64,000 bases of DNA from a virus: IMG/VR virus record IMGVR_UViG_3300034061_002899. One strand, written 5' to 3'. A model generated the notes under the pieces. The model had not been told where the DNA came from. It did no database searches and saw only the letters and a list, made by a program, of their open reading frames with translations. Both the position numbers and the translations under genes were made by a program. This document shows positions 1 to 64,000 of this stretch, in pieces. Within the stretch, counting starts at the first letter, position 1. Every line of letters starts with the position of its first letter.

Positions 1-2
1 CA

Positions 3-824
3 GTTGTAGTTAGTGAACGTGAATCTACTATAACCGATCTTAAACGTGATGACATTAGTGTTTACAGTGCCGGTTATGTTAATGACTATAAAATCATTTC
101 AGTAGTTAATAATGGTTCTGTTGTTAAAGTAACTGTCAACGTATTAGTTGCCGATAGTAAACTTGTTAATCAACGATTGAATTCAGGTAAAACAACTAAT
201 ACGATTAACGGAGAAAATGCCGCGGTCAGTTATAAAACATTCATTGACCAAAAGATCAAAGCTGACAAACTAATTAAAACAGTATTATCATCTTATCCCA
301 GTAGTGCATACGTTGTAGAACAATCACCTTATCAAATTGGTGTTGATTCGTTTCGCAATGCTGTTTTATCAGTTCATTATAAATTAAAGTGGAATTATGA
401 TTATATTATTGCCTTCAAGGAATTAATGTCATTGGTTGAAGATGGCAAGTATGGAATGTTTGAACGTGCTCCTAGCAATGTCGTTGTTATGGGCAAGAAC
501 CCTAAAGATTTTATAATAGGCGAAAAGAAACACTATAAATTTACTGATGTTCTATTATTAGACAATTTAAAAAATTCAATTACACATGGTCGTGAAGCAA
601 AATTAAAACTATCAATAAGTGATAACAGTCTTAATAACGTAGTGTCACAATGTTTCAATATGAATAACACTTATTTTTCTGTAGGTGAACCTAGAAATCT
701 TGTAATATACGGGAACACTAAAGAAGAAGGGGTATTGCAATTACGCATACCTATAGAGTATAATAGTATCTTACAACGAGCAAGCAATATACAAGTATCG
801 GTTGTCCCTTTCAACCAATGCTAA
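3..824 (+). CDS. Partial (5'-truncated) hypothetical envelope protein, possibly LPP20/FlgT-N-like
   Basis: Frame of ORF 177..824 is open from position 3 (VVVSERESTITDLKRDDISVYSAGYVNDYKIIS...); true start lies before the window. Confidence 0.5.
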   Translation, partial: VVVSERESTITDLKRDDISVYSAGYVNDYKIISVVNNGSVVKVTVNVLVADSKLVNQRLNSGKTTNTINGENAAVSYKTFIDQKIKADKLIKTVLSSYPSSAYVVEQSPYQIGVDSFRNAVLSVHYKLKWNYDYIIAFKELMSLVEDGKYGMFERAPSNVVVMGKNPKDFIIGEKKHYKFTDVLLLDNLKNSITHGREAKLKLSISDNSLNNVVSQCFNMNNTYFSVGEPRNLVIYGNTKEEGVLQLRIPIEYNSILQRASNIQVSVVPFNQC

Positions 825-860
825 AAAATATCAGGCAAAATAAAAACGATAAATTAAAGT

Positions 861-2057
861 ATGACATCTGAATCTAAACTAAACCATTGTTCCTTTTGTG
901 GTAATCACAAAGATAAAGTTACTAAACTTATTGTAAGCGAGGATGTTGCTATCTGTAGCGACTGTATTGAATTATGTAACCAATTGGTTATTGATGAAAT
1001 TGGCCCAACTGAGTCAACCCAAAATACAACCAACGATCCACATGATATTAAACAATACTTAGATGAACATGTAATTGGACAAGATAGTGCTAAAACAGTA
1101 TTAAGTGTGGCCATTGCTAATCATTATAAGCGCATTACACATCCACCCAAAGACTTAGAAATCAGTAAGGGTAACGTATTGATTATTGGACCTACTGGTT
1201 CAGGTAAAACACTATTAGCTAAAACTGTAGCCAAATATTTGAATGTACCATTTGTTGTTGCTGATGCTACCAGTTTAACCGAAGCTGGTTATGTAGGGGA
1301 TGATGTTGAATCAATGATTAGCATGTTGGTCAATGCCGCAGGCGGTGATCCTAAATTGGCAGAACGTGGTATTGTGTTTGTTGATGAGATTGATAAAATC
1401 GCCCGTAAGAGTGAGTCATCGAGTATCACACGTGATGTATCAGGTGAGGGTGTACAACAAGCATTACTTAAACTAGTTGAGGGCACTGTGTGTCGTATTC
1501 CAGCAGCCGGCGGACGTAAACATCCCGGAGGTGAAATGATGGAAGTCAACACAAAGAATATCTTGTTTATTGCAGGAGGTGCGTTTGTTGGATTAAAAGA
1601 TATTATTTCTAATCGTCAAAATGGCACAAGTATTGGCTTTGGCGCAAGCATTAAAGAGAACAAAAAAGAGGGTGATTTGAGTAGTGTAACACCAGATGAT
1701 TTAACTAAGTTTGGTATGATTCCTGAGTTTATTGGACGCTTTACTACGACAGTAAGTATTGGGGAGTTGGGTAAAGATGAACTAAAACTAGTATTAACAT
1801 CTGTCAAAAACAACTATATAAAACAGTACCAATATTTGTTCAGTATCGATGGTATTGAGTTAAACTTTGATGATAGTGCTTTGGATCAGATTGTAGATAA
1901 CTGTTTAAAACTAAAGACTGGGGCACGAGGGTTGCATACTGAAATCGAACGTGTATTAATGCCACATATGTTTAACATTAACAAATACAAAGAAAATAAC
2001 GTAAAAGTGATAAATATTAATCAGGACAGAGTTTTAGAACCAAAAATTAATTTATGA
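861..2057 (+). CDS. clpX: ATP-dependent Clp protease ATP-binding subunit ClpX
   Basis: CSFC..CSDC zinc domain, GPTGSGKT Walker A, GYVG pore loop, [25 protein letters not shown] loop, GARGL. Confidence 0.98.
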
Positions 2058-2275
2058 GTATAAAAGGAAGACGAGTACTAGTACAAGATGGAAATTTTGA
2101 AAAAGCATTACGCAAATTCAAAAAGAAGATTTCCGACATGGATGTTCTACAAGAAGTCCGTGACCGTCAAGAATTCGTCAAGCCAACTGTGAAACGTAAA
2201 TTAGCAAAAGGACAAGCTCAACGTAGATGGCAAAAGTATTTGCGTGACCAGAGTCTTCCTAAGAAACTATTCTGA
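2054..2275 (+). CDS. rpsU: 30S ribosomal protein bS21
   Basis: [11 protein letters not shown]...[16 protein letters not shown] signature. Confidence 0.95.
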
Positions 2276-2321
2276 CCCTAAATAATAGAATTTTTTGCGT
2301 GTTTTTAGTATAATAAATACG

Positions 2322-2383
2322 TATTCAGATGCCGATGGTCGGGTCTGAAATAAGTCATCTTGCTTAATAGGAGAAAAATATGA
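2322..2383 (+). promoter_or_regulatory. ROSE-like RNA thermometer in hsp20 5' UTR
   Basis: 5' hairpin TTCAGA..CCGA-TGG-TCGG..TCTGAA, then TCAT-CTTGCT-TAAT-AGGAG-AAAAAT-ATGA: UUGCU pairs with the SD and UCAU with AUGA. Confidence 0.75.
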
Positions 2384-2817
2384 CAAAAACTTTAACCCTT
2401 CGTTCCCTTGACATTCCGTCAATTCACAAATTTGGTATCGGTTTCGATAACATGTTTGATGAACTAATGCGAATGAACTCTCAACAATCACTTAACTATC
2501 CCCCATACAACATCGTCAAAAATACCGAAGATTCATTCGATATTGAAGTTGCTGTATCCGGCTTTAGTGAAGGTGAAATCGAAGTCAATCTTGATAATCG
2601 GGTGTTGACTATTAAGGGACAGAAGAATGAGGACCTTGTTGCTGAATACTTACATAAGGGTATCAGTACACGTGATTTCGTGCGTGAGTTTACTCTAGCT
2701 GAACACGTTGAGGTTATCCATGCTTCACAAAAAGATGGTATCTTAACTATCAATCTAGAACGTATTGTTCCGGAAGATAAGAAGCCAAAAGCTATTGTAA
2801 TTACTTACACTAAGTAA
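2380..2817 (+). CDS. ibpA: Small heat shock protein (Hsp20/IbpA family)
   Basis: IGFD, NYPPYNIVK, EVAVSGF, YLHKGISTRDFVREFTLAE, DGILTINLER, PKAIVI. Confidence 0.95.
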   Translation: MTKTLTLRSLDIPSIHKFGIGFDNMFDELMRMNSQQSLNYPPYNIVKNTEDSFDIEVAVSGFSEGEIEVNLDNRVLTIKGQKNEDLVAEYLHKGISTRDFVREFTLAEHVEVIHASQKDGILTINLERIVPEDKKPKAIVITYTK

Positions 2818-2831
2818 TATAATAGAAGTTC

Positions 2832-2862
2832 TATAAATAAGTGTGCGGGGCAACTCGCACAC
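2832..2862 (+). promoter_or_regulatory. T4-type late promoter TATAAATA followed by 5' hairpin GTGTGCG/CGCACAC upstream of clpS
   Basis: tataaata at 2832-2839; 7-bp stem 2841-2862. Confidence 0.55.
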
Positions 2863-2879
2863 GCAACCAAAAGAAAATT

Positions 2880-3185
2880 ATGTCCAAAACTGATACTAAA
2901 ATTAAAATTAAACCTAATCTTGCTTTACGTGAGCCTCCATTGTATAAAATCATTTATTTTAATGATGAGGTTACCAGCATGGAATTTGTTGTAGGAAGTT
3001 TGATTGATTATTTTAGCTATAATCAGGATACTGCTACCTCTATCACACAAAACATTCACGATCAAGGTAGTGCTGTAGTTGCTGTATTGCCCTATGAAAT
3101 TGCCGAACAAAAAGGCATTGAAGTTACATTAGAAGCTAGAAGTCAGGGATACCCGCTTCAAGTTAAGATTGAAGCTGAAGTTTAA
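2880..3185 (+). CDS. clpS: ATP-dependent Clp protease adaptor ClpS
   Basis: PPLYKIIYFNDEVTSMEFVV...IHDQGSAVVAVLPYEIAEQK...GYPL; ATG 2880 preferred over GTG 2841. Confidence 0.93.
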   Translation: MSKTDTKIKIKPNLALREPPLYKIIYFNDEVTSMEFVVGSLIDYFSYNQDTATSITQNIHDQGSAVVAVLPYEIAEQKGIEVTLEARSQGYPLQVKIEAEV

Positions 3186-3886
3186 ATAGTTACTTCAATT
3201 CGTTTAGCCCAATAAGGGTTACGATTGTAATATGAATTGTTAATGTAGTTGATGCCACGAATGGTTGTGTCAACTACTTTTCCATATGTTCCATAAATCC
3301 AATGTGATACTTTGCTTTCTGTATCAAAAGATAGAATCATACCTAGATTCAATTGATCTTGAATTGATTTTGGTGCTTCTCTAAAATATAGTTCTTCACT
3401 AGGAACTGAATTAGATACCAATATAATTTTCTTAACGTCTAAATGTTTTTGTAGGCGTTCAAGTGTATTTTTAAGATATAGTATATCTTCATTTCTATGT
3501 TGTTCTACAAGTGCTTCTGTGACTGGATCTGATGGTATTGTATTACCATACCATCCATTTGCACCTGCAATTGCTATACCATCAACAATTACAACATGAT
3601 GGTGCATAACAGCAATATTTTTTACTGTTTGACAGATTTTGTGAATTTCGTTAGTTCGTGCGTCTATGTCGCCGGTATAGTTATATTCCGTCGAACCTAA
3701 GGTATAGAATATACCTTGATAAAATCTAGAGAGATGCAATAGGGTTTGTCTAATCGTGCGTAAATCACTACTAATATTACCTGCAATTATGAGGTATAAA
3801 CTAGTTGCTTTGCCTTCCCAATTAAAACTACTTTCAGGTGACAAATTTAAGTCACTGATTATGTCAAACCCTATTGTTGTCATCAA
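3182..3886 (-). CDS. Calcineurin-like metallophosphoesterase fold, degenerate catalytic residues
   Basis: ISDLNL, AGNI, LGSTEY, SNSVP, WIYGTY, INNSY align with DLH/GD/GNHE/HHxP/GHxH/NPxG motifs. Confidence 0.7.
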   Translation of the reverse strand: MMTTIGFDIISDLNLSPESSFNWEGKATSLYLIIAGNISSDLRTIRQTLLHLSRFYQGIFYTLGSTEYNYTGDIDARTNEIHKICQTVKNIAVMHHHVVIVDGIAIAGANGWYGNTIPSDPVTEALVEQHRNEDILYLKNTLERLQKHLDVKKIILVSNSVPSEELYFREAPKSIQDQLNLGMILSFDTESKVSHWIYGTYGKVVDTTIRGINYINNSYYNRNPYWAKRIEVTI

Positions 3887-4168
3887 TTATTTTGCAACGC
3901 TAATTTTTGGCTTTGCTGTACGAGCCGCAGGCTTTGCCTTAGCAGGTGCTTTAGCTTTTGCTGGGGCCTTTGGCTTAGCAGGTGCTTTAGCTGGGGCTTT
4001 AGCTTTTACAGGTGCCTTTTCAGCAACAGGAGCAGATGCTTCTACAACCAATGGAATCGGTGTAGTTGCGGCTGGTTCCGGTACTTTGTACGGGGCAGAT
4101 GGGTTAGCAGGTGCTGCCTCTACTGGTTTAGCTGAAAAGCCAAATAAACGCTTGATAAAGTCTATCAT
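3887..4168 (-). CDS. Ala/Lys/Pro-rich low-complexity protein
   Basis: MIDFIKRLFG amphipathic start; KAPAKA repeats; AGGAGA RBS. Confidence 0.75.
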   Translation of the reverse strand: MIDFIKRLFGFSAKPVEAAPANPSAPYKVPEPAATTPIPLVVEASAPVAEKAPVKAKAPAKAPAKPKAPAKAKAPAKAKPAARTAKPKISVAK

Positions 4169-4264
4169 TTCTATCTCCTAAACATATATTTACTCGGGTT
4201 TAAACCATAAAGTTTTTTTCCTTAAGTATATGAAGTTTCCAAAATAAAACAGTATCATAAATAC

Positions 4265-4759
4265 ATGATGTTCAGAAAAGCCAATCTCGCCGAACTTATG
4301 CGTGAGGAGTTGCCTCCCATAGCATACCAAAAACGTCTTTGTTACAGGACCGACCGTGACGAAGTTATAGCACTATATCGTCTAATTAATAAGACAATAT
4401 TCAACAACAAATTAAAGATGCCAGAAATTGAAGTCATGGCCCGTTGTAGAAAATATTGGGGAATGTGCTATGGGTCATACGATGAACCAACTAAAAATCG
4501 TAGTTCCTGCAAGATTAGATTGATGGATAAATGGTACTGCCGTCAGTGGCTAATTACTACACTAGCACACGAAATGTGCCATCAATATCAATGGGATGTG
4601 CAGGGTATTGAGCGTAGGAAAATGGGGAAAGACCCTATTATGAGTCATGGTCCTAGCTTCTTTGTATTCAGAGATAAACTTAAAAAGCATGGAATTTCAT
4701 TAAAAAGCGCACACGGACGCAAACGCTGGTTCAAACATCAAAACTTCTTTAAATGCTAA
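4265..4759 (+). CDS. SprT-like zinc metalloprotease
   Basis: TLAHEMCHQYQ (HExxH) and HGPSF motif. Confidence 0.85.
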   Translation: MMFRKANLAELMREELPPIAYQKRLCYRTDRDEVIALYRLINKTIFNNKLKMPEIEVMARCRKYWGMCYGSYDEPTKNRSSCKIRLMDKWYCRQWLITTLAHEMCHQYQWDVQGIERRKMGKDPIMSHGPSFFVFRDKLKKHGISLKSAHGRKRWFKHQNFFKC

Positions 4760-4789
4760 CCGTGATAAATACTCTATAGGTATATTATT

Positions 4790-6139
4790 ATGAGAGCAAA
4801 AGAATTTTTATCAGAGTCTAAAGGTATCATGGGCCGTATTCCCGGAGACAAATTCACCAATGGGGATAATATTTTAGAATTTCAAAATGTTACAGTATTT
4901 CCAGAAGAAACTATACAGTATGAAACACCGGAAGAGCGTGACGCCGTAATTGCATCTATAGAAAAAAAGTTAAAGACTAAAATACAATGGTCTAATAGTC
5001 CCAATAAAGGATCATTAGCATTTGGTATAGCAACCCTCACTGACCCACTAAACAATGATGCTCCAGTATACTGGGGTAGATACTTTAAACAAAAAATGGT
5101 AGATATGATGGGTGCTTGGAAAAATAGTGAAGTTCCCGCAGGATGGAAGCTACAGAAATCAGGATCTTTAAAATTAGATATAGCTATTGATCCACAGCAT
5201 CTTATTGCAACTGATGGAAAATTTAAAACAGTAGAACAAGTTATTAGAACAGTAGATAAAAACAGTCAAGGCAATCCGTTACATGATTCATTAGTAAATG
5301 GATTAAAACAAATCAAAGCAAGACAAAATCCTGTATTCGTCAATCAAATAAAAAATTTACCAGCACTTAGAGATTACTTCGGTGAGATCATGGGCCCGTG
5401 CGCCCTAATGTCAGGAATGATTGGTGGTCAAGCAGAAGATGCTAACAAACAATTATTAGAAGGTTCAGGTTGGGCTTCATGTCAAGTATTTTGGCCACAG
5501 GCCATGAACACAAACCTTGTTGACAGTGTATTCATAGGACCAAAAGGCCAAGAAATAGGTATTAGTAGCAAAGGTGGTAAGGGTGCTAGAGCAAGCGCAA
5601 AGAACATTGCAGACGCTATTAACAAAGCACCAGATGAACTAAAGGCTGAATATCCCTTTACTGTTGAAATATTAAACATAGTTCAAAATAGTACGGCATT
5701 AGATGCACCTTTTAGATTAGCAGAATTACTACAAATGTTACCTGCAAATCTTGAAAGAGAAATACTAAGTTATATTAAGTCAGGAAAAACTGATTACAAT
5801 GGACTAAGCAAAGATGCAAAAGAACTTTTTGATTATGGTACTCCTAGGCAAGATGTTCCCGGTTTCAACACAGGATATGCCTTGTTAGCATTGCTAGCTA
5901 AAAAAATGTCAAGTATTGTGAATGAAAATCCAACCTTTAGTGAAGGTGCAATAACATTCTTAAACCAATCAAGTATTGTTCAATTATATTGTAAGATGGG
6001 TAAGAGTGGAAATGATGCCCGTGTTACAGGTTGGGACGCCGTTTATCCACCAAACTTCCAAGGCCGTGTTGTATTAGATGGAAGTAAAAACTATTATAGT
6101 TCACGCATTGGCGGCAAATTCGCATTCGGGTTTGTTTGA
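4790..6139 (+). CDS. Hypothetical protein with PD-(D/E)xK-like motif; possible head-packaged protein
   Basis: LVDSVF...IGISSKGG; N-terminal MRAKEFLSE; GATAAATA late promoter upstream. Confidence 0.5.
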   Translation: MRAKEFLSESKGIMGRIPGDKFTNGDNILEFQNVTVFPEETIQYETPEERDAVIASIEKKLKTKIQWSNSPNKGSLAFGIATLTDPLNNDAPVYWGRYFKQKMVDMMGAWKNSEVPAGWKLQKSGSLKLDIAIDPQHLIATDGKFKTVEQVIRTVDKNSQGNPLHDSLVNGLKQIKARQNPVFVNQIKNLPALRDYFGEIMGPCALMSGMIGGQAEDANKQLLEGSGWASCQVFWPQAMNTNLVDSVFIGPKGQEIGISSKGGKGARASAKNIADAINKAPDELKAEYPFTVEILNIVQNSTALDAPFRLAELLQMLPANLEREILSYIKSGKTDYNGLSKDAKELFDYGTPRQDVPGFNTGYALLALLAKKMSSIVNENPTFSEGAITFLNQSSIVQLYCKMGKSGNDARVTGWDAVYPPNFQGRVVLDGSKNYYSSRIGGKFAFGFV

Positions 6140-6150
6140 TCCTTTTCTAC

Positions 6151-6179
6151 TTGCAAATATATTCTTTTTATTATATAAT
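6151..6179 (+). promoter_or_regulatory. sigma70-type promoter of clpP
   Basis: TTGCAA-17-TATAAT. Confidence 0.6.
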
Positions 6180-6202
6180 ACAATATAATTTAAGGAGAAT
6201 TT

Positions 6203-6790
6203 ATGAGTCTAGTCCCAATGGTCCTCGAACAAACAGCAAAAGGTGAGCGTAGCTATGATATCTATAGCCGCTTACTACGTGACCGTGTTATTTTGCTTGA
6301 AGGTGAAGTACATGACCAAATGGCAAATCTTATCGTTGCCCAATTGCTTTACTTAGAAAGTGAAAGCGATAAAGATATTTCAATGTACATTAATAGTCCA
6401 GGTGGTAGTGTTACTGCTGGTATGGCAATCTATGATGCAATGCAATTCATCAAACCCGATGTACAAACTATTGTAATGGGTCAAGCATGTTCAATGGGTT
6501 CATTACTTGCACAAGCAGGCAGTGCAGGTAAACGATTTATGTTGCCAAACGCACGACACATGATTCATCAACCAAGTGGTGGCGCACGTGGTATGCAAAG
6601 TGACATTGAAATTAGTTACAAAGAAATCACTTATTTGAAAAAACGTCTTACAGAAATCTATGTTAAGCATAATTCAGCCGGCAAAACATATCAAGATTTT
6701 GAACGTGATATGGATCGTGACAAATTTATGAGTGCGGAAGAAGCATTGGCATATGGTTTGATTGACAAAATTGTTGAAAAACGAGAATAA
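6203..6790 (+). CDS. clpP: ATP-dependent Clp protease proteolytic subunit ClpP
   Basis: [26 protein letters not shown] (Ser), MIHQP (His), DRDKFM (Asp). Confidence 0.98.
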
Positions 6791-6805
6791 AAAGTATTAC
6801 TTTTT

Positions 6806-6827
6806 GCCCCGGAAACGGGGCTTTTTT
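6806..6827 (+). terminator. Rho-independent terminator after clpP
   Basis: GCCCCG-GAAA-CGGGGC-TTTTTT. Confidence 0.9.
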
Positions 6828-6842
6828 ATGACTATCCAAAAT

Positions 6843-6871
6843 TTGACAATAAATGGATTTGGGTTTACAAT
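6843..6871 (+). promoter_or_regulatory. Early sigma70 promoter (repeat family)
   Basis: TTGACA-ATAAATGGATTTGGGTT-TACAAT. Confidence 0.9.
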
Positions 6872-6901
6872 ACATGTATTGATTAACTAAAGGAGCTAGT
6901 A

Positions 6902-7189
6902 ATGTTTCAAGAATCTATTGTTCGTGGTGTTGAGCGTGATATGCAACAAAAACGTGAAATCCGCATGTATGGTTGCACAGAAGCCCAAATGCGTGAGGCT
7001 GTAGAACAAAGTATTACTTTTCGTTTTTCAGGTCCTGCAATGATGGCCGCTAGTCTTATGTCTGACGCCCAAGAAATGATCAACACCGAATATGGTGAGA
7101 TTGATTTTATGCGAGCCGAGGACGCCCGTCAATGTCTGAATCGTGCTAAGTGGATTTTGTTTGAATATTGCGACACAGCCCGCGGTTGA
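6902..7189 (+). CDS. Hypothetical early protein
   Basis: AAGGAG RBS; promoter upstream. Confidence 0.8.
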   Translation: MFQESIVRGVERDMQQKREIRMYGCTEAQMREAVEQSITFRFSGPAMMAASLMSDAQEMINTEYGEIDFMRAEDARQCLNRAKWILFEYCDTARG

Positions 7190-7214
7190 CAATAAATGGA
7201 TTTGGGTATATAAT
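7186..7214 (+). promoter_or_regulatory. Early sigma70 promoter (repeat family)
   Basis: TTGACA-ATAAATGGATTTGGGTA-TATAAT; the TGA inside the -35 is the stop of the upstream gene. Confidence 0.9.
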
Positions 7215-7242
7215 AGAGTCTTATTCAGTTGAAAGGGATTGT

Positions 7243-7503
7243 ATGAAAGTAGAAACAGCACTTAAAGTTATCCAAAAAGAATCACAATTTTTGGGTATGG
7301 GCGTGATGGAAACATTGCAATTTATTGCACAGAATCCATTAGCACAGCCCATGAAAACACTAGAAGCATTCAAGGTTCTTAATCCGACTTTTCAGTTCCC
7401 TAAGAAAAAGGTCAAAAATCTGATGTCCGGTAAGGAAATCGAAATTGATGCTGATACCCCACACTGTTGTAATCCTGCAACAGAGACTTATTGGTCAATG
7501 TAA
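7243..7503 (+). CDS. Hypothetical early protein
   Basis: Start revised to ATG 7243 downstream of the promoter; C-terminal NLMSGKEIEIDADTPHCCNPATETYWSM. Confidence 0.8.
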   Translation: MKVETALKVIQKESQFLGMGVMETLQFIAQNPLAQPMKTLEAFKVLNPTFQFPKKKVKNLMSGKEIEIDADTPHCCNPATETYWSM

Positions 7504-7507
7504 AAAT

Positions 7508-7536
7508 TTGACAATAAATGGATTTGGGTATATAAT
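7508..7536 (+). promoter_or_regulatory. Early sigma70 promoter (repeat family)
   Basis: TTGACA-17-TATAAT, identical to the 7186 copy. Confidence 0.9.
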
Positions 7537-7568
7537 AGAATCTTAGACAGTAAAGAAAAGGACACGAA

Positions 7569-7790
7569 ATGACTACAGTATCATACGGAATGTTTAGCGA
7601 AGAAGGCAACAAACAAATTGCCGATATCATTGAATTCCACAAAAATCGTAAAAGCACTTGGCCCGTAGTATTGCAAAATTTGCGTGATGTGGCTGATAGT
7701 GACTATGAATTGTTCGGTGAAGCAATGGATACCGAAGTCCGTGAATGTGTCTATACCGCTTTGAATTTTGATACTGAATTCTATATCTAA
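7569..7790 (+). CDS. Hypothetical early protein
   Basis: AAGGA RBS, ORF. Confidence 0.8.
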   Translation: MTTVSYGMFSEEGNKQIADIIEFHKNRKSTWPVVLQNLRDVADSDYELFGEAMDTEVRECVYTALNFDTEFYI

Positions 7791-7803
7791 AAGGTAATAC
7801 TAA

Positions 7804-8025
7804 ATGACTAAATTTGAAAACCTCCAAGAATTGTTGTCTTTGCTCAACGAGGCTCAGGACCTCATTGAGGAAATATTTGGTGATGCAGACGAGGCTTTTG
7901 ACATGTCCATCAATCTTAGCAATGTCATCTCCGATGTGGAAAATGAGATAGATTTTGAGGACTTTAAACTTGACCAAAATTTGACAATAAATGGTGTTTC
8001 TGTTACAATAGAATCTAGACAGTAA
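7804..8025 (+). CDS. Hypothetical acidic protein
   Basis: AAGGT RBS; highly Asp/Glu-rich. Confidence 0.7.
   Translation: MTKFENLQELLSLLNEAQDLIEEIFGDADEAFDMSINLSNVISDVENEIDFEDFKLDQNLTINGVSVTIESRQ
7981..8009 (+). promoter_or_regulatory. Early sigma70 promoter (repeat family)
   Basis: TTGACA-ATAAATGGTGTTTCTGT-TACAAT. Confidence 0.85.
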
Positions 8026-8040
8026 AGAAAAGGACTCAAA

Positions 8041-8313
8041 ATGCGTACAAAAACTATCATTGACGGCTTCAAAAATTCACAAAAATTCCGTGTAATTTTC
8101 AAGGGTGACGGATCCGAAAACGATATCGGTATGTATATGACAATCCAGCAAATGACGGAAATGTTTGCTACAGTTAATGCCCGCGTTACATGCTGGGATT
8201 CGTTAATTAAATTGTCGTATTTGCGTTATGAAGCCAAGCGCACAAATCAACCATTACCGACAGGTCTAGGTCACACACTACGAGGCAAACAAGTCCAAGT
8301 TGACTTGGTGTAA
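8041..8313 (+). CDS. Hypothetical early protein
   Basis: AAGGA RBS, ORF. Confidence 0.8.
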   Translation: MRTKTIIDGFKNSQKFRVIFKGDGSENDIGMYMTIQQMTEMFATVNARVTCWDSLIKLSYLRYEAKRTNQPLPTGLGHTLRGKQVQVDLV

Positions 8314-8315
8314 TT

Positions 8316-8744
8316 ATGGCAGCATCATCTTTATTGGAAGCATCTACATTGAAGCCGAATGCGCTTTGGCTCAGGAATAGATCAGATCCGATATCAGCAC
8401 TTAAAACCTGTTATAATAAAATCAAAAGTTGTTGCAACTTAAATGTGCGCCGTAAGGAAAGAGGTATTACTCTAGAGGTAACATTTGAACAATGTTTGGA
8501 ATTGTATTATAAACAAGAAGGTAAATGTGCTATATCCGGAAGAGTCTTAGTTGGTAATGCCGGTCATGTAGACAAGATTTCAATTGATAGGGTTGATTCA
8601 ACCTTGTCATACAATATTGGCAACATCCAGCTTGTAACGGTTCAAGTAAACCGTGGCAAAATGGACTTTCAAGAGGAAGATTTTATTGCAATGTGTGCGG
8701 CAGTTACCGAATTTCAGAAGAAATTAAAAGGTGCCAAAGGTTGA
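8316..8744 (+). CDS. HNH-like (beta-beta-alpha-Me) endonuclease
   Basis: QEGKCAISG...SIDRVDS...YNIGNIQLV...VNRGK. Confidence 0.7.
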   Translation: MAASSLLEASTLKPNALWLRNRSDPISALKTCYNKIKSCCNLNVRRKERGITLEVTFEQCLELYYKQEGKCAISGRVLVGNAGHVDKISIDRVDSTLSYNIGNIQLVTVQVNRGKMDFQEEDFIAMCAAVTEFQKKLKGAKG

Positions 8745-8769
8745 CAATAAATGGTTTTGGGTATATAAT
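8741..8769 (+). promoter_or_regulatory. Early sigma70 promoter (repeat family)
   Basis: TTGACA-ATAAATGGTTTTGGGTA-TATAAT; overlaps upstream stop. Confidence 0.9.
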
Positions 8770-8803
8770 AGAATCTTAAACAGTTAAATAAAGGACTTAC
8801 AAA

Positions 8804-9277
8804 ATGGCAACACGTTCAACAATCGCTCTCGAATTTGCAGATGGTACTATTGGTCAAGTGTACTGTCACTGGGATGGTTACTTGGCTCACAACGGTAAAA
8901 TCTTGTTTGAGAATTATTCTAATCCCTTTATCTTGCGTGATTTGATTGACCTCGGTGGATTGTCAAGTCTGCGCCCGACAATCGGTACAAAGCACCCCTT
9001 CAGTCACTATGATGTTGCAAACATGACATTGCAAGAATATGGTAACTTGTATCGTGACATGTGTACATTCTATGGTCGTGATCGTGGCGAAGGTCAGTCT
9101 GATGCAACATACTTCAAGGATTATGAACACTTTTTGGTTGATGGTCAAGCAGAAGAATACGATTACATTTTGCGGAATGTAGACGGTGTTGCTACTTGGT
9201 TTGTATCCGATCATGGTGGAGACTTTATGTTGTTGACAGAGGCTTTTGCTAAAGAAGCTGAAACAGAGGTAGCTTAA
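8804..9277 (+). CDS. Conserved phage hypothetical protein
   Basis: MATRSTI...VYCHWDGY...YGRDRGE...EYDY. Confidence 0.8.
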   Translation: MATRSTIALEFADGTIGQVYCHWDGYLAHNGKILFENYSNPFILRDLIDLGGLSSLRPTIGTKHPFSHYDVANMTLQEYGNLYRDMCTFYGRDRGEGQSDATYFKDYEHFLVDGQAEEYDYILRNVDGVATWFVSDHGGDFMLLTEAFAKEAETEVA

Positions 9278-9278
9278 T

Positions 9279-9611
9279 ATGGAAGCAGTAGTAGAAACAA
9301 CAGTTTGGAATGATAGCAACCTTGCTAATCATACATACTTACTTGATGGCACTAAAATGGTTGCGTATATCAAGGTTGGTTCTACTACTCCATTCTATTT
9401 CAAAAACCCAATCACAATCGACAAGCGTGGTCGTAAGTTTACTCCAGTAAAGCCTAATCCATTCAAGTCAGTTAAAGAAAAAAGTACAATCATTAAAGTG
9501 TCCGGCAGTAAGGGTAATATCTATTCTATTGATACAGAAGAAAAGACTTGCACATGCCCGGGCTTTATGTATCGTGGTACTTGTAAACATATAACTGAGT
9601 TAGTAACATGA
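9279..9611 (+). CDS. SWIM zinc-finger protein
   Basis: GSKGNIY...CTCPGFMYRGTCKH. Confidence 0.85.
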   Translation: MEAVVETTVWNDSNLANHTYLLDGTKMVAYIKVGSTTPFYFKNPITIDKRGRKFTPVKPNPFKSVKEKSTIIKVSGSKGNIYSIDTEEKTCTCPGFMYRGTCKHITELVT

Positions 9612-9754
9612 TGGAAATTATTCTACTATCAGTATCCGCATTTTGCGGATATTGTGCCTATAACTGTTTCAGAGTTGGTAATGACTTTTGGGGCTGGGCT
9701 AATCTTTTTATGAGTTCATGGAACTTTGCAAATTATTTGAATAAGGTAATGTAA
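9608..9754 (+). CDS. Small hydrophobic protein (48 aa, not in ORF track)
   Basis: MMEIILLSVSAFCGYCAYNCF...; ATGA and TAATG coupling to neighbours. Confidence 0.6.
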   Translation: MMEIILLSVSAFCGYCAYNCFRVGNDFWGWANLFMSSWNFANYLNKVM

Positions 9755-10071
9755 TGATTAAACTACATCAAAAGTATAGACCAATTGAACTTAATAAAAA
9801 ATATCGAATCCATTATCGGTTAGAGACAGGTAGAAGTGAATCATATAATTGGCGTAGCCGTGTAAGATGGTATCCTGCAGGATGGAGAGTCAATCGTCAA
9901 ACATTAGGTAGACTTTTTAGTCGTTTACATTATTTAGGTTGTCATTCGCCCGGACCAATTCAAAAGAAATGGTATAAAGTGTATAATCAATTTGAAGAAA
10001 AATATTTCGCAACAAAAGGTAAGGCTAGTAAGCGTTACCAAGAAAACAATACAGCATATAAATGGTTATGA
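9754..10071 (+). CDS. Hypothetical basic protein
   Basis: ORF coupled to neighbours. Confidence 0.65.
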   Translation: MIKLHQKYRPIELNKKYRIHYRLETGRSESYNWRSRVRWYPAGWRVNRQTLGRLFSRLHYLGCHSPGPIQKKWYKVYNQFEEKYFATKGKASKRYQENNTAYKWL

Positions 10072-10910
10072 AAATCGCATTATGCAGTGACCTGCATTTA
10101 GAGTTTGAAGATATTGACCTCAAGAACACCGAAGGTGCTGAGGTCCTTATCCTATCGGGTGATATTATGATTGCAGAAGACCTGCACAATCATCCTGAAG
10201 AAAAGGTTCGTATTGCGGCAATGATTGACATTCTTGGTCGCCGACAAGAAATTGCTCAACGATTCCGTGACTTCCTAAAACGATGTAGCAAAGAGTTCCC
10301 TCATGTTGTTTATGTTGCAGGCAACCACGAATTCTATCACGGACGTTGGAAAGAAAGTCTAACACATTTACGTGAGGAATGTGACAAGTTTCCTAATGTT
10401 TACTTTTTGGAACGTGATGTAAAGGTTATCAATGAAGTGTCCTTTATTGGTGCTACATTGTGGACTGACATGAACAAGGGTGATCCACTTACGCTACATG
10501 CAATTAATGACATGATGAACGATTTTCGTATCATTCGCAATGATGAACATGGATATACTAAATTGCGGCCTGCTCATGCTATGCATCGTCACCATCAAAC
10601 ATTAAGTTATTTGAAGGCTGTACTACCTGATATGAAAGATAAAAAAGTTGTATTTGTAGGCCACCATGGTCCTTCTGCAATGAGTACACATCCGCGCTAT
10701 GCAGGTGATTACTTAATGAACGGTGGTTATCGTAGTGAACTAAGTGAAATGATTCTGGATAATCCACAAATTAAATTATGGACTCATGGTCACATGCATG
10801 ACCCATTTGACTATATGATAGGTACAACCAGAGTAGTATGTAATCCTCGGGGTTATTCAGGCCATGATCCTCAAGCAGATGTGTTTGAGTTAAAGTTTTT
10901 GGATATCTAA
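10068..10910 (+). CDS. Calcineurin-like metallophosphoesterase
   Basis: SDLHLE, SGDI, AGNHEFY, GHHGP, HGHMH, NPRGY. Confidence 0.92.
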   Translation: MKIALCSDLHLEFEDIDLKNTEGAEVLILSGDIMIAEDLHNHPEEKVRIAAMIDILGRRQEIAQRFRDFLKRCSKEFPHVVYVAGNHEFYHGRWKESLTHLREECDKFPNVYFLERDVKVINEVSFIGATLWTDMNKGDPLTLHAINDMMNDFRIIRNDEHGYTKLRPAHAMHRHHQTLSYLKAVLPDMKDKKVVFVGHHGPSAMSTHPRYAGDYLMNGGYRSELSEMILDNPQIKLWTHGHMHDPFDYMIGTTRVVCNPRGYSGHDPQADVFELKFLDI

Positions 10911-11006
10911 ATGAAACAAGGTGTCCAGAATATATTGTATGATAACAGAAAGTATCGTATAATCTATGTACGTTGTGACAACAACGAAATTTTAAAGGAA
11001 AATAAA

Positions 11007-11267
11007 ATGAACGTAACTAAGCAAACAGCCTTGTTGAAGGCTCTTCAAAACGGTGAGCAACTTACCGCAAAGCAAATCACAAGCCGTTTCGGTATTGCTA
11101 ACCCAACAGCAACCGTAAGCGACCTTCGCATCCGCGGTGGTTTTGCTGTTTACGCTAACAAGCGTACAAACAAGCGTGGTGAGACATTCACTAAGTACCG
11201 TTTGGGTACACCAGCCCGTGCAGTTGTAGCCGCAGGTTACAAGGCCTTGGCAATGGGTCTAGTTTAA
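11007..11267 (+). CDS. Winged HTH DNA-binding protein
   Basis: LTAKQITSRFGIANPTATVSDLR; AAGGA RBS before ATG 11007. Confidence 0.75.
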   Translation: MNVTKQTALLKALQNGEQLTAKQITSRFGIANPTATVSDLRIRGGFAVYANKRTNKRGETFTKYRLGTPARAVVAAGYKALAMGLV

Positions 11268-11286
11268 TCTTTAACTAGATTGGGTT

Positions 11287-11309
11287 AAAAGGGCGTTTAT
11301 CGCCCTTTT
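11287..11309 (+). terminator. Rho-independent terminator
   Basis: AAAAGGGCG-TTTAT-CGCCCTTTT. Confidence 0.8.
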
Positions 11310-11314
11310 CCTAC

Positions 11315-11343
11315 TTGCGTTTAATTCAAAAGTGTGCTATAAT
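11315..11343 (+). promoter_or_regulatory. sigma70 promoter
   Basis: TTGCGT-17-TATAAT with TG extension. Confidence 0.65.
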
Positions 11344-11374
11344 AACACACGCACTAATTTTATAGGAGTAATCA

Positions 11375-11902
11375 ATGGGTTTATTTCACAGAATAATGAA
11401 CAAGATAGGTCGTTATCGTTTGATTCCAGATCGCCGCACTGGTCAAGATTATATGCACCGTTATTATTTATTTTTAAAAGACCGTAGTTGGTTCCCCTTC
11501 AATGTTACACTACACAAAATTGTGCGTAGTGATGATCCTATCATGCACGATCATCCCTGGCCTTATTTGACAATCGTACTCAAAGGTGGTTACTGGGAAC
11601 ATACTCCAGTCTTTGATAATAACGGAAATATGTTTGCTGAATTTCAAACATGGCGTGGTCCTGGTAGTATCATTTATCGCAAAGCAAATGACTATCATTG
11701 GCTTGAACTTGAAAATGATAAGCCAGCTACTACATTATTCTTTATGGGACCGCAACAACGTGATTGGGGTTTTTTAACTAACACAAAGACAGGAAAAAAT
11801 CGCTGGATTCAATGGGAATTGTATTTGACTAACTATAAAGAATATCATAAACGATACATTGAACCTAAGATTACACAAATGGCAAACAAAAAGAAGGATT
11901 GA
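11375..11902 (+). CDS. Cupin-fold phage protein
   Basis: LHKI..SDD..HDHPW...GGYWE...YHWLEL...TLF..GP. Confidence 0.75.
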   Translation: MGLFHRIMNKIGRYRLIPDRRTGQDYMHRYYLFLKDRSWFPFNVTLHKIVRSDDPIMHDHPWPYLTIVLKGGYWEHTPVFDNNGNMFAEFQTWRGPGSIIYRKANDYHWLELENDKPATTLFFMGPQQRDWGFLTNTKTGKNRWIQWELYLTNYKEYHKRYIEPKITQMANKKKD

Positions 11903-11904
11903 TT

Positions 11905-12117
11905 ATGACTGATAGATTTGATTTAGAACAACATATTATGAAATGCTGGAATGTTACTGAGGATATTGACTTACTCAATTACAATGTATTAGAGAAGGAC
12001 ATGTCCAAAGATGATATCAGCAATTTCTTACTTGGATTAAAAACAATTTACGAATGCAAGTTTAATAACTTGTTTGATAATTTTAGTGAACTAATTGAGA
12101 ATGGAACAATCAAATGA
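11905..12117 (+). CDS. Hypothetical protein
   Basis: DRFDLEQHIMKCW; AAGGA RBS. Confidence 0.75.
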   Translation: MTDRFDLEQHIMKCWNVTEDIDLLNYNVLEKDMSKDDISNFLLGLKTIYECKFNNLFDNFSELIENGTIK

Positions 12118-12395
12118 ACGAAGATACTAGAGAAATATTATTGATTTTGCAAGAGGAATGTGCAGAAGTAACACAAGCTGTTAGCAAGTGTTTTAGATTT
12201 GGTCCAGATCAAATGAAACCCAATAAACCAATGACAAACATTCAAATGCTTGAAGAAGAATTGGGTGACCTGTTAGCAATGATAGAGTTATTAACTGATA
12301 ACAATGTAGGTGTTACTACTGAGGGTTTAACTAAAGCAAAGAAAAAGAAATTTGAAAAACTTAAACAATGGTCTAATTTAAAAATTAATAAATAA
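12114..12395 (+). CDS. MazG-like NTP pyrophosphohydrolase
   Basis: LQEECAEV...LEEELGDL. Confidence 0.8.
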   Translation: MNEDTREILLILQEECAEVTQAVSKCFRFGPDQMKPNKPMTNIQMLEEELGDLLAMIELLTDNNVGVTTEGLTKAKKKKFEKLKQWSNLKINK

Positions 12396-12401
12396 ACTAC
12401 T

Positions 12402-12770
12402 ATGCTAGAAATTATCGTTATTGGTCTTATATTTTGGATAGGTTATGAAATTGGTGTAGGTGTTACAGCCTATAGGTTGCGACACTTAGTTTATAGAGAA
12501 GCAAAGAGAATTGGGTTGCTTAAAGAAATCGATACTGAATTAGAAGAAAATCCTATCGTTGAACAACTATATGTAGAAAAAACAAACGACATTTTGTATT
12601 TGTATAATAAGGAAGACAAAACATTTTTATGCCAAGCCAAATCATTAGATGAGCTTGCTACACTTTCAATGAAGTATAATAATGTTAAGTATGCCGCTGT
12701 AATGATCGGTGAAGAAATTTATGCGTTTGTTGATGGTAAAGTTAAATCAGAAAAAGAAGTTATTAAATGA
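12402..12770 (+). CDS. Hypothetical protein with N-terminal TM helix
   Basis: Hydrophobic N-terminus. Confidence 0.7.
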   Translation: MLEIIVIGLIFWIGYEIGVGVTAYRLRHLVYREAKRIGLLKEIDTELEENPIVEQLYVEKTNDILYLYNKEDKTFLCQAKSLDELATLSMKYNNVKYAAVMIGEEIYAFVDGKVKSEKEVIK

Positions 12771-13306
12771 AAATTAATATTGGCAAATTCAAAAAGACTA
12801 ATGATCGTAGAAAAAGTAATATACAGATTGATAGATACGACACTTGGAGCTTAGATCACACCCTAGCATTAATTATCTATCCTGCATTGATACAACTTAA
12901 AGCAACAAAGCAAGGCATTCCTGGTGAGTTTGTGGAAGGTGTCGGTGGTGAGGATTATATTGACCAAGATAGTTTTGACTTTTATAAAGAGACTCACCAA
13001 GAATCTTGGAACACTGCCGCAGAACGATGGGATGCAGTGCTTGATAAAATGATTTGGTCATTTGAACAATTACTTAAAGGTGACTATGATGAAAAATATC
13101 ATCACGGTAAAAGTGATTATGATTGGGTTAAAAGTAATAAACAATATCACAATCCATTAACTGGTAAAATGGAAGATACATTTCAAATGGTCGACAAAGA
13201 TCCCGATAGTCATTGGTATGATAGTGAAGGGCACAAACTACACGATGAACGAATACAAGAAGGACTTGAACTTTTTGGTAAATATTATCGTAGTCTCTGG
13301 GATTAA
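12767..13306 (+). CDS. Conserved phage hypothetical protein
   Basis: DTWSLDHTLA...LDKMIWSF...EGLELFGKYYRSLWD. Confidence 0.8.
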   Translation: MKINIGKFKKTNDRRKSNIQIDRYDTWSLDHTLALIIYPALIQLKATKQGIPGEFVEGVGGEDYIDQDSFDFYKETHQESWNTAAERWDAVLDKMIWSFEQLLKGDYDEKYHHGKSDYDWVKSNKQYHNPLTGKMEDTFQMVDKDPDSHWYDSEGHKLHDERIQEGLELFGKYYRSLWD

Positions 13307-13307
13307 T

Positions 13308-13547
13308 ATGTTTGACAAACTAGCAAAGCAACTAGACTTACAAACTCTAGGTAAGGGACAACAAGATTTTAAAATTAGTAAACAAGAATTTGAAGATTTT
13401 TGCAAAGGGTTTCTTTTTGAACAGATTAAAGGTGATCTTAAATTAGGTGATGCCTTTTGCAAAAAGTATAACGAATCAAATTATGTGCTAAGTATATTAC
13501 CCGACGATAGCGCAAGAGAACACATTAGGAAATTTTACGTAAAATGA
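13308..13547 (+). CDS. Hypothetical protein
   Basis: Start revised to ATG 13308 just after upstream stop. Confidence 0.7.
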
Positions 13548-13876
13548 CACACTTAGTAACAGAAGCCTGCATTAATTGCAAATACACAGATTGTGTAGTA
13601 GTATGCCCCGTAGATTGTTTTTATGAAGGACCAAACTTCTTAGTTATTAATCCAGACGAATGCATTGATTGTGGTGTGTGTATTCCTGAATGCCCAGCCA
13701 AAGCAATTGTAACAGATGATGAAATTAAAGATCCTGCCGAACTTAAAAAATGGTATGATATTAATGAAGAACTTTCGGCGAAATGGCCTAATATTACAAA
13801 ACGTAAAGAACCACTACCAAGTGCAGATGAGTGGCAGAATAACAAAAACAAATTGATTTACCTTCAAAAAGAATGA
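13544..13876 (+). CDS. fdxA: 7Fe ferredoxin (FdxA type)
   Basis: [21 protein letters not shown]...[21 protein letters not shown]. Confidence 0.95.
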
Positions 13877-14373
13877 AACATAAATTTATAGACTATTACA
13901 TGGATATCGCTGATCTAACTAGTAAACTAAGTTCAGCAATTAGATTAAACGTCGGTGCAGTTATCGTTAAAGGTAACAAAATTCTAGGTACAGGATACAA
14001 TGGTATGCCAACTGGATGGACTAACGAGTGTGAATATAAAGAATATATGCCCGGTGATAATTTAGATGGGCAACTATATCCATTAGAAGAATACGATCCT
14101 ACAGTTGAAAGTAATCGTAGATATAGATTAGTTACTAAGGATGAGGTATTACATGCGGAAATGAACGCAATTGCTAAAGTGTCCGCAAGTACAGAATCTA
14201 GTGAAGGTTCTACACTATTCATTACACATGCACCATGTATCCATTGCGCTAAAGCAATCTATCAATCTGGTATCAAAAATGTATTCTATAGAGAAGCATA
14301 CAGAGATACTAAAGGATTAGAGTTCCTTGAACAGGGCGGAGTCAATGTCACCAAATACCCAATTCAAGACTGA
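13873..14373 (+). CDS. dCMP deaminase
   Basis: [23 protein letters not shown]. Confidence 0.92.
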
Positions 14374-14545
14374 AATTTCAATTGGATATGGGGAATTGAA
14401 ACCCGTCATTGATTGGTGTCAGAGAAACTGTGCTAATGATTGGGGATATGATTGCAAGTTCCCGGCTGGTCGTGATGCTGGATATTATGATTTTTATTTT
14501 GAAACTGAATCTGACTATATTAACTTTATACTTTGGAAGAAATGA
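14345..14545 (+). CDS. Hypothetical protein
   Basis: IDWCQRNC...FYFETESDYINFILW phage-type small domain. Confidence 0.7.
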   Translation: MSPNTQFKTEISIGYGELKPVIDWCQRNCANDWGYDCKFPAGRDAGYYDFYFETESDYINFILWKK

Positions 14546-14820
14546 AATACTATACTTTTTACCGTGAAAATAATATCTTTACTGATATTGAAACAGATCC
14601 TATTGTAAAGAGATTTGCAGATACAAAAATTAGATGGTATCAACATTATATGATTGGTATTAGTACCTATGTCAAAGATAGCGACCAATATTTTAGTCTG
14701 CTTACACTAAAATACGGTGACGATATGATTCAATCAGTATGCAAAGATTATTCTCCTGTACCCGGAGTAGACTATATGCCTAAGCGTGATGCTAACAAAT
14801 ATAAACGCTTATTACCATGA
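14542..14820 (+). CDS. Hypothetical protein
   Basis: ATGA coupling. Confidence 0.7.
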   Translation: MKYYTFYRENNIFTDIETDPIVKRFADTKIRWYQHYMIGISTYVKDSDQYFSLLTLKYGDDMIQSVCKDYSPVPGVDYMPKRDANKYKRLLP

Positions 14821-15182
14821 TTACTTCAATTTTACTCTTACTACTATTATTGCAATTAAAACATTGGTATATTGATTTTGTTAATCAATCAAACATTGAA
14901 ATTGCTAGTAAAGGTATTTATGGTGATAGTGTCGGCCTTAACCACAGTATTAAGCATGGTATAGGAACGTTGTTATGTATTACTATTGTTACCGGTACAA
15001 ACTACATTGCATTTGCTAGTATTCTAGCATTGTTAGATTGTATGATTCACTATCACATTGATTGGATTAAATCTAATTATGGTTGCAAAGATACAAATCA
15101 AAAGTCATTTTGGGTTGATCTTGGGTTAGATCAGATGATGCACCAACTAACTTATATATTAATTGCTTATCTTGTTATTTGA
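14817..15182 (+). CDS. DUF3307-like membrane protein
   Basis: KHWYIDF..Q, HSIKH, HYHIDWIK, GLDQMMH. Confidence 0.75.
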   Translation: MITSILLLLLLLQLKHWYIDFVNQSNIEIASKGIYGDSVGLNHSIKHGIGTLLCITIVTGTNYIAFASILALLDCMIHYHIDWIKSNYGCKDTNQKSFWVDLGLDQMMHQLTYILIAYLVI

Positions 15183-15904
15183 GATAACATTCGTGCTTCA
15201 GGAATACGTGTCTTTGTATTCTTACTTCCCAATAATACAACTGTTCTAATACCCTGCGCTGTATCTAACATCATAACAATACAGCCTCCTGCTTTACTAA
15301 TAAATCCTGTCTTACTAACTAAAAAGTTATAACCATTACCAACTAAACTGTTTGTGTTTCTAAACTCAACAGATTTCTTTTTGTTTAATGACCAACGAAC
15401 AGCATCCATATTACTTGCCGCAACAATCAATGGGTAACCACTTGCGGCAAATACTAACTTAATTAAATCTTCGGCTGTGCTTACGTTAGTATGATATCTA
15501 CCAGTTGGATCAGTAAAAACACTATTGTTCATTTGTAGTAATATTGCTTTGGTATTCATTGCTTCTACACAACTTTTATATCCACCGGGATAATAGTCAC
15601 ATAACATTTTTGCGGCATTGTTATCACTCTTTACAATTGCTAAGTCAATTAATGTTTCTCTTGTTAATTGTTTATTGTATAACTTCTTTGGGATAATTTC
15701 TGTTAGTGATTGACCACTATCTAATACAACCATTGCTGTCATTAGTTTAGTAATACTGGCTATGCTACGAACTTCAGTAGTGTTTGATCCTTCAAGTATC
15801 TTTCCATTGCTATCAGCTACTAACCATGCTTGTGCTGTTAATGATTGATTAGCATATGCTGAACTGGTTACCAATACTAAGATTGCTATCAGTTTTTTAA
15901 TCAT
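15167..15904 (-). CDS. D-alanyl-D-alanine peptidase, peptidase S11 (PBP7/PbpG-like)
   Basis: Signal peptide; IASITKLMT (SxxK), SDN (SxN), KTGF (KTG). Confidence 0.92.
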   Translation of the reverse strand: MIKKLIAILVLVTSSAYANQSLTAQAWLVADSNGKILEGSNTTEVRSIASITKLMTAMVVLDSGQSLTEIIPKKLYNKQLTRETLIDLAIVKSDNNAAKMLCDYYPGGYKSCVEAMNTKAILLQMNNSVFTDPTGRYHTNVSTAEDLIKLVFAASGYPLIVAASNMDAVRWSLNKKKSVEFRNTNSLVGNGYNFLVSKTGFISKAGGCIVMMLDTAQGIRTVVLLGSKNTKTRIPEARMLSQITR

Positions 15905-16227
15905 ATGTTTGGTCCTTTCTTATAAGGCACGAGCTTCATGTCGTCCCCTAATCCTACAATGCATGATAGATTATTTTTAGTTGCTACTATAGTCCAATTA
16001 TTGTCAACTGGATTTATCCAAACACTGACTATGGATTTGACGGCATCACCTGCTTTACCCGTCATGACGGGCATCTCTTTGTACTTTTCTCTTAAGGATT
16101 TGAATAACTCAGATGAATCATAGCAAGGTAAATCTATTTCAACCTTGTCCTTAATTTCTTGCGAGTAGGAATTACTTGCTAGTAGCCCTGTACACACCAT
16201 CCCAATCAGTAGGCAAATTGTTTTCAC
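15901..16227 (-). CDS. Secreted hypothetical protein
   Basis: Signal peptide; two Cys in the mature part; 56-nt overlap with cyclase 3' end. Confidence 0.7.
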   Translation of the reverse strand: MKTICLLIGMVCTGLLASNSYSQEIKDKVEIDLPCYDSSELFKSLREKYKEMPVMTGKAGDAVKSIVSVWINPVDNNWTIVATKNNLSCIVGLGDDMKLVPYKKGPNI

Positions 16228-18223
16228 GTAGTTCTCCTATTCGTGCTATCATTATATCATAATAGTGGTCCATGTGCGAATCAAATTCACCCTTTAATTG
16301 ATCTATCATGTGTAATGCTTGATCCCATTTCTGTTCCCTATAGTAATCTATCATCAAGTCATGTAATTCACGTGCTGATAGATATTCTGCCATGCTGTTT
16401 GGATCAGTCTTTAATGGCGTGTAGATATTTAATCCGATTGTTTTACCCTTCACAGCAATACAATCTAGTTCTAAGGTAAAGATTTCATCCTTAACTTGTT
16501 CATTGGTATTAGGACCAATGATACATAACACACCATAACCCTTAGTCTGTCCTTCTAATCTAGCCGCAGTAGAAACGCTGTCGCCTAACACATCATAGCC
16601 AAACTTAGTCTTAGCACCTATATTGCCAATCAATGTTTCACCTGTGTTAACACCTGCACCCATGCCAACTGGTGGACGGCCATTGGAGGTCAACTCTTTA
16701 TTGAATTCTTCAATAGCATCAATCATTTGCATGGCAGTATTAACAGCAGTTACCGCATGTTTACTATCATCTAATGGAGCACCATGCACATGCAAACTTG
16801 CGTCACCAATAAACTTAATTAATGTACCATCATTCTTTAATACCGGTACACTTAATGCGGTCATGTAGTCATTCATAATCTGTGTCAAGCCTTCAACATC
16901 ATCACCAAAACTTTCACCTAAACTAGTGAAGCCACGCAAGTCAGTCATAACAATAGATAGTTCACGCTTCTCACCGCCTAATTTAATTAAGCTAGGATCT
17001 TTTTGTAATCGTTCAACGATTGTTGGATTAACATAACTACCAAATTGTTTCTTAATCTGTTGCTTCTGTAAGAATTCACTTACAAACTTAACAGTATAAG
17101 CATGAAGATAAACCAAACCAATGCCACCAACAGGGGCGGTAATATCATAGAGCCATAGATTGGATGTGAATAGATATGACGCAACATAATGACTAGAAGC
17201 AAGAACAATAATAACTGGGATAAAAGCATATGTCCACCTTGATAAAAATATAACTAATAAACCTAACGCTAGTATAGCGATAAGTTCTACACCGTCTGCA
17301 TAATCAGGTCTTTCAATAACAACTTTGTTAAACATTGTACCTATTACACTTGCTTGAACATCATGTGGCCATACACTACCTTTACTTGTTGGTACGGGGT
17401 TGTTTAGTCCACTTGCTGTCAATCCTACAATAACAATAGCACCATCAAAGTCTTTTGGTAGTTCCATTAATGAAACTGATTTACTTTGTTGACTGTAATC
17501 AATCCAAATGCGACCCAAGTTATCTGTAGTGATAGGGCCGAACTTAGGTATACGCATTTTCTCTACACCGTTCTCATTTAGTTTAACTTGAAATGTTGTA
17601 TCGCCGGCTGCCGCTCTTAATACTTCCATACTTAAACTTGGATAGAGTTTACCATCTACACTAGCAATCAATGGAATACGTCTATTGACACCATCAATCT
17701 CCGGTAATGTATTAACTGTACCAACACCATAAGCACTGTTTTCTAATACAGGCACGTTAGCAATGATGCCAGGATATTGAACGATTTGATCTAACCATTC
17801 AGGGGCTAATACTGCCGCACCTGGATTACGGGGTATGTTTTTTGTTTTGTCGCTTGGTACATTGGGAAGTATAACAGGATACTGTTTCATTGTACTTGCC
17901 AATTTAGTGTCTTGACCACTTCTATCAGTATCGGGCATTAATACATTAAAGACAACAAGTCCGGCGTTACGACTATATAGGTCTTCTATTATCTTTGCGT
18001 ATTCACCTCTAGGTAATGGCCATTGACCATACTTAGTAAGTGTTGCTTCATCTATATTGACTGTATAGATATTATTTTCTGTTGGGGCTTTGTTAGTGAT
18101 AAGAGTATCAAAATAGCGTAAGCGTACAGATTCTACGAAAGAAGGATCAGCAATTCTAATAGATAGCACAAATGCTAAGGTAAGAATAGCGGTCCAGGGA
18201 CTAAGTATAATTTTCTTAAACAT
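16172..18223 (-). CDS. CHASE2-domain class III adenylate/guanylate cyclase
   Basis: N-terminal TM, CHASE2 (IDEATL..YGQWPLPR, DGVNRR), 3 TM, TDLRGFT, KFIGDA, YDVLGDSVSTAARLEG, WDGV. Confidence 0.93.
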   Translation of the reverse strand: MFKKIILSPWTAILTLAFVLSIRIADPSFVESVRLRYFDTLITNKAPTENNIYTVNIDEATLTKYGQWPLPRGEYAKIIEDLYSRNAGLVVFNVLMPDTDRSGQDTKLASTMKQYPVILPNVPSDKTKNIPRNPGAAVLAPEWLDQIVQYPGIIANVPVLENSAYGVGTVNTLPEIDGVNRRIPLIASVDGKLYPSLSMEVLRAAAGDTTFQVKLNENGVEKMRIPKFGPITTDNLGRIWIDYSQQSKSVSLMELPKDFDGAIVIVGLTASGLNNPVPTSKGSVWPHDVQASVIGTMFNKVVIERPDYADGVELIAILALGLLVIFLSRWTYAFIPVIIVLASSHYVASYLFTSNLWLYDITAPVGGIGLVYLHAYTVKFVSEFLQKQQIKKQFGSYVNPTIVERLQKDPSLIKLGGEKRELSIVMTDLRGFTSLGESFGDDVEGLTQIMNDYMTALSVPVLKNDGTLIKFIGDASLHVHGAPLDDSKHAVTAVNTAMQMIDAIEEFNKELTSNGRPPVGMGAGVNTGETLIGNIGAKTKFGYDVLGDSVSTAARLEGQTKGYGVLCIIGPNTNEQVKDEIFTLELDCIAVKGKTIGLNIYTPLKTDPNSMAEYLSARELHDLMIDYYREQKWDQALHMIDQLKGEFDSHMDHYYDIMIARIGELRENNLPTDWDGVYRATSK

Positions 18224-18232
18224 TATTTAACC

Positions 18233-19654
18233 TTAAGGAATTGGTGTTATTGTATCAACGAAGGTACTATTTGCATCTACTAGTGATGAGCTGCCAGCGT
18301 TTATGTAAGTTACATTGGCACTATTCATAGTTGTTGTAATAGGTGTAAGATTAAGTACTGCATCAGTGTAGTTGATTGTATTATAATTAATAGTAATTCC
18401 ATTAACCACATATGTGCCGGTTAATGTGCCATCAGATGGCATCTTAAAAATAAACATATTATAATTATTTCCAGTTTGTTGATTTGCTTGCCCACCTATA
18501 GTCATAATACCTGAACTATCTAATACTATTGATAGTCCGTAAAGACCTACTATGCCTGCGGTAGAACTTCCTGAAAATACTCGTTGCCATTGCAATACAC
18601 CATTAGTATCATATTTTGCAATTAATCCGTTGTATATGTTTAATAGGCCAGTCACATACACATTTCCTGAACTATCTGTTGTAATACTTTGGTAAAAAAC
18701 AGAGCCGGTTGCATCATATAATTGTTTTTGCCATAATAGAGTGCCGGAAGTGTTATATTTTGCTATCATACCCACATTCAATGATGAGAATACATACGTA
18801 TTGCCACACACAAATATATTATTTGAACTATCAATTGCTATATCGTTAAATTGATTGCTGTTGGTACCTACATTATTAGCTAAACCTTTTTGCCATTGCA
18901 ATACCCCGGCACTATTATGTTTAACCAATACGGCTGTGTTATTACCACCAGTAACAGTACTACCTGCAATATATACACTACCGGTTGAATCAAGTGCCAC
19001 TGCATTAGAATTGTCGTTTGTGCCGATTGTTTCTATATCTCTTGCCCATATAATTGAACCAGATGTGTTATATTTTACTAATGTCATGCTAGTTGGTTGC
19101 GATCCAGTAGTAGGTCCTATAACTACATCTCCGGTAACATAAAAATTACTGGTACTTTTTTCTACAACTAAGCCGGTGCCAAATCGGGGCACAAATTTTG
19201 TAAACCCATATCCCAAGTCCTTCTGCCACTGTAATGAACCACTAGAATTATATTTTGCTATTTGAAAGGTACAATACTTAGTAGACGACAACCAATTTTT
19301 TGCAATAACTCCAGAAATATATACATTATTTGAACTGTCTGTGTCTATGGAATAGAATATATTATAATCACTACCGCTACTAGTAGACAAACTTTTTTGC
19401 CATGCAACCGTTTTATCTGAATTAAACTTTACAGTAACTCCTTGCGACCCTGTAGTATTATTAGTGCCGCCGCCGGTTACATATAAGTTATCAGAACTAT
19501 CATATGCTAATGCACTTGTCCCGTAAATACTAGAATCCATATTGTTAGGAGCACTTAAATTACTACCAAAAGTACGAGCATAATAGGGTGTGGGAGGCGG
19601 TGGCGGCGCCTCTATTTTTATTCCGGGTTCTAGTTTTAATCCTTCTAGTTGCAT
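18233..19654 (-). CDS. Beta-propeller repeat protein (SBBP-like), probable virion appendage
   Basis: Repeated DSSxNxYxxG..AKYNxxGxLxWQK units; N-terminal polyproline linker; GATAAATA late promoter at 19676-19683. Confidence 0.75.
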   Translation of the reverse strand: MQLEGLKLEPGIKIEAPPPPPTPYYARTFGSNLSAPNNMDSSIYGTSALAYDSSDNLYVTGGGTNNTTGSQGVTVKFNSDKTVAWQKSLSTSSGSDYNIFYSIDTDSSNNVYISGVIAKNWLSSTKYCTFQIAKYNSSGSLQWQKDLGYGFTKFVPRFGTGLVVEKSTSNFYVTGDVVIGPTTGSQPTSMTLVKYNTSGSIIWARDIETIGTNDNSNAVALDSTGSVYIAGSTVTGGNNTAVLVKHNSAGVLQWQKGLANNVGTNSNQFNDIAIDSSNNIFVCGNTYVFSSLNVGMIAKYNTSGTLLWQKQLYDATGSVFYQSITTDSSGNVYVTGLLNIYNGLIAKYDTNGVLQWQRVFSGSSTAGIVGLYGLSIVLDSSGIMTIGGQANQQTGNNYNMFIFKMPSDGTLTGTYVVNGITINYNTINYTDAVLNLTPITTTMNSANVTYINAGSSSLVDANSTFVDTITPIP

Positions 19655-19683
19655 AATAATCCTAATATAGTATAGTATTTATC

Positions 19684-20151
19684 TTATTGGCCCTGTTGAA
19701 CTGACAATTTGGCGCACCCACCGACTATTGCACAGTTGAAGTTTAATGTATATGATTGTTGAGTAGATCCACTTTGACTCAAACTTAACCCGGTTGGTAA
19801 TCCAGTTAATGTTACATTTGCTTGATGACCAGCACTTCCCTGCTGTAATATATCTACATCTTTATATCCACCAATTAAGTTTAATATGATAGAATGATTC
19901 CCGTTGTCTTTTTGTTGTAACAGAACTGTGTTATTACTATTGTTTACATTGGCTTGTATTGACTTATTGCCGCCGGTACTACGCTGTTCAATGTTAACAG
20001 TATTGAAAGAACCAGCACTATAATAGTTTATATAGTTTGTGCCGTTTCCTATTTGTTCTACCGTTAATGTATTGAAATTTCCCACTTGCTCAATATAAAC
20101 TTGAGCAAATGCTGAACTTGAGGATAGTAGTAATATTAATATTTGTTTCAT
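19684..20151 (-). CDS. Curlin-repeat secreted protein (CsgA/CsgB-like)
   Basis: Signal peptide; IEQVGNFN, VEQIGNGTN, LQQKDNGN, LQQGSAGH repeats. Confidence 0.65.
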   Translation of the reverse strand: MKQILILLLSSSSAFAQVYIEQVGNFNTLTVEQIGNGTNYINYYSAGSFNTVNIEQRSTGGNKSIQANVNNSNNTVLLQQKDNGNHSIILNLIGGYKDVDILQQGSAGHQANVTLTGLPTGLSLSQSGSTQQSYTLNFNCAIVGGCAKLSVQQGQ

Positions 20152-20321
20152 TTGTTGTTTTTAACAAACCAGTAATGTTTTTGTAATTCTCTGAGTACTT
20201 CACTTTCTGGTTGTTTGAATTGTCTTGCTGCCATTTCAACAAAGTCTAGCCAACGAAAAGCAGATTGGTCATTCCCTTGACACCATTGCTGATACATTAT
20301 TTGTAATTCTCTAGCCGTCAT
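20148..20321 (-). CDS. Small hypothetical protein (57 aa, not in ORF track)
   Basis: MTARELQIMYQQWCQG...HYWFVKNNK; ATGA overlaps with both neighbours. Confidence 0.7.
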   Translation of the reverse strand: MTARELQIMYQQWCQGNDQSAFRWLDFVEMAARQFKQPESEVLRELQKHYWFVKNNK

Positions 20322-21406
20322 TTTTTTCTTAATCCTGTGTTTTGTTTTATGAAAACTATGTTGCCACCGGGCTGACCATCACCTAGTAGTTCACTAGCAA
20401 TAGTATCATTGTGTACAATGGTAACTAATGTATTTGACATGAAGCCTTGTGTTTTTACTTCAGCATAATGTTCGTTTTCACTATTACGATATGCTATACC
20501 TCTACCTCTTGCAGGTAATTCACCTTCACTCTTTTCCCATAAGATACAAACAGTAGTTGTAGCATTGCAGTTTGGATCTGGTTTATAACTATTAGCCGCT
20601 ATAATCTTTGCTTGTTCTTCAGCACTTTGTTTTTTAACTACATTGGTTAATCTATTATTTTGTTCTTCTTCTAGTTCCTGTTGTTCTTTTTTACTTTTAC
20701 CATTTTGATTATTAACTGCTTTAACAATTTCCATTGGCTTTACAATAATCAAATTGTTTGTTAGTTTTGCCTCGACTGTATTCATAACTGCAGGCACTGT
20801 TGGTGATAGACTAGCACTAGCAACATATGTACCATGAAAGGCTTGATCCAATATAACTTTACCTGCTAATGTTTCTACTTCAATACTTCCAACTTTACAT
20901 TTATTTTCTTCTAATTCGTAATCTTTTACTTTTTCATTTTCTTTACAACTTGGAACTAGAACTATCAACGACTGTCCTGCTTCATCAACAGTCATTGTAA
21001 AATCTGTACCACGAACGGCGATACTTGCTGTAGGTGTTTTGATTGCTACCTGCTGTGCATTTGTTTTTGATATTTGTCCACTAGCATAACGAACTGTACC
21101 CATACCAACTTTAAGTGCTAATTTACCGGCATCACTTTTATTAGGATCAAAAACAAAATCGTCTATTAGTAGACGACTGTTTTCTGTTATTTTTACTTTA
21201 GTATCATCCTTGAAGGATAGTTGTACATTTCCGTTCCTAGTAGTGTATATGTCGTTACTTTCAATACCAGCACCTTTATTTCCTACTACTTTATTTTTAC
21301 CGCGAGTTATTTCACCGGGGACACCGGTTGATTCTGATACATTTCCTATGCTTGCCCAAGTACTAATACTTGTAAGCAAGAATAAGAATAATACGAACTT
21401 ACGCAT
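20318..21406 (-). CDS. FecR-domain periplasmic protein
   Basis: Signal peptide; FKDDTKVKITENSRLLID, GTVRYASG, IKTPTASIAVRGTDF. Confidence 0.88.
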   Translation of the reverse strand: MRKFVLFLFLLTSISTWASIGNVSESTGVPGEITRGKNKVVGNKGAGIESNDIYTTRNGNVQLSFKDDTKVKITENSRLLIDDFVFDPNKSDAGKLALKVGMGTVRYASGQISKTNAQQVAIKTPTASIAVRGTDFTMTVDEAGQSLIVLVPSCKENEKVKDYELEENKCKVGSIEVETLAGKVILDQAFHGTYVASASLSPTVPAVMNTVEAKLTNNLIIVKPMEIVKAVNNQNGKSKKEQQELEEEQNNRLTNVVKKQSAEEQAKIIAANSYKPDPNCNATTTVCILWEKSEGELPARGRGIAYRNSENEHYAEVKTQGFMSNTLVTIVHNDTIASELLGDGQPGGNIVFIKQNTGLRKK

Positions 21407-21407
21407 T

Positions 21408-22175
21408 TTATCTTGCTACTGCTGTTTTTGGATTTGTAATTGTGCCAGCACTAGTTGTGCGTACAGTAATAGTATTATTGTTACCATTGGCTTTGATATC
21501 AACCGTGGTGTCATTAGTACCTTGCTGTTGAGTTACAACACTATTAGTGTTACCTTGAATAACTTTTTTCAAATTATGACCGTTCGCACCGCTAGCATCA
21601 TTTTGTTCAACATCAAGTTTGTTACTATCACCTGTTAATGTGATATCACTTATACCGTTAGTACTTTTTAGATCCTTAGTAACTTCATTGATATCACCTG
21701 TAATAGTTAATGTACTTAATATATCGTTACCAATAATATTTTGAATAACAGTATTGTCATTACCAGTAATGGTTTCAGTAATAATGTTACGTAGATTACT
21801 TGTATTAGTTATATCACCAATAGTTAACTTAGTCTTGTTATTATTTCCAGTAACTGTACTTGTGTATTCATTGTTGTTACCTCTAATATTATATTGACCT
21901 AAGTTGTTATCACCTTTTTGAATTATAGCAACAATGTTACTATTACCGTTAACTGTAGCATAGTTAGTGTTGCTCGGTGTTGCGTTGGTAACACCACCGA
22001 CACTGTTAGTGCCGCCAGTTTGTTCTATTGTAACAGTATTGGTATTACCAATCTGTTCAATATAAACTTTATTTGGACCGGTAGCGGCATTTAATCCTTG
22101 TGCCATACTAGTTCCACTTAGCAATGATAATGCTAATATTGAAAGCACCTTCTTATAATTTTTATAATGCTTCAT
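21408..22175 (-). CDS. Curlin-repeat secreted protein (CsgA/CsgB-like)
   Basis: Signal peptide; many (Q/x)xGxxN repeats: IEQIGNTN, IEQTGGTN, IQKGDNN, IQGNTN, QQQGTN. Confidence 0.75.
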   Translation of the reverse strand: MKHYKNYKKVLSILALSLLSGTSMAQGLNAATGPNKVYIEQIGNTNTVTIEQTGGTNSVGGVTNATPSNTNYATVNGNSNIVAIIQKGDNNLGQYNIRGNNNEYTSTVTGNNNKTKLTIGDITNTSNLRNIITETITGNDNTVIQNIIGNDILSTLTITGDINEVTKDLKSTNGISDITLTGDSNKLDVEQNDASGANGHNLKKVIQGNTNSVVTQQQGTNDTTVDIKANGNNNTITVRTTSAGTITNPKTAVAR

Positions 22176-22257
22176 TAAAATACAGTAATCAGTTATTATT
22201 CCTGGTTACGCTCCTTGGGTTATAACCCTAAAATGTTTACCTACTATCTCATTATGG

Positions 22258-22292
22258 ATATCTGTTAGACTGTAGGGTCATCTAACAGATAT
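22258..22292. other. Perfect 12-bp inverted repeat between csgG and the curlin gene
   Basis: ATATCTGTTAGA / TCTAACAGATAT. Confidence 0.7.
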
Positions 22293-22295
22293 ATT

Positions 22296-23270
22296 TTATT
22301 CTTTTACTTCTTCCTTAAGTCTAAATCCGTCTTTAATTTTGTCCCAGTAACTTCTCTTTTCGTTTCCTTCAGTAGCTTTTCCGACGTTGGGCTTAGATGG
22401 TGAGGTTGTAACTTGTGGGCTGTCTTTAGATGGGGTTTTCTCTTGAACCAACTCATTTTTCTTTTCCTCCTTTTTAAAATTCCAATGTCCTTTACGTGCG
22501 CCTTCACGAATCGTATCTACAACGGCTGCTTGAATAGCGAGACTAGTTGCTTTGTTTATACTTTCATTAATACTTGCGCCAATTTCTGCTTCAACTGCAT
22601 TAGTACCACTACTGGTAAAACGCAGTACACCTGCTTTGTCCATATAACTTAATACAGTTTTAGTAACTGTTACACTTGTTAATACTTCACCTGTACTAAC
22701 ACTGACTGTTCTTAAGTTAACAGTAACAGTATCACTTTGGTATTGAGTACTAGTGCCAATGCCCAATACTCTTACACCAGACCCGCCTGTCAATGTATTT
22801 GAATCATATCCAATAATTCCACCTTCAACTAATATACCAGCAAAAATCATTGGGGGTAGTGGTTTAGCATCACGACCTTGATATTGTTCACGTGCTTGGC
22901 GTATCATCTGTCTTTCTTTGATAATATTTTCTAATCCACCACGTTCTAATACAGTAAACCAACGAGCATCACCTACATCTTGTAATGCTTTAATCAAGTA
23001 ACTATCAGCACCCTGTGTTACTGCTGAACTTAAGCTAGCTATATTAGCCAATGACTTGCGTTGTCCTGTCTTATCAGCAAATCCATATACTGCAATAGTA
23101 ATAGGACCATTTAATGGGGGCAATAACTTATTGTCATCCTTTTTCATGTAAACATTTTGCTCAATGATAGGTTCATCAAATTGTTCACCAACAACAACGT
23201 TGCGAGTGGCACTACTAAGAGCACACCCTGATAACATTACAGCAAGTAATAATAGTAGTAGTTTATTCAT
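22296..23270 (-). CDS. csgG: Curli secretion pore lipoprotein CsgG
   Basis: Lipobox LSGC; VYGFADKTGQRK, SSAVTQG, WFTVLERGGLENIIKERQMIR, EGGIIGYDSN. Confidence 0.92.
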   Translation of the reverse strand: MNKLLLLLLAVMLSGCALSSATRNVVVGEQFDEPIIEQNVYMKKDDNKLLPPLNGPITIAVYGFADKTGQRKSLANIASLSSAVTQGADSYLIKALQDVGDARWFTVLERGGLENIIKERQMIRQAREQYQGRDAKPLPPMIFAGILVEGGIIGYDSNTLTGGSGVRVLGIGTSTQYQSDTVTVNLRTVSVSTGEVLTSVTVTKTVLSYMDKAGVLRFTSSGTNAVEAEIGASINESINKATSLAIQAAVVDTIREGARKGHWNFKKEEKKNELVQEKTPSKDSPQVTTSPSKPNVGKATEGNEKRSYWDKIKDGFRLKEEVKE

Positions 23271-23752
23271 TAGAAGTAAAACGTCCCCGCTGGTACTTTC
23301 ATTGTAGTTGTTTGCGATGGATTACTGTTATTTGTAATTGTGATAATGATTAACCCGTTATCACTTCCATCACCTAATTTCCAAGTGATACTATTGCCAC
23401 CTAAATCAGGTATAGATCCACATATTACTCCTTTTGTGGTACATGTTGATCCTTCTCCAAACATACTATCGGTCAATTGTTTTGCTAATTGACTGTAAAT
23501 TCTTGCTTCTAAGTTAGCTAAAAACTTAGCCTGAGGAGTGTTTAATGCTTCACTTTCAGCTTTCGCCTTTAAGGTGTCTGCAAGTGCTTTATTTTTATCT
23601 TTTTGTAAATCTTCTAACTGTTTTATTGTTAGGATATGGCTGCTATAACCCTGTCCACTGAAGGACGGGCTGTTAAATTGATGCTGTAATTCCGCAGAAT
23701 ATGCTGAAATAGTGAGCATCGTTAGGGTACTTATTGCTATACCTCTTATCAT
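23270..23752 (-). CDS. csgF: Curli assembly protein CsgF
   Basis: Signal peptide, then AELQHQFNSPSFSG; LEARIYSQLAKQL; adjacent to csgG. Confidence 0.85.
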   Translation of the reverse strand: MIRGIAISTLTMLTISAYSAELQHQFNSPSFSGQGYSSHILTIKQLEDLQKDKNKALADTLKAKAESEALNTPQAKFLANLEARIYSQLAKQLTDSMFGEGSTCTTKGVICGSIPDLGGNSITWKLGDGSDNGLIIITITNNSNPSQTTTMKVPAGTFYF

Positions 23753-23845
23753 TGTCTGCTCCGATAAATATAATAATACTCATATATTTAGTTGATTTGG
23801 ATCAAAAATATAGCATAATACATAAGAATAACAAGGGGAGCAATT

Positions 23846-24127
23846 ATGGGAGAAGTTTTTAAGATTATAGGTGATTTGGGATTTCCAATTGCTGTTGCAT
23901 TAGCTGGTGGCTATTTTGTTTATTTGACAATAAAATTGTTGCTAGCAGGAGTTTTGAGTTCCATAAAAGGCATGGCTGGTATCATTACAGCACTTGATAA
24001 CCGTGTAAAAACGATGAACCATGACGTTGTTCGTATTGATACAATCGTTAGTAATGCATTGGGTTTACGTCCTGACGTAGATAGAATTGCACGTGCTGAT
24101 GGTAAAAATGATGCTAGGAGAGATTGA
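23846..24127 (+). CDS. Small membrane protein (holin/YvrJ-like), paralogue of 24346..24684
   Basis: LGFPIAVALAGGYFVYL TM helix followed by coiled coil LDNRVKTMNHDVVRI. Confidence 0.7.
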   Translation: MGEVFKIIGDLGFPIAVALAGGYFVYLTIKLLLAGVLSSIKGMAGIITALDNRVKTMNHDVVRIDTIVSNALGLRPDVDRIARADGKNDARRD

Positions 24128-24342
24128 TGCTTTACGTTGATTATAACTGGGATTTAAGTCCTACGTTGATGATTCCGGATGAAGAATTGAACACCGACCG
24201 GTTGCAATGGAAAAGGGGAGATTACTGGAAAGTAGTAGAAAATTCAAAAGGTAGAAAGATGCTTATAAAGGTCGATGAATTAGAAGCATTTTTGTTAGCG
24301 GGAACTACCGAAAACATTGATAACAACAAGAAAAGAGAGTAA
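24127..24342 (+). CDS. Hypothetical protein
   Basis: ORF between the paralogues. Confidence 0.65.
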   Translation: MLYVDYNWDLSPTLMIPDEELNTDRLQWKRGDYWKVVENSKGRKMLIKVDELEAFLLAGTTENIDNNKKRE

Positions 24343-24345
24343 AAT

Positions 24346-24684
24346 ATGGATGTAGTAACACTAATTAATAAGTATGGTTTCCCTATCGTTATGGCGGTGG
24401 GTATGGGCTTCATTATCAAATACGTTTGGGAATGGGCCACAAAAGAAGTTAAGCCTGTTATCAAAGATGCTGAAGCTGTATTGATAGCATTGATTGACCG
24501 TATCAGAATGTTAGATAATGACTTGATACGATTGAATCAAAAAGTTAATACAGTATTACATTTGCGTGGCAAGACTATTGAACATGAACGAGTTATTGCT
24601 GAAAAAGAAATCAATAAACCTTTTGTTGAGTTCGTTACAAAAGAAATTACTGAAGCTAATAAAGATACAACTACTAAAAAATGA
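24346..24684 (+). CDS. Small membrane protein (holin/YvrJ-like)
   Basis: YGFPIVMAVGMGFII TM helix; LIDRIRMLDNDLIRL. Confidence 0.7.
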   Translation: MDVVTLINKYGFPIVMAVGMGFIIKYVWEWATKEVKPVIKDAEAVLIALIDRIRMLDNDLIRLNQKVNTVLHLRGKTIEHERVIAEKEINKPFVEFVTKEITEANKDTTTKK

Positions 24685-25241
24685 AAATTACTGAATTAAT
24701 GGAAGACACAACTAAAAAGATGCCTCATCTATATTTAGATATGGATGGCGTACAAGCCGATTTCTTCGGAGCTTGGGCCGCAATGCATAATGTCGGTAAC
24801 TATAAAGATATTCCTGATACTGAAACATCAATTAATCAATTAGCCTCAAGTAGCCCCGAAGAAGTATATAAATTTTTTAGAGAATTAAAACCACTTCAAG
24901 GCGGTGGTAAAATTGTACAATGGTTACATAAAAATAAAATTCCGTTCACTGTGTTAAGTGCTCCATTACGTGGGCCATATTCTAAGGCTAGTGTTGAGGC
25001 TAAAAAAGATTGGTTAGATGAATACAATCCGGGCGCTACAGAAAATGCTATCTTTACTCAACATAAACACAAATATGCATTAAGCAATGGTGAGCCAAAT
25101 GTATTAGTGGATGATTATGGTAAATATCTTAATGCTTGGAGTGGTGCTGGTGGTATCGCTGTTAAGCATGAGGATGGTAATACTAACCATACTATTAAAG
25201 AGCTAGAAAAGATTTATGCTCCCTACTTGATAGCTAAGTAA
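24681..25241 (+). CDS. HAD-family 5'(3')-deoxyribonucleotidase
   Basis: YLDMDGVQADF, VLSAP, KKDWL, LVDDYGKYLNAW..AGG. Confidence 0.85.
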   Translation: MKITELMEDTTKKMPHLYLDMDGVQADFFGAWAAMHNVGNYKDIPDTETSINQLASSSPEEVYKFFRELKPLQGGGKIVQWLHKNKIPFTVLSAPLRGPYSKASVEAKKDWLDEYNPGATENAIFTQHKHKYALSNGEPNVLVDDYGKYLNAWSGAGGIAVKHEDGNTNHTIKELEKIYAPYLIAK

Positions 25242-25246
25242 TATAT

Positions 25247-25432
25247 ATGGCCTTACCTAACCCCGGACAAAATAATACACGATATGAAGTAATCACCCAA
25301 GAAGATCCTGAAACGGGTGATGTGATGTTACCTATTCCTCAAGCTCTATTAGATAGCATGGGCTGGAAAGAGGGCGACACGATTGACTTTGGATTAGATG
25401 AAAATGGTCATTACATATTAAAGAAAATTTAA
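25247..25432 (+). CDS. AbrB/MazE/SpoVT-like DNA-binding protein
   Basis: LPIPQALLDSMGWKEGDTIDF. Confidence 0.8.
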   Translation: MALPNPGQNNTRYEVITQEDPETGDVMLPIPQALLDSMGWKEGDTIDFGLDENGHYILKKI

Positions 25433-25860
25433 TGACTTATACAATTAATCAATCAATGCTCGGGTCTGATCCTAACGACACATCTTTTGTAGTTACTGCA
25501 TCAAACAATACTGCTAGTAGTGGACTATATTGGGGTCTAAACGGTACAAGTATTAATCCCGGTCAAGTACTAACATCAAATGTTAATAGTGCTCAGTGGG
25601 GTAGTATTACATCAGACCCTAGCCTTAAGGGTGCTTCACTCAGTGTCAAAGGTGATGCTGATTTTGAAGGTGAAGTCACTATCAAAGGCAAGAGTCTATT
25701 TGATATGTTTGAAAAAATTGAAGAACGATTAGCAATTCTACACACAAATCCTAAACTAGAAGATAAATGGGATGAACTAAAAGAATTGGGTCAACGCTAT
25801 AAAGAACTAGAACAGGAAATCATAGAAAAAGAGAGAATGTGGGCAATCTTACAAAAGTAA
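25432..25860 (+). CDS. Hypothetical protein
   Basis: IEERLAILHTNPKLEDKWDELKELG. Confidence 0.75.
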   Translation: MTYTINQSMLGSDPNDTSFVVTASNNTASSGLYWGLNGTSINPGQVLTSNVNSAQWGSITSDPSLKGASLSVKGDADFEGEVTIKGKSLFDMFEKIEERLAILHTNPKLEDKWDELKELGQRYKELEQEIIEKERMWAILQK

Positions 25861-25865
25861 AAAAC

Positions 25866-25894
25866 TTGACAAATAATCCATATTTTGCTATAAT
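25866..25894 (+). promoter_or_regulatory. sigma70 promoter
   Basis: TTGACA-17-TATAAT with TG extension. Confidence 0.85.
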
Positions 25895-25926
25895 AGAAAC
25901 TGTTTAATAACTATGACACATACATC

Positions 25927-26319
25927 ATGACCATGCATCTAGCACATCCCGCACTATCTATGGGCGGCAAACGCAAAGGCAAGATTAAATTTCGCAATAG
26001 TGCAGAAGCACAAAAAGCCCGTCAGCTTGATGCCGACTGGAAAGAATTGCAGGCTAAATGGGGTGTTGAGGCAGAAGAAAAGAAACGCAAACGTGCATTA
26101 GAGGCAGAGCCATTACAATATAAATTATCTACACCACCAGGTCGTACTACATCAAATGGTATTCCTAGTCGTGTTACTGCCGGCGGTTCAACTTCATCGG
26201 TTCACAAAGTTTATACTGGTACTAAAGTTCTTGGTATCGGTACAATGCATAAGTCTAATGCAGTGCCTATTTTCTCTGATGAGGAAGCTAAGGCTATCAG
26301 TACAATGCGTAGAAATTAA
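25927..26319 (+). CDS. Conserved phage hypothetical protein
   Basis: YTGTKVLGIGTMHKSNAVPIF...ISTMRR. Confidence 0.8.
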   Translation: MTMHLAHPALSMGGKRKGKIKFRNSAEAQKARQLDADWKELQAKWGVEAEEKKRKRALEAEPLQYKLSTPPGRTTSNGIPSRVTAGGSTSSVHKVYTGTKVLGIGTMHKSNAVPIFSDEEAKAISTMRRN

Positions 26320-26343
26320 AAAGGAGCTTAACAGCAAAACAAC

Positions 26344-26559
26344 ATGGCAAAAGAAGAAGGTATTAAGATGGATGGTAAGGTAATAGATGTATTACCCAAT
26401 GCCGTCTTTAGAGTTACTCTTAACAGTGGTCCAATTGTGACGGGGTACATATCAGGTAAAATGCGTAAACATGATATTAAAATTCTACTAGGTGATATAG
26501 TAGAGGTTGAGTTTAGTCCCTATGACCTTTCAAAGGGAAGAATCACACGGCGTAGATAA
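26344..26559 (+). CDS. infA: Translation initiation factor IF-1
   Basis: MAKEE...LPNAVFRV...[16 protein letters not shown]...[10 protein letters not shown]. Confidence 0.97.
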
Positions 26560-27182
26560 TGCAATTCTATGATAATCTTTTAGGTCACGATCCTGCAGAT
26601 ATTTTTAATTCTCGCGGTCATAGATGCAAAGAAATTGAAGAAATCAATTTACAGAATTATATTCTCTTTGCAGGAGACAATGTTGGTGTAGGATGGGGTA
26701 CGCCACTTGAAGAAACCTATCCCTATTTAATTAGCAAGGCACTTAATATAGATTATTATAATCTTTCTATATTCAACGGTGGCCTAGATACCCTAAGATA
26801 TAATTTAATTACTTGGTATCACAAGATACCACAAAAGCCACGTGCGATTATTATAAGTAATGAATTTTTAAATTCTTTTCTAGTATGCGACCAAAACTAT
26901 AATAACTTTTCTCAGTGTAATCTAGATGATGAAAAAGTTCAAGCCGTATTAGATGCAGGTAATACAACAAACTACTTTAAAACCAGACAATACTTTACTG
27001 ACAAATTGCTATCTAATCTTATAAAAAATCCTATCTATCAGATAGAATTTAAAGACAAAATACCCGGATTGACTTCTAATGTGATTAACTTAAAACACAA
27101 CGGTGATATATTCGACCATAGTGCGATAAGCAAGTTAGTTATTAATGAAATTAATAAAACAAAGAAACAAGTAAGACCATGA
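26559..27182 (+). CDS. SGNH/GDSL-like protein, probably degenerate
   Basis: FNSRGHRC, AGDNVGVG, ETYPYL; paralogue of the next gene. Confidence 0.6.
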   Translation: MQFYDNLLGHDPADIFNSRGHRCKEIEEINLQNYILFAGDNVGVGWGTPLEETYPYLISKALNIDYYNLSIFNGGLDTLRYNLITWYHKIPQKPRAIIISNEFLNSFLVCDQNYNNFSQCNLDDEKVQAVLDAGNTTNYFKTRQYFTDKLLSNLIKNPIYQIEFKDKIPGLTSNVINLKHNGDIFDHSAISKLVINEINKTKKQVRP

Positions 27183-27928
27183 AGATTTATAATGATTTCA
27201 TAGGTAATGATGAAAATAATATCACAACAAATTTTCATGGTGGTGATAATGTCACAAATCTTAATGAAAACACACCAAAACAACCATCTGATTGGTACTA
27301 TCATAATAAGAAAATAACGTACACGTTTAACAATCAAGGTCATAGGTGCAGAAATTTTGAGGATATAGATAAAAATAATTATATTTTATATACCGGATGT
27401 AGCCATACTATGGGTACAGGATTAGAGTTAGAAAAAACATATCCTTACTTACTGAGTAAAGAGCTGGGAATGGATTACTATAATTTAGCAATGCCTGCAA
27501 CTGGTATGGATATAGTAGAATATAACTTATTGTTGTGGTTGTTTAAAGTACCAAAAAAACCAAAATTAGTAGTAATTCAATGGCCAGATCACAGTAGATT
27601 TGCAGAATATGATTCATTGAGAAATAATATATTAGCACGTGGTTCATGGCAACAGTTAGATAACAATTATCTAGCATTAATAGCAAATGCAGAAGATACC
27701 GGAATGTCACATGCAAGAAAGTATATGACTTTTAAGCTGTTAGAAAATAGCATCGATCTTCCGTTAATTACATTTAATTACGGAAATCAAGAGGGTTGTT
27801 CTATATACGATCTCAACATGCCAAGAATAGATAAAGCCAGAGATTTAAGTCATGCAGGGATCAAATCACATGTTAATTTTACCAAAACATTACTCAATCA
27901 CATAGAAGTTAATAGGCTACTCAAATGA
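27179..27928 (+). CDS. SGNH/GDSL-like hydrolase/acyltransferase
   Basis: NNQGHRC, GCSHTMG, QWP..SR, ARDLSHAGIKSH. Confidence 0.7.
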   Translation: MKIYNDFIGNDENNITTNFHGGDNVTNLNENTPKQPSDWYYHNKKITYTFNNQGHRCRNFEDIDKNNYILYTGCSHTMGTGLELEKTYPYLLSKELGMDYYNLAMPATGMDIVEYNLLLWLFKVPKKPKLVVIQWPDHSRFAEYDSLRNNILARGSWQQLDNNYLALIANAEDTGMSHARKYMTFKLLENSIDLPLITFNYGNQEGCSIYDLNMPRIDKARDLSHAGIKSHVNFTKTLLNHIEVNRLLK

Positions 27929-27942
27929 GATAAATATGTGTT

Positions 27943-28266
27943 ATGATAACACTTACTCAATCAGCACAAGAAAAAATTAAAGAAATATTAATAGACGAGA
28001 CTCCTGAATCTCGCTTAAGAATGTTCATCCAAGGTGGAGGATGTTCTGGATTTTCATATGGTTTTACCATTGATGAAGTCAAAAATGAAGATGATTTTGA
28101 GATTGAATCTGGCGGAACTAGTGTACTAATTGACAGTATGTCAATACAATATGTAACAGGTGCTGAAATTGATTACATAGATGACTTGCAGGGTTCAAGA
28201 TTTAATATAAAAAATCCAAAAGCAGAATCAACATGCGGATGCGGAAGTAGCTTTAGTCCAACATAA
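27943..28266 (+). CDS. erpA: Fe-S cluster insertion protein (ErpA/IscA, HesB family)
   Basis: [23 protein letters not shown]. Confidence 0.9.
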
Positions 28267-28267
28267 T

Positions 28268-28310
28268 TGATTTGATCCTTATTGATAAATACATAATAAG
28301 GATCAAATCA
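28268..28310 (+). promoter_or_regulatory. 16-bp hairpin occluding the RBS, with late promoter in the loop
   Basis: TGATTTGATCCTTATT-GATAAATACAT-AATAAGGATCAAATCA(TG). Confidence 0.8.
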
Positions 28311-29410
28311 TGGCAATTTCTGGAATACAGGTTATACAAGTAGGATTACCCAACGAATCCATAGGGAGTGATTCATTATACTCCGCATTCAGCAAAACAG
28401 TAGTAAACTTCAACACATTATTTAATACGGCTAGCCCCTATAGCAACGTTACCAACGGCATAGGAACGGCAGCTAATGCTAATGCATCAACCGGAGTATT
28501 AACGTTTGACAACACGGGTGTTCTTAATATTCTAGCCGGTACCGGAATATCACTAAGTGGTAGTAACGGCAATGTAACTATTTCAAGTAATGGCGGTGGT
28601 AATGGGAGCGGTGGAACTGTTACTAGCGTGGGTGTTAATTCGTCAACATTAAGTGTCAACACCACATCAAGTGGTAATATTGTTAGCTCTGGTAACATTA
28701 TAGTTGATTTACCAAGTTTTGCTAATTTAGCAGGAACATATACATATCCAACTGTTACAGTTGACCAGTATGGCAGAGTTACTACAATTGCAAATGCATC
28801 TTCAGTTGGTACTGTATCAAGTGTAAATTTAATTACTTCCGGTGTAGGTATTCAAGTGTCCGGTGGTCCAATTACTAGCTCAGGAAATATTACTGTTATC
28901 AATACAGGTGTAACAAGATTGAGTGCAGGTACAGGCATTAACTTAAGCGGTAGTAATGGCAATGTTACTGTTTCTGCTACTATTACAGGCGGTACTGTTA
29001 CTAGTGTTGGATTGACTAGTTCTTCATTAACCGTTACAAATAGTCCAGTTACTAGTACCGGTACAATGAATGTTGAGATACCTGCTAATGTAGCAATAAC
29101 TGGCAGATTATTATTAAGTGGTAGCGAAGACCTTGCAAGTGCAGGTGCCGCTAACTTATCAGTTACAGCAAGTTATTTTACTACTACAAGTCCAAGTACT
29201 GCAACATTAGCCGCAGGTACTGCAGGCTTAATCAAAACATTTATGATGGTAGGTGACGGTGGTGATATGGTTATTACAGTTACTAACGCTGGATGGAAAT
29301 CTAGTGGTACAGGTACAATCACATTTGGTGATATAGGTGATGGCTGTACACTACAATACATTAATAGCAAGTGGTTCTGTATTGGACAGAACGGCGTAGC
29401 ATTCGCATAA
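28310..29410 (+). CDS. Virion structural/tail-fibre-like protein
   Basis: GSDSLYSAFSK N-terminus; GTVTSV repeats; TVDQYGRVT; Gly/Ser/Thr-rich. Confidence 0.75.
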   Translation: MAISGIQVIQVGLPNESIGSDSLYSAFSKTVVNFNTLFNTASPYSNVTNGIGTAANANASTGVLTFDNTGVLNILAGTGISLSGSNGNVTISSNGGGNGSGGTVTSVGVNSSTLSVNTTSSGNIVSSGNIIVDLPSFANLAGTYTYPTVTVDQYGRVTTIANASSVGTVSSVNLITSGVGIQVSGGPITSSGNITVINTGVTRLSAGTGINLSGSNGNVTVSATITGGTVTSVGLTSSSLTVTNSPVTSTGTMNVEIPANVAITGRLLLSGSEDLASAGAANLSVTASYFTTTSPSTATLAAGTAGLIKTFMMVGDGGDMVITVTNAGWKSSGTGTITFGDIGDGCTLQYINSKWFCIGQNGVAFA

Positions 29411-29422
29411 TTAGGATAAAAA

Positions 29423-32179
29423 ATGACAACAATAAAAATAACGCAACTACCAAGTATAGGCAACGGGCTTTCTGCATCAACAATATTACCAGTAGTTAAT
29501 ACTAGTGGTACTGCTGTAACAGAAAAAGTTACAGTGGGTGCTGTAGCAAACTATGTATTAACACAAGCTGGTAATACACTATCTCCAGCATTTCTTTCTA
29601 CTATAGCATACTCAGTATCAAATGCCTCACAACCTAACATTACTAGTGTTGGTACACTGAGTGTTGATACATTGAAAATTACAGGTGGAATAGTAGGCTA
29701 CTATTTACAAACAGACGGATCGGGTAACCTAGCATGGGCACCTGGCGGCGGTGGTAATGGCGCAGTTGGCGGCATCAATACACAAGTTCAGTTTAACGAT
29801 GAAGGTAACTTTAGTGGTAACACTGGGTTTACATTTAACAAGACGACGGGTGTATTTACATCACCTTTCTTAGCTGGTAATGGCAACGGATTATCAAATA
29901 TACAGGGCGCAAACGTATCAGGTTTTGTACCTAATGCTAATGTTGCTAATACTGCACTTGCAGTAGCAGCCGCAAATGTTTCTGGCTTAGGTAACATCGC
30001 TACTATTAATTTAACTGGTAGTAATAGTAATGTATTGTATGGCAACGGTGTGTTTGCTCCAGCGTCAGGTGGCAATAGTACATATGATAATAGTAATGTG
30101 GCAACATTCTTGGCAGCATTTGGTAGTAATACAATCACAACTACAGGTAATATTAGTGGTGGCAATTTAGTAACCGGTGGACAAGTCGTAGCGAGCGGTA
30201 ATGTATCATCGGGCACTGGACTCAGTACCGGTGGCTTTCTAAGTGTAGATGGCACTGCTGATCTGCATGATACCACAGTAACTGGTTATGCAAATGTAAC
30301 CGGTACTGCTAATACAGTCGGTGGTGGTGCAACAGTTGGAGTACGTAGTATACTAGCAATTGATTCAGCATTTGGTAGTAATTCCTCAGCAGATCCAGCA
30401 AGCGCACAAGCAGTGCGTGGTCGTGTGACAGGTAGCAATCTAACTAAGACACGCAATTATGTTGCCGGCGTAACCGGTCAATACTTAGTTACTGGTACCA
30501 ATGCAAGCGAATTTATTAACACTGGTTTACTTGGTGTCGTAGGAGATCAAACAACTACAGCAAATGCGGCTGTTGTTGCTTATTTGGACGGTGACGGTGG
30601 ATTGACTACGGCTGGTTCAGCATATGGTGTAAGTATGAAGAACTCAACTCCTGGCTCAGGATTTGATTACGGCCTAGATTTACAATTTATTGATTTAAAT
30701 GTGGCTGGAACAACTACTCCATTCAAGCAAGCAGATATTCGTTTTAATAACGGTGTAGAACTTGTTGCTAATACGGCTAACAATATTTCTATCAATGCTG
30801 ATGTTACAGTAGGCAACATCACTGCTACTAATTTAGGCAACATTGCAACAGTCAATTTAACCGGTAGCAATAGTAATGTGTTGTACGGCAATGGAGTGTT
30901 TGCGGCAGTAGCAGGTGGTGGCGGATTACCATTAGCCAATGGCTCATCAAACTTTAATATTGCTACCAGTGGTGGTAATGTTACTATTGATGTAGCAGGA
31001 TTAGAAACTTGGACATTTGATACCAACGGCAACTTGACTATTCCTGGTAGTATCGTTGGTACTGCTACTATAGACATTGACAACCGTGCTTCTGGTAACG
31101 GTGCAGATATTAATCTATATTCAGCCGATGACATTTTGATACAGGCACGTGATCGTGATGCAGGATCTACTGCTGAAGGCGGTGACATTAATATCTTTGC
31201 AGGTGATAGTGCTGAAGATAGTGACGCATCAGGAGGTGACATTGTTATTGAAGCCGGTCGTGGTGGCGCAGCCAATCTTGATTTTGGTGGTGATGGTGGA
31301 TTTGTTCGTGTAGAGGCTGGACAAGGCGGTGCTGCCGTAGGTGCTAATATCTCTGCACGAAGCGGCGGTTCTCTTACACTTAATGCAGGCAATGGTGGTA
31401 CAAACAATGGTAATATTGACCTAGGTAATTCAGGCGGTGATGTAACCATAAATGCCGGTGATAGCACAGGTAACGGTGATCCTGGTGGTAGTATTATTCT
31501 AAGATCAGGTGATGCCGGTGCAAACGCATTAGCAGGACAAATACAACTAATCATACCCGGTGGTGATGTTGGTCCCGGTGGCACTTGGATATTTGACGGT
31601 AATGGCATAATTCAACTACCTAATAGTGGAACTATTAGTAATGAAGGCAACAACATTGATATTGGTAGCACTAGTGCTATCAGCCTTGAAGCATCTAGTG
31701 CAGTAAACATCTATACTGATACAGGTACTAACGCTTGGCAATGGCAATTTCAGGATGACGGTAATCTAAGATTGCCAACTATTGAGTTAGATGTAGGTAA
31801 CACTATCAACGAGCAGACAGTAATTCAAAGTCAGCGCAAGATTATCCCAGGGCTTAGATACAGTGCTGAAATTACTGGTAGTACACCGACTACTGTTTAC
31901 ACTGCTACCAGTGTTGACACAACTTCAATGAAAGTTACAATGCAAATTCAGCACAGTGGCTTAGGATTTGAATTTTTTGATGTGTCTGCTACATCTACAG
32001 GTGGTAATACTTACTACACAGTAAGCAACAGACTTCAACCACCTACAATTGCTGATAGTACCGTCGTAGTTGACCTGAACGGCTCTAACTTTATGGATAT
32101 TACAGTAACAATTAACTCAGGCGCAGCCAACAGTTGGGTTACATATGATGCTACCGAATTCGGTATCGCAGTAGATTAA
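29423..32179 (+). CDS. Tail fibre protein
   Basis: KITQLP, QPNITSVGTL, LQTDGSGNLAW, QVQFND, Gly-rich repeats. Confidence 0.8.
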   Translation: MTTIKITQLPSIGNGLSASTILPVVNTSGTAVTEKVTVGAVANYVLTQAGNTLSPAFLSTIAYSVSNASQPNITSVGTLSVDTLKITGGIVGYYLQTDGSGNLAWAPGGGGNGAVGGINTQVQFNDEGNFSGNTGFTFNKTTGVFTSPFLAGNGNGLSNIQGANVSGFVPNANVANTALAVAAANVSGLGNIATINLTGSNSNVLYGNGVFAPASGGNSTYDNSNVATFLAAFGSNTITTTGNISGGNLVTGGQVVASGNVSSGTGLSTGGFLSVDGTADLHDTTVTGYANVTGTANTVGGGATVGVRSILAIDSAFGSNSSADPASAQAVRGRVTGSNLTKTRNYVAGVTGQYLVTGTNASEFINTGLLGVVGDQTTTANAAVVAYLDGDGGLTTAGSAYGVSMKNSTPGSGFDYGLDLQFIDLNVAGTTTPFKQADIRFNNGVELVANTANNISINADVTVGNITATNLGNIATVNLTGSNSNVLYGNGVFAAVAGGGGLPLANGSSNFNIATSGGNVTIDVAGLETWTFDTNGNLTIPGSIVGTATIDIDNRASGNGADINLYSADDILIQARDRDAGSTAEGGDINIFAGDSAEDSDASGGDIVIEAGRGGAANLDFGGDGGFVRVEAGQGGAAVGANISARSGGSLTLNAGNGGTNNGNIDLGNSGGDVTINAGDSTGNGDPGGSIILRSGDAGANALAGQIQLIIPGGDVGPGGTWIFDGNGIIQLPNSGTISNEGNNIDIGSTSAISLEASSAVNIYTDTGTNAWQWQFQDDGNLRLPTIELDVGNTINEQTVIQSQRKIIPGLRYSAEITGSTPTTVYTATSVDTTSMKVTMQIQHSGLGFEFFDVSATSTGGNTYYTVSNRLQPPTIADSTVVVDLNGSNFMDITVTINSGAANSWVTYDATEFGIAVD

Positions 32180-32199
32180 TAAGAATAAGGAAAAATAAA

Positions 32200-35100
32200 A
32201 TGGCAGCAAATTTACAACCAATATCGTCGGACGGTGGATTTACATCTGGCGGAAATATCAACTCATCCGGTGATCCAAGTTCGGCACCAAGTCTAAATGA
32301 TTTCTTCAGTATAACTTCTGCGGCTAACTTTGCTATTGTAACTGACAATGCTAACACTGACCAAACTTGGACATTTGGCACAGATGGTAGTTTAACATTA
32401 CCTATTGGTATATCTATTGATAATAGCGTAGACCCTCTGTATCCCAAGATCATTGCAGACAGTAACTTGCTATTCAGTGTTCAAGGGCAAGGTGCTAATG
32501 GTTCCGCGGCATTGGCTTGGACTGTGGATCCTGATGCGGCATCTCAGTATGCGGCTGTCGCTGTTACCCGAGCCGGTGGAGACGATCTTGCCAAGGTGAT
32601 ATTAACCGCACAAGCCAATTCAGGTGATAGTGCGAATGCAAAGACTTGGACATTTAATGAAGCCGGTAACTTAACATTACCAGGTAATACATTTGCGGTT
32701 AACTATGCTAATGGTACACAAGTATCAATTGGAGGCGGTGGCAACACAGGCAATGTGACATTCAGTGATATCAATATCATCGGTGACGGTAACTTAAAGT
32801 TACAACCTGATTCTGCTAACGCTGATGCTTATTTGGATATCTTTCTAACCGCAGGTCCAGACATTCACATTGCCGGCAATGGTGAAACTGTTATTCTCGG
32901 GACTGATGACTTTGCTAATGTTGCTGTCAATGTTGATGGTAATGTGTCTATACAAGCCGGTGATGCCAATGGCACACATACTTGGAACTTTGATACTGCT
33001 GGTAACTTGACCTTGCCATTAGGCAGTATTGTTTATGAAACCAACATTCCAGACCAATCACTTAGTGGTAGTGCTATTGCTTTAAAACCAATAGGTGGAA
33101 CTACTGCCAATCAACAGTTATTAATATATCCAACTGCGAATGACGGTGACCATATACATATGACAAGTGGAAACTTGTATACAACCGAGTTGTTCTTAGG
33201 TAGTGATAACTTGTATGTTAAGTTAGCAAATACAGGTAATGTTGTTATCAACAGTAATGATGGTAATAGTAGTAATGCTATGTGGACATTTGACACAGAT
33301 GGTAACCTAACACTACCAGGTAATACTTTTGCAGTTAACTACGCTAACGGTACTCAAGTATCAATTGGTGGCGGTGGTGCTAATACAGGTAATGTGACAT
33401 TTAGCGACCAAATTGTAATAGGCACTGGCAGCAATGATGGCACTGACGGATTGTATTTGGCTCCTGGAAATAATAGTATTGCTAATAGTGCATTACAATA
33501 CCTGAGAGTGCGCGGTGGTGATGTTGTCACACACATTCACCTTGACACAGGCAACAATCAATTTTATGACCAATACTTTGGTGATGATGCCAAATATGTA
33601 AAACTTGAATTAGGTGATGCAGGCAATGTCGTAATCGGTACTGATGATGCTAATGGTAATCAGTACAATTGGTCATTTACTAGTGACGGTAATTTAATAT
33701 TAGCAGGTGGCAACAGTGTGATTCAAAGTATCGCTAACAGTTCATCGGAGCCATTATATCCAAATGTCAGCACAATGGTCTTTACACCTGATGCTCTCCT
33801 TAGTTCACAGTCACTAGTACTTGACCCAACTGGTCCAAGTCATATTCACTTACGAGCACCAGGTGCAAATATTGACGAACCAGATGCTAATATATTCTTA
33901 GGCGGTGAAACATCGAGTTTTGAAGTAGGTTACTATAACGGTGCCGCTCCTAACTTATTCGTTCACAGCGGCGGTAACACTTGGACATTTGATACTACTG
34001 GTATTCTAGTATTCCCGCGTGATACTGGTCCTAATACGACTGATCCTATCTTAACTATTACAGGTGGTGCAAGTCCAAAAATCTTGTCAGAAGATGTTAG
34101 TTTAGCAGGTCCTGCTAATCTTGAGATTGCGGCTCTTAATACTATATTCACCGGCTCTAGCGGTAGCGCAATCAAGATTTATCCTGATGATGGTGAAGTT
34201 GCGTCTGATGGTAATCTTCAGATTTGGGCTAACTCTGGCGGCAATACTGAATACAGTTGGACATTTGATACTACTGGTAACTTAACTACACCTAGTAACT
34301 TAGTGATTGGCCCAGGTACCGGTAGTGGTTCAAGTATATTTCAATATAATGAGGGTCTACAAATTCTAGGAGAAGGTGCTAACTCCGTTGTACAGCTGGG
34401 TTGGACAGCAAATACAAGCGCACCCGATAGTGTTACAACAATAGCAATGAATTACCCAGGTGGTGGCGAAGGAAATGTATTGATTGCTGTAGGTAATAAC
34501 GCAACTACAGTAAACTACTGGCTCTTTGACAATACCGGTAATTTAAGATTACCAGGTAATACTTTCGCAGTTAACTACGCTAACGGCACACAAGTACCAG
34601 TAGGAGTCACTCAAGATATCAGTTCTAACGGTGCTATGAGTATAATGCTCTATGATGGTAACATAAAGTATAATAACTATGCTACGGTTGAACCAAGTAC
34701 TGGTAACATCGCTGGCGGCAACATCTCAACTACTGGTGTTGTAACTGCTAATACAGCAAACATTACAACTGGTAACATCACTACTATTAATAGCGGTCTA
34801 TTGCGTAATGGTAACTCAAACATCACTATTACTAGTAACGGCAATGTTTCAATTCAAGCAGCCGGTAGCAACGTTGAATTAGTAGTTACAAGCACTGGTG
34901 CTAATGTTACTGGTACACTAACATCAACTGGTAAGATTGGTTATGCATCAGGTTCTACTGTTACTCAAACTTCTAATAGAGGCAACGGGGTGAATATCAA
35001 CGCATTAGCAGGTACTATTGTTACTGTAAGTGCTAGTATGACAGCCGGTGAAATAGGTGTATTCTCGGTAACAAACAATCAAGTTGATACTAACAATGAT

Positions 35101-35271
35101 ATTGTATTAGTACAAGTGGTTAGTCCGAATTTAGGAAATTATAATGTTATTGCTAACCCTAATTCAGGTATAGGTGGTTTCTATTTGACTTTACAAAACA
35201 TCAGTGGTTTCCCGATAAGTGCAGAAGCAGTTACTATTAGATTTATGGTTATCAAGGCACCTAATGCTTAA
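32200..35271 (+). CDS. Tail fibre protein with WTFDxxGNLTLP repeats
   Basis: At least 8 WxFxxxGxL motifs; Asn/Gly/Thr-rich. Confidence 0.8.
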   Translation: MAANLQPISSDGGFTSGGNINSSGDPSSAPSLNDFFSITSAANFAIVTDNANTDQTWTFGTDGSLTLPIGISIDNSVDPLYPKIIADSNLLFSVQGQGANGSAALAWTVDPDAASQYAAVAVTRAGGDDLAKVILTAQANSGDSANAKTWTFNEAGNLTLPGNTFAVNYANGTQVSIGGGGNTGNVTFSDINIIGDGNLKLQPDSANADAYLDIFLTAGPDIHIAGNGETVILGTDDFANVAVNVDGNVSIQAGDANGTHTWNFDTAGNLTLPLGSIVYETNIPDQSLSGSAIALKPIGGTTANQQLLIYPTANDGDHIHMTSGNLYTTELFLGSDNLYVKLANTGNVVINSNDGNSSNAMWTFDTDGNLTLPGNTFAVNYANGTQVSIGGGGANTGNVTFSDQIVIGTGSNDGTDGLYLAPGNNSIANSALQYLRVRGGDVVTHIHLDTGNNQFYDQYFGDDAKYVKLELGDAGNVVIGTDDANGNQYNWSFTSDGNLILAGGNSVIQSIANSSSEPLYPNVSTMVFTPDALLSSQSLVLDPTGPSHIHLRAPGANIDEPDANIFLGGETSSFEVGYYNGAAPNLFVHSGGNTWTFDTTGILVFPRDTGPNTTDPILTITGGASPKILSEDVSLAGPANLEIAALNTIFTGSSGSAIKIYPDDGEVASDGNLQIWANSGGNTEYSWTFDTTGNLTTPSNLVIGPGTGSGSSIFQYNEGLQILGEGANSVVQLGWTANTSAPDSVTTIAMNYPGGGEGNVLIAVGNNATTVNYWLFDNTGNLRLPGNTFAVNYANGTQVPVGVTQDISSNGAMSIMLYDGNIKYNNYATVEPSTGNIAGGNISTTGVVTANTANITTGNITTINSGLLRNGNSNITITSNGNVSIQAAGSNVELVVTSTGANVTGTLTSTGKIGYASGSTVTQTSNRGNGVNINALAGTIVTVSASMTAGEIGVFSVTNNQVDTNNDIVLVQVVSPNLGNYNVIANPNSGIGGFYLTLQNISGFPISAEAVTIRFMVIKAPNA
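32647..34596 (+). repeat. Three copies of an intragenic module WTF..GNLTLPGNTFAVNYANGTQV
   Basis: Copies at ~32647-32769, ~33283-33408, ~34518-34596. Confidence 0.85.
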
Positions 35272-35302
35272 AGTAGCTTATAAATAAACAAAAGGATAAC
35301 AA

Positions 35303-36172
35303 ATGACAATAATAGTAGAGGGTGGAATAGATATAGGGCCTGGTATTACATTAGGCGGAACTCCTCCGCCCCCTCCTGCGCCGCAACAAGCATTTACAAC
35401 TCCAGGAACATTTAGTTGGACAGCACCAGCCGGTGTTACTAGTGTATGTGTTGTTTGCGTAGGTGGCGGAGCAGGTGCAAAAGGTACATTCCCTTCAACT
35501 GGTGGCGGTGGTGGCGGTGGACTTGGTTGGAAAAATAACATCACTGTTACACCGGGTCAGAGTTACACTGTAGTAGTTGGTGCCGGAGGCACCAACACAA
35601 GTACTGCAGGTGGTAATAGTTATTTTATTAATCTTACTACTGTTGCTGGCTATGGCGGTGTTAGTGCGGATCGTGGTGCTATTAATGGCACTAGAGCAAA
35701 CTTTGTAGGTGATGGTGGTGGTCGAGGCGGAGCCGGCGCCGGCAACGGTAACAATTTTGTTTCATGGGGTGGCGGTGGCGCCGGCGGATACTCAGGCAAC
35801 GGTGGTAACGGTGGTGGCGGACAAAGTAATAAAGGTAGTGACGGACCATCTGGGTCAGGGTATGCTGGATTCCCGCCAGAAACTGGTTCCGGTGGCGGGG
35901 GCGGTGGGGGTAATGAGAGACCGGGCGGTAGTGTTGGCATACTAGGACAAGGTAGTGACGGCACTGCACCTGGCAGAATATTTTTTTCAGGTAGCTGGGT
36001 TTATTTTGCAGGCACAGCCGGTTCAGGTGGTGGATCTAACGATGGTGACAACGGTGGTCTATATGGCGCCGGTGGTGCAGGTGTAAACGACTCACTGGGC
36101 GGCGGCGGTGCAGTAAGAATTATTTGGGGAGCAGGTCGTGCATTCCCTGCAACGAATACAGGTGATATTTAA
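35303..36172 (+). CDS. Glycine-rich tail adhesin-like protein
   Basis: FTTPGTFSWTAPAGVTSV..VCVGGG, GGGGG runs, GAVRIIWG; TATAAATA promoter at ~35279-35286. Confidence 0.8.
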   Translation: MTIIVEGGIDIGPGITLGGTPPPPPAPQQAFTTPGTFSWTAPAGVTSVCVVCVGGGAGAKGTFPSTGGGGGGGLGWKNNITVTPGQSYTVVVGAGGTNTSTAGGNSYFINLTTVAGYGGVSADRGAINGTRANFVGDGGGRGGAGAGNGNNFVSWGGGGAGGYSGNGGNGGGGQSNKGSDGPSGSGYAGFPPETGSGGGGGGGNERPGGSVGILGQGSDGTAPGRIFFSGSWVYFAGTAGSGGGSNDGDNGGLYGAGGAGVNDSLGGGGAVRIIWGAGRAFPATNTGDI

Positions 36173-36196
36173 CAAGGACACTTGATGCAAACCACA

Positions 36197-36222
36197 AAAA
36201 AGCCCCACTTAAGGGGCTTTTT
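36197..36222. terminator. Bidirectional terminator at the convergence of gene blocks
   Basis: AAAAAGCCCC-ACTTAA-GGGGCTTTTT. Confidence 0.9.
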
Positions 36223-36434
36223 TAATTCATCTTTTCTAGCATGTGATTAGTAAATTTACTTTCACACATTGCCGGAATCTCAACAAACGGATCTTCAAGA
36301 AAGAAGGGACAACCATTTTTCCACTTACCATTCTTCTTAAAGAATTTAAATTCTAGTAAATCTTTTTTATCTCCAGGATCAAACTCTCTACGTGGATTGA
36401 ATGAGCGACGGAATGTAGATAGATTCATGTTCAT
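36222..36434 (-). CDS. Hypothetical protein
   Basis: KWKNGCPFFLEDPF..IP. Confidence 0.7.
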   Translation of the reverse strand: MNMNLSTFRRSFNPRREFDPGDKKDLLEFKFFKKNGKWKNGCPFFLEDPFVEIPAMCESKFTNHMLEKMN

Positions 36435-36438
36435 AATT

Positions 36439-36457
36439 AAAAGGGGCCGAAGCCCCG
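36439..36457 (-). terminator. Rho-independent terminator
   Basis: GGGGC-TTCG-GCCCC-TTTT on minus strand. Confidence 0.85.
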
Positions 36458-36461
36458 TTGA

Positions 36462-36845
36462 TTACTCAGAGATAGCAGACAAAACTTGTTCTGCGGACAC
36501 TTCTTTGTTTTTCTTAGCACGTGCTTTGATAGCATCAATGCTTGGCTTTGTTTTTGTAGCTTTAACTTTAACTACGCCCTTGCTTGCTTCTTTTACTTTG
36601 TCAGCAAGTGTATCAGCAATAGTTGCCTGATCAGATGGGCTAGCGAACTCTGGCAATGTTGCCAAATGATTCAATGCTTCAACTTTAGTCATCTCGCTAG
36701 GCAACTCAACGAAATCGACACGTGATGCGCCACCTTTCGTAAATTGCTTGATACGACGGACCATATCATCAGTGAAACGAACTTTAGCGTTACCATTGTG
36801 AACAGTAATACCAGCGACTTTGAAAGTTTGATTAGAATTAGCCAT
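36462..36845 (-). CDS. Hypothetical protein, Lys-rich C-terminus
   Basis: Start revised to MANSNQTF (AAGGA RBS), downstream of promoter 36910-36938. Confidence 0.8.
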   Translation of the reverse strand: MANSNQTFKVAGITVHNGNAKVRFTDDMVRRIKQFTKGGASRVDFVELPSEMTKVEALNHLATLPEFASPSDQATIADTLADKVKEASKGVVKVKATKTKPSIDAIKARAKKNKEVSAEQVLSAISE

Positions 36846-36909
36846 TGTGTTTCCTTTAAATAAAAAGCTAAGTTTAAAAAATGTACTGATATCACTCAGC
36901 ACTGTTATA

Positions 36910-36938
36910 ATGATAACACAAAAGGGTTTTATTGTCAA
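36910..36938 (-). promoter_or_regulatory. Early sigma70 promoter (repeat family)
   Basis: TTGACAATAAA..-17-TATCAT. Confidence 0.75.
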
Positions 36939-36961
36939 CCATTGTGTTACCCATTATTCGA

Positions 36962-37117
36962 TTAAGCCGGGTTAGCTGATTCACTAATCAGCAACCGACC
37001 GTACATTGATTTTGCCATTTGAATGGCCTGAAAAGGATTGTCGGCATTGATATACATACGACCGAAACCTGCACCCGGTTCATCTTTATATTTTACCATT
37101 ACCCAATATTGATTCAT
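36962..37117 (-). CDS. Small hypothetical protein (51 aa, not in ORF track)
   Basis: MNQYWVMVKY...INADNPFQAIQMAKSMYG; AAGGT RBS. Confidence 0.7.
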   Translation of the reverse strand: MNQYWVMVKYKDEPGAGFGRMYINADNPFQAIQMAKSMYGRLLISESANPA

Positions 37118-37118
37118 A

Positions 37119-37325
37119 TTATACCTTTAAAGAAAATTTTGCAAGAATTGATTTTGCTTGATCTAAATCTTTTACCATTTCAGCATCAGCTTTTTCATGG
37201 ACCTGTTCGAACAAACCATTTACATATTCTGAATATTCATCACTAATTGTCTCCAACCAAATATCAAATTGATATTCGTTTAATGACATAATGAAATTAA
37301 AGATTTTGCGGTCTTGTTTTGTCAT
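37119..37325 (-). CDS. Hypothetical protein
   Basis: Start revised to MTKQDRK. Confidence 0.7.
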   Translation of the reverse strand: MTKQDRKIFNFIMSLNEYQFDIWLETISDEYSEYVNGLFEQVHEKADAEMVKDLDQAKSILAKFSLKV

Positions 37326-37329
37326 AATA

Positions 37330-37767
37330 TTAAACTGTAACAGTTTCCCATGAACCTTCAACTTGATAGGGTTTGTCCCACTTACCAATGTTAACGTCAA
37401 CATAGTAGGCAGTGTTGAAGTAATCTGTCATTGCATCCGATTCGTCATACCAGTCGGCCGACTTCAATGCTTTGAATGCTTCAGTTAAGAAAGCCTTAGC
37501 CTTACCATCATAATGATCCTGAAACCAATATGGGTTAACTTGATCGTAGCCATTAGTATTGGGTTTGAAACCACGAGCCACTTGATAGTGGTCATTGCCG
37601 CAAACTTTGTTGCTATTTCCAATAAAGTCAATAACACCTGATTTGAGGGTCAATACAATGCTAGAATGATTACGGACACTCAAGGTACCTTTGACTTTGT
37701 ACTTAGCCAAGATGGGCTTAAGTGCTTTAGAAATTTTCTGTTTGCGTTCTTGATTCATGTAAGCCAT
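37330..37767 (-). CDS. Hypothetical early protein (LPD29-like)
   Basis: SDAMTDYFNTAYYVDVNIGKWDKPY. Confidence 0.7.
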   Translation of the reverse strand: MAYMNQERKQKISKALKPILAKYKVKGTLSVRNHSSIVLTLKSGVIDFIGNSNKVCGNDHYQVARGFKPNTNGYDQVNPYWFQDHYDGKAKAFLTEAFKALKSADWYDESDAMTDYFNTAYYVDVNIGKWDKPYQVEGSWETVTV

Positions 37768-37800
37768 TTGTTAGTCCTTTATTTAACTGTCTAAGATTCT

Positions 37801-37829
37801 ATTATATACCCAAACCGATTTATTGTCAA
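37801..37829 (-). promoter_or_regulatory. Early sigma70 promoter (repeat family)
   Basis: TTGACAATAAATCGGTTTGGGTATATAAT; near-identical with leader to 8741-8797. Confidence 0.9.
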
Positions 37830-37835
37830 CCTTTT

Positions 37836-38009
37836 TTAGGAATTAATTGTCTCAAAAGGACTCAATTCCTCAGTCTGGCCCTCAAGGCTTGCTAGTACAT
37901 CGTAAACAATAACGACCGGTATATCAAGTACCGCGGCGATTGTTGCTGGATGTGTGCCTTTTTCAATCATTTCCTCGATATCCATATATAAGTTTGCCAT
38001 CTTACTCAT
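37836..38009 (-). CDS. Small HTH-like protein (57 aa, not in ORF track)
   Basis: MSKMANLYMDIEEMIEKGTHPATIAAVLDIPVVIVYDV; GGAGG RBS. Confidence 0.7.
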   Translation of the reverse strand: MSKMANLYMDIEEMIEKGTHPATIAAVLDIPVVIVYDVLASLEGQTEELSPFETINS

Positions 38010-38284
38010 TACAATACCTCCAACATGCTAGCGGGAACTCTCCAACTACGGAACTGACCCGGTTGATCTACAATAATAAATTTACGATTGATTTTCTTTA
38101 CAACACCGGAGATTGTACCGCGGGTTGAACTAGTGAATCTAACATTGGATCCGATTGTCAATGCCGATTTGTTTCGTACCACTAGTTGGGCACGGGCAAA
38201 ACGAATTGCATCTCCAATGCTATTCAATTCTTCATTAGTAAAATCACCCTGCATGATAGCAGTATTAATTTGCTTGATGTTCAT
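38009..38284 (-). CDS. Hypothetical protein with SH3-like C-terminus
   Basis: IGSNVRF...GVVKKINRK...WRVPASML. Confidence 0.75.
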   Translation of the reverse strand: MNIKQINTAIMQGDFTNEELNSIGDAIRFARAQLVVRNKSALTIGSNVRFTSSTRGTISGVVKKINRKFIIVDQPGQFRSWRVPASMLEVL

Positions 38285-38313
38285 TTGAACTCCTTTTGAC
38301 TGAATAAGACTCT

Positions 38314-38342
38314 ATTATAGACCCAAAACCATTTAATGTCAA
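38314..38342 (-). promoter_or_regulatory. Early sigma70 promoter (repeat family)
   Basis: TTGACA-17-TATAAT; -35 contains upstream stop. Confidence 0.9.
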
Positions 38343-38593
38343 CCTTTTTCTTTGATGTTTTTCAAAGAATTGTTCAAATCATTAAGGTGCTTGCGATATC
38401 GGATACGGCCTAGATTGATTGAGTACATTAAATATGCCAAACCACCTAACACAATAGAAATTCCAATATGTGGAATATATTGAATTATTGACTCTGGGAT
38501 GTTATGTAACAAATAAATTACTGCGGATCCGGCGATTGCGGTAAGTGCAAATTCTTTTGCGGTTTGTGCGATAGCTTCAGTTTTTTCTGACAT
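38339..38593 (-). CDS. Two-TM membrane protein
   Basis: Two hydrophobic segments; AAGGA RBS. Confidence 0.75.
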   Translation of the reverse strand: MSEKTEAIAQTAKEFALTAIAGSAVIYLLHNIPESIIQYIPHIGISIVLGGLAYLMYSINLGRIRYRKHLNDLNNSLKNIKEKG

Positions 38594-38625
38594 ATTGATT
38601 TTCCTTTCTAAGTTTCAATATAAGT

Positions 38626-38654
38626 ATTGTAACACCAAAACGATTTATTGTCAA
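38626..38654 (-). promoter_or_regulatory. Early sigma70 promoter (repeat family)
   Basis: TTGACAATAAATCG..-TACAAT. Confidence 0.85.
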
Positions 38655-38809
38655 ATTTCGGTGCGGTTGGGATGCTTGGGTTTGCGGGTGTACTTGCCCT
38701 TTTCAGATTGTACAACCTTAGGTTTGAATGGAGTGTTGCTACAAAACAACACTTTGTGTGCCCGATGTTTGGGCTCTTTAACGGTGAATGATAGTAGTTC
38801 TTTTTTCAT
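38651..38809 (-). CDS. ArfA-like (alternative ribosome rescue factor) small basic protein, 52 aa, not in ORF track
   Basis: MKKELLSFTVKEPKHRAHKVLFCSNTPFKPKVVQSEKGKYTRKPKHPNRTEI resembles ArfA core [23 protein letters not shown]. Confidence 0.55.
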   Translation of the reverse strand: MKKELLSFTVKEPKHRAHKVLFCSNTPFKPKVVQSEKGKYTRKPKHPNRTEI

Positions 38810-38818
38810 AATACAAGT

Positions 38819-38847
38819 ATTATAACAGAACCCGTATTTATTGTCAA
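38819..38847 (-). promoter_or_regulatory. Early sigma70 promoter (repeat family)
   Basis: TTGACAATAAATAC..-TATAAT; 9 nt between the -10 and ATG 38809. Confidence 0.85.
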
Positions 38848-40169
38848 ACCATTTTTTTCAGTTCTTCATTCACGGATTCAATAACTCTATCCCATGTTCC
38901 ATCTGTCTGACGGAATAGCCTCATGCAAGTGTAGAATGGAGTATCGTTTCTATTTGTAAACCAACGCCAATCACACGCATAGTCTGATAGCAATGTCCAA
39001 GTAGGCACTCCGATACTGGCAGATAAATGTACAGTGGCTGTATCAATACTGATAACTAAATCTAAATTCTTCATCAAGCCAGCAACACTATAGAAGTCAC
39101 CCAACTCATTTCCATAAACAATAACACCATTGTCTTGTAATAGTTTTGTTTGTTCCGGACTAGCATCAAACTCTAAACTAATCAGTTCAACATCATCACT
39201 TTTAATTTTTAGCAATGTTGGTAAATCAATGTTTTTAAAACGATTGATGAAGTTAGCACGATTACTGTTCCAAACAATACCAATACGTTTCTTAGTTGTC
39301 GGTCCTAGTCTGTTTTTCCAGTATTCAACAATATCATCACCTATACTATAGTTTACAGGGGGTATTGTGTCTATTGTAGTGTTGAAACATTTAGGCAACT
39401 CCATTAATGGAACATGATAATGATACGTTAATTCTTGTTGGTTGTGAATCTTAACGTTAGGATAGTTATACGCAAAGAATCGTTCTAATGGTGGTCGGCA
39501 CAATAACGTGATGTGTGCACCTTTATCTATTAATAGATTTAGGTATCTACCAAATTGAACACAATCACCTAACCCTTGTTCAACATAAACAAACACAATT
39601 TTATTTTTTATATCTTGTGTGCCGTTATATTCTTCACCGTCAAGTATAGGTTTGAAAGAATTATCACTTTCATAGAACCAACGTGCATCATAGTATTCCC
39701 AGCCCTTAGTAAAGTCACCATTCATTAAGTGTGCAATGCAAAGGTTTAACCTAGCAGTCATGTCATTGGGATTAAGTTTAGTTGCTAATTCTAAAAAATG
39801 TATTGCGATATCAGGTCTGCCAAATTCTCTCAATGTGTTAGCGTAATTACTATAAGCCTCACTATGGTCTATATTTAATAGAAATACATTAGCAAATGCA
39901 ACTAATGCTTCTTTATATTTACCGAGTAAACGTAATATGCTACCATATGCTAACCAACTTTCAGCATAGCCATTGTTCATTGGCAGTTGTAGTATAGGTA
40001 TGGCTTCTTTCAGTCTATCAAGTTTAATTAATGATAAACCTTTATTATGACATACTATATAATTTTCAGGATGTACAGCTAGAATAGAATCATAATGAAT
40101 GATTGCTTGTTCATATTGTTTGTTAATATAGCATTGATTGCCTGAGTCTAGTTCAGTTTGCAGGTCCAT
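38844..40169 (-). CDS. TPR-repeat glycosyltransferase (GT9-like)
   Basis: TPR helices; EQGLGDCVQF, RIGIVW, LDLVISIDTATVHLSASIGVPTW, DWRW. Confidence 0.88.
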   Translation of the reverse strand: MDLQTELDSGNQCYINKQYEQAIIHYDSILAVHPENYIVCHNKGLSLIKLDRLKEAIPILQLPMNNGYAESWLAYGSILRLLGKYKEALVAFANVFLLNIDHSEAYSNYANTLREFGRPDIAIHFLELATKLNPNDMTARLNLCIAHLMNGDFTKGWEYYDARWFYESDNSFKPILDGEEYNGTQDIKNKIVFVYVEQGLGDCVQFGRYLNLLIDKGAHITLLCRPPLERFFAYNYPNVKIHNQQELTYHYHVPLMELPKCFNTTIDTIPPVNYSIGDDIVEYWKNRLGPTTKKRIGIVWNSNRANFINRFKNIDLPTLLKIKSDDVELISLEFDASPEQTKLLQDNGVIVYGNELGDFYSVAGLMKNLDLVISIDTATVHLSASIGVPTWTLLSDYACDWRWFTNRNDTPFYTCMRLFRQTDGTWDRVIESVNEELKKMV

Positions 40170-40512
40170 GTTCAGTATCTTTGTCAGTATTTAATACACC
40201 AAATACAATGAACACAATAAAATTAATATAAGGTACTAAAAAACTAAGAGTGAACCATGGGCTAATACCTGCATCTCTACAACGTCTAATTGCAGTAGCA
40301 AGCATTGTCCATGTAAGTGTAAGTGAGGTAACTATCATTATAATAGAACCAATTATGATTCCCAGCATGCCGGTAAGTGTTAATATAAAAAATAATAATG
40401 TCACAATAGCAAGAATAAGCCAGGTAGATAAGTATACTCCCCAATATTCGCTACGGGTGGCACGACCTTCAGTCGTAATATATTGTTTATAATGTTGTAA
40501 TGTTTTCATCAT
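40153..40512 (-). CDS. DUF805 membrane protein
   Basis: GRATRSEYW...IRRCRDAG. Confidence 0.85.
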   Translation of the reverse strand: MMKTLQHYKQYITTEGRATRSEYWGVYLSTWLILAIVTLLFFILTLTGMLGIIIGSIIMIVTSLTLTWTMLATAIRRCRDAGISPWFTLSFLVPYINFIVFIVFGVLNTDKDTEHGPAN

Positions 40513-40831
40513 ATTCCTTTGTTATGTCGCCCAATGATGTTGAGATATGCTTGATACTTTTGATGGTAAAACTTCTCCATTCGTTTTTTTCTAAATCAAA
40601 AACACGCATTGATGTGGTGCTTTCTTTTCTAGGTTTTTTATCTTCGGTAACTATTTTAGGTTCTACTTTAGGTAATAGTTCTGGATCCAATGTGCATTTC
40701 ATCACACGTTCAGTCCCATCTTTTTTAGTAAATGTAATTGTGACAGGATTGATTTTTAACACGCCATTTAACCATTCGATTAATTTGTCCCAGTCTTTGT
40801 CTGTGTCTGTCCATTCAGTAGAAATGTTCAT
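40487..40831 (-). CDS. WYL-like/SH3-fold phage protein (DUF2693-like)
   Basis: TFTKKDGTERVMKCTL...VFDLEKNEWRSF. Confidence 0.8.
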   Translation of the reverse strand: MNISTEWTDTDKDWDKLIEWLNGVLKINPVTITFTKKDGTERVMKCTLDPELLPKVEPKIVTEDKKPRKESTTSMRVFDLEKNEWRSFTIKSIKHISTSLGDITKEYDENITTL

Positions 40832-41115
40832 GCTATCATCCTTATTAATCCGATTGAATCGATTGTGGTAAGCAAGATATAATTAGCCAGCATACCAAAG
40901 GAACGCCTACTATAAGCGCACCAAGCATATATAGCACAACCTGCAATCCATGCGGGGTACAATGCAAGAAGGGGAGGGTTAGGCACGGTGACGGCCATAA
41001 TGATACTACAACCAATAGATATAGCCCAAGCAAGGACCTCAAGATAAAAACGTACTGGATGAGTTTTGTAGTCATCTTTGATCCAAGCGAAAATTCCATA
41101 AAAAATATTGTTCAT
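40828..41115 (-). CDS. Three-TM membrane protein
   Basis: Hydrophobic helices; promoter TTGATA-17-TATCAT at 41121-41149. Confidence 0.75.
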   Translation of the reverse strand: MNNIFYGIFAWIKDDYKTHPVRFYLEVLAWAISIGCSIIMAVTVPNPPLLALYPAWIAGCAIYAWCAYSRRSFGMLANYILLTTIDSIGLIRMIA

Positions 41116-41158
41116 AATATATGATACACTATGAACGATAGAATATCAACTGGTTTGG

Positions 41159-41470
41159 TTACTGACAAGTACGCTCTCTATAGATAATACCATCAGCGTT
41201 CATAATTTCTTTCCATTCTGTACAGACAGTTTGACGATGTACATAAACAGGGGGTTGTTGAAGAACAACTGTTTCTTGTCGACGGTTGTTTGCAATTGCG
41301 GCTCCTACGACACCGCCAATAATCAAAGGTGCCACCCAGTTACCGTTTCCACCACCGTGAATATATCCATGGTGTCTGTAATGGTTATGCCAATGATGAT
41401 GGTGCCAATGTTGTGCCATTGCTGTACCAGACAATACAAAAAGTGATAATCCTACTAGAATTTTTTTCAT
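41159..41470 (-). CDS. Secreted His-rich protein
   Basis: Signal peptide, HWHHHHWHNHYRHH, WVAPLIIGGVVGAAI. Confidence 0.75.
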   Translation of the reverse strand: MKKILVGLSLFVLSGTAMAQHWHHHHWHNHYRHHGYIHGGGNGNWVAPLIIGGVVGAAIANNRRQETVVLQQPPVYVHRQTVCTEWKEIMNADGIIYRERTCQ

Positions 41471-41498
41471 AGTATTTCTCCTATACTAATATAACGTT

Positions 41499-42032
41499 TT
41501 ACTCAAGTGTTCCGTTGACACGATGTTTGTCCACAACCTCTTGCAAAATAATCTCTATCATATTATTTAGTGTGATATCACGTTTATGTGCTTCCATGGC
41601 AAGTTGCAAAATAGTATCATTGTCGAGGTCTACCGGTAATTGAATACGAGTATCCCAATAGTCACCATTGAACATTGCTTTTGATTTCTCTAGGAAGTCT
41701 TCATCTGTTTCCAACTCAATCCACTTCACATCATCCCATGCTTGATTGGGTTTGACATTGCGTTCTTTTGCTTCATTGAGATAAGCATCTTTGAATTCAT
41801 TATTAGTCCAACGATATGGTTTGTCATATCGGTCATCATCGGGCCATACCCCCGACTTAATAGATGCGTCTGCTTGATATACAGTTTGGTCTACTGTACT
41901 ATACAATATTGAAACGTGGGCGTATTCACTTTCATAATCTAGGAATCGTGCGTTTGGAAAACAGTTCCAATGATATTCAGACCCACCGGTGATTTGGTGA
42001 TTCATTGCTTCATTTATCTTGCTTAGATGCAT
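41499..42032 (-). CDS. Hypothetical protein
   Basis: C-terminal LAMEAHKRDITLN ribbon-helix-helix-like tail. Confidence 0.75.
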   Translation of the reverse strand: MHLSKINEAMNHQITGGSEYHWNCFPNARFLDYESEYAHVSILYSTVDQTVYQADASIKSGVWPDDDRYDKPYRWTNNEFKDAYLNEAKERNVKPNQAWDDVKWIELETDEDFLEKSKAMFNGDYWDTRIQLPVDLDNDTILQLAMEAHKRDITLNNMIEIILQEVVDKHRVNGTLE

Positions 42033-42216
42033 TTTTTAACTCCATAAGAGGTTCAATGTTGTTAGTATAAATCTGTTCCATTGTTTTGTAAAGCATTTTG
42101 GCATCTTCTTCTGTCATGCCGGCTGTCCAAGATGGTTCATCTTTGGTTTTTCTCAATCCATAATCATGCCTATATGTCATACACATGTCATGGATTGTTT
42201 TTTCTTTATCGTTCAT
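42010..42216 (-). CDS. Hypothetical protein
   Basis: MCMTYRHDYGL. Confidence 0.75.
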   Translation of the reverse strand: MNDKEKTIHDMCMTYRHDYGLRKTKDEPSWTAGMTEEDAKMLYKTMEQIYTNNIEPLMELKNASKQDK

Positions 42217-42498
42217 TTAATCACCGCTATCAATCTGATACCGATCTCCGCAATGTTTGCAAGTATAGCCTGTCAAACATCTTCCATCTGATTGGCTTGT
42301 ATAATTATGTGTACAAGGTACACCATCACTATTTAATCTTACTTGACCTCTAGGAGATCCATACATATACTGTCCACCACAATTATGACAATTACGGTGT
42401 GTTTTATTGTTATTCCAAGAATAACTTTTTTCGGTGTCAGTCAATTCAACTTGACAAGTCCCGTTACATACAGGACACAATCCATATCCGTCTCTCAT
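42217..42498 (-). CDS. Zinc-ribbon protein
   Basis: CPVC, CHNC, CKHC; AAGGAG RBS before MRDGYG. Confidence 0.75.
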   Translation of the reverse strand: MRDGYGLCPVCNGTCQVELTDTEKSYSWNNNKTHRNCHNCGGQYMYGSPRGQVRLNSDGVPCTHNYTSQSDGRCLTGYTCKHCGDRYQIDSGD

Positions 42499-42508
42499 AC
42501 TATACTCC

Positions 42509-42736
42509 TTAACTATAAGCCTTAACAAGACCTATTAAACATGTTACGATTGCTACTGCATTAACTATAAACTGTGGTCTATTTTTAACACGAATAGTCC
42601 ATGTCATAAATGCAATTGTACCTAATGTGAATGCTACAATGTTGTAGGGATACGCATCCGGACCAATTGAATTACAAACGTGACCAATGATAATGAATAC
42701 TGCTCCGACCCATTGTAGGCTATCATTCAATTTCAT
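42509..42736 (-). CDS. Small membrane protein
   Basis: Start revised to MKLNDSLQW; 3 hydrophobic segments. Confidence 0.7.
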   Translation of the reverse strand: MKLNDSLQWVGAVFIIIGHVCNSIGPDAYPYNIVAFTLGTIAFMTWTIRVKNRPQFIVNAVAIVTCLIGLVKAYS

Positions 42737-42819
42737 TAGAATACATCTTTCAAAATAATTGCTAGACCCATCACAATGACGGGCAACATTACGATACACA
42801 AATTAATATATGCTTGCAT
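42736..42819 (-). CDS. 27-aa hydrophobic peptide (not in ORF track)
   Basis: MQAYINLCIVMLPVIVMGLAIILKDVF; AGGA RBS; fills the gap exactly. Confidence 0.55.
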   Translation of the reverse strand: MQAYINLCIVMLPVIVMGLAIILKDVF

Positions 42820-42820
42820 T

Positions 42821-43045
42821 TTACAGTCCTACACTTTTCTTAATTACATAACGGGCGATCTTTTCATCAAAGTACATACGAACACCATCTTTGACAGGAT
42901 CCTCAACTACAATCTCACCTAGCTCAGTAGCGAGGGCTTTTGTAAATTTAAGCAAAATACTGTATGTATCCTCAGATTGGTTTAACGGATCACGGTCCAG
43001 AATTTGTACTGTATCGTTAATTAATTTTTCAATTTGTTCGTTCAT
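42821..43045 (-). CDS. Hypothetical protein
   Basis: MNEQIEKL; TAATG coupling. Confidence 0.7.
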   Translation of the reverse strand: MNEQIEKLINDTVQILDRDPLNQSEDTYSILLKFTKALATELGEIVVEDPVKDGVRMYFDEKIARYVIKKSVGL

Positions 43046-43383
43046 TACTTTACTCCAAATGTGTTCAATGCTGGTTGCATTGTGTTGATTAATTCTGTCT
43101 CACGTGCATGAGCAGGACGTTTGCCTCGAACAACCTCTAAGGTTCCAAATACAAAACGCTCGGCACCACGTTCACGCAACGCACGACTCAGACCCCAGTT
43201 TTTGTTTTCTGCTAAGGCACGTTGCATGTGTTTTTGCATACGACGGCGCAATGTGCAAAAAACATTACCTTTGAATGACAAAGCGGTAAGACCGACATAG
43301 TACTCAAGTGTCTCTACATCCTGAATGTAGTATATAACTTGATTGCGGTCTGTTCTGCGTTTGCGGGTGATTTTCGAGTTCAT
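43045..43383 (-). CDS. GIY-YIG-family nuclease-like protein
   Basis: VIYYI...YYVGLT...RRRMQKH...ETELI...LN. Confidence 0.75.
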   Translation of the reverse strand: MNSKITRKRRTDRNQVIYYIQDVETLEYYVGLTALSFKGNVFCTLRRRMQKHMQRALAENKNWGLSRALRERGAERFVFGTLEVVRGKRPAHARETELINTMQPALNTFGVK

Positions 43384-43389
43384 AGATGA

Positions 43390-43418
43390 ATTGTACACTA
43401 AAGCCCATTTATTGTCAA
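43390..43418 (-). promoter_or_regulatory. Early sigma70 promoter giving leaderless mRNA
   Basis: TTGACAATAAATGG..-TACAAT, 6 nt, then ATG. Confidence 0.85.
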
Positions 43419-43569
43419 ATTTTGATTGTCCCGTATGTTAGTTAGTACTAACTTAGGATAATTTCTATAGTTGTGAGTCAGTATAGACCCCGGATAACTC
43501 TATCGATTTTGAAGCACCTAAGGCACAAAAATGAGTACTTTTTAATACAAAATATGTAATACTTGAGTA

Positions 43570-44046
43570 TTACTTTTCTTCAGTTTTAGGGATATCTTTT
43601 TCTACGGGATATTCGTAGTTTGTAGTATCAAGATTTTCACGGAAAACAATAGCACCATTCTTTAAATGAAAACGTCTGGCCATATTAGTTTTTGGACTGA
43701 GAGTTACAAACCTAGTTACACTTGGGTATTGTTCTTGTATCCCTTTAACAGCCTGAAATAATAACTCTTGACCTTTACCACTTTTATAACTCCATATAGT
43801 ATAGAATATAGCAGTAGTTGGTACTTGTGCAGTTTTATCTAAATCTTTAATATCTGCTGGAATAAAATCATGGAAACTAACACATACCATTGCTTCTGGA
43901 TTACTTTCTTCTTGTTCATTATCCGTTAATGCCGCTACCATTCTACCATCACTTACTCTATAATCGGTAGGTATTTCAGGACGAACTGGGTCGTCTTTAA
44001 TAAACTCTAAAAATCTATGTGATATATCTCGGATAAAGTGAAGCAT
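43570..44046 (-). CDS. Hypothetical protein, GNAT-like
   Basis: DDPVRP, FYTIWSYKSGKG, TLSPKTNMARRFHLKNGA. Confidence 0.7.
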   Translation of the reverse strand: MLHFIRDISHRFLEFIKDDPVRPEIPTDYRVSDGRMVAALTDNEQEESNPEAMVCVSFHDFIPADIKDLDKTAQVPTTAIFYTIWSYKSGKGQELLFQAVKGIQEQYPSVTRFVTLSPKTNMARRFHLKNGAIVFRENLDTTNYEYPVEKDIPKTEEK

Positions 44047-44136
44047 GTTAATCTCTGGGTAGTGTTATTCATATTTAGCATTAGTTTTAAAATATGTTAT
44101 TATTTAGCGTTATTTACTAGATTACTAAATATGCAT

Positions 44137-45048
44137 ATGGCAAACATAATTGAGTGGAATGTTGGGTTAGACAACTATAAAAAATGTACTTTGGAAATAG
44201 GAACTCCAAGTAATAAATTTACCACAGAATTACTAGATGTTCCTATTAAAACAGGACGAAGTATTACTGATATATTCAATGACCATTTAGCTAATAGACA
44301 AACCAAATACGTAGAGATATTATACAGTGGTGGATTAGATAGTGAATTGGTATTGCTTTCATGTATTAAAAATAATATACCTGTAATAGTAATGACTTTA
44401 ATTATCAAAGTAGATGGTATGATAATTAATACCCATGATTTATATTATGCTGAAAAATTTTGTAGAGAGCATAATATAACTCATAAACTTATTGAATTAA
44501 ATGCTAATAAGTTTTTTGAAAATGGTATATATTTAGATTATTTGGTCCCGTATTATATTATAGAACCACATGTGGCTACACATTTCTGGTTAATAGAACA
44601 ATGTGATTATTTTCCAATATTGGGAGGTGATTGGCCGTGGGTACATACGCATCTTGAAAATAAAATTGTATCTCCGTCTAGATTGGAATTCTCTAGCTAT
44701 GAACGATTTATGAAAGATAAAGGTATAAATGGAATCGGTAATATGATTGGGTACAGTTTAGAAGCCAGTTGTAAATTTATAAAAATGCACATAGACAATC
44801 ATATTCCCGGTGAAACAACATCTAATTTCAAATCACGAATGTATCAACAAATGTATCCGGAGTTAGAACCCAGAATGAGAAGCTATGGATGGGAACATCA
44901 TAGAAATAAAACAAATTTATTTAATATATTAAATTATAAAATAGAGTTACTAAAAAGAGTTAGACCTAATAGTAGTCAGATTAAGTGGAATAACGTCATC
45001 AAAACACTATTAAATGCATCAGCTAATAAAAATGACAAATTTAGATAA
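44137..45048 (+). CDS. N-type ATP pyrophosphatase (PP-loop) family protein
   Basis: YSGGLDSE motif; start placed after CTAAATA late-type promoter. Confidence 0.7.
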   Translation: MANIIEWNVGLDNYKKCTLEIGTPSNKFTTELLDVPIKTGRSITDIFNDHLANRQTKYVEILYSGGLDSELVLLSCIKNNIPVIVMTLIIKVDGMIINTHDLYYAEKFCREHNITHKLIELNANKFFENGIYLDYLVPYYIIEPHVATHFWLIEQCDYFPILGGDWPWVHTHLENKIVSPSRLEFSSYERFMKDKGINGIGNMIGYSLEASCKFIKMHIDNHIPGETTSNFKSRMYQQMYPELEPRMRSYGWEHHRNKTNLFNILNYKIELLKRVRPNSSQIKWNNVIKTLLNASANKNDKFR

Positions 45049-45616
45049 TTTTAATACCTATGAATCATTCTCACATGGATTAGTAACTAGTAAAATATGG
45101 TTATGTGAGCAATTAGAAAAAGTATTAGGTGACAGAGAATCTGCTACTATTAATATATTAGGGTGCTGGGATAATCTATTAGCATTCATGTTGGTAGTAA
45201 GAAAACCAACTTACTACAAAGAATTACATGGCTATGATATAGATCCTAAATCCATTGCAGTCGCAAATAAAATATGCGATGCTTGGTTATTTGAAGCTAC
45301 TAAAATTTACAACCATGTAGCAGATGCCAACTCTATACATTTTGTTGACAACACCCATGTGTTTATCAATTGTAGTGTGGATCAGTTTAAATCAAATGAA
45401 TGGTTTGATAATATACCAATTGGCAGTCTAGTTTGCATACAATCTAGTGATATGCCAATTGACAATGATAAGTGGGAAATAACTCAAAGTGTTGGTTCAC
45501 TTACTGAATTAGAAGAAAGATATAAAATGTCTAAAGTGTTATATAAAGGGGATTTTTATATTGACTATGGTACTTGGGGTTATACTAGATTTATGCTTAT
45601 TGGTATAAAAAAATAG
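45032..45616 (+). CDS. SAM-dependent methyltransferase-like protein
   Basis: SKIWL, ILGCW, YDIDP, INCSVDQ, RFMLIG. Confidence 0.7.
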   Translation: MTNLDNFNTYESFSHGLVTSKIWLCEQLEKVLGDRESATINILGCWDNLLAFMLVVRKPTYYKELHGYDIDPKSIAVANKICDAWLFEATKIYNHVADANSIHFVDNTHVFINCSVDQFKSNEWFDNIPIGSLVCIQSSDMPIDNDKWEITQSVGSLTELEERYKMSKVLYKGDFYIDYGTWGYTRFMLIGIKK

Positions 45617-45635
45617 GGACCGAAGTCCCTATTTT
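45610..45635. terminator. Bidirectional terminator
   Basis: AAAATAGGGAC-CGAA-GTCCCTATTTT. Confidence 0.9.
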
Positions 45636-46218
45636 AACTCGGTGCATAGACCTCTTCATGGCTCTTCATTCCAACTGAGCCACCTTCATCTTTGATTCGT
45701 TTGATAACATCCTCAAATAAGATTGGTCTATAATCGGTATGTTCAACACATACACAATGATAGCGAGTATCCAGTAATTCTTCATCACTAAATAAATCCC
45801 TATACATTACACGATTTGCATGTAAGTGACCGTGAATGTTAGTTCCGAAACGACCTAACGATTCAGGATGAATTGGAATGTGACTTAATATCATTCCGTT
45901 CATCACATGATAAGCACGTAACTCACGGAAGTACAATCTATACTCATCATCACGGAATATGTCATGGTTACCGCGAATCAATACTTTGTCACCGTTTAAG
46001 CGACTCATAATCTTTAATGCTTTACGATTGATAACAACATCACCTAAGTGATATACTTTATCGTTTGGTCTAACTGTTTCGTTCCAACGCTTAACCATTT
46101 CCTCGTTCATTTCATCTGGATCAGTCCATGGTCGCATCTTTGAACCATCTTTGTTTGTAAAGTGACACACTCCGGTATGTCCAAAGTGGGTATCACTAGT
46201 TAAAAATACTGCTGGCAT
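45634..46218 (-). CDS. Calcineurin-like metallophosphoesterase
   Basis: SDTHFGH, HLGDV, RGNHD, SHIP, HGHLH. Confidence 0.92.
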   Translation of the reverse strand: MPAVFLTSDTHFGHTGVCHFTNKDGSKMRPWTDPDEMNEEMVKRWNETVRPNDKVYHLGDVVINRKALKIMSRLNGDKVLIRGNHDIFRDDEYRLYFRELRAYHVMNGMILSHIPIHPESLGRFGTNIHGHLHANRVMYRDLFSDEELLDTRYHCVCVEHTDYRPILFEDVIKRIKDEGGSVGMKSHEEVYAPS

Positions 46219-46227
46219 ATTATATTC

Positions 46228-46662
46228 CTATTCAAACAACTTTCTAGCTGCCTTAATTTTATCAATTGTTACTTTATGTGATATCACTCTTTTATTTTGA
46301 TGTAGATAATTATAATGAATTCTTCCATTCTTTGTAAAATAACAAAAATCTTCTACAAATAATTTTCCAGAAAAATTTTTTATACCAGAGTCTTCAACAA
46401 TAATCATGTTCTCATTACTAAGTAATCGTTCAGCCTGGTCCCAACTTATTTCTCCCCAATCAGACCCTTCCTTGTGACATTTAATTTCATAAGAATTAAT
46501 TCTATCCTTTGTTAATGTAATAAGGTCACTGTTTTTATATATTGAATTTTTTCCAAATTTAACAGAAAACTCTTTATATGATCCTGCCCAATCTACTTTT
46601 TTGTTTTCTGTTAAAAACTCTACTGCTCGCTGATGACGCTCATATTTTTGACCGCTGGGCAT
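46228..46662 (-). CDS. Hypothetical protein
   Basis: Start revised to MPSGQK; NSDL...YEIKC nuclease-like hint. Confidence 0.6.
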   Translation of the reverse strand: MPSGQKYERHQRAVEFLTENKKVDWAGSYKEFSVKFGKNSIYKNSDLITLTKDRINSYEIKCHKEGSDWGEISWDQAERLLSNENMIIVEDSGIKNFSGKLFVEDFCYFTKNGRIHYNYLHQNKRVISHKVTIDKIKAARKLFE

Positions 46663-46889
46663 TATACCCTCTCTTTCTTTACTCGGCCGATGCGTGACGC
46701 CTTGTTCCAATCGTATGCAACACCATCTGGACATAGACCGGCTACAACACTATCTACACCAAACTTGCCACAGACTTCAAAGTCTATACCTTTGATGGAT
46801 ACAAACTCATTCATCTTCTTTGCCAAGAACATTGCATCATCTAATGAATATACTTCATATTCTGCATTCTTGCCTATTACTTTAATCAT
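46662..46889 (-). CDS. Hypothetical protein
   Basis: AAGGA RBS; GKFGVDSV...PDG. Confidence 0.75.
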   Translation of the reverse strand: MIKVIGKNAEYEVYSLDDAMFLAKKMNEFVSIKGIDFEVCGKFGVDSVVAGLCPDGVAYDWNKASRIGRVKKERV

Positions 46890-46898
46890 ATTAATCCT

Positions 46899-47207
46899 TT
46901 ACGCTGTAAACCAACCTACTTCGTCTTTCAATTCAACAGATTCGGCACCATCATATTCATTTATTCTGAATTCAGTGCCTACTGGTATCCATTGAATTTC
47001 CAAATCCATCATACCACCTTTGAAAACTTCGGGGTATTTTAGTTCCATATATGTCTCTAGTTCATCAAACTTTTCTTGTTCAACTAACTTAACAATAGCC
47101 GGGCTGAAAATTAATTCAGGGAATTGTTGATTCCAAGTATACCAGCCGGAGCCAAAGCCCGGGCTATACAATACTGCTACTTTGTCGTTAACAATAACTT
47201 TGTCCAT
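46899..47207 (-). CDS. Conserved phage hypothetical protein
   Basis: VAVLYSPGFGSGW...FRINEYDGAES. Confidence 0.8.
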   Translation of the reverse strand: MDKVIVNDKVAVLYSPGFGSGWYTWNQQFPELIFSPAIVKLVEQEKFDELETYMELKYPEVFKGGMMDLEIQWIPVGTEFRINEYDGAESVELKDEVGWFTA

Positions 47208-47227
47208 AATTATTCCTTAATATGTGT

Positions 47228-47256
47228 ATTATATACGATTCGGGAATAACTGTCAA
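47228..47256 (-). promoter_or_regulatory. sigma70 promoter
   Basis: TTGACA-17-TATAAT. Confidence 0.85.
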
Positions 47257-48030
47257 CTACAATTTAGCCAGTATACTGCTAGTAGTATAGTCTTCCTTAC
47301 TGATTGCATGTTGTTTTAAAAGTGTTAACTTTTGTTCTAATGGCAAAAGTCCCCATTCTCTTTGTACTTTTGGATTATCTACATCAAAATAATTTTCGGG
47401 ATTAGGAATACTTTCAAATGCTGTTGGTCTAACAATAGAATCATAAACCCAATCCATAACGGCAGTCTGTATGCCAAAATCAGTAGCAAGTTTTAATATT
47501 TGTGACTGGCATCCAATTTCATCCCGATATGCGTGGCGGATACTCATTCTATTATGTACATCACTAGTGGACATCATAAAGTGGTCTTCAATACCGATAT
47601 GTTTATTTCCATCAGGGCCGTGTTGATATTCGTAACGGGTAACATATAACGTATTAGGTTCTGGTGGTAATACACTCTTATCTTTTCGTCTAGCATAGAT
47701 AATATCAGGTCTTGTATCAAATACTGCATCATATACTATCTCACGTTCACGTTGTTTTTTATAGGGAATGATTGAATAATTTAAGTGACTTGGTCCAAGC
47801 CAAGAAGTATAGTGAAAGGGGTCAATAAAAACAGGTAAAAACTTAATTAGTTTTTGATTATTATCTATAAAGCTGTCAGTTATTCTTTTTGTGGGCATAT
47901 TCTCAAGTTGCCAAGTAACAAAATAATACTCAACGTTCTCTGCTATTGATTCGTAAAACTTGAAAGCGGCTTTATGATTATAGTCCCATGTTCTATAATG
48001 ACCTCTTAAAATTACAGCAATATTTTTCAC
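47257..48030 (-). CDS. Putative glycosyltransferase-like protein
   Basis: IAVILRGHYR, YDAVFDTRPD, D.F. Confidence 0.55.
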   Translation of the reverse strand: MKNIAVILRGHYRTWDYNHKAAFKFYESIAENVEYYFVTWQLENMPTKRITDSFIDNNQKLIKFLPVFIDPFHYTSWLGPSHLNYSIIPYKKQREREIVYDAVFDTRPDIIYARRKDKSVLPPEPNTLYVTRYEYQHGPDGNKHIGIEDHFMMSTSDVHNRMSIRHAYRDEIGCQSQILKLATDFGIQTAVMDWVYDSIVRPTAFESIPNPENYFDVDNPKVQREWGLLPLEQKLTLLKQHAISKEDYTTSSILAKL

Positions 48031-48866
48031 AGTAAATTATGTTCAACACAGTATTTGTACATATATTCAGCCCACAATTTGTGACCATAACTGTTAGGAT
48101 GGAACACTTCAAATACTTTTTCATAGTCGTTATTTACTTGTGAAAGAAGATAGTGGTGCATTGTACCTTGTTCTTTACTATCTTTGTTAATAAATTTAAC
48201 TTTGTCAATGCTTTCCCATATTTTTTTAATTCCTAATTCAGTAGTATGAATTTTTTCTGTATATTTTTTATCATCCCATTGGTAAATCATTTGTTGGTAA
48301 TGATGATAAAATGCCTGATGCATTACATATTTTATATTAAGTTGTTTTAACATCATTTCAGTATGCCAAACAGTTGTAACCCATCTAAGTAAAAATTCTT
48401 CTTCACAATAAAAATGTTCAAAGTATAAACGCATCAGTTGATTTATATCATCATTTTTGCAATCGTAATCTAAAGCCCAAGGCCCAAATTCTTGCCATCG
48501 AATACCTTGAGGGTTGTCTTTGTAATAAAACTCAGTTCTTTCTGGACTTGTCCAACCAATAGTAATGAATAAATCACTAGTGTCTCTACCAGAAGTATAT
48601 CCCTCAATACTTAGCCATTCAAGTAGTGTACGTGATATAGCGTCATTACTGTATGCACATTTACTTAAATCAACAATTTCTGTTGCATTTATTGATTTGG
48701 CAAATATATTGAGATATTTGTGTTTTAATCTAAATGCTTCGTTCACTGGTTTAAGATGTAGGTGATGGGCATCGATACCTAATTTCATTATTGGAATAGG
48801 TTCCTCTATTGGATCAACTAACTCTGACCCCCAACACCAACTATCACCGCATCCAATTAGTCGCAT
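48027..48866 (-). CDS. SGNH/GDSL-like protein
   Basis: GDSWCWG, SNDAI.R, GWTSPERTE, FHPNSYGH. Confidence 0.7.
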   Translation of the reverse strand: MRLIGCGDSWCWGSELVDPIEEPIPIMKLGIDAHHLHLKPVNEAFRLKHKYLNIFAKSINATEIVDLSKCAYSNDAISRTLLEWLSIEGYTSGRDTSDLFITIGWTSPERTEFYYKDNPQGIRWQEFGPWALDYDCKNDDINQLMRLYFEHFYCEEEFLLRWVTTVWHTEMMLKQLNIKYVMHQAFYHHYQQMIYQWDDKKYTEKIHTTELGIKKIWESIDKVKFINKDSKEQGTMHHYLLSQVNNDYEKVFEVFHPNSYGHKLWAEYMYKYCVEHNLL

Positions 48867-49315
48867 CTTATTTCCTTTATTTTATTTATATAGTCGCTAC
48901 ATATAGCCATGCATTCTACATTTAATACATTGTTTAATGTATTGTCTATATACTCCGGCATGACCATAATACTGTTCCGTGTCAGTGGCTTACCGGGTTG
49001 TGTCCATATGTCACCTTGACTAGTTAACACACAACTATCACTTTCATGCCAAAAGAAATTTAGTATTCTGTTTGCACCCATGACATATAGTGCATCTAAA
49101 TTCTTTGCATGTAACCATAAATTAGGTTGTTCTATAAATTCATATGACACTTCATAGTCAGGATGGTCATGTCCTAGAAACCACTTATCATCTACATACC
49201 ACACATCTACTTCACAATGATAGCCTTTACTTAATGCTAATTCAATTTGCTGTGGTCTGTTCTCTAAATTAACATCAGGACCATTAAACAATCCCCTATG
49301 TGCAATGTATATCAT
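48857..49315 (-). CDS. Glycerophosphodiester phosphodiesterase-like (PLC-like) protein
   Basis: IAHRG, EN, CEVDVW, LGHD, WLHAKN, ICSDY. Confidence 0.8.
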   Translation of the reverse strand: MIYIAHRGLFNGPDVNLENRPQQIELALSKGYHCEVDVWYVDDKWFLGHDHPDYEVSYEFIEQPNLWLHAKNLDALYVMGANRILNFFWHESDSCVLTSQGDIWTQPGKPLTRNSIMVMPEYIDNTLNNVLNVECMAICSDYINKIKEIRCD

Positions 49316-50013
49316 AATGTTTTTAGTATTTCCCAAGTTTCTTTATAACCATTGTCAATTTGAAAATATTTATTAACCTTATTAATAGTCATGGGATAAT
49401 CTATTCCATCAGTAAAACATTTATCCCCGAAAAAATATGAATCAGTTAAATCATAATCAATCATCAAAAGACCCGTACAGCTACCCTTGTTGGCGCCACG
49501 TAAACAAATATCAATACTTGTATTACCTCCTAGATATGCTTCAAATCTAGGAAATTGTTCTACAAATTTAGTAGCTAGTAACTTACGCTCGTTGTGCTTT
49601 CTATCCCATTCAATATATTTATTACGGTCATCAATTGTTGCATTTCTTCCCACCACTGAAACATTCAAACTACCTGTTCGTTGTTCTATGTGGTTACCTG
49701 TTTTAGTGGTATATGGGCTTTCTTGTATATAACTATTAAGCCAATATAATTCTTCGGGTCTTAATGTAAATTGATTTAATTTATATTCTCTACCTTCAAT
49801 GAATACATGATTACCCATACAATGAAACTGTATTTTTGCATTGTTAAGTATTTCTGATCCTATTTGGTTTATGGTAGAATGTCTTTCACCACCGGTAAGT
49901 ATGACATATTTTTTATTTTTACTCCATTCAAGAAACCATGCATGAAAATCTGGATCAATTTTTTGACCAGTATCACATAATACGCCATCAACATCAAATA
50001 TCCAAGTTGTCAT
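49312..50013 (-). CDS. HAD-IIB phosphomannomutase-like enzyme
   Basis: FDVDGVL, IEQRTG..N.S.VGR, GGNTSID, NK, FFGDK...DY. Confidence 0.85.
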   Translation of the reverse strand: MTTWIFDVDGVLCDTGQKIDPDFHAWFLEWSKNKKYVILTGGERHSTINQIGSEILNNAKIQFHCMGNHVFIEGREYKLNQFTLRPEELYWLNSYIQESPYTTKTGNHIEQRTGSLNVSVVGRNATIDDRNKYIEWDRKHNERKLLATKFVEQFPRFEAYLGGNTSIDICLRGANKGSCTGLLMIDYDLTDSYFFGDKCFTDGIDYPMTINKVNKYFQIDNGYKETWEILKTL

Positions 50014-50330
50014 ACTATATATTTGTCTCCCGGTATACTAGGTGTTTTAACACATACCACAGTGCAGTCTTCCAAAAATATAGGATCTGCAATTTCGTTT
50101 GTTTCTACGATGAATGTATCACCTGCATTTAACTCTACTCCGCACATTGTCATTTTGCCTGATATTAACACATTATATTCTGTGATTAGTTTATGATAGT
50201 GTGCGCCGTATACTTCACCTTTAGGATGCACTCTAACACACACTTCAAAATCTTTTGTGCGTAATAAACTTTTGTCAAAGTCTCCGATGATCCAACCACG
50301 GTCGTGGTCAGATAGTTTACCTACTATCAT
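50010..50330 (-). CDS. Cupin-domain protein
   Basis: GWIIGDF, HYHKLITEYN, VKTPS..GDK. Confidence 0.8.
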   Translation of the reverse strand: MIVGKLSDHDRGWIIGDFDKSLLRTKDFEVCVRVHPKGEVYGAHYHKLITEYNVLISGKMTMCGVELNAGDTFIVETNEIADPIFLEDCTVVCVKTPSIPGDKYIV

Positions 50331-51024
50331 ATAAATACTTCTCCAAATCTTCGGGAGTGCCTACCGGGTAAAATTCTGAATTTTGTATTCTGCATACTCC
50401 AATATCCATCCCCTCTTTTACTAGATAATTGTATGTAGGTGCTATGTAATATTCACCATTCGCTGATTTTTTACCATCGTTTATCATACGTTTTGCTGAT
50501 TCAAAAAAATATTTTGCATGTTTCCAATAGTGTATGCCGGTTAGTGCATGTTTGCTAATCACTTCCTTTTCAACAAATTGTATTGCAAAGCCATCTTCTA
50601 TTCTTACATAACTATGTTTTGGATCATTATCAGTTATTGTAACTACTGCCCCGTCATATGTTCTCATGTCAGAAATTACATCATATGCATTCCAATTCAT
50701 TATTTGATCACAATTTGCAATAATTAATTCATCATCTTTATTAATATAGTCTTCCATAATTAATGCGGATGCGGCAGCTCCATTGGGAGTATAATTAACT
50801 GAAACAATGTTTGGATCAGGACAGATGCTGTAAATTGCACCTATTGTTTGTTGCATGAATTCATTATTGCGAATAACAAAATGATACTTACCAGTAATCC
50901 CTAAACTTTCGATTGCTCTTACAATCATAGGCTTATCATTTATTGATATTAAGGGTTTAGGTAAACTGTGGGTATTTTTAAATCTACTACCTTCACCTGC
51001 CAATGGAATTAAAATATTAAGCAT
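50317..51024 (-). CDS. Sugar-phosphate nucleotidyltransferase
   Basis: LAGEGSRF..PKPLI, NCDQ, EK, GEYYIAP.YN, VGTPEDL. Confidence 0.88.
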   Translation of the reverse strand: MLNILIPLAGEGSRFKNTHSLPKPLISINDKPMIVRAIESLGITGKYHFVIRNNEFMQQTIGAIYSICPDPNIVSVNYTPNGAAASALIMEDYINKDDELIIANCDQIMNWNAYDVISDMRTYDGAVVTITDNDPKHSYVRIEDGFAIQFVEKEVISKHALTGIHYWKHAKYFFESAKRMINDGKKSANGEYYIAPTYNYLVKEGMDIGVCRIQNSEFYPVGTPEDLEKYLYDSR

Positions 51025-51120
51025 ACAACATATTTATATACAATATGATGTATTAAAATTTTGAGTAAATTACCATTCTGGATGGTTTGGCAGGCATCTA
51101 ATGATGCCCGCTATTATAGT

Positions 51121-51333
51121 TTATCGAATACGTCTTAAATAGTCTCTGCCAACAAGACCCTTTTCAATTTCCATCAATGCTGTAACTGTAGGACCTGCTT
51201 TAGTATTAAGTGTAGAACGATGTCCTCGCTTTAATTCTCTTACACGCTGTGCGGCAATGAGTACTAAATCAAACCGATTTCCAACTGCGTTGGCGGCTTC
51301 TTCACTTGTATAACGTGCTCTTGATTCTGTCAT
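51121..51333 (-). CDS. rpoZ: RNA polymerase omega subunit
   Basis: NRFDLVLIAAQRVREL...PTVTALMEIEKG. Confidence 0.9.
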   Translation of the reverse strand: MTESRARYTSEEAANAVGNRFDLVLIAAQRVRELKRGHRSTLNTKAGPTVTALMEIEKGLVGRDYLRRIR

Positions 51334-51358
51334 AGTTTCTTTCTTTGGTTGTAAAAAA

Positions 51359-51434
51359 TGGAGCGGGATAAGAGGCTCGAACTCTCGACCTATACCTTGG
51401 CAAGGTATCGCTCTACCAACTGAGCTAATCCCGC
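51359..51434 (-). tRNA. tRNA-Gly(GCC)
   Basis: Cloverleaf; ATACC-TTGCCAA-GGTAT; CCA end. Confidence 0.97.
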
Positions 51435-51436
51435 AT

Positions 51437-51586
51437 TTAACTTGGTATCATTTTTGGCATATAAGGAACTGCTCTAGGTCCATGACGTTGTTGTAATAGC
51501 ATACGTGCTTCTTCAGCATTGTTTGCTCCTACTCTGTCTGTGAACTCTTTACCGTTCACTCTTACTGTTGCTTCAAATAATTTCAT
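51437..51586 (-). CDS. Small hypothetical protein (49 aa)
   Basis: MKLFEATVRV...GANNAEEARMLLQQRHG; between tRNAs. Confidence 0.65.
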   Translation of the reverse strand: MKLFEATVRVNGKEFTDRVGANNAEEARMLLQQRHGPRAVPYMPKMIPS

Positions 51587-51592
51587 AATGAT

Positions 51593-51668
51593 TGGTGGGT
51601 CGTGACAGGCTCGAACTGCCGACATTCTGCGTGTAAGGCAGACGCTCTACCAACTGAGCTAACGACCC
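51593..51668 (-). tRNA. tRNA-Val(TAC)
   Basis: TCTGC-CTTACAC-GCAGA; CCA. Confidence 0.97.
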
Positions 51669-51678
51669 TTTATTTTAT

Positions 51679-51864
51679 TTAACCACCTTGTTCACTGTCT
51701 TTAACATTTCCCCAATCAATGACTGGCTTTTCTACATTCATGTCAGGGAGAGGAGGAGGAACGTATCGTTCTTTTGGTGGCTTCTTACCGAATATAGCAT
51801 CATGCTTATCGGCTAATTCCTCTAAACTTATACTAAATGGTCTTGGTCTACTACCTTTACTCAT
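51679..51864 (-). CDS. Hypothetical protein
   Basis: MSKGSRPRP; AAGGA RBS. Confidence 0.75.
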   Translation of the reverse strand: MSKGSRPRPFSISLEELADKHDAIFGKKPPKERYVPPPLPDMNVEKPVIDWGNVKDSEQGG

Positions 51865-51886
51865 TTGATTTCCTTTAAATTAAACT

Positions 51887-51963
51887 TGGTCGGAGTACAA
51901 GGATTCGAACCTTGGACCCCCTGGTCCCAAACCAGGTGCGCTACCAGACTGCGCCACACTCCG
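51887..51963 (-). tRNA. tRNA-Pro(TGG)
   Basis: CCTGG-TTTGGGA-CCAGG; CCA. Confidence 0.97.
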
Positions 51964-51990
51964 AATTATTTATAGCCCGATGTTATCGAA

Positions 51991-52626
51991 TCACTTTTTC
52001 CACAAGTGACTCACATCATCAGGCATTTTGTATTCATTTCGATATTGCAATATAGTAATATCATCATACTGATCTTTACCATTCCAAGGTGCACCTAATG
52101 CTAATGTAACCTTACATTCATCTGATGTGTTAATCATCCCGTGAGGGAAGCCACCATCCATTACAAATGCATGTTCTATATCAGGAGCAGATACTTTTCC
52201 TTTATCAGTAATCCAGTATAGTGTACTAGTATTACCTTGCAAAACAATTCTTATCTTATGTTGTAACGTGTTCAACTCATGGGGACTACAATCAATATGT
52301 TCGTTGTTTGCCCCACCTGGTTTTGTTATCAACGCCATTACTCTAGCTTTACAGCCTATCCAGGGAAAAATATAATCTTCAAACCAATCAACGATTACTG
52401 CAGGAGTATGACTAACCCAACAAAAGTCACCCGGTTGATTATTACTAGTTCCGTCGACACCTATCCCGCCTTTAGTGTTTAAAGGAAACATTTGTGTATG
52501 TCTATAGTTGTCCCAAAAACTTAACTTACTATCAAGTGCTAAAATTTCTTTGGAGGCTTTTTTCTTATCTAAGATGGGTATACCATCTATTCTAGCAAAC
52601 AACAAATTATCGGCTGGTTTAATCAT
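51991..52626 (-). CDS. 2OG-Fe(II) oxygenase-like (Asp/Asn beta-hydroxylase type)
   Basis: EHIDC (HxD), PHGMIN. Confidence 0.65.
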   Translation of the reverse strand: MIKPADNLLFARIDGIPILDKKKASKEILALDSKLSFWDNYRHTQMFPLNTKGGIGVDGTSNNQPGDFCWVSHTPAVIVDWFEDYIFPWIGCKARVMALITKPGGANNEHIDCSPHELNTLQHKIRIVLQGNTSTLYWITDKGKVSAPDIEHAFVMDGGFPHGMINTSDECKVTLALGAPWNGKDQYDDITILQYRNEYKMPDDVSHLWKK

Positions 52627-52635
52627 ATAATATAT

Positions 52636-53163
52636 TTATGTTAATAGAAACACTGGATCAATATCTGTAGCAACCGTCATACAGATTCTTGGAACTGTAT
52701 TCATATTTGTATGCACTCTATGTGGTTCTTGAACCCTAATTACTGTAGGTCTAATGATTTCAACCTCTGCTACCTTAGTAGGTATTGAATTATCTTTCAA
52801 TAAGTAATAAGGTATTCCATTCTGTTGAAAAAACATAGTATACTCACCACCTGAATAAAATTCAGTGCGTGAGCCTTCGCAATTCAAAATAGGAATATTG
52901 ATTCGACATTGTGATTTAAGATTACTCTTATAGTCAATATGAACTTTAGAATGTTCTTGTAGGAAGGTTACGTACAACGCAACTTTTTTTACCTTTAGAT
53001 TATAGTCTGCAAACGCAGACAATATTTCAGGACAATATTCAAGGTAGTCCTTATCTAGTAAGGAGAACCCTACTCTCACCGATGAATGATGTTCAAGAAA
53101 CTTTTTGGTCTTTTCTTGAATGACCTCAAAGTTTTGTATTTCAATCTGATTAAAATATTTCAT
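52636..53163 (-). CDS. 2OG-Fe(II) oxygenase-like protein
   Basis: VHIDY, RINIPILNC, PHRV, PRI. Confidence 0.65.
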   Translation of the reverse strand: MKYFNQIEIQNFEVIQEKTKKFLEHHSSVRVGFSLLDKDYLEYCPEILSAFADYNLKVKKVALYVTFLQEHSKVHIDYKSNLKSQCRINIPILNCEGSRTEFYSGGEYTMFFQQNGIPYYLLKDNSIPTKVAEVEIIRPTVIRVQEPHRVHTNMNTVPRICMTVATDIDPVFLLT

Positions 53164-53166
53164 ATT

Positions 53167-53241
53167 TGGATGCGGGTGACAGATTCGAACTGCCGATGCA
53201 CCTGGCTTATGAGACCGGTGTGGTGACCAACCCTACCCGCG
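53167..53241 (-). tRNA. Atypical initiator-like tRNA-Met(CAT)
   Basis: C1:A72 mismatch, CTCATAA loop, canonical T arm, CCA; poor D arm and bulged anticodon stem. Confidence 0.7.
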
Positions 53242-53244
53242 TAA

Positions 53245-53313
53245 TTTATAAATGTATTTCTTTTTCACTTACAGAGCCAGTCTTATCAGCTGGGTATGAA
53301 ACACATTTATAAA
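53245..53313 (-). ncRNA. Stem-enclosed small RNA cassette A
   Basis: 16-bp inverted repeat (one G.U pair) closing a 37-nt insert. Confidence 0.5.
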
Positions 53314-53314
53314 G

Positions 53315-53505
53315 TGAGACTGCTACTACACCACATAGCCCAGTCTCTGAGTTGTTACACTGTCCACTTCTTCAATCTAGACGGTTAGAAGTCCGCCTTT
53401 GTGATTTTTCAAGTCGCTTTAAACAAGCCTTGCAGTAGATCCAATGCACTGTGCTATTAAGGTATTAGCAATTACCTAACTCTATTACGCTGAGTTAACG
53501 CGGGT
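53315..53505 (-). ncRNA. Pseudoknot-rich ncRNA, paralogue of 57860-58055
   Basis: H-type pseudoknots AGGTA/TACCT+TGCTA/TAGCA and GGCGG/CCGTC+ACTTCT/AGAAGT; shared 3' motif. Confidence 0.6.
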
Positions 53506-53509
53506 TTAT

Positions 53510-53585
53510 TGGTGGAGGATACCGGGATCGAACCGATGACCTACTGGTTGCAAACCAGTCGCTCTCCCAACTGAGCTAATCCCCC
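53510..53585 (-). tRNA. tRNA-Ala(TGC)
   Basis: G3:U70; TTTGCAA loop; CCA. Confidence 0.97.
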
Positions 53586-53972
53586 TCATCTCAGTAAGCC
53601 TCTACTTCCTCGTCCACTACCTTTATTCTTGGCAGCATATGATGCAGTTTGGCTATGACAGTTTGGACACAACAGCCTTACATTTTCAGGCATATTATTA
53701 CCAGCATTGCCATCTATATGATCTAACTGTAATGCTAACGGCACATTGTTATGTATTCCGTTATTACTACAACAAGCACATTTATATCCTGTTAGTTTTG
53801 TGATAATCTTATTCAGTGTCCGTCTATCTTTTACCTCACCTAAGTAAAATTTAGGCATAGTTAAATCTTTAAAAGTAAAATCAGCCTGACATTGATTGTC
53901 GCAAAACTTATTTTTATTATTACGCTTTACAGTGTTTTCTCTGTTACAGTGTAGGCAGTTAAATGTATTCAT
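53586..53972 (-). CDS. HNH endonuclease
   Basis: CACC, LQLDHIDGNAGNN...LCPNCHSQT. Confidence 0.9.
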   Translation of the reverse strand: MNTFNCLHCNRENTVKRNNKNKFCDNQCQADFTFKDLTMPKFYLGEVKDRRTLNKIITKLTGYKCACCSNNGIHNNVPLALQLDHIDGNAGNNMPENVRLLCPNCHSQTASYAAKNKGSGRGSRGLLR

Positions 53973-54051
53973 AGTATAATTCTTTGTAGTCCGTATACTA
54001 TTTATGCAAACGCTCTACATTTTGATATTTACCTACACCCCCAATATTCTT

Positions 54052-54128
54052 TGGTGCCCTAGGAGAGACTCGAACTCTCAGTTTACGGCTTCTAAGACCG
54101 CTGTGTCTACCAATTTCACCACCAGGGC
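54052..54128 (-). tRNA. tRNA-Leu(TAG) lacking the long variable arm
   Basis: Leu-type D arm GTGAAATTGGTAGACAC; CTTAGAA loop; 77 nt; CCA. Confidence 0.9.
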
Positions 54129-54188
54129 ATTCATTTCAATACGTATTGTAACAGAGAACTATTTATCTGTCTACTGTTTTGGATAACT

Positions 54189-54262
54189 TGGAGCGGGGTA
54201 ACAGAATCGAACTGTCCGCATCAGATTGGAAATCTGAGGTATTACCACTATACGAACCCCGC
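54189..54262 (-). tRNA. tRNA-Gly(TCC)
   Basis: TCAGA-TTTCCAA-TCTGA; U73-CCA. Confidence 0.96.
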
Positions 54263-55030
54263 TTATATATATTTTCTTTCACTTAACCAGGGCACAATAA
54301 CCTCATCAACAAATTCTTTATGCATCTCTGTTGTGGGGTGATGTGGACCTGTAAGAATATTCCATTCTTCAGGATTAGACTCTGCGTATTTTGAATTTTT
54401 TGATATCCAATTATACTGACTAGTTATAGGAAGATACTGCTCTGTATCAATTTGTTTATATAAGTAATCTATTTCAGGATGTGTTATATTTTCAGGCAGA
54501 ACAATATTATCGTCCATATAATTAGTAAAAAAATATTTAATATTTTTTGATTTTAGAAACCATTGTGTTTTCAATATATGCTCAATCGAATATATACTTG
54601 ATCCTATTTCATCATGGAACATTTTATAATATGTCATCGCTTCTTTATTATTTTCTGCCCAATTGGTATTAAGTATTACCCAATTTTTTGTACTATCTTT
54701 TACAAAACCAGTTGGATTTTCCATCCATCCATTATGTACTTTATCAGATACAAAATGTAATAAACCAGGTGATGTACATCTAAAGTCATGTCTATTAGAA
54801 CCACTCCACATAACACCTACTAGTATATCTTCTGGTTTATGTGTCTTTAGTGCTTCTAGTACACCATATATTATACTTCTACTTATAAGTCCGTTACCCT
54901 GACTACCCATTGCATAACTCTTATGATCATAGTCAGTTAATTCTTTAGATAAATGTATAGGCCACGCTTTATTTGCATAACTAATACATTCACTAAAACT
55001 ACAACCTGAGGTGATTAATAATTTTTTCAT
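54263..55030 (-). CDS. SGNH/GDSL-like protein
   Basis: SGCSFS, GNGLI.R, MWSGSNR, HHPTTEMH. Confidence 0.7.
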   Translation of the reverse strand: MKKLLITSGCSFSECISYANKAWPIHLSKELTDYDHKSYAMGSQGNGLISRSIIYGVLEALKTHKPEDILVGVMWSGSNRHDFRCTSPGLLHFVSDKVHNGWMENPTGFVKDSTKNWVILNTNWAENNKEAMTYYKMFHDEIGSSIYSIEHILKTQWFLKSKNIKYFFTNYMDDNIVLPENITHPEIDYLYKQIDTEQYLPITSQYNWISKNSKYAESNPEEWNILTGPHHPTTEMHKEFVDEVIVPWLSERKYI

Positions 55031-55040
55031 AAATATACTT

Positions 55041-55208
55041 ATGCACATTTACGATGCTATTACAAATTCCGGATTACACATCCATCTTTCAATGATGGAA
55101 GATGAATCCTTTTACATTATGGTACATGATCTTGTGAACTTCACTATGCAAATGAAGTTCTTTAGTAGCGTTGAGCCTGCTAGAGCATTTATTCAATCAC
55201 TAGAATAA
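55041..55208 (+). CDS. Small hypothetical protein
   Basis: ATAAATA late-type promoter directly upstream. Confidence 0.55.
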   Translation: MHIYDAITNSGLHIHLSMMEDESFYIMVHDLVNFTMQMKFFSSVEPARAFIQSLE

Positions 55209-55210
55209 TT

Positions 55211-55284
55211 TGGCATCCCCCCAAGGATTCGAACCTTGACTAACGGTTTTGGAGACCGGTATGCTGCCATTACATTAGGGAGAT
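55211..55284 (-). tRNA. tRNA-Trp(CCA)
   Basis: CCGGT-CTCCAAA-ACCGT; G73-CCA; overlaps 3' end of upstream CDS. Confidence 0.93.
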
Positions 55285-55815
55285 ATTTAATTCTTTTAAT
55301 TTGTCTAAGTAATGTGATTGACCTTTACTGACCATTGAACGCCAGTCATTTAGTGAATCATCATTGGCTCCGTCACTAACAAACTTGTAACATAGAAACT
55401 CTACTTTATGTTTCCTGCATACTTTCGCAATAGCGTATGCTTCCATATCTACTACATCAGCAGGAATTAATAAGTTACTATCTGTGACAAAGTTATCACC
55501 TGTACTACAAGTTAATCCATCACCATTATCAATGATGATAGTATCTTCAAATGGTGTTTGACCTGGTAGACTACCTAACTCACAGCACATCATATCACGT
55601 TGAATAAACTTTGACACTTGATGGAATCCTGACTTAACAGTAACTCCACCTGCTGTACCAAAGTTGATAACACGATCAGGGTTGTACTTGGCAATCAACT
55701 CAGCCGCAGTCATTGCGGCATTTACTTTTCCTACACCTGTGTAAAATACTTTCATACTGAAAGCCATGTCAGGTGCTTCTTCTTTCAATGCAATTAATAT
55801 TAAATCTTTTTTCAT
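55270..55815 (-). CDS. mtnN: MTA/SAH nucleosidase (PNP_UDP_1 family)
   Basis: TGVGKVNAA, NFGTAG, TGDNFV, VDMEAYA, KFVSDGA. Confidence 0.85.
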   Translation of the reverse strand: MKKDLILIALKEEAPDMAFSMKVFYTGVGKVNAAMTAAELIAKYNPDRVINFGTAGGVTVKSGFHQVSKFIQRDMMCCELGSLPGQTPFEDTIIIDNGDGLTCSTGDNFVTDSNLLIPADVVDMEAYAIAKVCRKHKVEFLCYKFVSDGANDDSLNDWRSMVSKGQSHYLDKLKELNISLM

Positions 55816-55824
55816 AAATTCTCT

Positions 55825-55916
55825 TGGTGGAAACGGTGAGATTCGAACTCACGGGACGCATTAACATCCGACAGTTTTCAAGACTGTTGCAATAAACCGG
55901 GCTCTGCCACGCTTCC
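55825..55916 (-). tRNA. tRNA-Ser(TGA)
   Basis: ACAGT-CTTGAAA-ACTGT; long variable arm; CCA. Confidence 0.95.
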
Positions 55917-56104
55917 TATTTTATTAGTATATCTACGTTTTGACCTTTAGCGGCAGGTTCTATTTTTCCTGTATTGTCGTAAAGGTATTGTATGACTTCT
56001 AAAACTGTTTTATTTGTCTTAGGATCTACTAGAGTACGATACTCGGTGTTGCGATATTGGTTATAAACCATATCCCAACTGTTTGTTATACTTTGTACTA
56101 TCAT
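55916..56104 (-). CDS. Hypothetical protein
   Basis: ATAAATA promoter upstream; KGQNVDI C-terminus. Confidence 0.65.
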   Translation of the reverse strand: MIVQSITNSWDMVYNQYRNTEYRTLVDPKTNKTVLEVIQYLYDNTGKIEPAAKGQNVDILIK

Positions 56105-56117
56105 ATAGTATTTATTA

Positions 56118-56212
56118 TACCATATAGAAACACACTTTTAAACCTTTCTTCAGCGTTTAGTCGCTATCTCCCTTACTAATCGGGCGTAGGGTAAATGTGT
56201 TTTTATATGGTA
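56118..56212 (-). ncRNA. Stem-enclosed small RNA cassette B
   Basis: 17-bp inverted repeat (1 mismatch) including the tRNA-Lys ACCA end; internal hairpins. Confidence 0.5.
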
Positions 56213-56281
56213 GGAGTGTTCGGGAACGATCCGAATTTTACCGGTTAAAAGCCGGTTACTTCACCTTAAAGTTTCACTCCC
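56208..56281 (-). tRNA. Atypical tRNA-Lys(TTT)
   Basis: ACCGG-CTTTTAA-CCGGT; A8, T-loop ATCGTTC; CCA. Confidence 0.8.
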
Positions 56282-56341
56282 ATAAGTCGTAATGATTGAT
56301 TTTACGTGCCAATCATAGACCTACGGAAGTCTATGATGACA

Positions 56342-56362
56342 CTATCGCTTACTGCGTTTCAT
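56342..56362 (-). other. Mini-ORF MKRSKR-amber followed by hairpin/pseudoknot (56286-56342)
   Basis: AAAGGAAACGAC-ATG AAA CGC AGT AAG CGA TAG; GTGTCA/TGGCAC and TCATAGAC/GTCTATGA stems. Confidence 0.5.
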
Positions 56363-56385
56363 GTCGTTTCCTTTGTTAAAAAATT

Positions 56386-56461
56386 TGGAGTGGGTGACAG
56401 GGGTCGAACCTGCATGTCACGGATTTGCAATCCGCTACCTAACCATTCAGTACACACCCAC
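56386..56461 (-). tRNA. tRNA-Cys(GCA)
   Basis: GCGGA-TTGCAAA-TCCGT; U73-CCA. Confidence 0.95.
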
Positions 56462-56466
56462 ATATT

Positions 56467-56668
56467 GCTCTGGCATCCCCCGGCGGTAATTATAGAGTAT
56501 CAAGACATGACGCTATCATACCCATCACACACTCCTTCCACCCGCTTCCCGAAACAGGGACCGTTCTCGCATTGCCAGCGGCCTTTGGGTTTAAAGACTA
56601 CCACCCGTAGCTGTCACGCTACTTCTCATCCTGTGGGTCACAGTATCCGGAGACACCCGGAACGTTCT
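56467..56668 (-). ncRNA. GC-rich ~200-nt structured RNA of unknown class
   Basis: Hairpins TCCGG/CCGGA, CTGTG/CACAG, GTAGC/GCTAC; long-range GGTGGTAGT/ATTACCGCC; CTGGCA/TGCCAG pseudoknot. Confidence 0.6.
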
Positions 56669-56682
56669 TTTATAAATACAGT

Positions 56683-56865
56683 ATGGATATCCAAGACTGC
56701 ATTGATATAGTTGAAAAGTTGTTGCGTCAAAACAACCGTAATTATAAGGATAGCCACGAACAATTATTATATGAACGAGGTTACCTTACTGGTATGCTTG
56801 CTCGGATGATGATTGAAAATCCTATGTTTCGCAATGAAATCATAGACCGAGCAAAAAAGAAATGA
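56683..56865 (+). CDS. Hypothetical protein
   Basis: TATAAATA late promoter at 56671-56678. Confidence 0.65.
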   Translation: MDIQDCIDIVEKLLRQNNRNYKDSHEQLLYERGYLTGMLARMMIENPMFRNEIIDRAKKK

Positions 56866-56866
56866 T

Positions 56867-56954
56867 TGGTGGAGAGTGTGGGATTCGAACCCACGCACCC
56901 ATTGCTGGATGACAGATTAGCAATCTGTTGGTTTAACCACTCACCCAACTCTCC
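56867..56954 (-). tRNA. tRNA-Ser(GCT)
   Basis: ACAGA-TTGCTAA-TCTGT; long variable arm; CCA. Confidence 0.95.
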
Positions 56955-56960
56955 TATACA

Positions 56961-57037
56961 TGGTGCCTCCGACAGGACTCGAACCTGTAACCAATGGATT
57001 ATGAGTCCACTGCTCTAACCAATTGAGCTACCGAGGC
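56961..57037 (-). tRNA. tRNA(CAT), probably Ile2
   Basis: GTGGA-CTCATAA-TCCAT; CCA; Ile2 vs Met is inferred. Confidence 0.85.
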
Positions 57038-57044
57038 GCTATTT

Positions 57045-57449
57045 TTAATTATTTCTTAAAACTTGTTCTCGCCTTTCTTTGACGATTTCATTTCTTTTAC
57101 TAACATCTTTTATTTTTTGTATATCCAAACAATCTCTAATACAATCGTCAGGTAATGCCATATTTTTTCTAACAAGTTTAGCAACTTCTAATTCATTTGG
57201 TAATAACCCGCGAAGGCCGTTAAAGGGTCTTTTCCACATTCCGTTATCTACTGCATGACAGGTTATACATGTATGATCGGGCATTGAAGGTCGCATGTCT
57301 CTAGCTAAATGATTACCTGTTAACTTAGAGCATACATAGTTATCTGTTACTGTGGGGTATTCTATACCACAACTATTAGTTGAGATTGGTTTTAATGTTG
57401 AACACCCGGTAAGTAAAAGAAACATTAATACTAAGCCTATTTTTTTCAT
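57045..57449 (-). CDS. Lipoprotein with CxxCH heme-binding motif
   Basis: Lipobox LLTGC; HTCITCHA. Confidence 0.6.
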   Translation of the reverse strand: MKKIGLVLMFLLLTGCSTLKPISTNSCGIEYPTVTDNYVCSKLTGNHLARDMRPSMPDHTCITCHAVDNGMWKRPFNGLRGLLPNELEVAKLVRKNMALPDDCIRDCLDIQKIKDVSKRNEIVKERREQVLRNN

Positions 57450-57485
57450 GTATCACCCTTTATATGGACAGAGAACTTAAAAATT

Positions 57486-57571
57486 TGGTGCGACTGGCCG
57501 GAATCGAACCGGCACGCTGTTACGGCGAGAGATTTTAAGTCTCTTGTGTCTACCTATTTCACCACAGTCGC
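57486..57571 (-). tRNA. tRNA-Leu(TAA)
   Basis: AGAGA-CTTAAAA-TCTCT; long variable arm; CCA. Confidence 0.96.
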
Positions 57572-57619
57572 AAATCTTGTTATCATTATATATCATACAA
57601 TGATTGTAGTCAAATATTA

Positions 57620-57696
57620 TGGCGCACCGTAGGGGACTCGAACCCCTGGCCTCATGCGTGACAGGCATGCGATCTAACCAACTGATCTAACGGTGC
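57620..57696 (-). tRNA. tRNA-Asp(GTC)
   Basis: CATGC-CTGTCAC-GCATG; G73-CCA. Confidence 0.97.
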
Positions 57697-57768
57697 AAAA
57701 TCTGTGATAGTTTCTATACAACCCATTGAAACTAACAAACATTGAGTATATTGCTACACTATTTGTCT

Positions 57769-57852
57769 TGGTGGAGACGGTTGGAGTTGAACCAACAGTG
57801 CCGAAGCGGAAGATTTACAGTCTCCTGGGGTTACCAATTTTCCTACATCTCC
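57769..57852 (-). tRNA. tRNA-Tyr(GTA)
   Basis: GGAGA-CTGTAAA-TCTTC; variable arm; CCA. Confidence 0.95.
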
Positions 57853-57859
57853 AAAATTA

Positions 57860-58055
57860 GTATAAGCTACTTGTTTCCACACAAGCCCTTAATTGAGCGG
57901 TTACTCTGTCCATCTCATTTATTCAAAGTCTGTGTGCAGTGAGAATCTGCCTATCAGAGCCTGCGAGGGTATTTTTAATCCTCACGCTAACGGTTTTCTG
58001 CCACCGGATCTCTATCATTAATCAAACGCTATTTTAACGAAAATAGTAACGGGAT
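57860..58055 (-). ncRNA. Pseudoknot-rich ncRNA, paralogue of 53315-53505
   Basis: Shared TGGACAG.GTAAC..CTCA....GGGCT..TGTGG...AGTAGC; GCAG/CTGC+TCTCA/TGAGA pseudoknot. Confidence 0.6.
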
Positions 58056-58057
58056 AC

Positions 58058-58133
58058 TGGAGCTCGGTACGGGATTCGAACCCGTGTGAATGCCGTGAAA
58101 GGGCACTATCCTAGGCCACTAGATGAACCGAGC
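58058..58133 (-). tRNA. tRNA-Glu(TTC)
   Basis: GTGCC-CTTTCAC-GGCAT; CCA. Confidence 0.95.
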
Positions 58134-58137
58134 ATTA

Positions 58138-58265
58138 TGTTATTAGTTTTGCTGACGCACTATTTGCTATGTCTCAACGGAATTGGTGGCCACACTACCG
58201 TTTATCGTCATAGTTACGTAGGGTTGACGTTTACCCAAGGGCTTACATCAGCAAAACTAATAACA
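58138..58265 (-). ncRNA. Stem-enclosed small RNA cassette C
   Basis: Perfect 18-bp IR TGTTATTAGTTTTGCTGA/TCAGCAAAACTAATAACA closing 92 nt. Confidence 0.55.
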
Positions 58266-58267
58266 CA

Positions 58268-58480
58268 CTATATGAAAACACACTATGGGAACTACTAAAC
58301 AAATAGTCAGTACCGTCTACTGATTCAATGTCATTCGTCATTACTGCCTAACTGCCCGTCACGTTCGTAACTTTCGTTATCATACGCTTCTTGTACTCTA
58401 TGCGAAGCCAGTCCGTCAACTGGTTATGCTTCCATAGAGTACCTAACGGATCAGGTAACCCTTAATATGTTTACATATAG
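58268..58480 (-). ncRNA. Stem-enclosed structured RNA cassette D
   Basis: 13-bp closing IR (1 mismatch); internal GTACTCTATG/CATAGAGTAC stem; complementary loops TCCGT/ACGGA. Confidence 0.55.
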
Positions 58481-58566
58481 AGCCCTGAACTTAACAGGGA
58501 TATATGAATTCTAAATTTTAAAGAACTTTGTTGAAATGTCTGATGACTTTCTCAACTCATGCTATG

Positions 58567-58595
58567 ATTGTATCATAACTTCCATTTGTTGTCAA
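58567..58595 (-). promoter_or_regulatory. sigma70 promoter
   Basis: TTGACA-17-TACAAT. Confidence 0.8.
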
Positions 58596-58648
58596 ATTCT
58601 TTTTTGTGTCTCTGTTTCCAAGAACTTGTTCAATCAATCTATAACTAG

Positions 58649-58677
58649 AGTATAGCACTAAACTGATTTATTGTCAA
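58649..58677 (-). promoter_or_regulatory. sigma70 promoter (repeat family)
   Basis: TTGACAATAAAT..-TATACT with TG extension. Confidence 0.8.
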
Positions 58678-58681
58678 ATTT

Positions 58682-58756
58682 TGGTCCGGGGTACAGGAAT
58701 CGAACCTGTATTGACTGCTTAGAAGGCAGCTGTATTATCCATTATACTAACCCCAG
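58682..58756 (-). tRNA. tRNA-Arg(TCT)
   Basis: GCTGC-CTTCTAA-GCAGT; CCA. Confidence 0.95.
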
Positions 58757-58777
58757 ATAAATGTCTAACTTGCCTCT

Positions 58778-58806
58778 ATTATAGCAGAGAATTGATTTAT
58801 TGTCAA
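58778..58806 (-). promoter_or_regulatory. sigma70 promoter (repeat family)
   Basis: TTGACAATAAAT..-TATAAT. Confidence 0.85.
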
Positions 58807-58827
58807 GTGTGACAATAACTATTTGAT

Positions 58828-58903
58828 TGGCTCCCCGACCTGGGCTCGAACCAGGGACCTACGGATTAACAGTCCGGTGCTCTACCAACTGAGCTATCGA
58901 GGA
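58828..58903 (-). tRNA. tRNA-Asn(GTT)
   Basis: CTGTTAA loop; G73-CCA. Confidence 0.97.
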
Positions 58904-58908
58904 ATATT

Positions 58909-58983
58909 TGGTGCCCCAGGTTAGAATCGAACTAACTACCTACCGCTTACAAGGCGGGTGCTCTACCAGTGAGCTACAAGGGC
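58909..58983 (-). tRNA. tRNA-Thr(TGT)
   Basis: CTTGTAA loop; CCA. Confidence 0.95.
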
Positions 58984-59013
58984 TTTTGTCTTACGACTTG
59001 TTTATTTAACAGT

Positions 59014-59042
59014 ATTGTATCATAGGAAAACTTTTTTGTCAA
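59014..59042 (-). promoter_or_regulatory. sigma70 promoter
   Basis: TTGACA-17-TACAAT. Confidence 0.8.
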
Positions 59043-59043
59043 C

Positions 59044-59604
59044 CTATGATAATAATATTCTACTGTGTTTGGGAACACCGGCAAGCAAGTATTCCATTTG
59101 GTCTGCAAGAATAGTTCTATGTTGTAATATCATATTCTCGTAATGATTAGGTACGTAAGGTGCATAAATTAATTCCATACGTGCTTCTTTCAATGTCTTG
59201 TGACCTTTCTTGCTGTTACAATCTTTACAAGCTGTAACAACGTTCATCCAGGTGTTCTCACCACCTTTACTCTTTGGATGAATATGATCTCTACTTAGTA
59301 AGTGAAAGTTAGGAAAGTGTTCACCGCAGTAAGCGCATACATGTCTATCACGACCAAATAATGTTTTGTTAGTTAGTGCTACACAAGAATGTTTGTATGG
59401 GTTGAATCCGTGTCCTTTGATAGCAATAATACTAGTAGCTTCCAAGTAACTTAATGTACCGTCTTTTTGTATGCCACCACGATATTTAGCCACAATTTCC
59501 CCCATTGACCATGCTATGGCATCTTTTGCTTTATAGGTAATTGCGTCATCATTTGAGATCCACTGCCGGGGAACTCCTGAGATATCTAGTGCTAGAACAG
59601 CCAT
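59044..59604 (-). CDS. HNH endonuclease (McrA-like)
   Basis: LFGRDRHVCAYCG...DHIHPKSKGG..TWMNVVTACKDCNSKKG; AAGGAG RBS. Confidence 0.92.
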   Translation of the reverse strand: MAVLALDISGVPRQWISNDDAITYKAKDAIAWSMGEIVAKYRGGIQKDGTLSYLEATSIIAIKGHGFNPYKHSCVALTNKTLFGRDRHVCAYCGEHFPNFHLLSRDHIHPKSKGGENTWMNVVTACKDCNSKKGHKTLKEARMELIYAPYVPNHYENMILQHRTILADQMEYLLAGVPKHSRILLS

Positions 59605-59652
59605 GTAAAACTCCTTTTCTGCTATTGTCACTAATTGTATTTAATGCCGTAT

Positions 59653-59727
59653 TGGCGGGTCCTGCAGGAATCGAACCCACATCCCGAAGTTCGAAGCATC
59701 GTATTCTATCCATTGAACTAAGGACCC
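59653..59727 (-). tRNA. tRNA-Arg(TCG)
   Basis: CTTCGAA loop; A20; CCA. Confidence 0.9.
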
Positions 59728-59729
59728 AT

Positions 59730-59805
59730 TGGTACCAAGAGTTGGACTCGAACCAACCACACCTAGTGCTTCAAACTAGTGCTCTACCTGATGAGCTATC
59801 TTGGC
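59730..59805 (-). tRNA. tRNA-Phe(GAA)
   Basis: CTAGT-TTGAAGC-ACTAG (G37); CCA. Confidence 0.92.
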
Positions 59806-59812
59806 TTATAAA

Positions 59813-59964
59813 GGTGGGAGCCTAACTATCTTATTGTTAGTAAGCCTCGCTAGATTGTCTCGTATAGGCAAGTTTATACACCCATCAATCATACTATAGT
59901 GTCATCACAGTTAACCCCACGGTGACTAGATTGGCAGGGACTCGAACCTATCGTCTATCCCATA
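59813..59964 (-). ncRNA. T-loop-containing structured RNA, not a canonical tRNA
   Basis: TGGGA/TCCCA closing stem; AGGTTCGAGTCCCT near 5' end; several hairpins; no ORF. Confidence 0.45.
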
Positions 59965-59978
59965 AACTTTGAAAATTA

Positions 59979-60647
59979 TTATTTACTTTTATAAGGCAAC
60001 GTACACCACATGATTACAGCAGTTTTCGATTCTATGCCATTTTTAAGATAGTTATCGCTACAGTGCCATTTATATCGGCTGGCTGCCAACAATGAACCGG
60101 TCTTCCATGGGAAAACGGTTTCAATTGATAAGTATCTCATTTTTTCTCTCAACTCATATGAAAGGTATTTTTCATATGTTTCGTCATCTATAGAATCAAT
60201 GGGGTCTGCTTTTTGAATGTATTCGTCAATATTTTTACTAGTGGTATACCATTCATTAAAAATGACAGTATTAGAATCTACTGTTTCTAATGGAATAACA
60301 ACTGTATATGCACCATAGTGGTCATCATCTATTCCATATTCCCCATATATACCATCTATATGTGTTCGGTATGGAGTATATGATTCTAATATATGCATCC
60401 CACCTATAACTAAATCAGCTCCAAATTCTTTATGCATTTTTTCTCTTAATAACAAATCAGAATTTTTCATCGACGGATTATCTAATATTGACGTAATTTT
60501 ACATTCTAATTCATTTTCGGAATATGTTTCAGATATAGCGTTTGGATCTACGGTAATAGCTTCAAGTAAAATAGATTCAACCTCTGTATTAGATAAAAAA
60601 TTATCTATAACTCTAGTATCAACAATGGGTGGGTTAAGATTAATCAT
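59979..60647 (-). CDS. 2OG-Fe(II) oxygenase-like protein
   Basis: THIDG, VIPL, WKTGSL, WHCSDN, K. Confidence 0.6.
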   Translation of the reverse strand: MINLNPPIVDTRVIDNFLSNTEVESILLEAITVDPNAISETYSENELECKITSILDNPSMKNSDLLLREKMHKEFGADLVIGGMHILESYTPYRTHIDGIYGEYGIDDDHYGAYTVVIPLETVDSNTVIFNEWYTTSKNIDEYIQKADPIDSIDDETYEKYLSYELREKMRYLSIETVFPWKTGSLLAASRYKWHCSDNYLKNGIESKTAVIMWCTLPYKSK

Positions 60648-60670
60648 AATATAACTATTTATATAATGTT

Positions 60671-60748
60671 TGGCACCCCCTCAAGGATTCGAACCTCGGT
60701 GTGTCGGAATCAAAATCCGATGCCTTAGACCAACTTGGCGAAGGGGGT
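60671..60748 (-). tRNA. tRNA-Gln(TTG)
   Basis: TCGGA-TTTTGAT-TCCGA; G73-CCA. Confidence 0.95.
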
Positions 60749-60757
60749 ATTTTATCT

Positions 60758-60847
60758 TTAATAAAGAGACTCCTTGTACACATTACATAAATGTGTCCAT
60801 GCTTCAATTTCTTGTTTATGCTTTTCTACTGATTGATTCCAACTCAT
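60758..60847 (-). CDS. 29-aa peptide between tRNAs
   Basis: AAGGAGA RBS; MSWNQSVEKHKQEIEAWTHLCNVYKESLY. Confidence 0.5.
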   Translation of the reverse strand: MSWNQSVEKHKQEIEAWTHLCNVYKESLY

Positions 60848-60865
60848 TTGAGTCTCCTTAAAATT

Positions 60866-60940
60866 TGGTACCGCCACCTGGACTTGAACCAGGGACCTAC
60901 GCCTTATCAAGGCGGTGCTCTACCACTGAGCTATAGCGGT
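60866..60940 (-). tRNA. tRNA-Ile(GAT)
   Basis: TTGATAA loop; CCA. Confidence 0.96.
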
Positions 60941-60944
60941 GAAT

Positions 60945-61019
60945 TGGTGGATGTAAGTAGATTTGAACTACTGACCTGCTCCGTATGAAGGAGATGCACT
61001 ACCGCTGTGCTATACATCC
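60945..61019 (-). tRNA. tRNA-Met(CAT), elongator
   Basis: TTCATAC loop; G1:C72; CCA. Confidence 0.9.
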
Positions 61020-61020
61020 A

Positions 61021-61097
61021 TGGGGTGCTTGATGGGATTCGAACCCACGTATATCGGAATCACAATCCGAGGTCTTAACCGCTTGACGACAAGCACC
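61021..61097 (-). tRNA. tRNA-His(GTG)
   Basis: TTGTGAT loop; G-1:C73; CCA. Confidence 0.96.
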
Positions 61098-61104
61098 ATA
61101 CTAT

Positions 61105-61181
61105 TGGTACGACCTAAGAGAGTTGAACTCCTGACCCCCAAGTTCGTAGCCTGGTGCTCTATCCATCTGAGCTAAGGTCGC
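61105..61181 (-). tRNA. tRNA-Arg(ACG)
   Basis: CTACGAA loop; A20; CCA. Confidence 0.96.
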
Positions 61182-61253
61182 ATTCTAAAACATACTATGG
61201 CTTAACCTTTCAGGGGTCAGGGTACTGTTTACCCATAGTATGTTTTAGAATGC
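61180..61253 (-). ncRNA. Stem-enclosed small RNA cassette E
   Basis: Perfect 21-bp IR GCATTCTAAAACATACTATGG/CCATAGTATGTTTTAGAATGC closing 32 nt. Confidence 0.55.
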
Positions 61254-61400
61254 CGTGTATTTCTACACGACATGATAGGGTCGATACCCTATCCAGTAGT
61301 CTTACTTTTTGTGTTACCGCCACAAATTTCATGTGTACTGTCCGCCCATTCTATACATTTTGCGCTGTATTACGGCTCTCGTTGCCTATTCACGCTGTCA

Positions 61401-61568
61401 TCAATCAGTATAAGTTAGTTGGTTAACTTTCTTAGTAGCCTCTTGATAGACTTTAGCACGTTCAAGTTTATTTTCTATCAACCGTGCTACTTGCTCCTTA
61501 GTCAAAACATGATTGCTAAACCAATCTGTCTTGTCTTTAGAAGTTGTGTATTCTATCTGTTCATCCAT
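61401..61568 (-). CDS. Small hypothetical protein (55 aa, not in ORF track)
   Basis: MDEQIEYTTSKDKTDWFSNHVLTKEQVARLIENKLERAK...; start uncertain. Confidence 0.45.
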   Translation of the reverse strand: MDEQIEYTTSKDKTDWFSNHVLTKEQVARLIENKLERAKVYQEATKKVNQLTYTD

Positions 61569-61578
61569 TTATTGTCAA
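61550..61578 (-). promoter_or_regulatory. sigma70 promoter heading the tRNA array
   Basis: TTGACAATAAATGG..-TAGAAT. Confidence 0.8.
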
Positions 61579-61595
61579 ATCCATTCTGTATAAGT

Positions 61596-61630
61596 AAAAA
61601 CCCCTGAGACTTTTTAGTTTCCCAGGGGTT
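61596..61630 (-). terminator. Terminator/attenuator hairpin
   Basis: AACCCCTGGGA..TCTCAGGGGTTTTT. Confidence 0.8.
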
Positions 61631-61658
61631 AGATAAATTTAGTTATGATGTTAACTTG

Positions 61659-61796
61659 TTACCTAGTCCCCGGGCCATGTTCATTTGAATCATTGTAGCC
61701 ACGAATACTTGTTGGATATGCTGGTACAAAGGATACACTGGCTGTTGTCTGCCATTGCCCGTTATGCTTCAACATGTTACAAGTTTTATTCATCAT
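61659..61796 (-). CDS. Putative leader peptide (45 aa)
   Basis: MMNKTCNMLKH...IRGYNDSNEHGPGTR; ends ~30 nt before the terminator. Confidence 0.45.
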   Translation of the reverse strand: MMNKTCNMLKHNGQWQTTASVSFVPAYPTSIRGYNDSNEHGPGTR

Positions 61797-61872
61797 AGTC
61801 TTTTATTTAGTCCTGGTTTAAAATTAGTGCAAATTACATATGTTTTTTGCACCTTTTCTCAATTCATGCTGA

Positions 61873-61901
61873 AGTATAGCATAGCTAGGAATTGATGTCA
61901 A
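61873..61901 (-). promoter_or_regulatory. sigma70 promoter
   Basis: TTGACA-17-TATACT with TG extension. Confidence 0.8.
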
Positions 61902-61962
61902 CATTTTTTTAAAGCATGTTGCCCAAAAATTTTGTTTATGATTAGCCCGTATACCCTAGTTA

Positions 61963-62787
61963 TTATTTAAATAAATGATCAAACAGTTTGGCAATTTTTG
62001 TATGACCAAGTAGAGTTGGATGGAAGGAATATGGGTTAATTAGGTCATTTGCAATAAGATGATCTATTCTATTTGTGTCTTTTACCCATTGACTAGTATG
62101 GTAGCCGTCAATATTATTATTGAATTCAGAATCTATTGCAAGTTGACTCATAAGGTCTCTTGATGTTGGATGATCTATAACAAAATTATTGATTTGAGTA
62201 TTGTTCTTATAATTAGATTCTGATCCTTGTTTAAGACCCGGACTATCTAAAGTGTAATCATGATGGTTAAATGAATCGAACCAATAATTTTTTATGCCCA
62301 ACGCATTAAAGAATGAATTCCAATGATTCATTTCCTGTGCCAGTTCAAAGATTTCATGATTATGGTCATATATATTTTTGAGCATGAATTCAGACATGTT
62401 TTTTTCTACAGGACAAGGGTGTTTGTCACTTGACAATAAGAAGTTCGTATAGTCATTATTCATTGAGGAAAACCATTCATTTCTTCCAGTAGAGGTTATC
62501 CCCCACAGTACGATAACTTCACTACCAGATTGTTTGATAGAGTTAAAAGAAGTTCCTGAAAAAAAATTCCTGGCTAGTCTAAATTGTCGTCTATTACTAG
62601 ATCGCCATATTGACATGTTTATATTTTTATACCCATATTGTTCAGCTAGTATGTTTCTGAAACTTAGGGTGTCGGCTACATTTTTATCAAATACGATTTT
62701 TTTAAAATCTACATCAGACATACCAGATGTATAACCAACACCAGCTCCCCATGTCCAACTACATCCCAGTGTTATTAAATATTTCAT
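61963..62787 (-). CDS. SGNH/GDSL-like protein
   Basis: LGCSWTWGAG, SSNRRQ.R, WGITSTGRNE, SFHPTLLGH. Confidence 0.7.
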   Translation of the reverse strand: MKYLITLGCSWTWGAGVGYTSGMSDVDFKKIVFDKNVADTLSFRNILAEQYGYKNINMSIWRSSNRRQFRLARNFFSGTSFNSIKQSGSEVIVLWGITSTGRNEWFSSMNNDYTNFLLSSDKHPCPVEKNMSEFMLKNIYDHNHEIFELAQEMNHWNSFFNALGIKNYWFDSFNHHDYTLDSPGLKQGSESNYKNNTQINNFVIDHPTSRDLMSQLAIDSEFNNNIDGYHTSQWVKDTNRIDHLIANDLINPYSFHPTLLGHTKIAKLFDHLFK

Positions 62788-63766
62788 ATTTGAATGTCAT
62801 TTTGTTTTTTAAATCATTAATATACTGTATCGGATTATTCAATACCAGTTGATTTTGTTTTGCATGATAGTTACTTAAAGTATATTTGATAAATTCTTGT
62901 TTGTCAACTTCCAATTGCCCAAAAAGTTTTGTAAATATATGAGTTAACTGGTCTCCGTCATTTAGTCTAATAACATCATATGGTAATATTATACATTCTT
63001 CATCTATAAAATCAGAATAAGGTGCGATTACCTTAAAAGGTTCTTGTTGACCAATTTCATGACCCACATTGGGTAATAATACATGATGACCGACCGTTGG
63101 CAACAACACATAATTAACTACGTCAGGTGTATCCCCTAATAACTTGTAGTATTCAAACATGCGAACCAGGGTAATATAAGTTACTATATCTTGGTAATCA
63201 GGATTGAATCTATCATCTACAATCGTTTTTGCTAACTCTTTATCATCAAATAGTTTAGTAATTTTATATTCAGCATATTCTTTCCATCTATCTAATGCAA
63301 CATTACGTCTGTTTTTGGAAATGGTTGATATCACATTAGGATCTAATATGTTTTTTAATTGTTGTAATATTGTAATTGTTAATTTTTCAGCCAAGGACTC
63401 TTGGGTAACTACTAGTATTTTTGCGTTTGGAAACAGGTGGCGGTAAATTGGGATGTTTGTAAAATCGTGTGTACAGCTTATTATTGGTTTTTTTATATCA
63501 AGTTGGGTGAATTGTTGTTGAACGTCAGAAATTTTAGCTAACCTATTGTGTGCTAATGATAACGGTCGTACAAAAGTAGTACGTGGTAAATTTACTTTAT
63601 TAGATGTAGTATTTGATATTACGTGAAAACTTCCAGTTGAAGAAATGTCTAACTTAGACAAGTTGTTTGACATTAGTTTATCTGTCAATCCTGCTAGAAA
63701 ATTACCACCGGCGCCCGGGTGAAAAACGATAAAATAATGTCTTAAGTTATATACATCGCTCATCAC
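62759..63766 (-). CDS. Sulfotransferase-like P-loop protein
   Basis: FHPGAGGNFL, CTH..., FPNAKILVV. Confidence 0.45.
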   Translation of the reverse strand: MMSDVYNLRHYFIVFHPGAGGNFLAGLTDKLMSNNLSKLDISSTGSFHVISNTTSNKVNLPRTTFVRPLSLAHNRLAKISDVQQQFTQLDIKKPIISCTHDFTNIPIYRHLFPNAKILVVTQESLAEKLTITILQQLKNILDPNVISTISKNRRNVALDRWKEYAEYKITKLFDDKELAKTIVDDRFNPDYQDIVTYITLVRMFEYYKLLGDTPDVVNYVLLPTVGHHVLLPNVGHEIGQQEPFKVIAPYSDFIDEECIILPYDVIRLNDGDQLTHIFTKLFGQLEVDKQEFIKYTLSNYHAKQNQLVLNNPIQYINDLKNKMTFKYEIFNNTGM

Positions 63767-63769
63767 ATA

Positions 63770-64000
63770 TTAAACTTCTTCTTCTGAAATTAATTCTTTA
63801 ATAAATCCGTGTTCTTCTTTTTGTCTACGCATGTGAACGAACAATCCTGCAGTGATGATCGGGTCATCTAGATATTCTAGCCAAGATGCTTTATTATCCC
63901 AAAGCATAGTAATAACTCTTTCTAGATTATTTTCAGATAATTCAGAAGTTACAAGTATACATTTATGTGTATCTCTGTAATTGGCTATCCAATAATCTCT
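63770..64000 (-). CDS. Partial (5'-truncated) hypothetical protein
   Basis: Open frame RDYWIANY...ISEEEV* running off the window. Confidence 0.65.
   Translation of the reverse strand, partial: RDYWIANYRDTHKCILVTSELSENNLERVITMLWDNKASWLEYLDDPIITAGLFVHMRRQKEEHGFIKELISEEEV

Follow-up and report, generated by a model that had tools for sequence, protein, structure and literature searches.

Type VIII secretion (T8SS, 'curli') modules are known from marine pelagiphages, where the cluster comprises one or two copies of a small gene labelled 'HK', CsgF, CsgG, CsgA/B, FecR, a second CsgA/B and an adenylate cyclase (PMC9599517, mSystems 2022). HTVC008M and Melnitz are carriers, and other descriptions of the module are available (PMC7029224, PMC9004378). 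The viral modules are reported to be without CsgC, CsgD and CsgE, and both superinfection defence and aggregation have already been proposed for the cluster (PMC9599517). Freshwater pelagimyophages were without the module in an earlier survey. Two kinds of bacterial system are also relevant here: the curli apparatus of E. coli (CsgA/B, CsgE/F/G; 6L7A, 6LQH, 8ENQ), and gene pairs that encode a secreted FecR-domain protein and, next to it, a membrane protein in which a periplasmic CHASE2 domain is joined to a cytoplasmic output. Examples of the latter are a Burkholderia operon that pairs LysM-FecR with a CHASE2 histidine kinase (PMC5192318) and the Sinorhizobium CHASE2 cyclases CyaD1/D2/K.

We analyzed a 64,000-nt stretch of viral DNA (the window). 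The original prediction described ten co-oriented minus-strand ORFs at 15167–23752 as a phage cassette of curli, FecR, cyclase and peptidase genes. All ten are present (Table 1), and Pfam agrees with the domains named at that time (CsgF, CsgG, Curlin_rpt, FecR, SBBP, CHASE2 plus class III cyclase, and S11). The sequence features match as well, namely the lipobox on CsgG, the signal-peptide-like N-termini on exported proteins and the S11 motifs. As a discovery the cassette did not hold up: FecR and adenylate cyclase are already conserved parts of the viral T8SS cluster published in 2022 (PMC9599517), and Pfam and PHROG matches locate all published members of the module within 15167–24684. We therefore consider it likely that this region is the viral T8SS module known from marine pelagiphages, carried in a large tRNA-rich lake-water phage, and that it exports fibres and acts in sensing. 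With the core module published, what is new is the carrier, a large lake-water phage, and a few additional genes, so the advance lies in scope and precision.

Table 1. Genes of the module and its flank, with the main evidence for each assignment
Feature	Coordinates	Strand	Evidence
Small membrane/coiled-coil protein, 112 aa, paralogue of the 93-aa protein	24346..24684	+	phrog_18771, E = 1.4e-28
Small single-pass membrane and coiled-coil protein, 93 aa	23846..24127	+	phrog_18771, E = 2.3e-29
CsgF-like protein, 160 aa	23270..23752	-	Pfam CsgF, 28.0 bits (cut-off 25.8; PF10614)
CsgG lipoprotein, outer-membrane pore subunit, 324 aa	22296..23270	-	Pfam CsgG, 180.7 bits (cut-off 20.8; PF03783)
Curlin-repeat protein 1, 255 aa, signal peptide	21408..22175	-	Pfam Curlin_rpt, 24.0 bits (cut-off 20.7; PF07012)
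Secreted FecR-domain protein, 362 aa	20318..21406	-	Pfam FecR, 41.4 bits, residues 52-150; phrog_37870
57-aa ORF (orf57), no signal peptide	20148..20321	-	88-91% identity in L003, L004, L005, L015
Curlin-repeat protein 2, short form, 155 aa	19684..20151	-	Family profile vs curli subunit 8C50, E = 9e-12
SBBP beta-propeller protein, 473 aa, no signal peptide	18233..19654	-	Pfam SBBP, 43.3 bits
CHASE2 sensor and class III nucleotide cyclase, membrane-bound, 683 aa	16172..18223	-	Pfam CHASE2, 133.3 bits; Guanylate_cyc, 63.1 bits
Secreted 108-aa protein (sec108)	15901..16227	-	Overlaps cyclase 3' end by 56 nt
S11 D,D-peptidase, PBP7/PbpG-like, 245 aa	15167..15904	-	Pfam Peptidase_S11, 123.5 bits

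Layout and conservation of the module

For comparison, we assembled related loci from 22 IMG/VR contigs, Melnitz, HTVC008M and seven phage-like contigs binned into MAGs. The module is well conserved among phages. Pore, fibre subunits, FecR and CHASE2 cyclase follow a constant order wherever a related locus extends far enough, and the core order is maintained in 22 of 22 IMG/VR relatives as far as the contigs extend. This upholds, for these four parts, the earlier proposal that the genes are kept together. The proposal does not extend to the PBP7-like peptidase, which follows the cyclase solely in L003, L004 and L022, three of the 11 relatives showing the cyclase. Nor can the beta-propeller be counted within the cassette, as had been suggested: tblastn detected no counterpart in any related locus, and this variable spot is occupied in other relatives by unrelated, differing genes. 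Because the propeller is unique to the window and the peptidase occurs in so few relatives, neither is core. Together with the 108-aa protein, which has homologues in L003, L004, L006 and L020, they are lineage-specific additions.

The gene families and the csgF-to-cyclase order are common to the window and the pelagiphage T8SS loci (HTVC023P-type podophages and pelagimyophages), and window proteins are 36–58% identical to those of Melnitz and HTVC008M. In pelagiphages the small pair lies upstream of csgF on the same strand, whereas in the window it is divergent from csgF. The window also differs in its shortened second curlin gene with the 57-aa ORF before it, in the inserted propeller, and in the 108-aa secreted protein and PBP7-like peptidase appended at the end. 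Several junctions overlap or abut (csgF/csgG, FecR/orf57/curlin, cyclase/sec108 by 56 nt and sec108/S11 by 4 nt), a layout that fits a single operon. A search for near-identical DNA for the region gave no match in the phage collection, and a distant search using the tail region gave one short match.

The small genes at 23846–24684 correspond to the published 'HK' pair of the viral T8SS module. In each of the 20 phage loci with sufficient flanking sequence, their family lies no more than about 3 kb from the module, and tblastn found the 93-aa protein in exactly the six phage records that also have CsgG and the cyclase. The 'histidine kinase' label fails, and we rejected it: the proteins are 93 and 112 aa long and have neither HisKA/DHp nor HATPase_c, with no Pfam match to HisKA or HATPase even at E ≤ 0.1. 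Profile searches against the PDB returned generic coiled coils alone (E ≥ 0.02), and in the Atlas the proteins fall into unnamed virus-only clusters.

The predicted export apparatus and its putative substrates

The window shares with E. coli curli the CsgG lipoprotein pore, the CsgF motif and curlin beta-solenoid subunits; it differs in its changed constriction-loop residues and in the addition of FecR, the CHASE2 cyclase and the small membrane pair. CsgG, which has the lipobox LSGC at its N-terminus, matches E. coli CsgG structures over its full length (residues 2–277, E = 8.6e-51). The residues aligned to the E. coli constriction loop are Leu, Ser and Leu, in contrast to Tyr51, Asn55 and Phe56 of E. 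coli. Because these residues differ, the properties of the pore may differ too. Tyr51/Asn55/Phe56 characterize the pore of E. coli and do not define the CsgG family.

The N-terminal segment of CsgF is the part that inserts into the CsgG barrel. Without exception, 15 homologues have its N-terminal motif F-x-x-P-x-F-x-G, which aligns with the mature N-terminus of E. coli CsgF (6L7A), and the whole protein gave a weak match to the solved E. coli protein (E = 0.4).

Curlin-repeat proteins are defined by tandem repeats of the Q-x-G-x-x-N type, folded into a beta-solenoid, and by a Sec signal. Curlin-repeat protein 1 is conserved throughout the related loci and has weak NCBIfam CsgA/CsgB matches. 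Curlin-repeat protein 2 has no Pfam match; the subunit matched by its family profile, 8C50, is a solved curli subunit from Pontibacter. The AlphaFold model of the 155-aa protein (pLDDT 85) is all-beta and forms a beta-solenoid. When this model was searched with VIA, the top hit was the E. coli CsgA fibril 8ENQ (Z 14.8, rmsd 8.6), tied in rank with generic beta-helices (SufD-type helices); Foldseek against the PDB gave nothing at E ≤ 0.001, such that CsgA is ranked first by VIA alone. In most relatives the curlin-2 domain is the C-terminus of a 369–639 aa protein, and the window copy is reduced to this repeat domain. Both conserved curlin-repeat proteins are predicted to be Sec-exported. The neighbouring 57-aa ORF is confined to the closest relatives and has no family match in Pfam, PHROG or NCBIfam.

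Downstream of the cyclase, the S11 peptidase has the motifs SITK (residue 50), SDN (93) and KTG (198). Its best NCBIfam model is a D-Ala-D-Ala endopeptidase at 160.9 bits; this is below the equivalog cut-off of 294, so PbpG identity was rejected, and the assignment as S11 and PBP7-like stands. A search yielded only 121 homologues of the 108-aa protein, and none of them carries an informative name or belongs to a Pfam family. A CsgC-, CsgE- or CsgH-like fold was looked for with its model (pLDDT 75): Foldseek gave nothing below E = 0.39, and such folds are not among the VIA matches listed, which cannot exclude them. The best VIA match, a propeller blade at Z 6.4, is within noise.

The peptidase bears on a different view of the module, in which CsgG/CsgF would be a gated pore of the outer membrane with a pinholin- or secretin-like part in timing or assisting lysis, with the PBP7-like endopeptidase and small membrane proteins as envelope-breaching partners and the cyclase as timer. 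A lysis pore was proposed for Melnitz on the basis of modelling and synteny (PMC9004378). Consistent with this, a peptidoglycan D,D-endopeptidase joins the same operon in the window, two small single-pass membrane proteins always accompany the module, and the CsgG constriction loop is unlike that of E. coli. Yet every locus encodes two curlin-repeat substrates with signal peptides, which would be superfluous for a pure pore; most relatives are without the peptidase; and the small proteins match no holin family in Pfam, PHROG or PDB profile searches. We consider a lysis pore distinctly unlikely, and favour fibre export.

The FecR-domain protein and the CHASE2 cyclase

The FecR-domain protein has more than 5700 metagenome homologues, and its family has conserved motifs and a Cys pair. 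Some homologues are on contigs of 301–376 kb. The N-terminal signal peptide is the sole hydrophobic segment, and neither Pfam nor hydrophobicity analysis revealed an anti-sigma domain or transmembrane part. With a FecR domain only, and no anti-sigma domain or membrane span, identity as a FecR regulator was rejected. This matters for the suggestion that nutrients or cofactors, FecR-signalled iron compounds among them, enter through the pore and aid replication in nutrient-poor water (PMC7029224, PMC9599517). The reported absence of the CsgE gate from viral modules would suit uptake (PMC9599517). But a protein made of a signal peptide and FecR domain, with no anti-sigma part, speaks against it, as do the bacterial FecR homologues that partner CHASE2 cyclases, and the conserved curlin substrates would be left unaccounted for. 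Uptake seems very improbable to us.

The cyclase protein matches phrog_35576 over its full length (E = 1.4e-222). Its CHASE2 domain (PF05226, residues 16–323) is flanked on both sides by hydrophobic stretches (4–22 and from 309), and the cyclase domain (PF00211) spans residues 420–594. Both metal-binding Asp residues, the Lys/Asp adenine pair and the transition-state Arg are present, and the protein is predicted to be an inner-membrane class III cyclase whose specificity residues are of the adenine type. Lys/Asp is kept in the phage cyclases. At the position of the catalytic, transition-state Asn, however, the window protein has Ser. This Ser (in V-S-T-A-A-R) is found in 15 of the 16 phage copies read, which include cyclases with identity to the window as low as about 41%, whereas bacterial copies have Asn. 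In bacterial CHASE2 cyclases near FecR, the second specificity residue is Thr or Ser and the catalytic Asn is retained. In mammalian adenylyl cyclase, Ser for Asn lowers turnover, so the phage cyclase could be weak or make another product. No cNMP-binding proteins (PF00027) were detected in five related viral contigs rated 19–46% complete.

Among 69 bacterial loci with FecR homologues, 10 have an adjoining full-length CHASE2 cyclase (28–35% identity), with no CsgG/F match there. Such bacterial pairs are arranged as in the window, but CsgG/F and curlin genes are absent within 10 kb of them. For the published 'FecR' and 'adenylate cyclase', a putative FecR and CHASE2 sensor pair of the bacterial kind is the better reading, and it points away from iron regulation. 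A complex prediction for the periplasmic part of CHASE2 (residues 22–325) and the FecR protein (19–235), both entered as alignments, scored 0.00 and weighs neither way on binding.

The whole cassette was found in bacteria only in two Caulobacteraceae MAGs, L033 and L034 (2 of 301 genomes of the family and 1 of 401 of the class sampled). There, csgF, csgG, two curlin genes, FecR and a CHASE2 cyclase form one co-oriented block flanked by ordinary bacterial genes, and the proteins are 29–44% identical to those of the window. Unlike the window, the block has no small 'HK' pair, and both curlin genes precede FecR. With Thr and Asn, the cyclase of the block is bacterial in type, and the tree places it among bacterial cyclases (86/85 support, long branches).

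In L033, a gene of the PycTM effector family lies 440 bp after the cyclase on the same strand, and the cyclase domain matches PADLOC PycC models (E = 1e-11 for the window, E = 2.2e-28 for the Caulobacteraceae copy). Both observations would be in line with a Pycsar-related conflict enzyme, the product of which acts in defence or counter-defence (abortive infection, phage exclusion) rather than in host cAMP regulation. However, all class III cyclases have this domain, and PycC matches are therefore expected; specificity rests on the adenine pair Lys/Asp; and searches for PycTM homologues came up empty for the window, for every other locus and for four further bacterial genomes that have FecR plus a CHASE2 cyclase. 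We treat the L033 neighbour as a single case, since the search near other FecR and CHASE2 cyclases revealed none, and it stands outside the cassette common to both MAGs. We hold a conflict enzyme to be highly doubtful. A Pycsar system encodes its cyclase next to a cNMP-responsive effector (PycTM or PycTIR). The window module as a Pycsar system was rejected, given generic PycC-model matches and no PycTM homologue in the window or in related phage loci.

Returning to export and sensing, we infer the role of the curli-cyclase module of the window as follows. During infection, the phage would supply its host with a CsgE-less curli apparatus, through which fibre subunits folded as beta-solenoids would reach the cell surface. 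A periplasmic sensor pair, as in bacteria that have the two neighbouring genes without curli genes, would be formed by the FecR protein and CHASE2 domain and would set how much cAMP is made. Since Ser replaces the catalytic Asn in nearly all phage copies, cAMP production is probably low or tightly gated. A tentative extension, to which we attach a fairly low probability, is that the pair is a phage trans-envelope sensor of curli export or of envelope state (e.g. attack by a second phage) and gives a deliberately attenuated cyclic-nucleotide signal; the Ser variant and the small membrane proteins would be phage adaptations. Within this extension, the rare bacterial cassette, of which one copy has a PycTM effector as neighbour, hints at sensors of this sort acting on conflict-type effectors. 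Speaking against the inferred role of the module, no clumping of Melnitz-infected cells was observed by Buchholz et al. (PMC9004378). The Ser-for-Asn change in phages and the whole-cassette copy in bacteria provide starting points on the nature of the signal and the origin of the module. This compact, portable eight-gene system would be a convenient model for the study of CHASE2 ligands.

Expression and the carrier phage

A sigma-70 promoter scan gave 46 sites versus 46.8 expected, no better than chance, and TATAAATA occurred 8 times versus 12 expected, with no occurrence upstream of csgF. Expression of the viral T8SS module has been reported in marine metatranscriptomes (PMC9599517). In one estuary RNA library, contigs at 85–97% identity cover parts of several module genes; these are contigs of relatives, a weak indication that does not establish transcription of this phage. 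The propeller is without cover in these contigs, which is not evidence.

The Gp23 capsid family had no match over cut-off in five related viral contigs rated 19–46% complete. The source of the window is lake water and the carrier has 26 tRNA genes, in contrast to marine pelagiphages. Viral carriers of curli, FecR and cyclase genes thereby reach beyond marine SAR11 and OM43 phages to a lake-water lineage of very large phages. Relatives of the window phage include contigs of 146–163 kb rated 41–46% complete, and the carrier belongs to a tRNA-rich, probably jumbo, phage lineage.

Organization and conservation of the curli gene block

Ten co-oriented minus-strand genes form the block at 15167-23752, with plus-strand genes on both sides and a change in the sign of GC skew across it. 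The original prediction had called exactly this ten-gene block; all ten genes are present, and HMM searches against Pfam bore out its named domains.

Genes of the curli block and of the small gene pair, with the evidence for each
Feature	Coordinates	Strand	Length	Evidence
CsgF		-		Pfam 28.0 bits
CsgG		-		Pfam 180.7 bits
Curlin-repeat protein		-	255 aa	Pfam Curlin_rpt 24.0 bits
FecR-domain protein		-		Pfam FecR 41.4 bits
SBBP propeller protein		-		Pfam 43.3 bits
CHASE2 cyclase, one protein		-	683 aa	Pfam CHASE2 133.3 bits, Guanylate_cyc 63.1 bits
S11 peptidase		-		Pfam Peptidase_S11 123.5 bits
Small paired gene	23846-24127	+	93 aa	phrog_18771 paralogue
Small paired gene	24346-24684	+	112 aa	phrog_18771 paralogue

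CsgG aligns with E. coli CsgG over its full length (E = 8.6e-51) and has Leu/Ser/Leu at the constriction-loop positions, which are Tyr51/Asn55/Phe56 in the E. coli protein. The match of CsgF to E. coli CsgF is weak overall (E = 0.4); its N-terminal F-x-x-P-x-F-x-G is unvarying in 15 homologues and lines up with the start of the mature E. coli protein. A Pfam search with the second curlin protein (155 aa) gave no match. An alignment of 14 homologues brings out Q-x-G-x-x-N-type repeats, each about 22 residues long, and a pair of Cys residues at the C-terminus; the family profile hits 8C50, a Pontibacter curli subunit of known structure (E = 9e-12). AlphaFold models the protein as an all-beta solenoid (pLDDT 85); in a VIA structure search, the E. 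coli CsgA fibril ranked first (Z 14.8; 109 residues at rmsd 8.6), level with SufD-type beta-helices. In the S11 protein, the motifs SITK, SDN and KTG are all present, and its top NCBIfam model is D-Ala-D-Ala endopeptidase (PBP7), with a score under the equivalog cut-off. Convergent with its gene is one for a DUF3307 membrane protein (phrog_2470; 14817-15182, plus strand); the two genes share 16 nt at their 3' ends, and the junction has no terminator-like hairpin.

On 22 IMG/VR contigs, CsgG is 62-86% identical to that of the window, and in all 22 the order csgF, csgG, curlin, FecR, curlin, cyclase is kept as far as each contig reaches. The same gene set occurs, with other genes of the window's phage, on seven more contigs, which binning had placed in MAGs from six unrelated taxa and which we read as phage contigs. 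Other parts vary. No counterpart of the propeller was found in any related locus, and its position in other relatives is taken by unrelated genes (0.9-4.8 kb). Of the relatives, only loci L003, L004 and L022 have the S11 peptidase after the cyclase; a homologue of the 108-aa secreted protein is present in L003, L004, L006 and L020, and the 57-aa ORF in the closest relatives only. The cassette as first proposed should therefore lose the propeller and the peptidase, neither of which belongs to the core, and gain the small gene pair. The second curlin protein of the window is a short form; most relatives have this domain at the C-terminal end of a protein of 369-639 aa. The long proteins (L005:13103-14221, L023:12906-14825 and others) carry an N-terminal domain of ~200-480 aa, family unassigned, before the curlin repeats; neither the window nor the two relatives closest to it have this domain. 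One metagenome DNA contig, found at an 85% likeness setting and possibly derived from another phage, joins window position 16287 to 20150 via 33 other letters, so that the genes for the cyclase, the propeller and the second curlin protein are left out.

The finding is real and well conserved, and its core was published in 2022. Cyclase and CsgG searches of the phage collection gave the same six records (four Melnitz strains and two HTVC008M records), each search giving one or two unrelated partial matches besides. The annotated order in these marine phages is CsgF, CsgG, curlin-repeat, FecR-domain, second curlin, adenylate cyclase, with the FecR-domain and second curlin proteins annotated in Melnitz only. 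Two papers discuss a 'curli operon' without mention of FecR or cyclase (PMC7029224, PMC9004378). The same cluster was described in podo- and myo-pelagiphages (mSystems 2022, PMC9599517), opening with one 'histidine kinase' gene (two in some cases) and running through CsgF, CsgG, CsgA/B, FecR and often another CsgA/B to adenylate cyclase; CHASE2 is nowhere mentioned. That study reported expression in marine metatranscriptomes, an alphaproteobacterial origin and transfer between virus families, and it put forward superinfection defence, 'sibling capture' and import as ideas for the module. New from the window, in which the function of the module is inferred, are the habitat, the carrier lineage and a few accessory genes.

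The FecR protein and the CHASE2 cyclase

Alignment to solved class III cyclases and a motif survey showed that the window cyclase has the two Asp residues that bind metal, Lys/Asp as the adenine pair, and the Arg. Ser takes the place of the Asn (V-S-T-A-A-R) in the cyclases of the window, Melnitz and 13 further phages, with identity to the window's cyclase down to about 41%. In every bacterial cyclase read, those of Caulobacteraceae included, the second specificity position is Thr/Ser and the Asn is retained. Ser-for-Asn is a trait that the viral clade conserves rather than a sign of decay. The same change lowers turnover in mammalian adenylyl cyclase. One phage copy, in locus L008, keeps the Asn; there the cyclase (14718-17614) is split into 583-aa and 94-aa parts with a 268-aa ORF between them, which may reflect a mobile-gene insertion.

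A FecR alignment scan of one genome per bacterial species gave 69 bacterial loci, with phage-like contigs and two cassette-bearing MAGs set aside. At 10 of these, one or two FecR homologues sit next to a CHASE2 cyclase that is full-length and has 28-35% identity to that of the window; no CsgG, CsgF or curlin match was found within those 10 loci. In Burkholderia, a LysM-FecR protein adjoins a CHASE2 histidine kinase (PMC5192318). The window's FecR protein has the FecR domain alone by Pfam, and its sole hydrophobic segment is the N-terminal signal peptide. Therefore, the reading that fits FecR and the cyclase best is that of a periplasmic sensor pair taken over from bacteria; an iron regulator is disfavoured by this architecture and by the bacterial pairing with CHASE2 cyclases. 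It is gene neighbourhood that suggests binding of FecR to CHASE2.

A related cassette in Caulobacteraceae

In two Caulobacteraceae MAGs (loci L033 and L034), csgF, csgG, two curlin genes, FecR and a CHASE2 cyclase gene lie between bacterial flanks (acyl-CoA dehydrogenase, methylmalonyl-CoA mutase, glycosyltransferases, TonB-dependent receptor). The two loci have the 6-kb cassette alone in common (L033:7136-13090, L034:7152-13090; 87% DNA identity), and the flanks are unalignable, which suggests that the cassette is mobile. Its GC content is somewhat lower than that of the flanks (0.516 versus 0.549 and 0.560), so horizontal acquisition looks likely. A search probed with the FecR protein recovered the cassette from 2 of 301 genomes in the family and from 1 of 401 in the class. 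In a cyclase tree with long branches and a midpoint root only, the two MAG sequences group with the bacterial clade (86/85 support), outside the phage sequences. FecR, HK and AC were stated to be absent from bacterial T8SS operons (PMC9599517); the presence of FecR and AC in this T8SS cassette qualifies that statement.

In L033, a gene for a 197-aa PycTM protein (Pycsar effector family; Pfam 87.6 bits, PADLOC PycTM E = 9.6e-18) lies at 13533-14126 (plus strand), 440 bp after the CHASE2 cyclase on the same strand and outside the cassette common to the sister MAG. A search near other pairs of FecR and a CHASE2 cyclase found no PycTM.

The small gene pair and the carrier phage

The small gene pair accompanies the module in 20 of 20 phage loci with enough flank, and in the phage collection it occurs in exactly the six module-bearing records. 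It takes one of three positions: upstream of the module and on its strand, in divergent orientation to csgF (the case in the window), or past the cyclase on the opposite strand. The pair corresponds to the published 'HK'. The two proteins, of 93 and 112 aa, each have one hydrophobic stretch and a coiled coil. Searches of both found no HisKA or HATPase match, and PDB profile searches gave generic coiled-coil matches only; the label 'histidine kinase' is unsupported. Between the two genes lies a 72-aa ORF with a TTG start (24124-24342, plus strand) and no family match.

Freshwater pelagimyophages were reported without the curli operon (PMC7029224), and our literature search found no paper connecting jumbo phages with CsgG. 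The stretch is nearly whole in 19 metagenome runs, lake-water or unspecified, from 17 studies, 6 of which runs may be the source sample. PHROG matches outside the module are few, and the 26 tRNA genes of the window (51359-61181) are without exception on the minus strand. Related contigs of 146-163 kb have CheckV completeness of 41-46%, which implies genomes of about 350 kb; one, a viral contig of 163 kb, has 24 of the 86 window ORFs in common and 19 tRNA genes. FecR homologues occur on contigs of 174.5, 301 and 376 kb as well, the one on the 174.5 kb contig being 91% identical to the window's.

What the first reader, a model, noticed from the sequence alone, without database searches (positions are those of the whole stretch)
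53245..61253. Five small inserts in the tRNA array each closed by a long AU-rich stem (RNase III-like excision cassettes)
Inverted repeats of 16, 17, 18, 13 and 21 bp lie at 53245/53313, 56118/56212, 58138/58265, 58268/58480 and 61180/61253. Most contain an AAAC(A)/(T)GTTT core, and they enclose unrelated structured inserts of 32-190 nt. Two stems overlap tRNA ends (Lys ACCA; Arg 5' GC). Known: RNase III cuts ~2-turn helices that bracket rRNAs and phage transcripts. Inference: a modular system releasing small RNAs from the tRNA precursor and possibly gating tRNA maturation.
Basis: partly seen in the sequence, partly recalled or inferred. Interest (0 to 1): 0.72.

Follow-up and report, generated by a model that had tools for sequence, protein, structure and literature searches.

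The report
Stem-closed RNA cassettes flanking phage tRNAs
In the tRNA gene cluster of an uncultured jumbo phage, small RNA modules are each closed by a long A/U-rich helix that often starts inside the CCA end of one tRNA and stops at the first base of the next; related phages keep the helix while freely swapping the RNA inside, which points to an undescribed way of processing or controlling phage tRNAs and small RNAs.

Summary
All five inverted repeats exist and fold on the tRNA (minus) strand into closing helices of 16-24 pairs (z -4.2 to -7.3). Four of the six best inverted repeats in the 64-kb window lie in the 10-kb tRNA array. E1, E3 and E5 belong to a family found in at least 120 uncultured phage contigs. 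It has a conserved ~18-20-bp A/U-rich helix with covariation, a recurrent U.G wobble and a central A.C mismatch. G.U-type pairs outnumber A.C-type 72 to 6, so it is an RNA-strand structure. The helix typically begins inside the CCA of an upstream tRNA, above all Lys-UUU, and ends at the next tRNA's 5' end. The enclosed insert ranges from 3 to over 200 nt. Inside identical arms, 107 distinct inserts form 78 unrelated groups. One large insert type (E5) is itself a covarying structured RNA, and some inserts are tRNA-like. Relatives encode no RNase III, Ro60, dsRBD protein, CCA-adding enzyme or integrase. The best reading is helices in the tRNA precursor that mask tRNA ends and act as double-strand processing sites, probably for host RNase III, with optional cargo; cleavage is untested. 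Earlier scan notes cover this same genome only.

The parts
61180..61253 (-). E1: family-type cassette, 21-bp helix enclosing 32 nt; its 3' arm runs 2 nt into tRNA-Arg(ACG)
   Evidence: C-G to U-A compensatory change against L003; same arms with a shorter insert in L083
61105..61181 (-). tRNA-Arg(ACG), first gene of the Arg-His-Met-Ile block; its 5' leader is the 3' arm of E1
58268..58480 (-). E5: family-type arms (20 pairs, 2 mismatches) enclosing a 169-nt conserved structured RNA
   Evidence: (18 of 48 pairs with double compensatory changes in 6 homologs)
58136..58267 (-). E2: 24-bp helix with its own arm sequence enclosing 84 nt, wedged between E5 and tRNA-Glu; absent at that junction in L007 and L012, where the E5-type cassette is flush with tRNA-Glu
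58058..58133 (-). tRNA-Glu(UUC), starting 2 nt after E2
56118..56212 (-). E3: family-type cassette; the helix starts 5 nt inside the 3' end of tRNA-Lys (last acceptor base, discriminator, CCA); 55-nt insert
56208..56281 (-). tRNA-Lys(UUU), whose 3' end is paired into E3
   Evidence: Lys(UUU) is followed by such a helix in 8 of 10 distinct contexts
53245..53313 (-). E4: 16-bp helix enclosing 37 nt, 4 nt upstream of the tRNA-Met-like gene; its arm motif is in the reverse order relative to the family
   Evidence: (G.U-compatible substitutions and one compensatory pair in the inner hairpin)
53166..53240 (-). low-scoring tRNA-Met(CAT)-like gene with CCA, missed by default ARAGORN and by Rfam
   Evidence: detected as tRNA-Met in L006, L007 and L012
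58567..58677 (-). two near-consensus sigma70-type promoters (11 of 12 matches each) that would drive the E5-E2-tRNA-Glu unit
61550..61578 (-). sigma70-type promoter (11 of 12) at the head of the array, upstream of E1

Best explanation
The five elements are transcribed parts of the phage's polycistronic tRNA precursors. Each is an RNA helix of about 16-24 A/U-rich pairs. It forms between the 3' trailer of one unit (in the commonest form starting inside the CCA of tRNA-Lys-UUU) and the 5' leader of the next unit. The helix closes a loop that may be empty, a short variable filler, a tRNA-like remnant or a real structured small RNA. I propose the helix itself is the functional part. It masks the ends of selected tRNAs and serves as a double-strand processing site. 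A double-strand-specific endonuclease, most likely the host's RNase III, cuts it. That cut exposes the CCA trailer to exonuclease trimming and the downstream leader to RNase P, and it releases any cargo with a short protective stem. Shown here: the helices exist, are on the RNA strand, covary, are conserved clade-wide, sit flush with tRNA ends, are co-transcribed with tRNAs, are selective for a few tRNA species, and keep their arms while cargo is exchanged. Inferred: the cleavage, the nuclease, and any effect on timing of tRNA maturation.
For: The helices fold with z -4.2 to -7.3. 52 distinct arm pairs are 95.1% paired, against 80.7% when arms are re-paired among cassettes (maximum 83.4% in 2000 trials). 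Several positions show all Watson-Crick types. G.U-type pairs number 72 against 6 A.C-type outside one special position, so only the tRNA-sense strand is selected to fold. The strict arm motif occurs in complete 330-364-kb relatives only as convergent pairs in tRNA arrays. Of 147 exact-arm cassettes, 104 begin inside the CCA of a tRNA and 62 end at a tRNA 5' end. The order Lys, cassette, His is kept in distant relatives with loops of 3-5, 37 and 59 nt. One promoter and no terminator span 13 tandem cassettes in L019, and none of 147 cassettes is followed by a U tract. Empty cassettes show the helix matters without cargo. Four of five window stems reach the ~22 bp that RNase III binds. A 20-bp helix flush with both tRNA ends leaves neither RNase P nor 3' exonucleases a single-stranded entry, which follows from established knowledge of these enzymes.
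Against: There are no expression or cleavage data; all relatives are metagenomic. The phages encode no RNase III or dsRBD protein and the host is unknown. E4 has only 16 pairs. The arm sequence is far more conserved than RNase III's loose specificity requires. The helix centre carries A.C or A-U pairs, where E. coli in-vivo sites prefer a G-C pair between the two cuts. Only about 5-8% of tRNA ends have such a helix, so it is not needed for tRNA processing in general.
Confidence: 0.5

Rival explanations
1. The helix is not cut. It is the protective terminal stem of small stable RNAs that are freed by RNase P at the downstream tRNA and by trailer cleavage at the upstream tRNA. The cassettes are then an expression scaffold for phage small RNAs.
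For: The E5-type cargo is a covarying structured RNA. Some cargos are tRNA-like, with D and T arms stacked on the helix. The tiling with tRNAs resembles T4 rnaC/rnaD. Paired 5' and 3' ends are typical of stable RNAs (own knowledge).
Against: Empty cassettes with 3-6-nt loops are conserved flush between tRNAs. Most small cargos are hypervariable and only weakly structured, with mean z -0.5. With the CCA paired into the helix, the upstream tRNA could not mature unless the helix is opened.
Confidence: 0.2
2. The conserved arms are a sequence-specific handle for an unknown phage or host protein. This could be an RNA-binding regulator, a chaperone or an anti-defence factor that holds selected tRNAs (Lys-UUU, Gln-UUG, Leu-UAA) as masked precursors or displays the variable loops.
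For: Identical 14-nt arm cores occur in at least 120 contigs. The A.C mismatch and U.G wobble recur at fixed positions. The helices are selective for U34 tRNAs, which are known anticodon-nuclease targets. Loops are hypervariable and GC-enriched.
Against: No candidate partner was found: there are no dsRBD, TROVE or RNase III genes, and the array ORFs are unannotated. Arm sequences do drift with compensation in more distant relatives, so pairing is the main constraint.
Confidence: 0.15
3. The arms act mainly at the DNA level, as short repeated palindromes that promote recombination and shuffle tRNA-array modules (PeSL-like), or as ends of a miniature mobile element.
For: tRNA order and cargo are mosaic among relatives. 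The same cargo sits in different stems. HNH endonuclease genes lie in the array.
Against: The strong G.U over A.C asymmetry means only one strand is selected to fold. Direct-repeat flanks occur in 0 of 147 cassettes, and cargos fall into 78 unrelated groups rather than one element. There is no tyrosine recombinase. There is no promoter or terminator pair as in PeSLs. Recombination between arms may still be how cargo is swapped, as a side effect.
Confidence: 0.07
4. The cassettes are Y-RNA-like (YrlA-type) RNAs: a long stem that binds Ro60, plus a tRNA-like module.
For: They have a long closing stem and, in some copies, a tRNA-like interior. YrlA RNAs occur in phages (PMC4201824).
Against: No TROVE/Ro60 gene exists in four complete relatives, with positive controls working. 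The GNCGAA stem motif occurs at chance level, 1 of 43. Rfam gives no Y-RNA or YrlA match to any cassette.
Confidence: 0.03

Closest known systems
RNase III processing stems of bacterial rRNA operons and of phage T7 early transcripts
   Same: A helix of about two turns, formed by sequences flanking a stable RNA inside a polycistronic precursor that also holds tRNAs. The helix is the proposed entry point for a double-strand nuclease.
   Different: Here the helix is a repeated family with conserved sequence. It starts inside a tRNA's CCA and ends at the next tRNA, may enclose nothing, and is attached to only a few tRNA species. Cleavage is not shown.
T4 small stable RNAs rnaC and rnaD (species 1 and 2) in the T4 tRNA cluster
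   Same: Small non-coding RNAs tiled 1-6 nt after a tRNA in a phage tRNA cluster. rnaC has a tRNA-like T arm, as some cargos do here.
   Different: They have no long A/U-rich closing helix and no shared arms. There are two fixed genes rather than a swappable family. Homology was not tested beyond the folds.
MHV68 TMERs (viral tRNA-like unit followed by pre-miRNA hairpins, released by tRNase Z; PMC4838037)
   Same: A viral tRNA unit is directly followed by hairpins that depend on tRNA-processing enzymes. In TMER4 the stem-loop is needed while its sequence is free.
   Different: That is a eukaryotic virus using Pol III and Dicer. The hairpins do not include the CCA and are not a conserved-arm family.
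Leader/trailer-extended tRNA in Sinorhizobium jumbo phage Phosso (PV764938), found here
   Same: Long helices in a jumbo-phage tRNA array bury the CCA end. They use a shared arm motif and are confined to the tRNA region.
   Different: The arm sequence is unrelated, and the leader pairs with the trailer of the same tRNA. The phage is unrelated, and the window-type motif is absent from it.
GOLLD and ROOL RNAs of phage tRNA islands (PMC12286853)
   Same: Structured non-coding RNAs of unknown function encoded next to phage tRNAs.
   Different: Those are 500-800-nt ornate RNAs with fixed architecture. There is no Rfam match here, and the common element here is a simple helix.
PeSL cassettes of T4-type phages and integron attC sites
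   Same: Repeated stem-loop modules associated with mosaic shuffling. attC sites have a variable terminal structure inside conserved arms.
   Different: Here there is no promoter-plus-terminator pair, no attC core sites, no integrase, and the selection is RNA-strand-specific.

Membership tests
RNase III substrate (processing stem) | continuous double helix of about 20-22 bp | tested here: met
   E1 21, E2 24, E3 19+1, E5 20+2 pairs; E4 only 16; the size rule is from PMC6212723
RNase III substrate (processing stem) | staggered double cleavage leaving 2-nt 3' overhangs, dependent on rnc | not testable with these tools
   needs end-mapping in wild-type and rnc-deficient cells, or an in-vitro assay
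RNase III substrate (processing stem) | base-pair preferences around the cut (a G-C pair between the two cuts in vivo) | tested here: inconclusive
   the helix centre is A.C, A-U or G-C; the cut position is unknown
RNase III substrate (processing stem) | an RNase III enzyme available | tested here: inconclusive
   none encoded in 4 complete relatives; the host is unknown, though nearly all bacteria have one (own knowledge)
Y RNA / YrlA | Ro60 (TROVE) gene nearby | tested here: not met
   0 of 4 complete relatives; the controls are positive
Y RNA / YrlA | GNCGAA(N)G motif in the stem | tested here: not met
   1 of 43 cassettes; shuffles give 1.4
Y RNA / YrlA | match to the Rfam Y-RNA or YrlA models | tested here: not met
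   the only weak YrlA hit overlaps ordinary tRNAs
Integron attC | integron integrase (tyrosine recombinase) | tested here: not met
   0 of 5 records
Integron attC | RYYYAAC and GTTRRRY core sites at the two ends | tested here: not met
   0 of 43
MITE / transposon ends | target-site duplication and a homogeneous interior | tested here: not met
   0 of 147 with flanking direct repeats; 78 unrelated interior groups
PeSL (promoter-early stem-loop) | strong promoter joined to a terminator stem-loop | tested here: not met
   no U tract after 147 cassettes; one promoter for 13 cassettes in L019; only E3 overlaps a 10-of-12 promoter-like site
T4 rnaC/rnaD-type stable RNAs | small RNA tiled after a tRNA in a phage tRNA cluster | tested here: met
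T4 rnaC/rnaD-type stable RNAs | stable accumulation as a discrete RNA | not testable with these tools
   needs RNA from infected cells
Known Rfam families (GOLLD, ROOL, ribozymes, sRNAs) | covariance-model match | tested here: not met
   only tRNAs at E up to 1 in 50000-64000

The most novel reading that the evidence does not exclude
The conserved helix is a dedicated RNA scaffold recognised by an unknown factor. It holds selected U34 tRNAs (Lys-UUU, Gln-UUG, Leu-UAA, the usual targets of anticodon nucleases) as masked precursors and displays rapidly exchanged loop RNAs, including tRNA mimics. It would work as decoys or a reserve in an arms race with host tRNA-targeting defences. That would be a new class of phage counter-defence RNA module built into tRNA arrays.
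Probability: 0.12. Interest if true: 0.9.

Novelty: new variant of a known kind. Interest (0 to 1): 0.7.

Why it matters
Phage tRNA arrays are usually read as simple gene lists. This work shows that one large clade of uncultured jumbo phages builds a repeated, sequence-conserved RNA helix into the junctions of particular tRNAs, burying their CCA ends, and uses the same helix to carry exchangeable RNA cargo. If the helix is a processing or control site, maturation of selected phage tRNAs is regulated, and tRNA precursors serve as a platform for producing small RNAs in bacteria. The only clear precedent for that is in herpesvirus TMERs. The work also supplies a compact, testable RNA element, a 43-nt minimal hairpin between two tRNAs. 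An analogous case in a cultured Sinorhizobium phage offers an experimental entry point.

Tried and rejected
- GenBank phages: no close relative of the array, only tRNA matches; no match to the minimal hairpin.
- Whole-genome search of the window's own assembly: none is held.
- A second array protein as a locus probe: no relatives.
- Rfam at a permissive threshold: tRNAs only.
- Partner-protein searches in complete relatives: no TROVE, RNase III (two models), dsRBD, CCA-adding enzyme, tyrosine recombinase or RtcB. An Rnl2-type ligase is marginal in 2 of 4.
- Pfam and PHROGs on array ORFs: only two HNH endonucleases and a phosphorylase-superfamily protein.
- Antisense targets of the five interiors within the window: nothing above chance.
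- E5-type profile against the other ~190-nt non-coding blocks: no relation detected.
- Bacterial genomes: one hit, on a 1.5-kb contig of a freshwater MAG, taken as a mis-binned phage fragment and not a host clue.
- Window-type motif in Melnitz, Phosso, Aeromonas phage 65 and a 595-kb phage: single chance hits only.
- First Phosso pattern: missed because the gap range was too narrow, then corrected.
- Literature searches: no description of this family. The T4 RNase III and species 1/2 literature could not be retrieved and is cited from memory only.
Full report
WHAT THE WINDOW IS. The window carries 26 tRNA genes, all on the minus strand, between 51359 and 61181. Small ORFs are interspersed, including two HNH endonucleases and a phosphorylase-superfamily protein. 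Nothing in GenBank phages matches the array except the tRNAs themselves. Proteins place the genome in a clade of uncultured phages with complete IMG/VR genomes of 330-364 kb. The closest cultured relatives are only about 36-41% identical in one large protein: Methylophilales phage Melnitz and pelagiphage HTVC008M. Seven near-consensus sigma70-type promoters lie on the tRNA strand. All 26 tRNAs encode CCA.

THE OBSERVATION. On the tRNA strand they close helices of 21 (E1), 24 (E2), 19+1 (E3), 16 (E4) and 20+2 (E5) pairs around 32, 84, 55, 37 and 169 nt. Fold z-scores run from -4.2 to -7.3. Four of the six best inverted repeats of the whole 64-kb window are these. E3 begins 5 nt inside the 3' end of tRNA-Lys. 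E1 ends 2 nt inside tRNA-Arg(ACG). E2 ends 2 nt before tRNA-Glu, and E5 abuts E2. E4 ends 4 nt before a tRNA-Met(CAT)-like gene that default ARAGORN and Rfam missed but which is found at a lower threshold and in relatives.

THEY ARE RNA-STRAND STRUCTURES UNDER SELECTION. Homologs in close relatives show compensatory changes. E1 has C-G to U-A. An E3-type copy in L002 has several double changes. The inner hairpin of E4 has A-U to G-C, and E4 stem substitutions give G.U pairs only on the minus strand.

A scan of 80 related loci found many more long helices flush with tRNA ends that share one arm sequence. From 52 distinct arm pairs, the helix has about 18 conserved pairs:
- One position shows all four Watson-Crick types, with 52 of 52 copies paired.
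- One position is mostly a U.G wobble (31 of 52).
- A central position is often A.C.
- G.U-type pairs number 72, against 6 A.C-type outside the central position.
- Own arms pair at 95.1%, against 80.7% when arms are re-paired among cassettes (maximum 83.4% in 2000 trials).

A cruciform or a duplex DNA site would not show that strand asymmetry.

A CLADE-WIDE FAMILY TIED TO tRNA ENDS. In complete genomes the strict arm motif occurs only as convergent pairs inside tRNA arrays. It hit only one bacterial-genome contig, a 1.5-kb piece of a freshwater MAG. It hit no cultured phage.

Of 147 exact-arm cassettes, 104 begin inside the CCA of a tRNA: 73 Lys-UUU, 18 Gln-UUG, and nine other tRNA species. 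62 end within a few nt of a tRNA 5' end. The order tRNA-Lys, cassette, tRNA-His is kept in distant relatives with no unpaired linker on either side.

In loci not selected by the motif, such helices sit at only 15 of 276 distinct tRNA 3' ends and 23 of 273 5' ends. They concentrate on Lys-UUU (8 of 10), Leu-UAA (4 of 10), Glu-UUC, Met-CAU and Arg-ACG. This is therefore a selective device, not general punctuation.

In L019 about 13 cassettes follow one perfect promoter with no further promoter or terminator. No cassette is followed by a U tract. They are segments of tRNA precursors.

STEMS PERSIST, INSERTS SWAP. Inside identical arms, 107 distinct inserts fall into 78 sequence-unrelated groups. 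Loop length ranges from 3-6 nt (empty hairpins in L010 and L016) to more than 200 nt.

Between the window and L002, the 100-nt leader, both arms and the downstream flank are conserved, while the insert is unrelated. The window's E3 insert recurs in other stems of L002 and L012. E2 is an extra module at a junction where L007 and L012 have the E5-type cassette flush with tRNA-Glu.

Small inserts are GC-enriched (47% against 37%) but only weakly structured, with mean z -0.5. The E5-type insert is a real structured RNA: 18 of 48 pairs show double compensatory changes in six homologs. Some inserts are tRNA-like, with a D arm right after the 5' arm and a T arm right before the 3' arm.

HOW IT PROBABLY WORKS. 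A 20-bp helix that starts at the discriminator/CCA of one tRNA and ends at position -1 of the next leaves no single-stranded entry for 3' exonucleases or for RNase P's leader contacts. That inference rests on established knowledge of those enzymes. A double-strand nuclease is therefore the natural opener. Four of the five stems fit the ~22 bp that RNase III binds.

I therefore favour processing and end-masking helices with optional cargo (confidence 0.5), and within that reading host RNase III as the nuclease. The weaknesses are:
- There are no RNA data.
- The phages have no RNase III or dsRBD gene.
- E4 is short.
- The arm sequence and its A.C and U.G pairs are conserved beyond what RNase III would demand.

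The rivals are a protective terminal stem for stable small RNAs (0.2), a handle for an unknown sequence-specific partner (0.15), DNA-level recombination modules (0.07) and Y-RNA-like RNAs (0.03). Empty cassettes argue against a pure cargo scaffold. The strand asymmetry, the absence of target-site duplications and the absence of an integrase argue against DNA-level readings. The absence of Ro60 and of the Y-RNA motif argues against Y RNAs (PMC4201824).

COMPARISON WITH KNOWN SYSTEMS. T4 rnaC and rnaD tile after tRNA-Arg, but they lack long closing helices. Aeromonas phage 65 and a 595-kb uncultured phage have no such helices at tRNA ends. Acinetobacter phage AB-Navy1 has one, which its record annotates as a terminator.

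The cultured Sinorhizobium jumbo phage Phosso has an unrelated stem family, confined to its tRNA region. In it, the leader of a tRNA-Asn pairs with that tRNA's own CCA and trailer. Burying CCA ends in long helices may thus be a wider jumbo-phage habit.

MHV68 TMERs are the nearest functional analogy (PMC4838037). GOLLD and ROOL are the known non-coding RNAs of phage tRNA islands (PMC12286853). No paper describing this family was found.

VERDICT. The feature is real, conserved and undescribed. It is a new variant of the known idea of processing helices and tRNA-linked small RNAs, and its mechanism is not yet shown. Earlier notes of this scan flag the same cassettes and neighbouring RNAs on this same genome only.

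Noticed in passing
53166-53240 (minus): A 27th tRNA gene, Met(CAT)-like, with a weak D arm and an encoded CCA. Default ARAGORN and Rfam miss it. It is 90-99% identical over the full 79 nt in seven relatives, and ARAGORN calls it tRNA-Met in three of them (L006, L007, L012).
   Followed up: partly
53314-53509 and 57853-58057 (minus): Two non-coding blocks of about 196 and 205 nt lie directly 3' of tRNA-Ala and tRNA-Glu. Both are conserved at 78-88% in several relatives and share short motifs with each other. The E5-type profile does not detect them.
   Followed up: partly
56462-56682 (minus): A GC-rich non-coding block of about 220 nt just upstream of tRNA-Cys. It is conserved at 86-90% in five relatives and has no Rfam match.
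   Followed up: partly
59806-59978 (minus): A non-coding block containing a tRNA-like T arm followed by CCA, probably a decayed tRNA. It is conserved in L003, L052 and L012.
   Followed up: no
58268-58480 (minus); L010:5668-5886; L013:10918-11136; L002:6568-6811: The E5-type cargo is a distinct structured RNA family of about 215 nt with invariant internal motifs and many compensatory pairs.
   Followed up: partly
L019:4775-7381: About 13 tandem cassettes are transcribed from one perfect sigma70 promoter. The spacers between them contain decayed tRNA parts (T arms, an Asp-like anticodon arm).
   Followed up: partly
L207 (Sinorhizobium phage Phosso, PV764938 421185-428072): An unrelated stem family with its own shared arm motif sits in a cultured jumbo phage's tRNA array. 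One copy extends the acceptor stem of a tRNA-Asn by pairing its leader with its CCA and trailer.
   Followed up: partly
57585-61901 (minus): Seven sigma70-type promoters with 11-12 of 12 consensus matches, all on the tRNA strand. Several share the same extended sequence after the -35 box.
   Followed up: no
56090-56117 (minus): The flank just after E3 is conserved in L002 and L012. It contains an A/T-rich motif resembling a T4-type late promoter, ahead of a 62-codon ORF.
   Followed up: no
53586-53972 and 59044-59631 (minus): Two HNH endonuclease ORFs are embedded in the tRNA array. They are possible drivers of the array's mosaicism.
   Followed up: no
16172-18223 (minus): A 683-aa protein is 36-41% identical to proteins annotated as adenylate/guanylate cyclase in Methylophilales phage Melnitz and pelagiphage HTVC008M. 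This hints at a freshwater or marine oligotroph host range for the clade.
   Followed up: no
61597-61630 (minus): A terminator-like GC hairpin with a U tract lies immediately upstream of the promoter at 61578 that heads the array.
   Followed up: no
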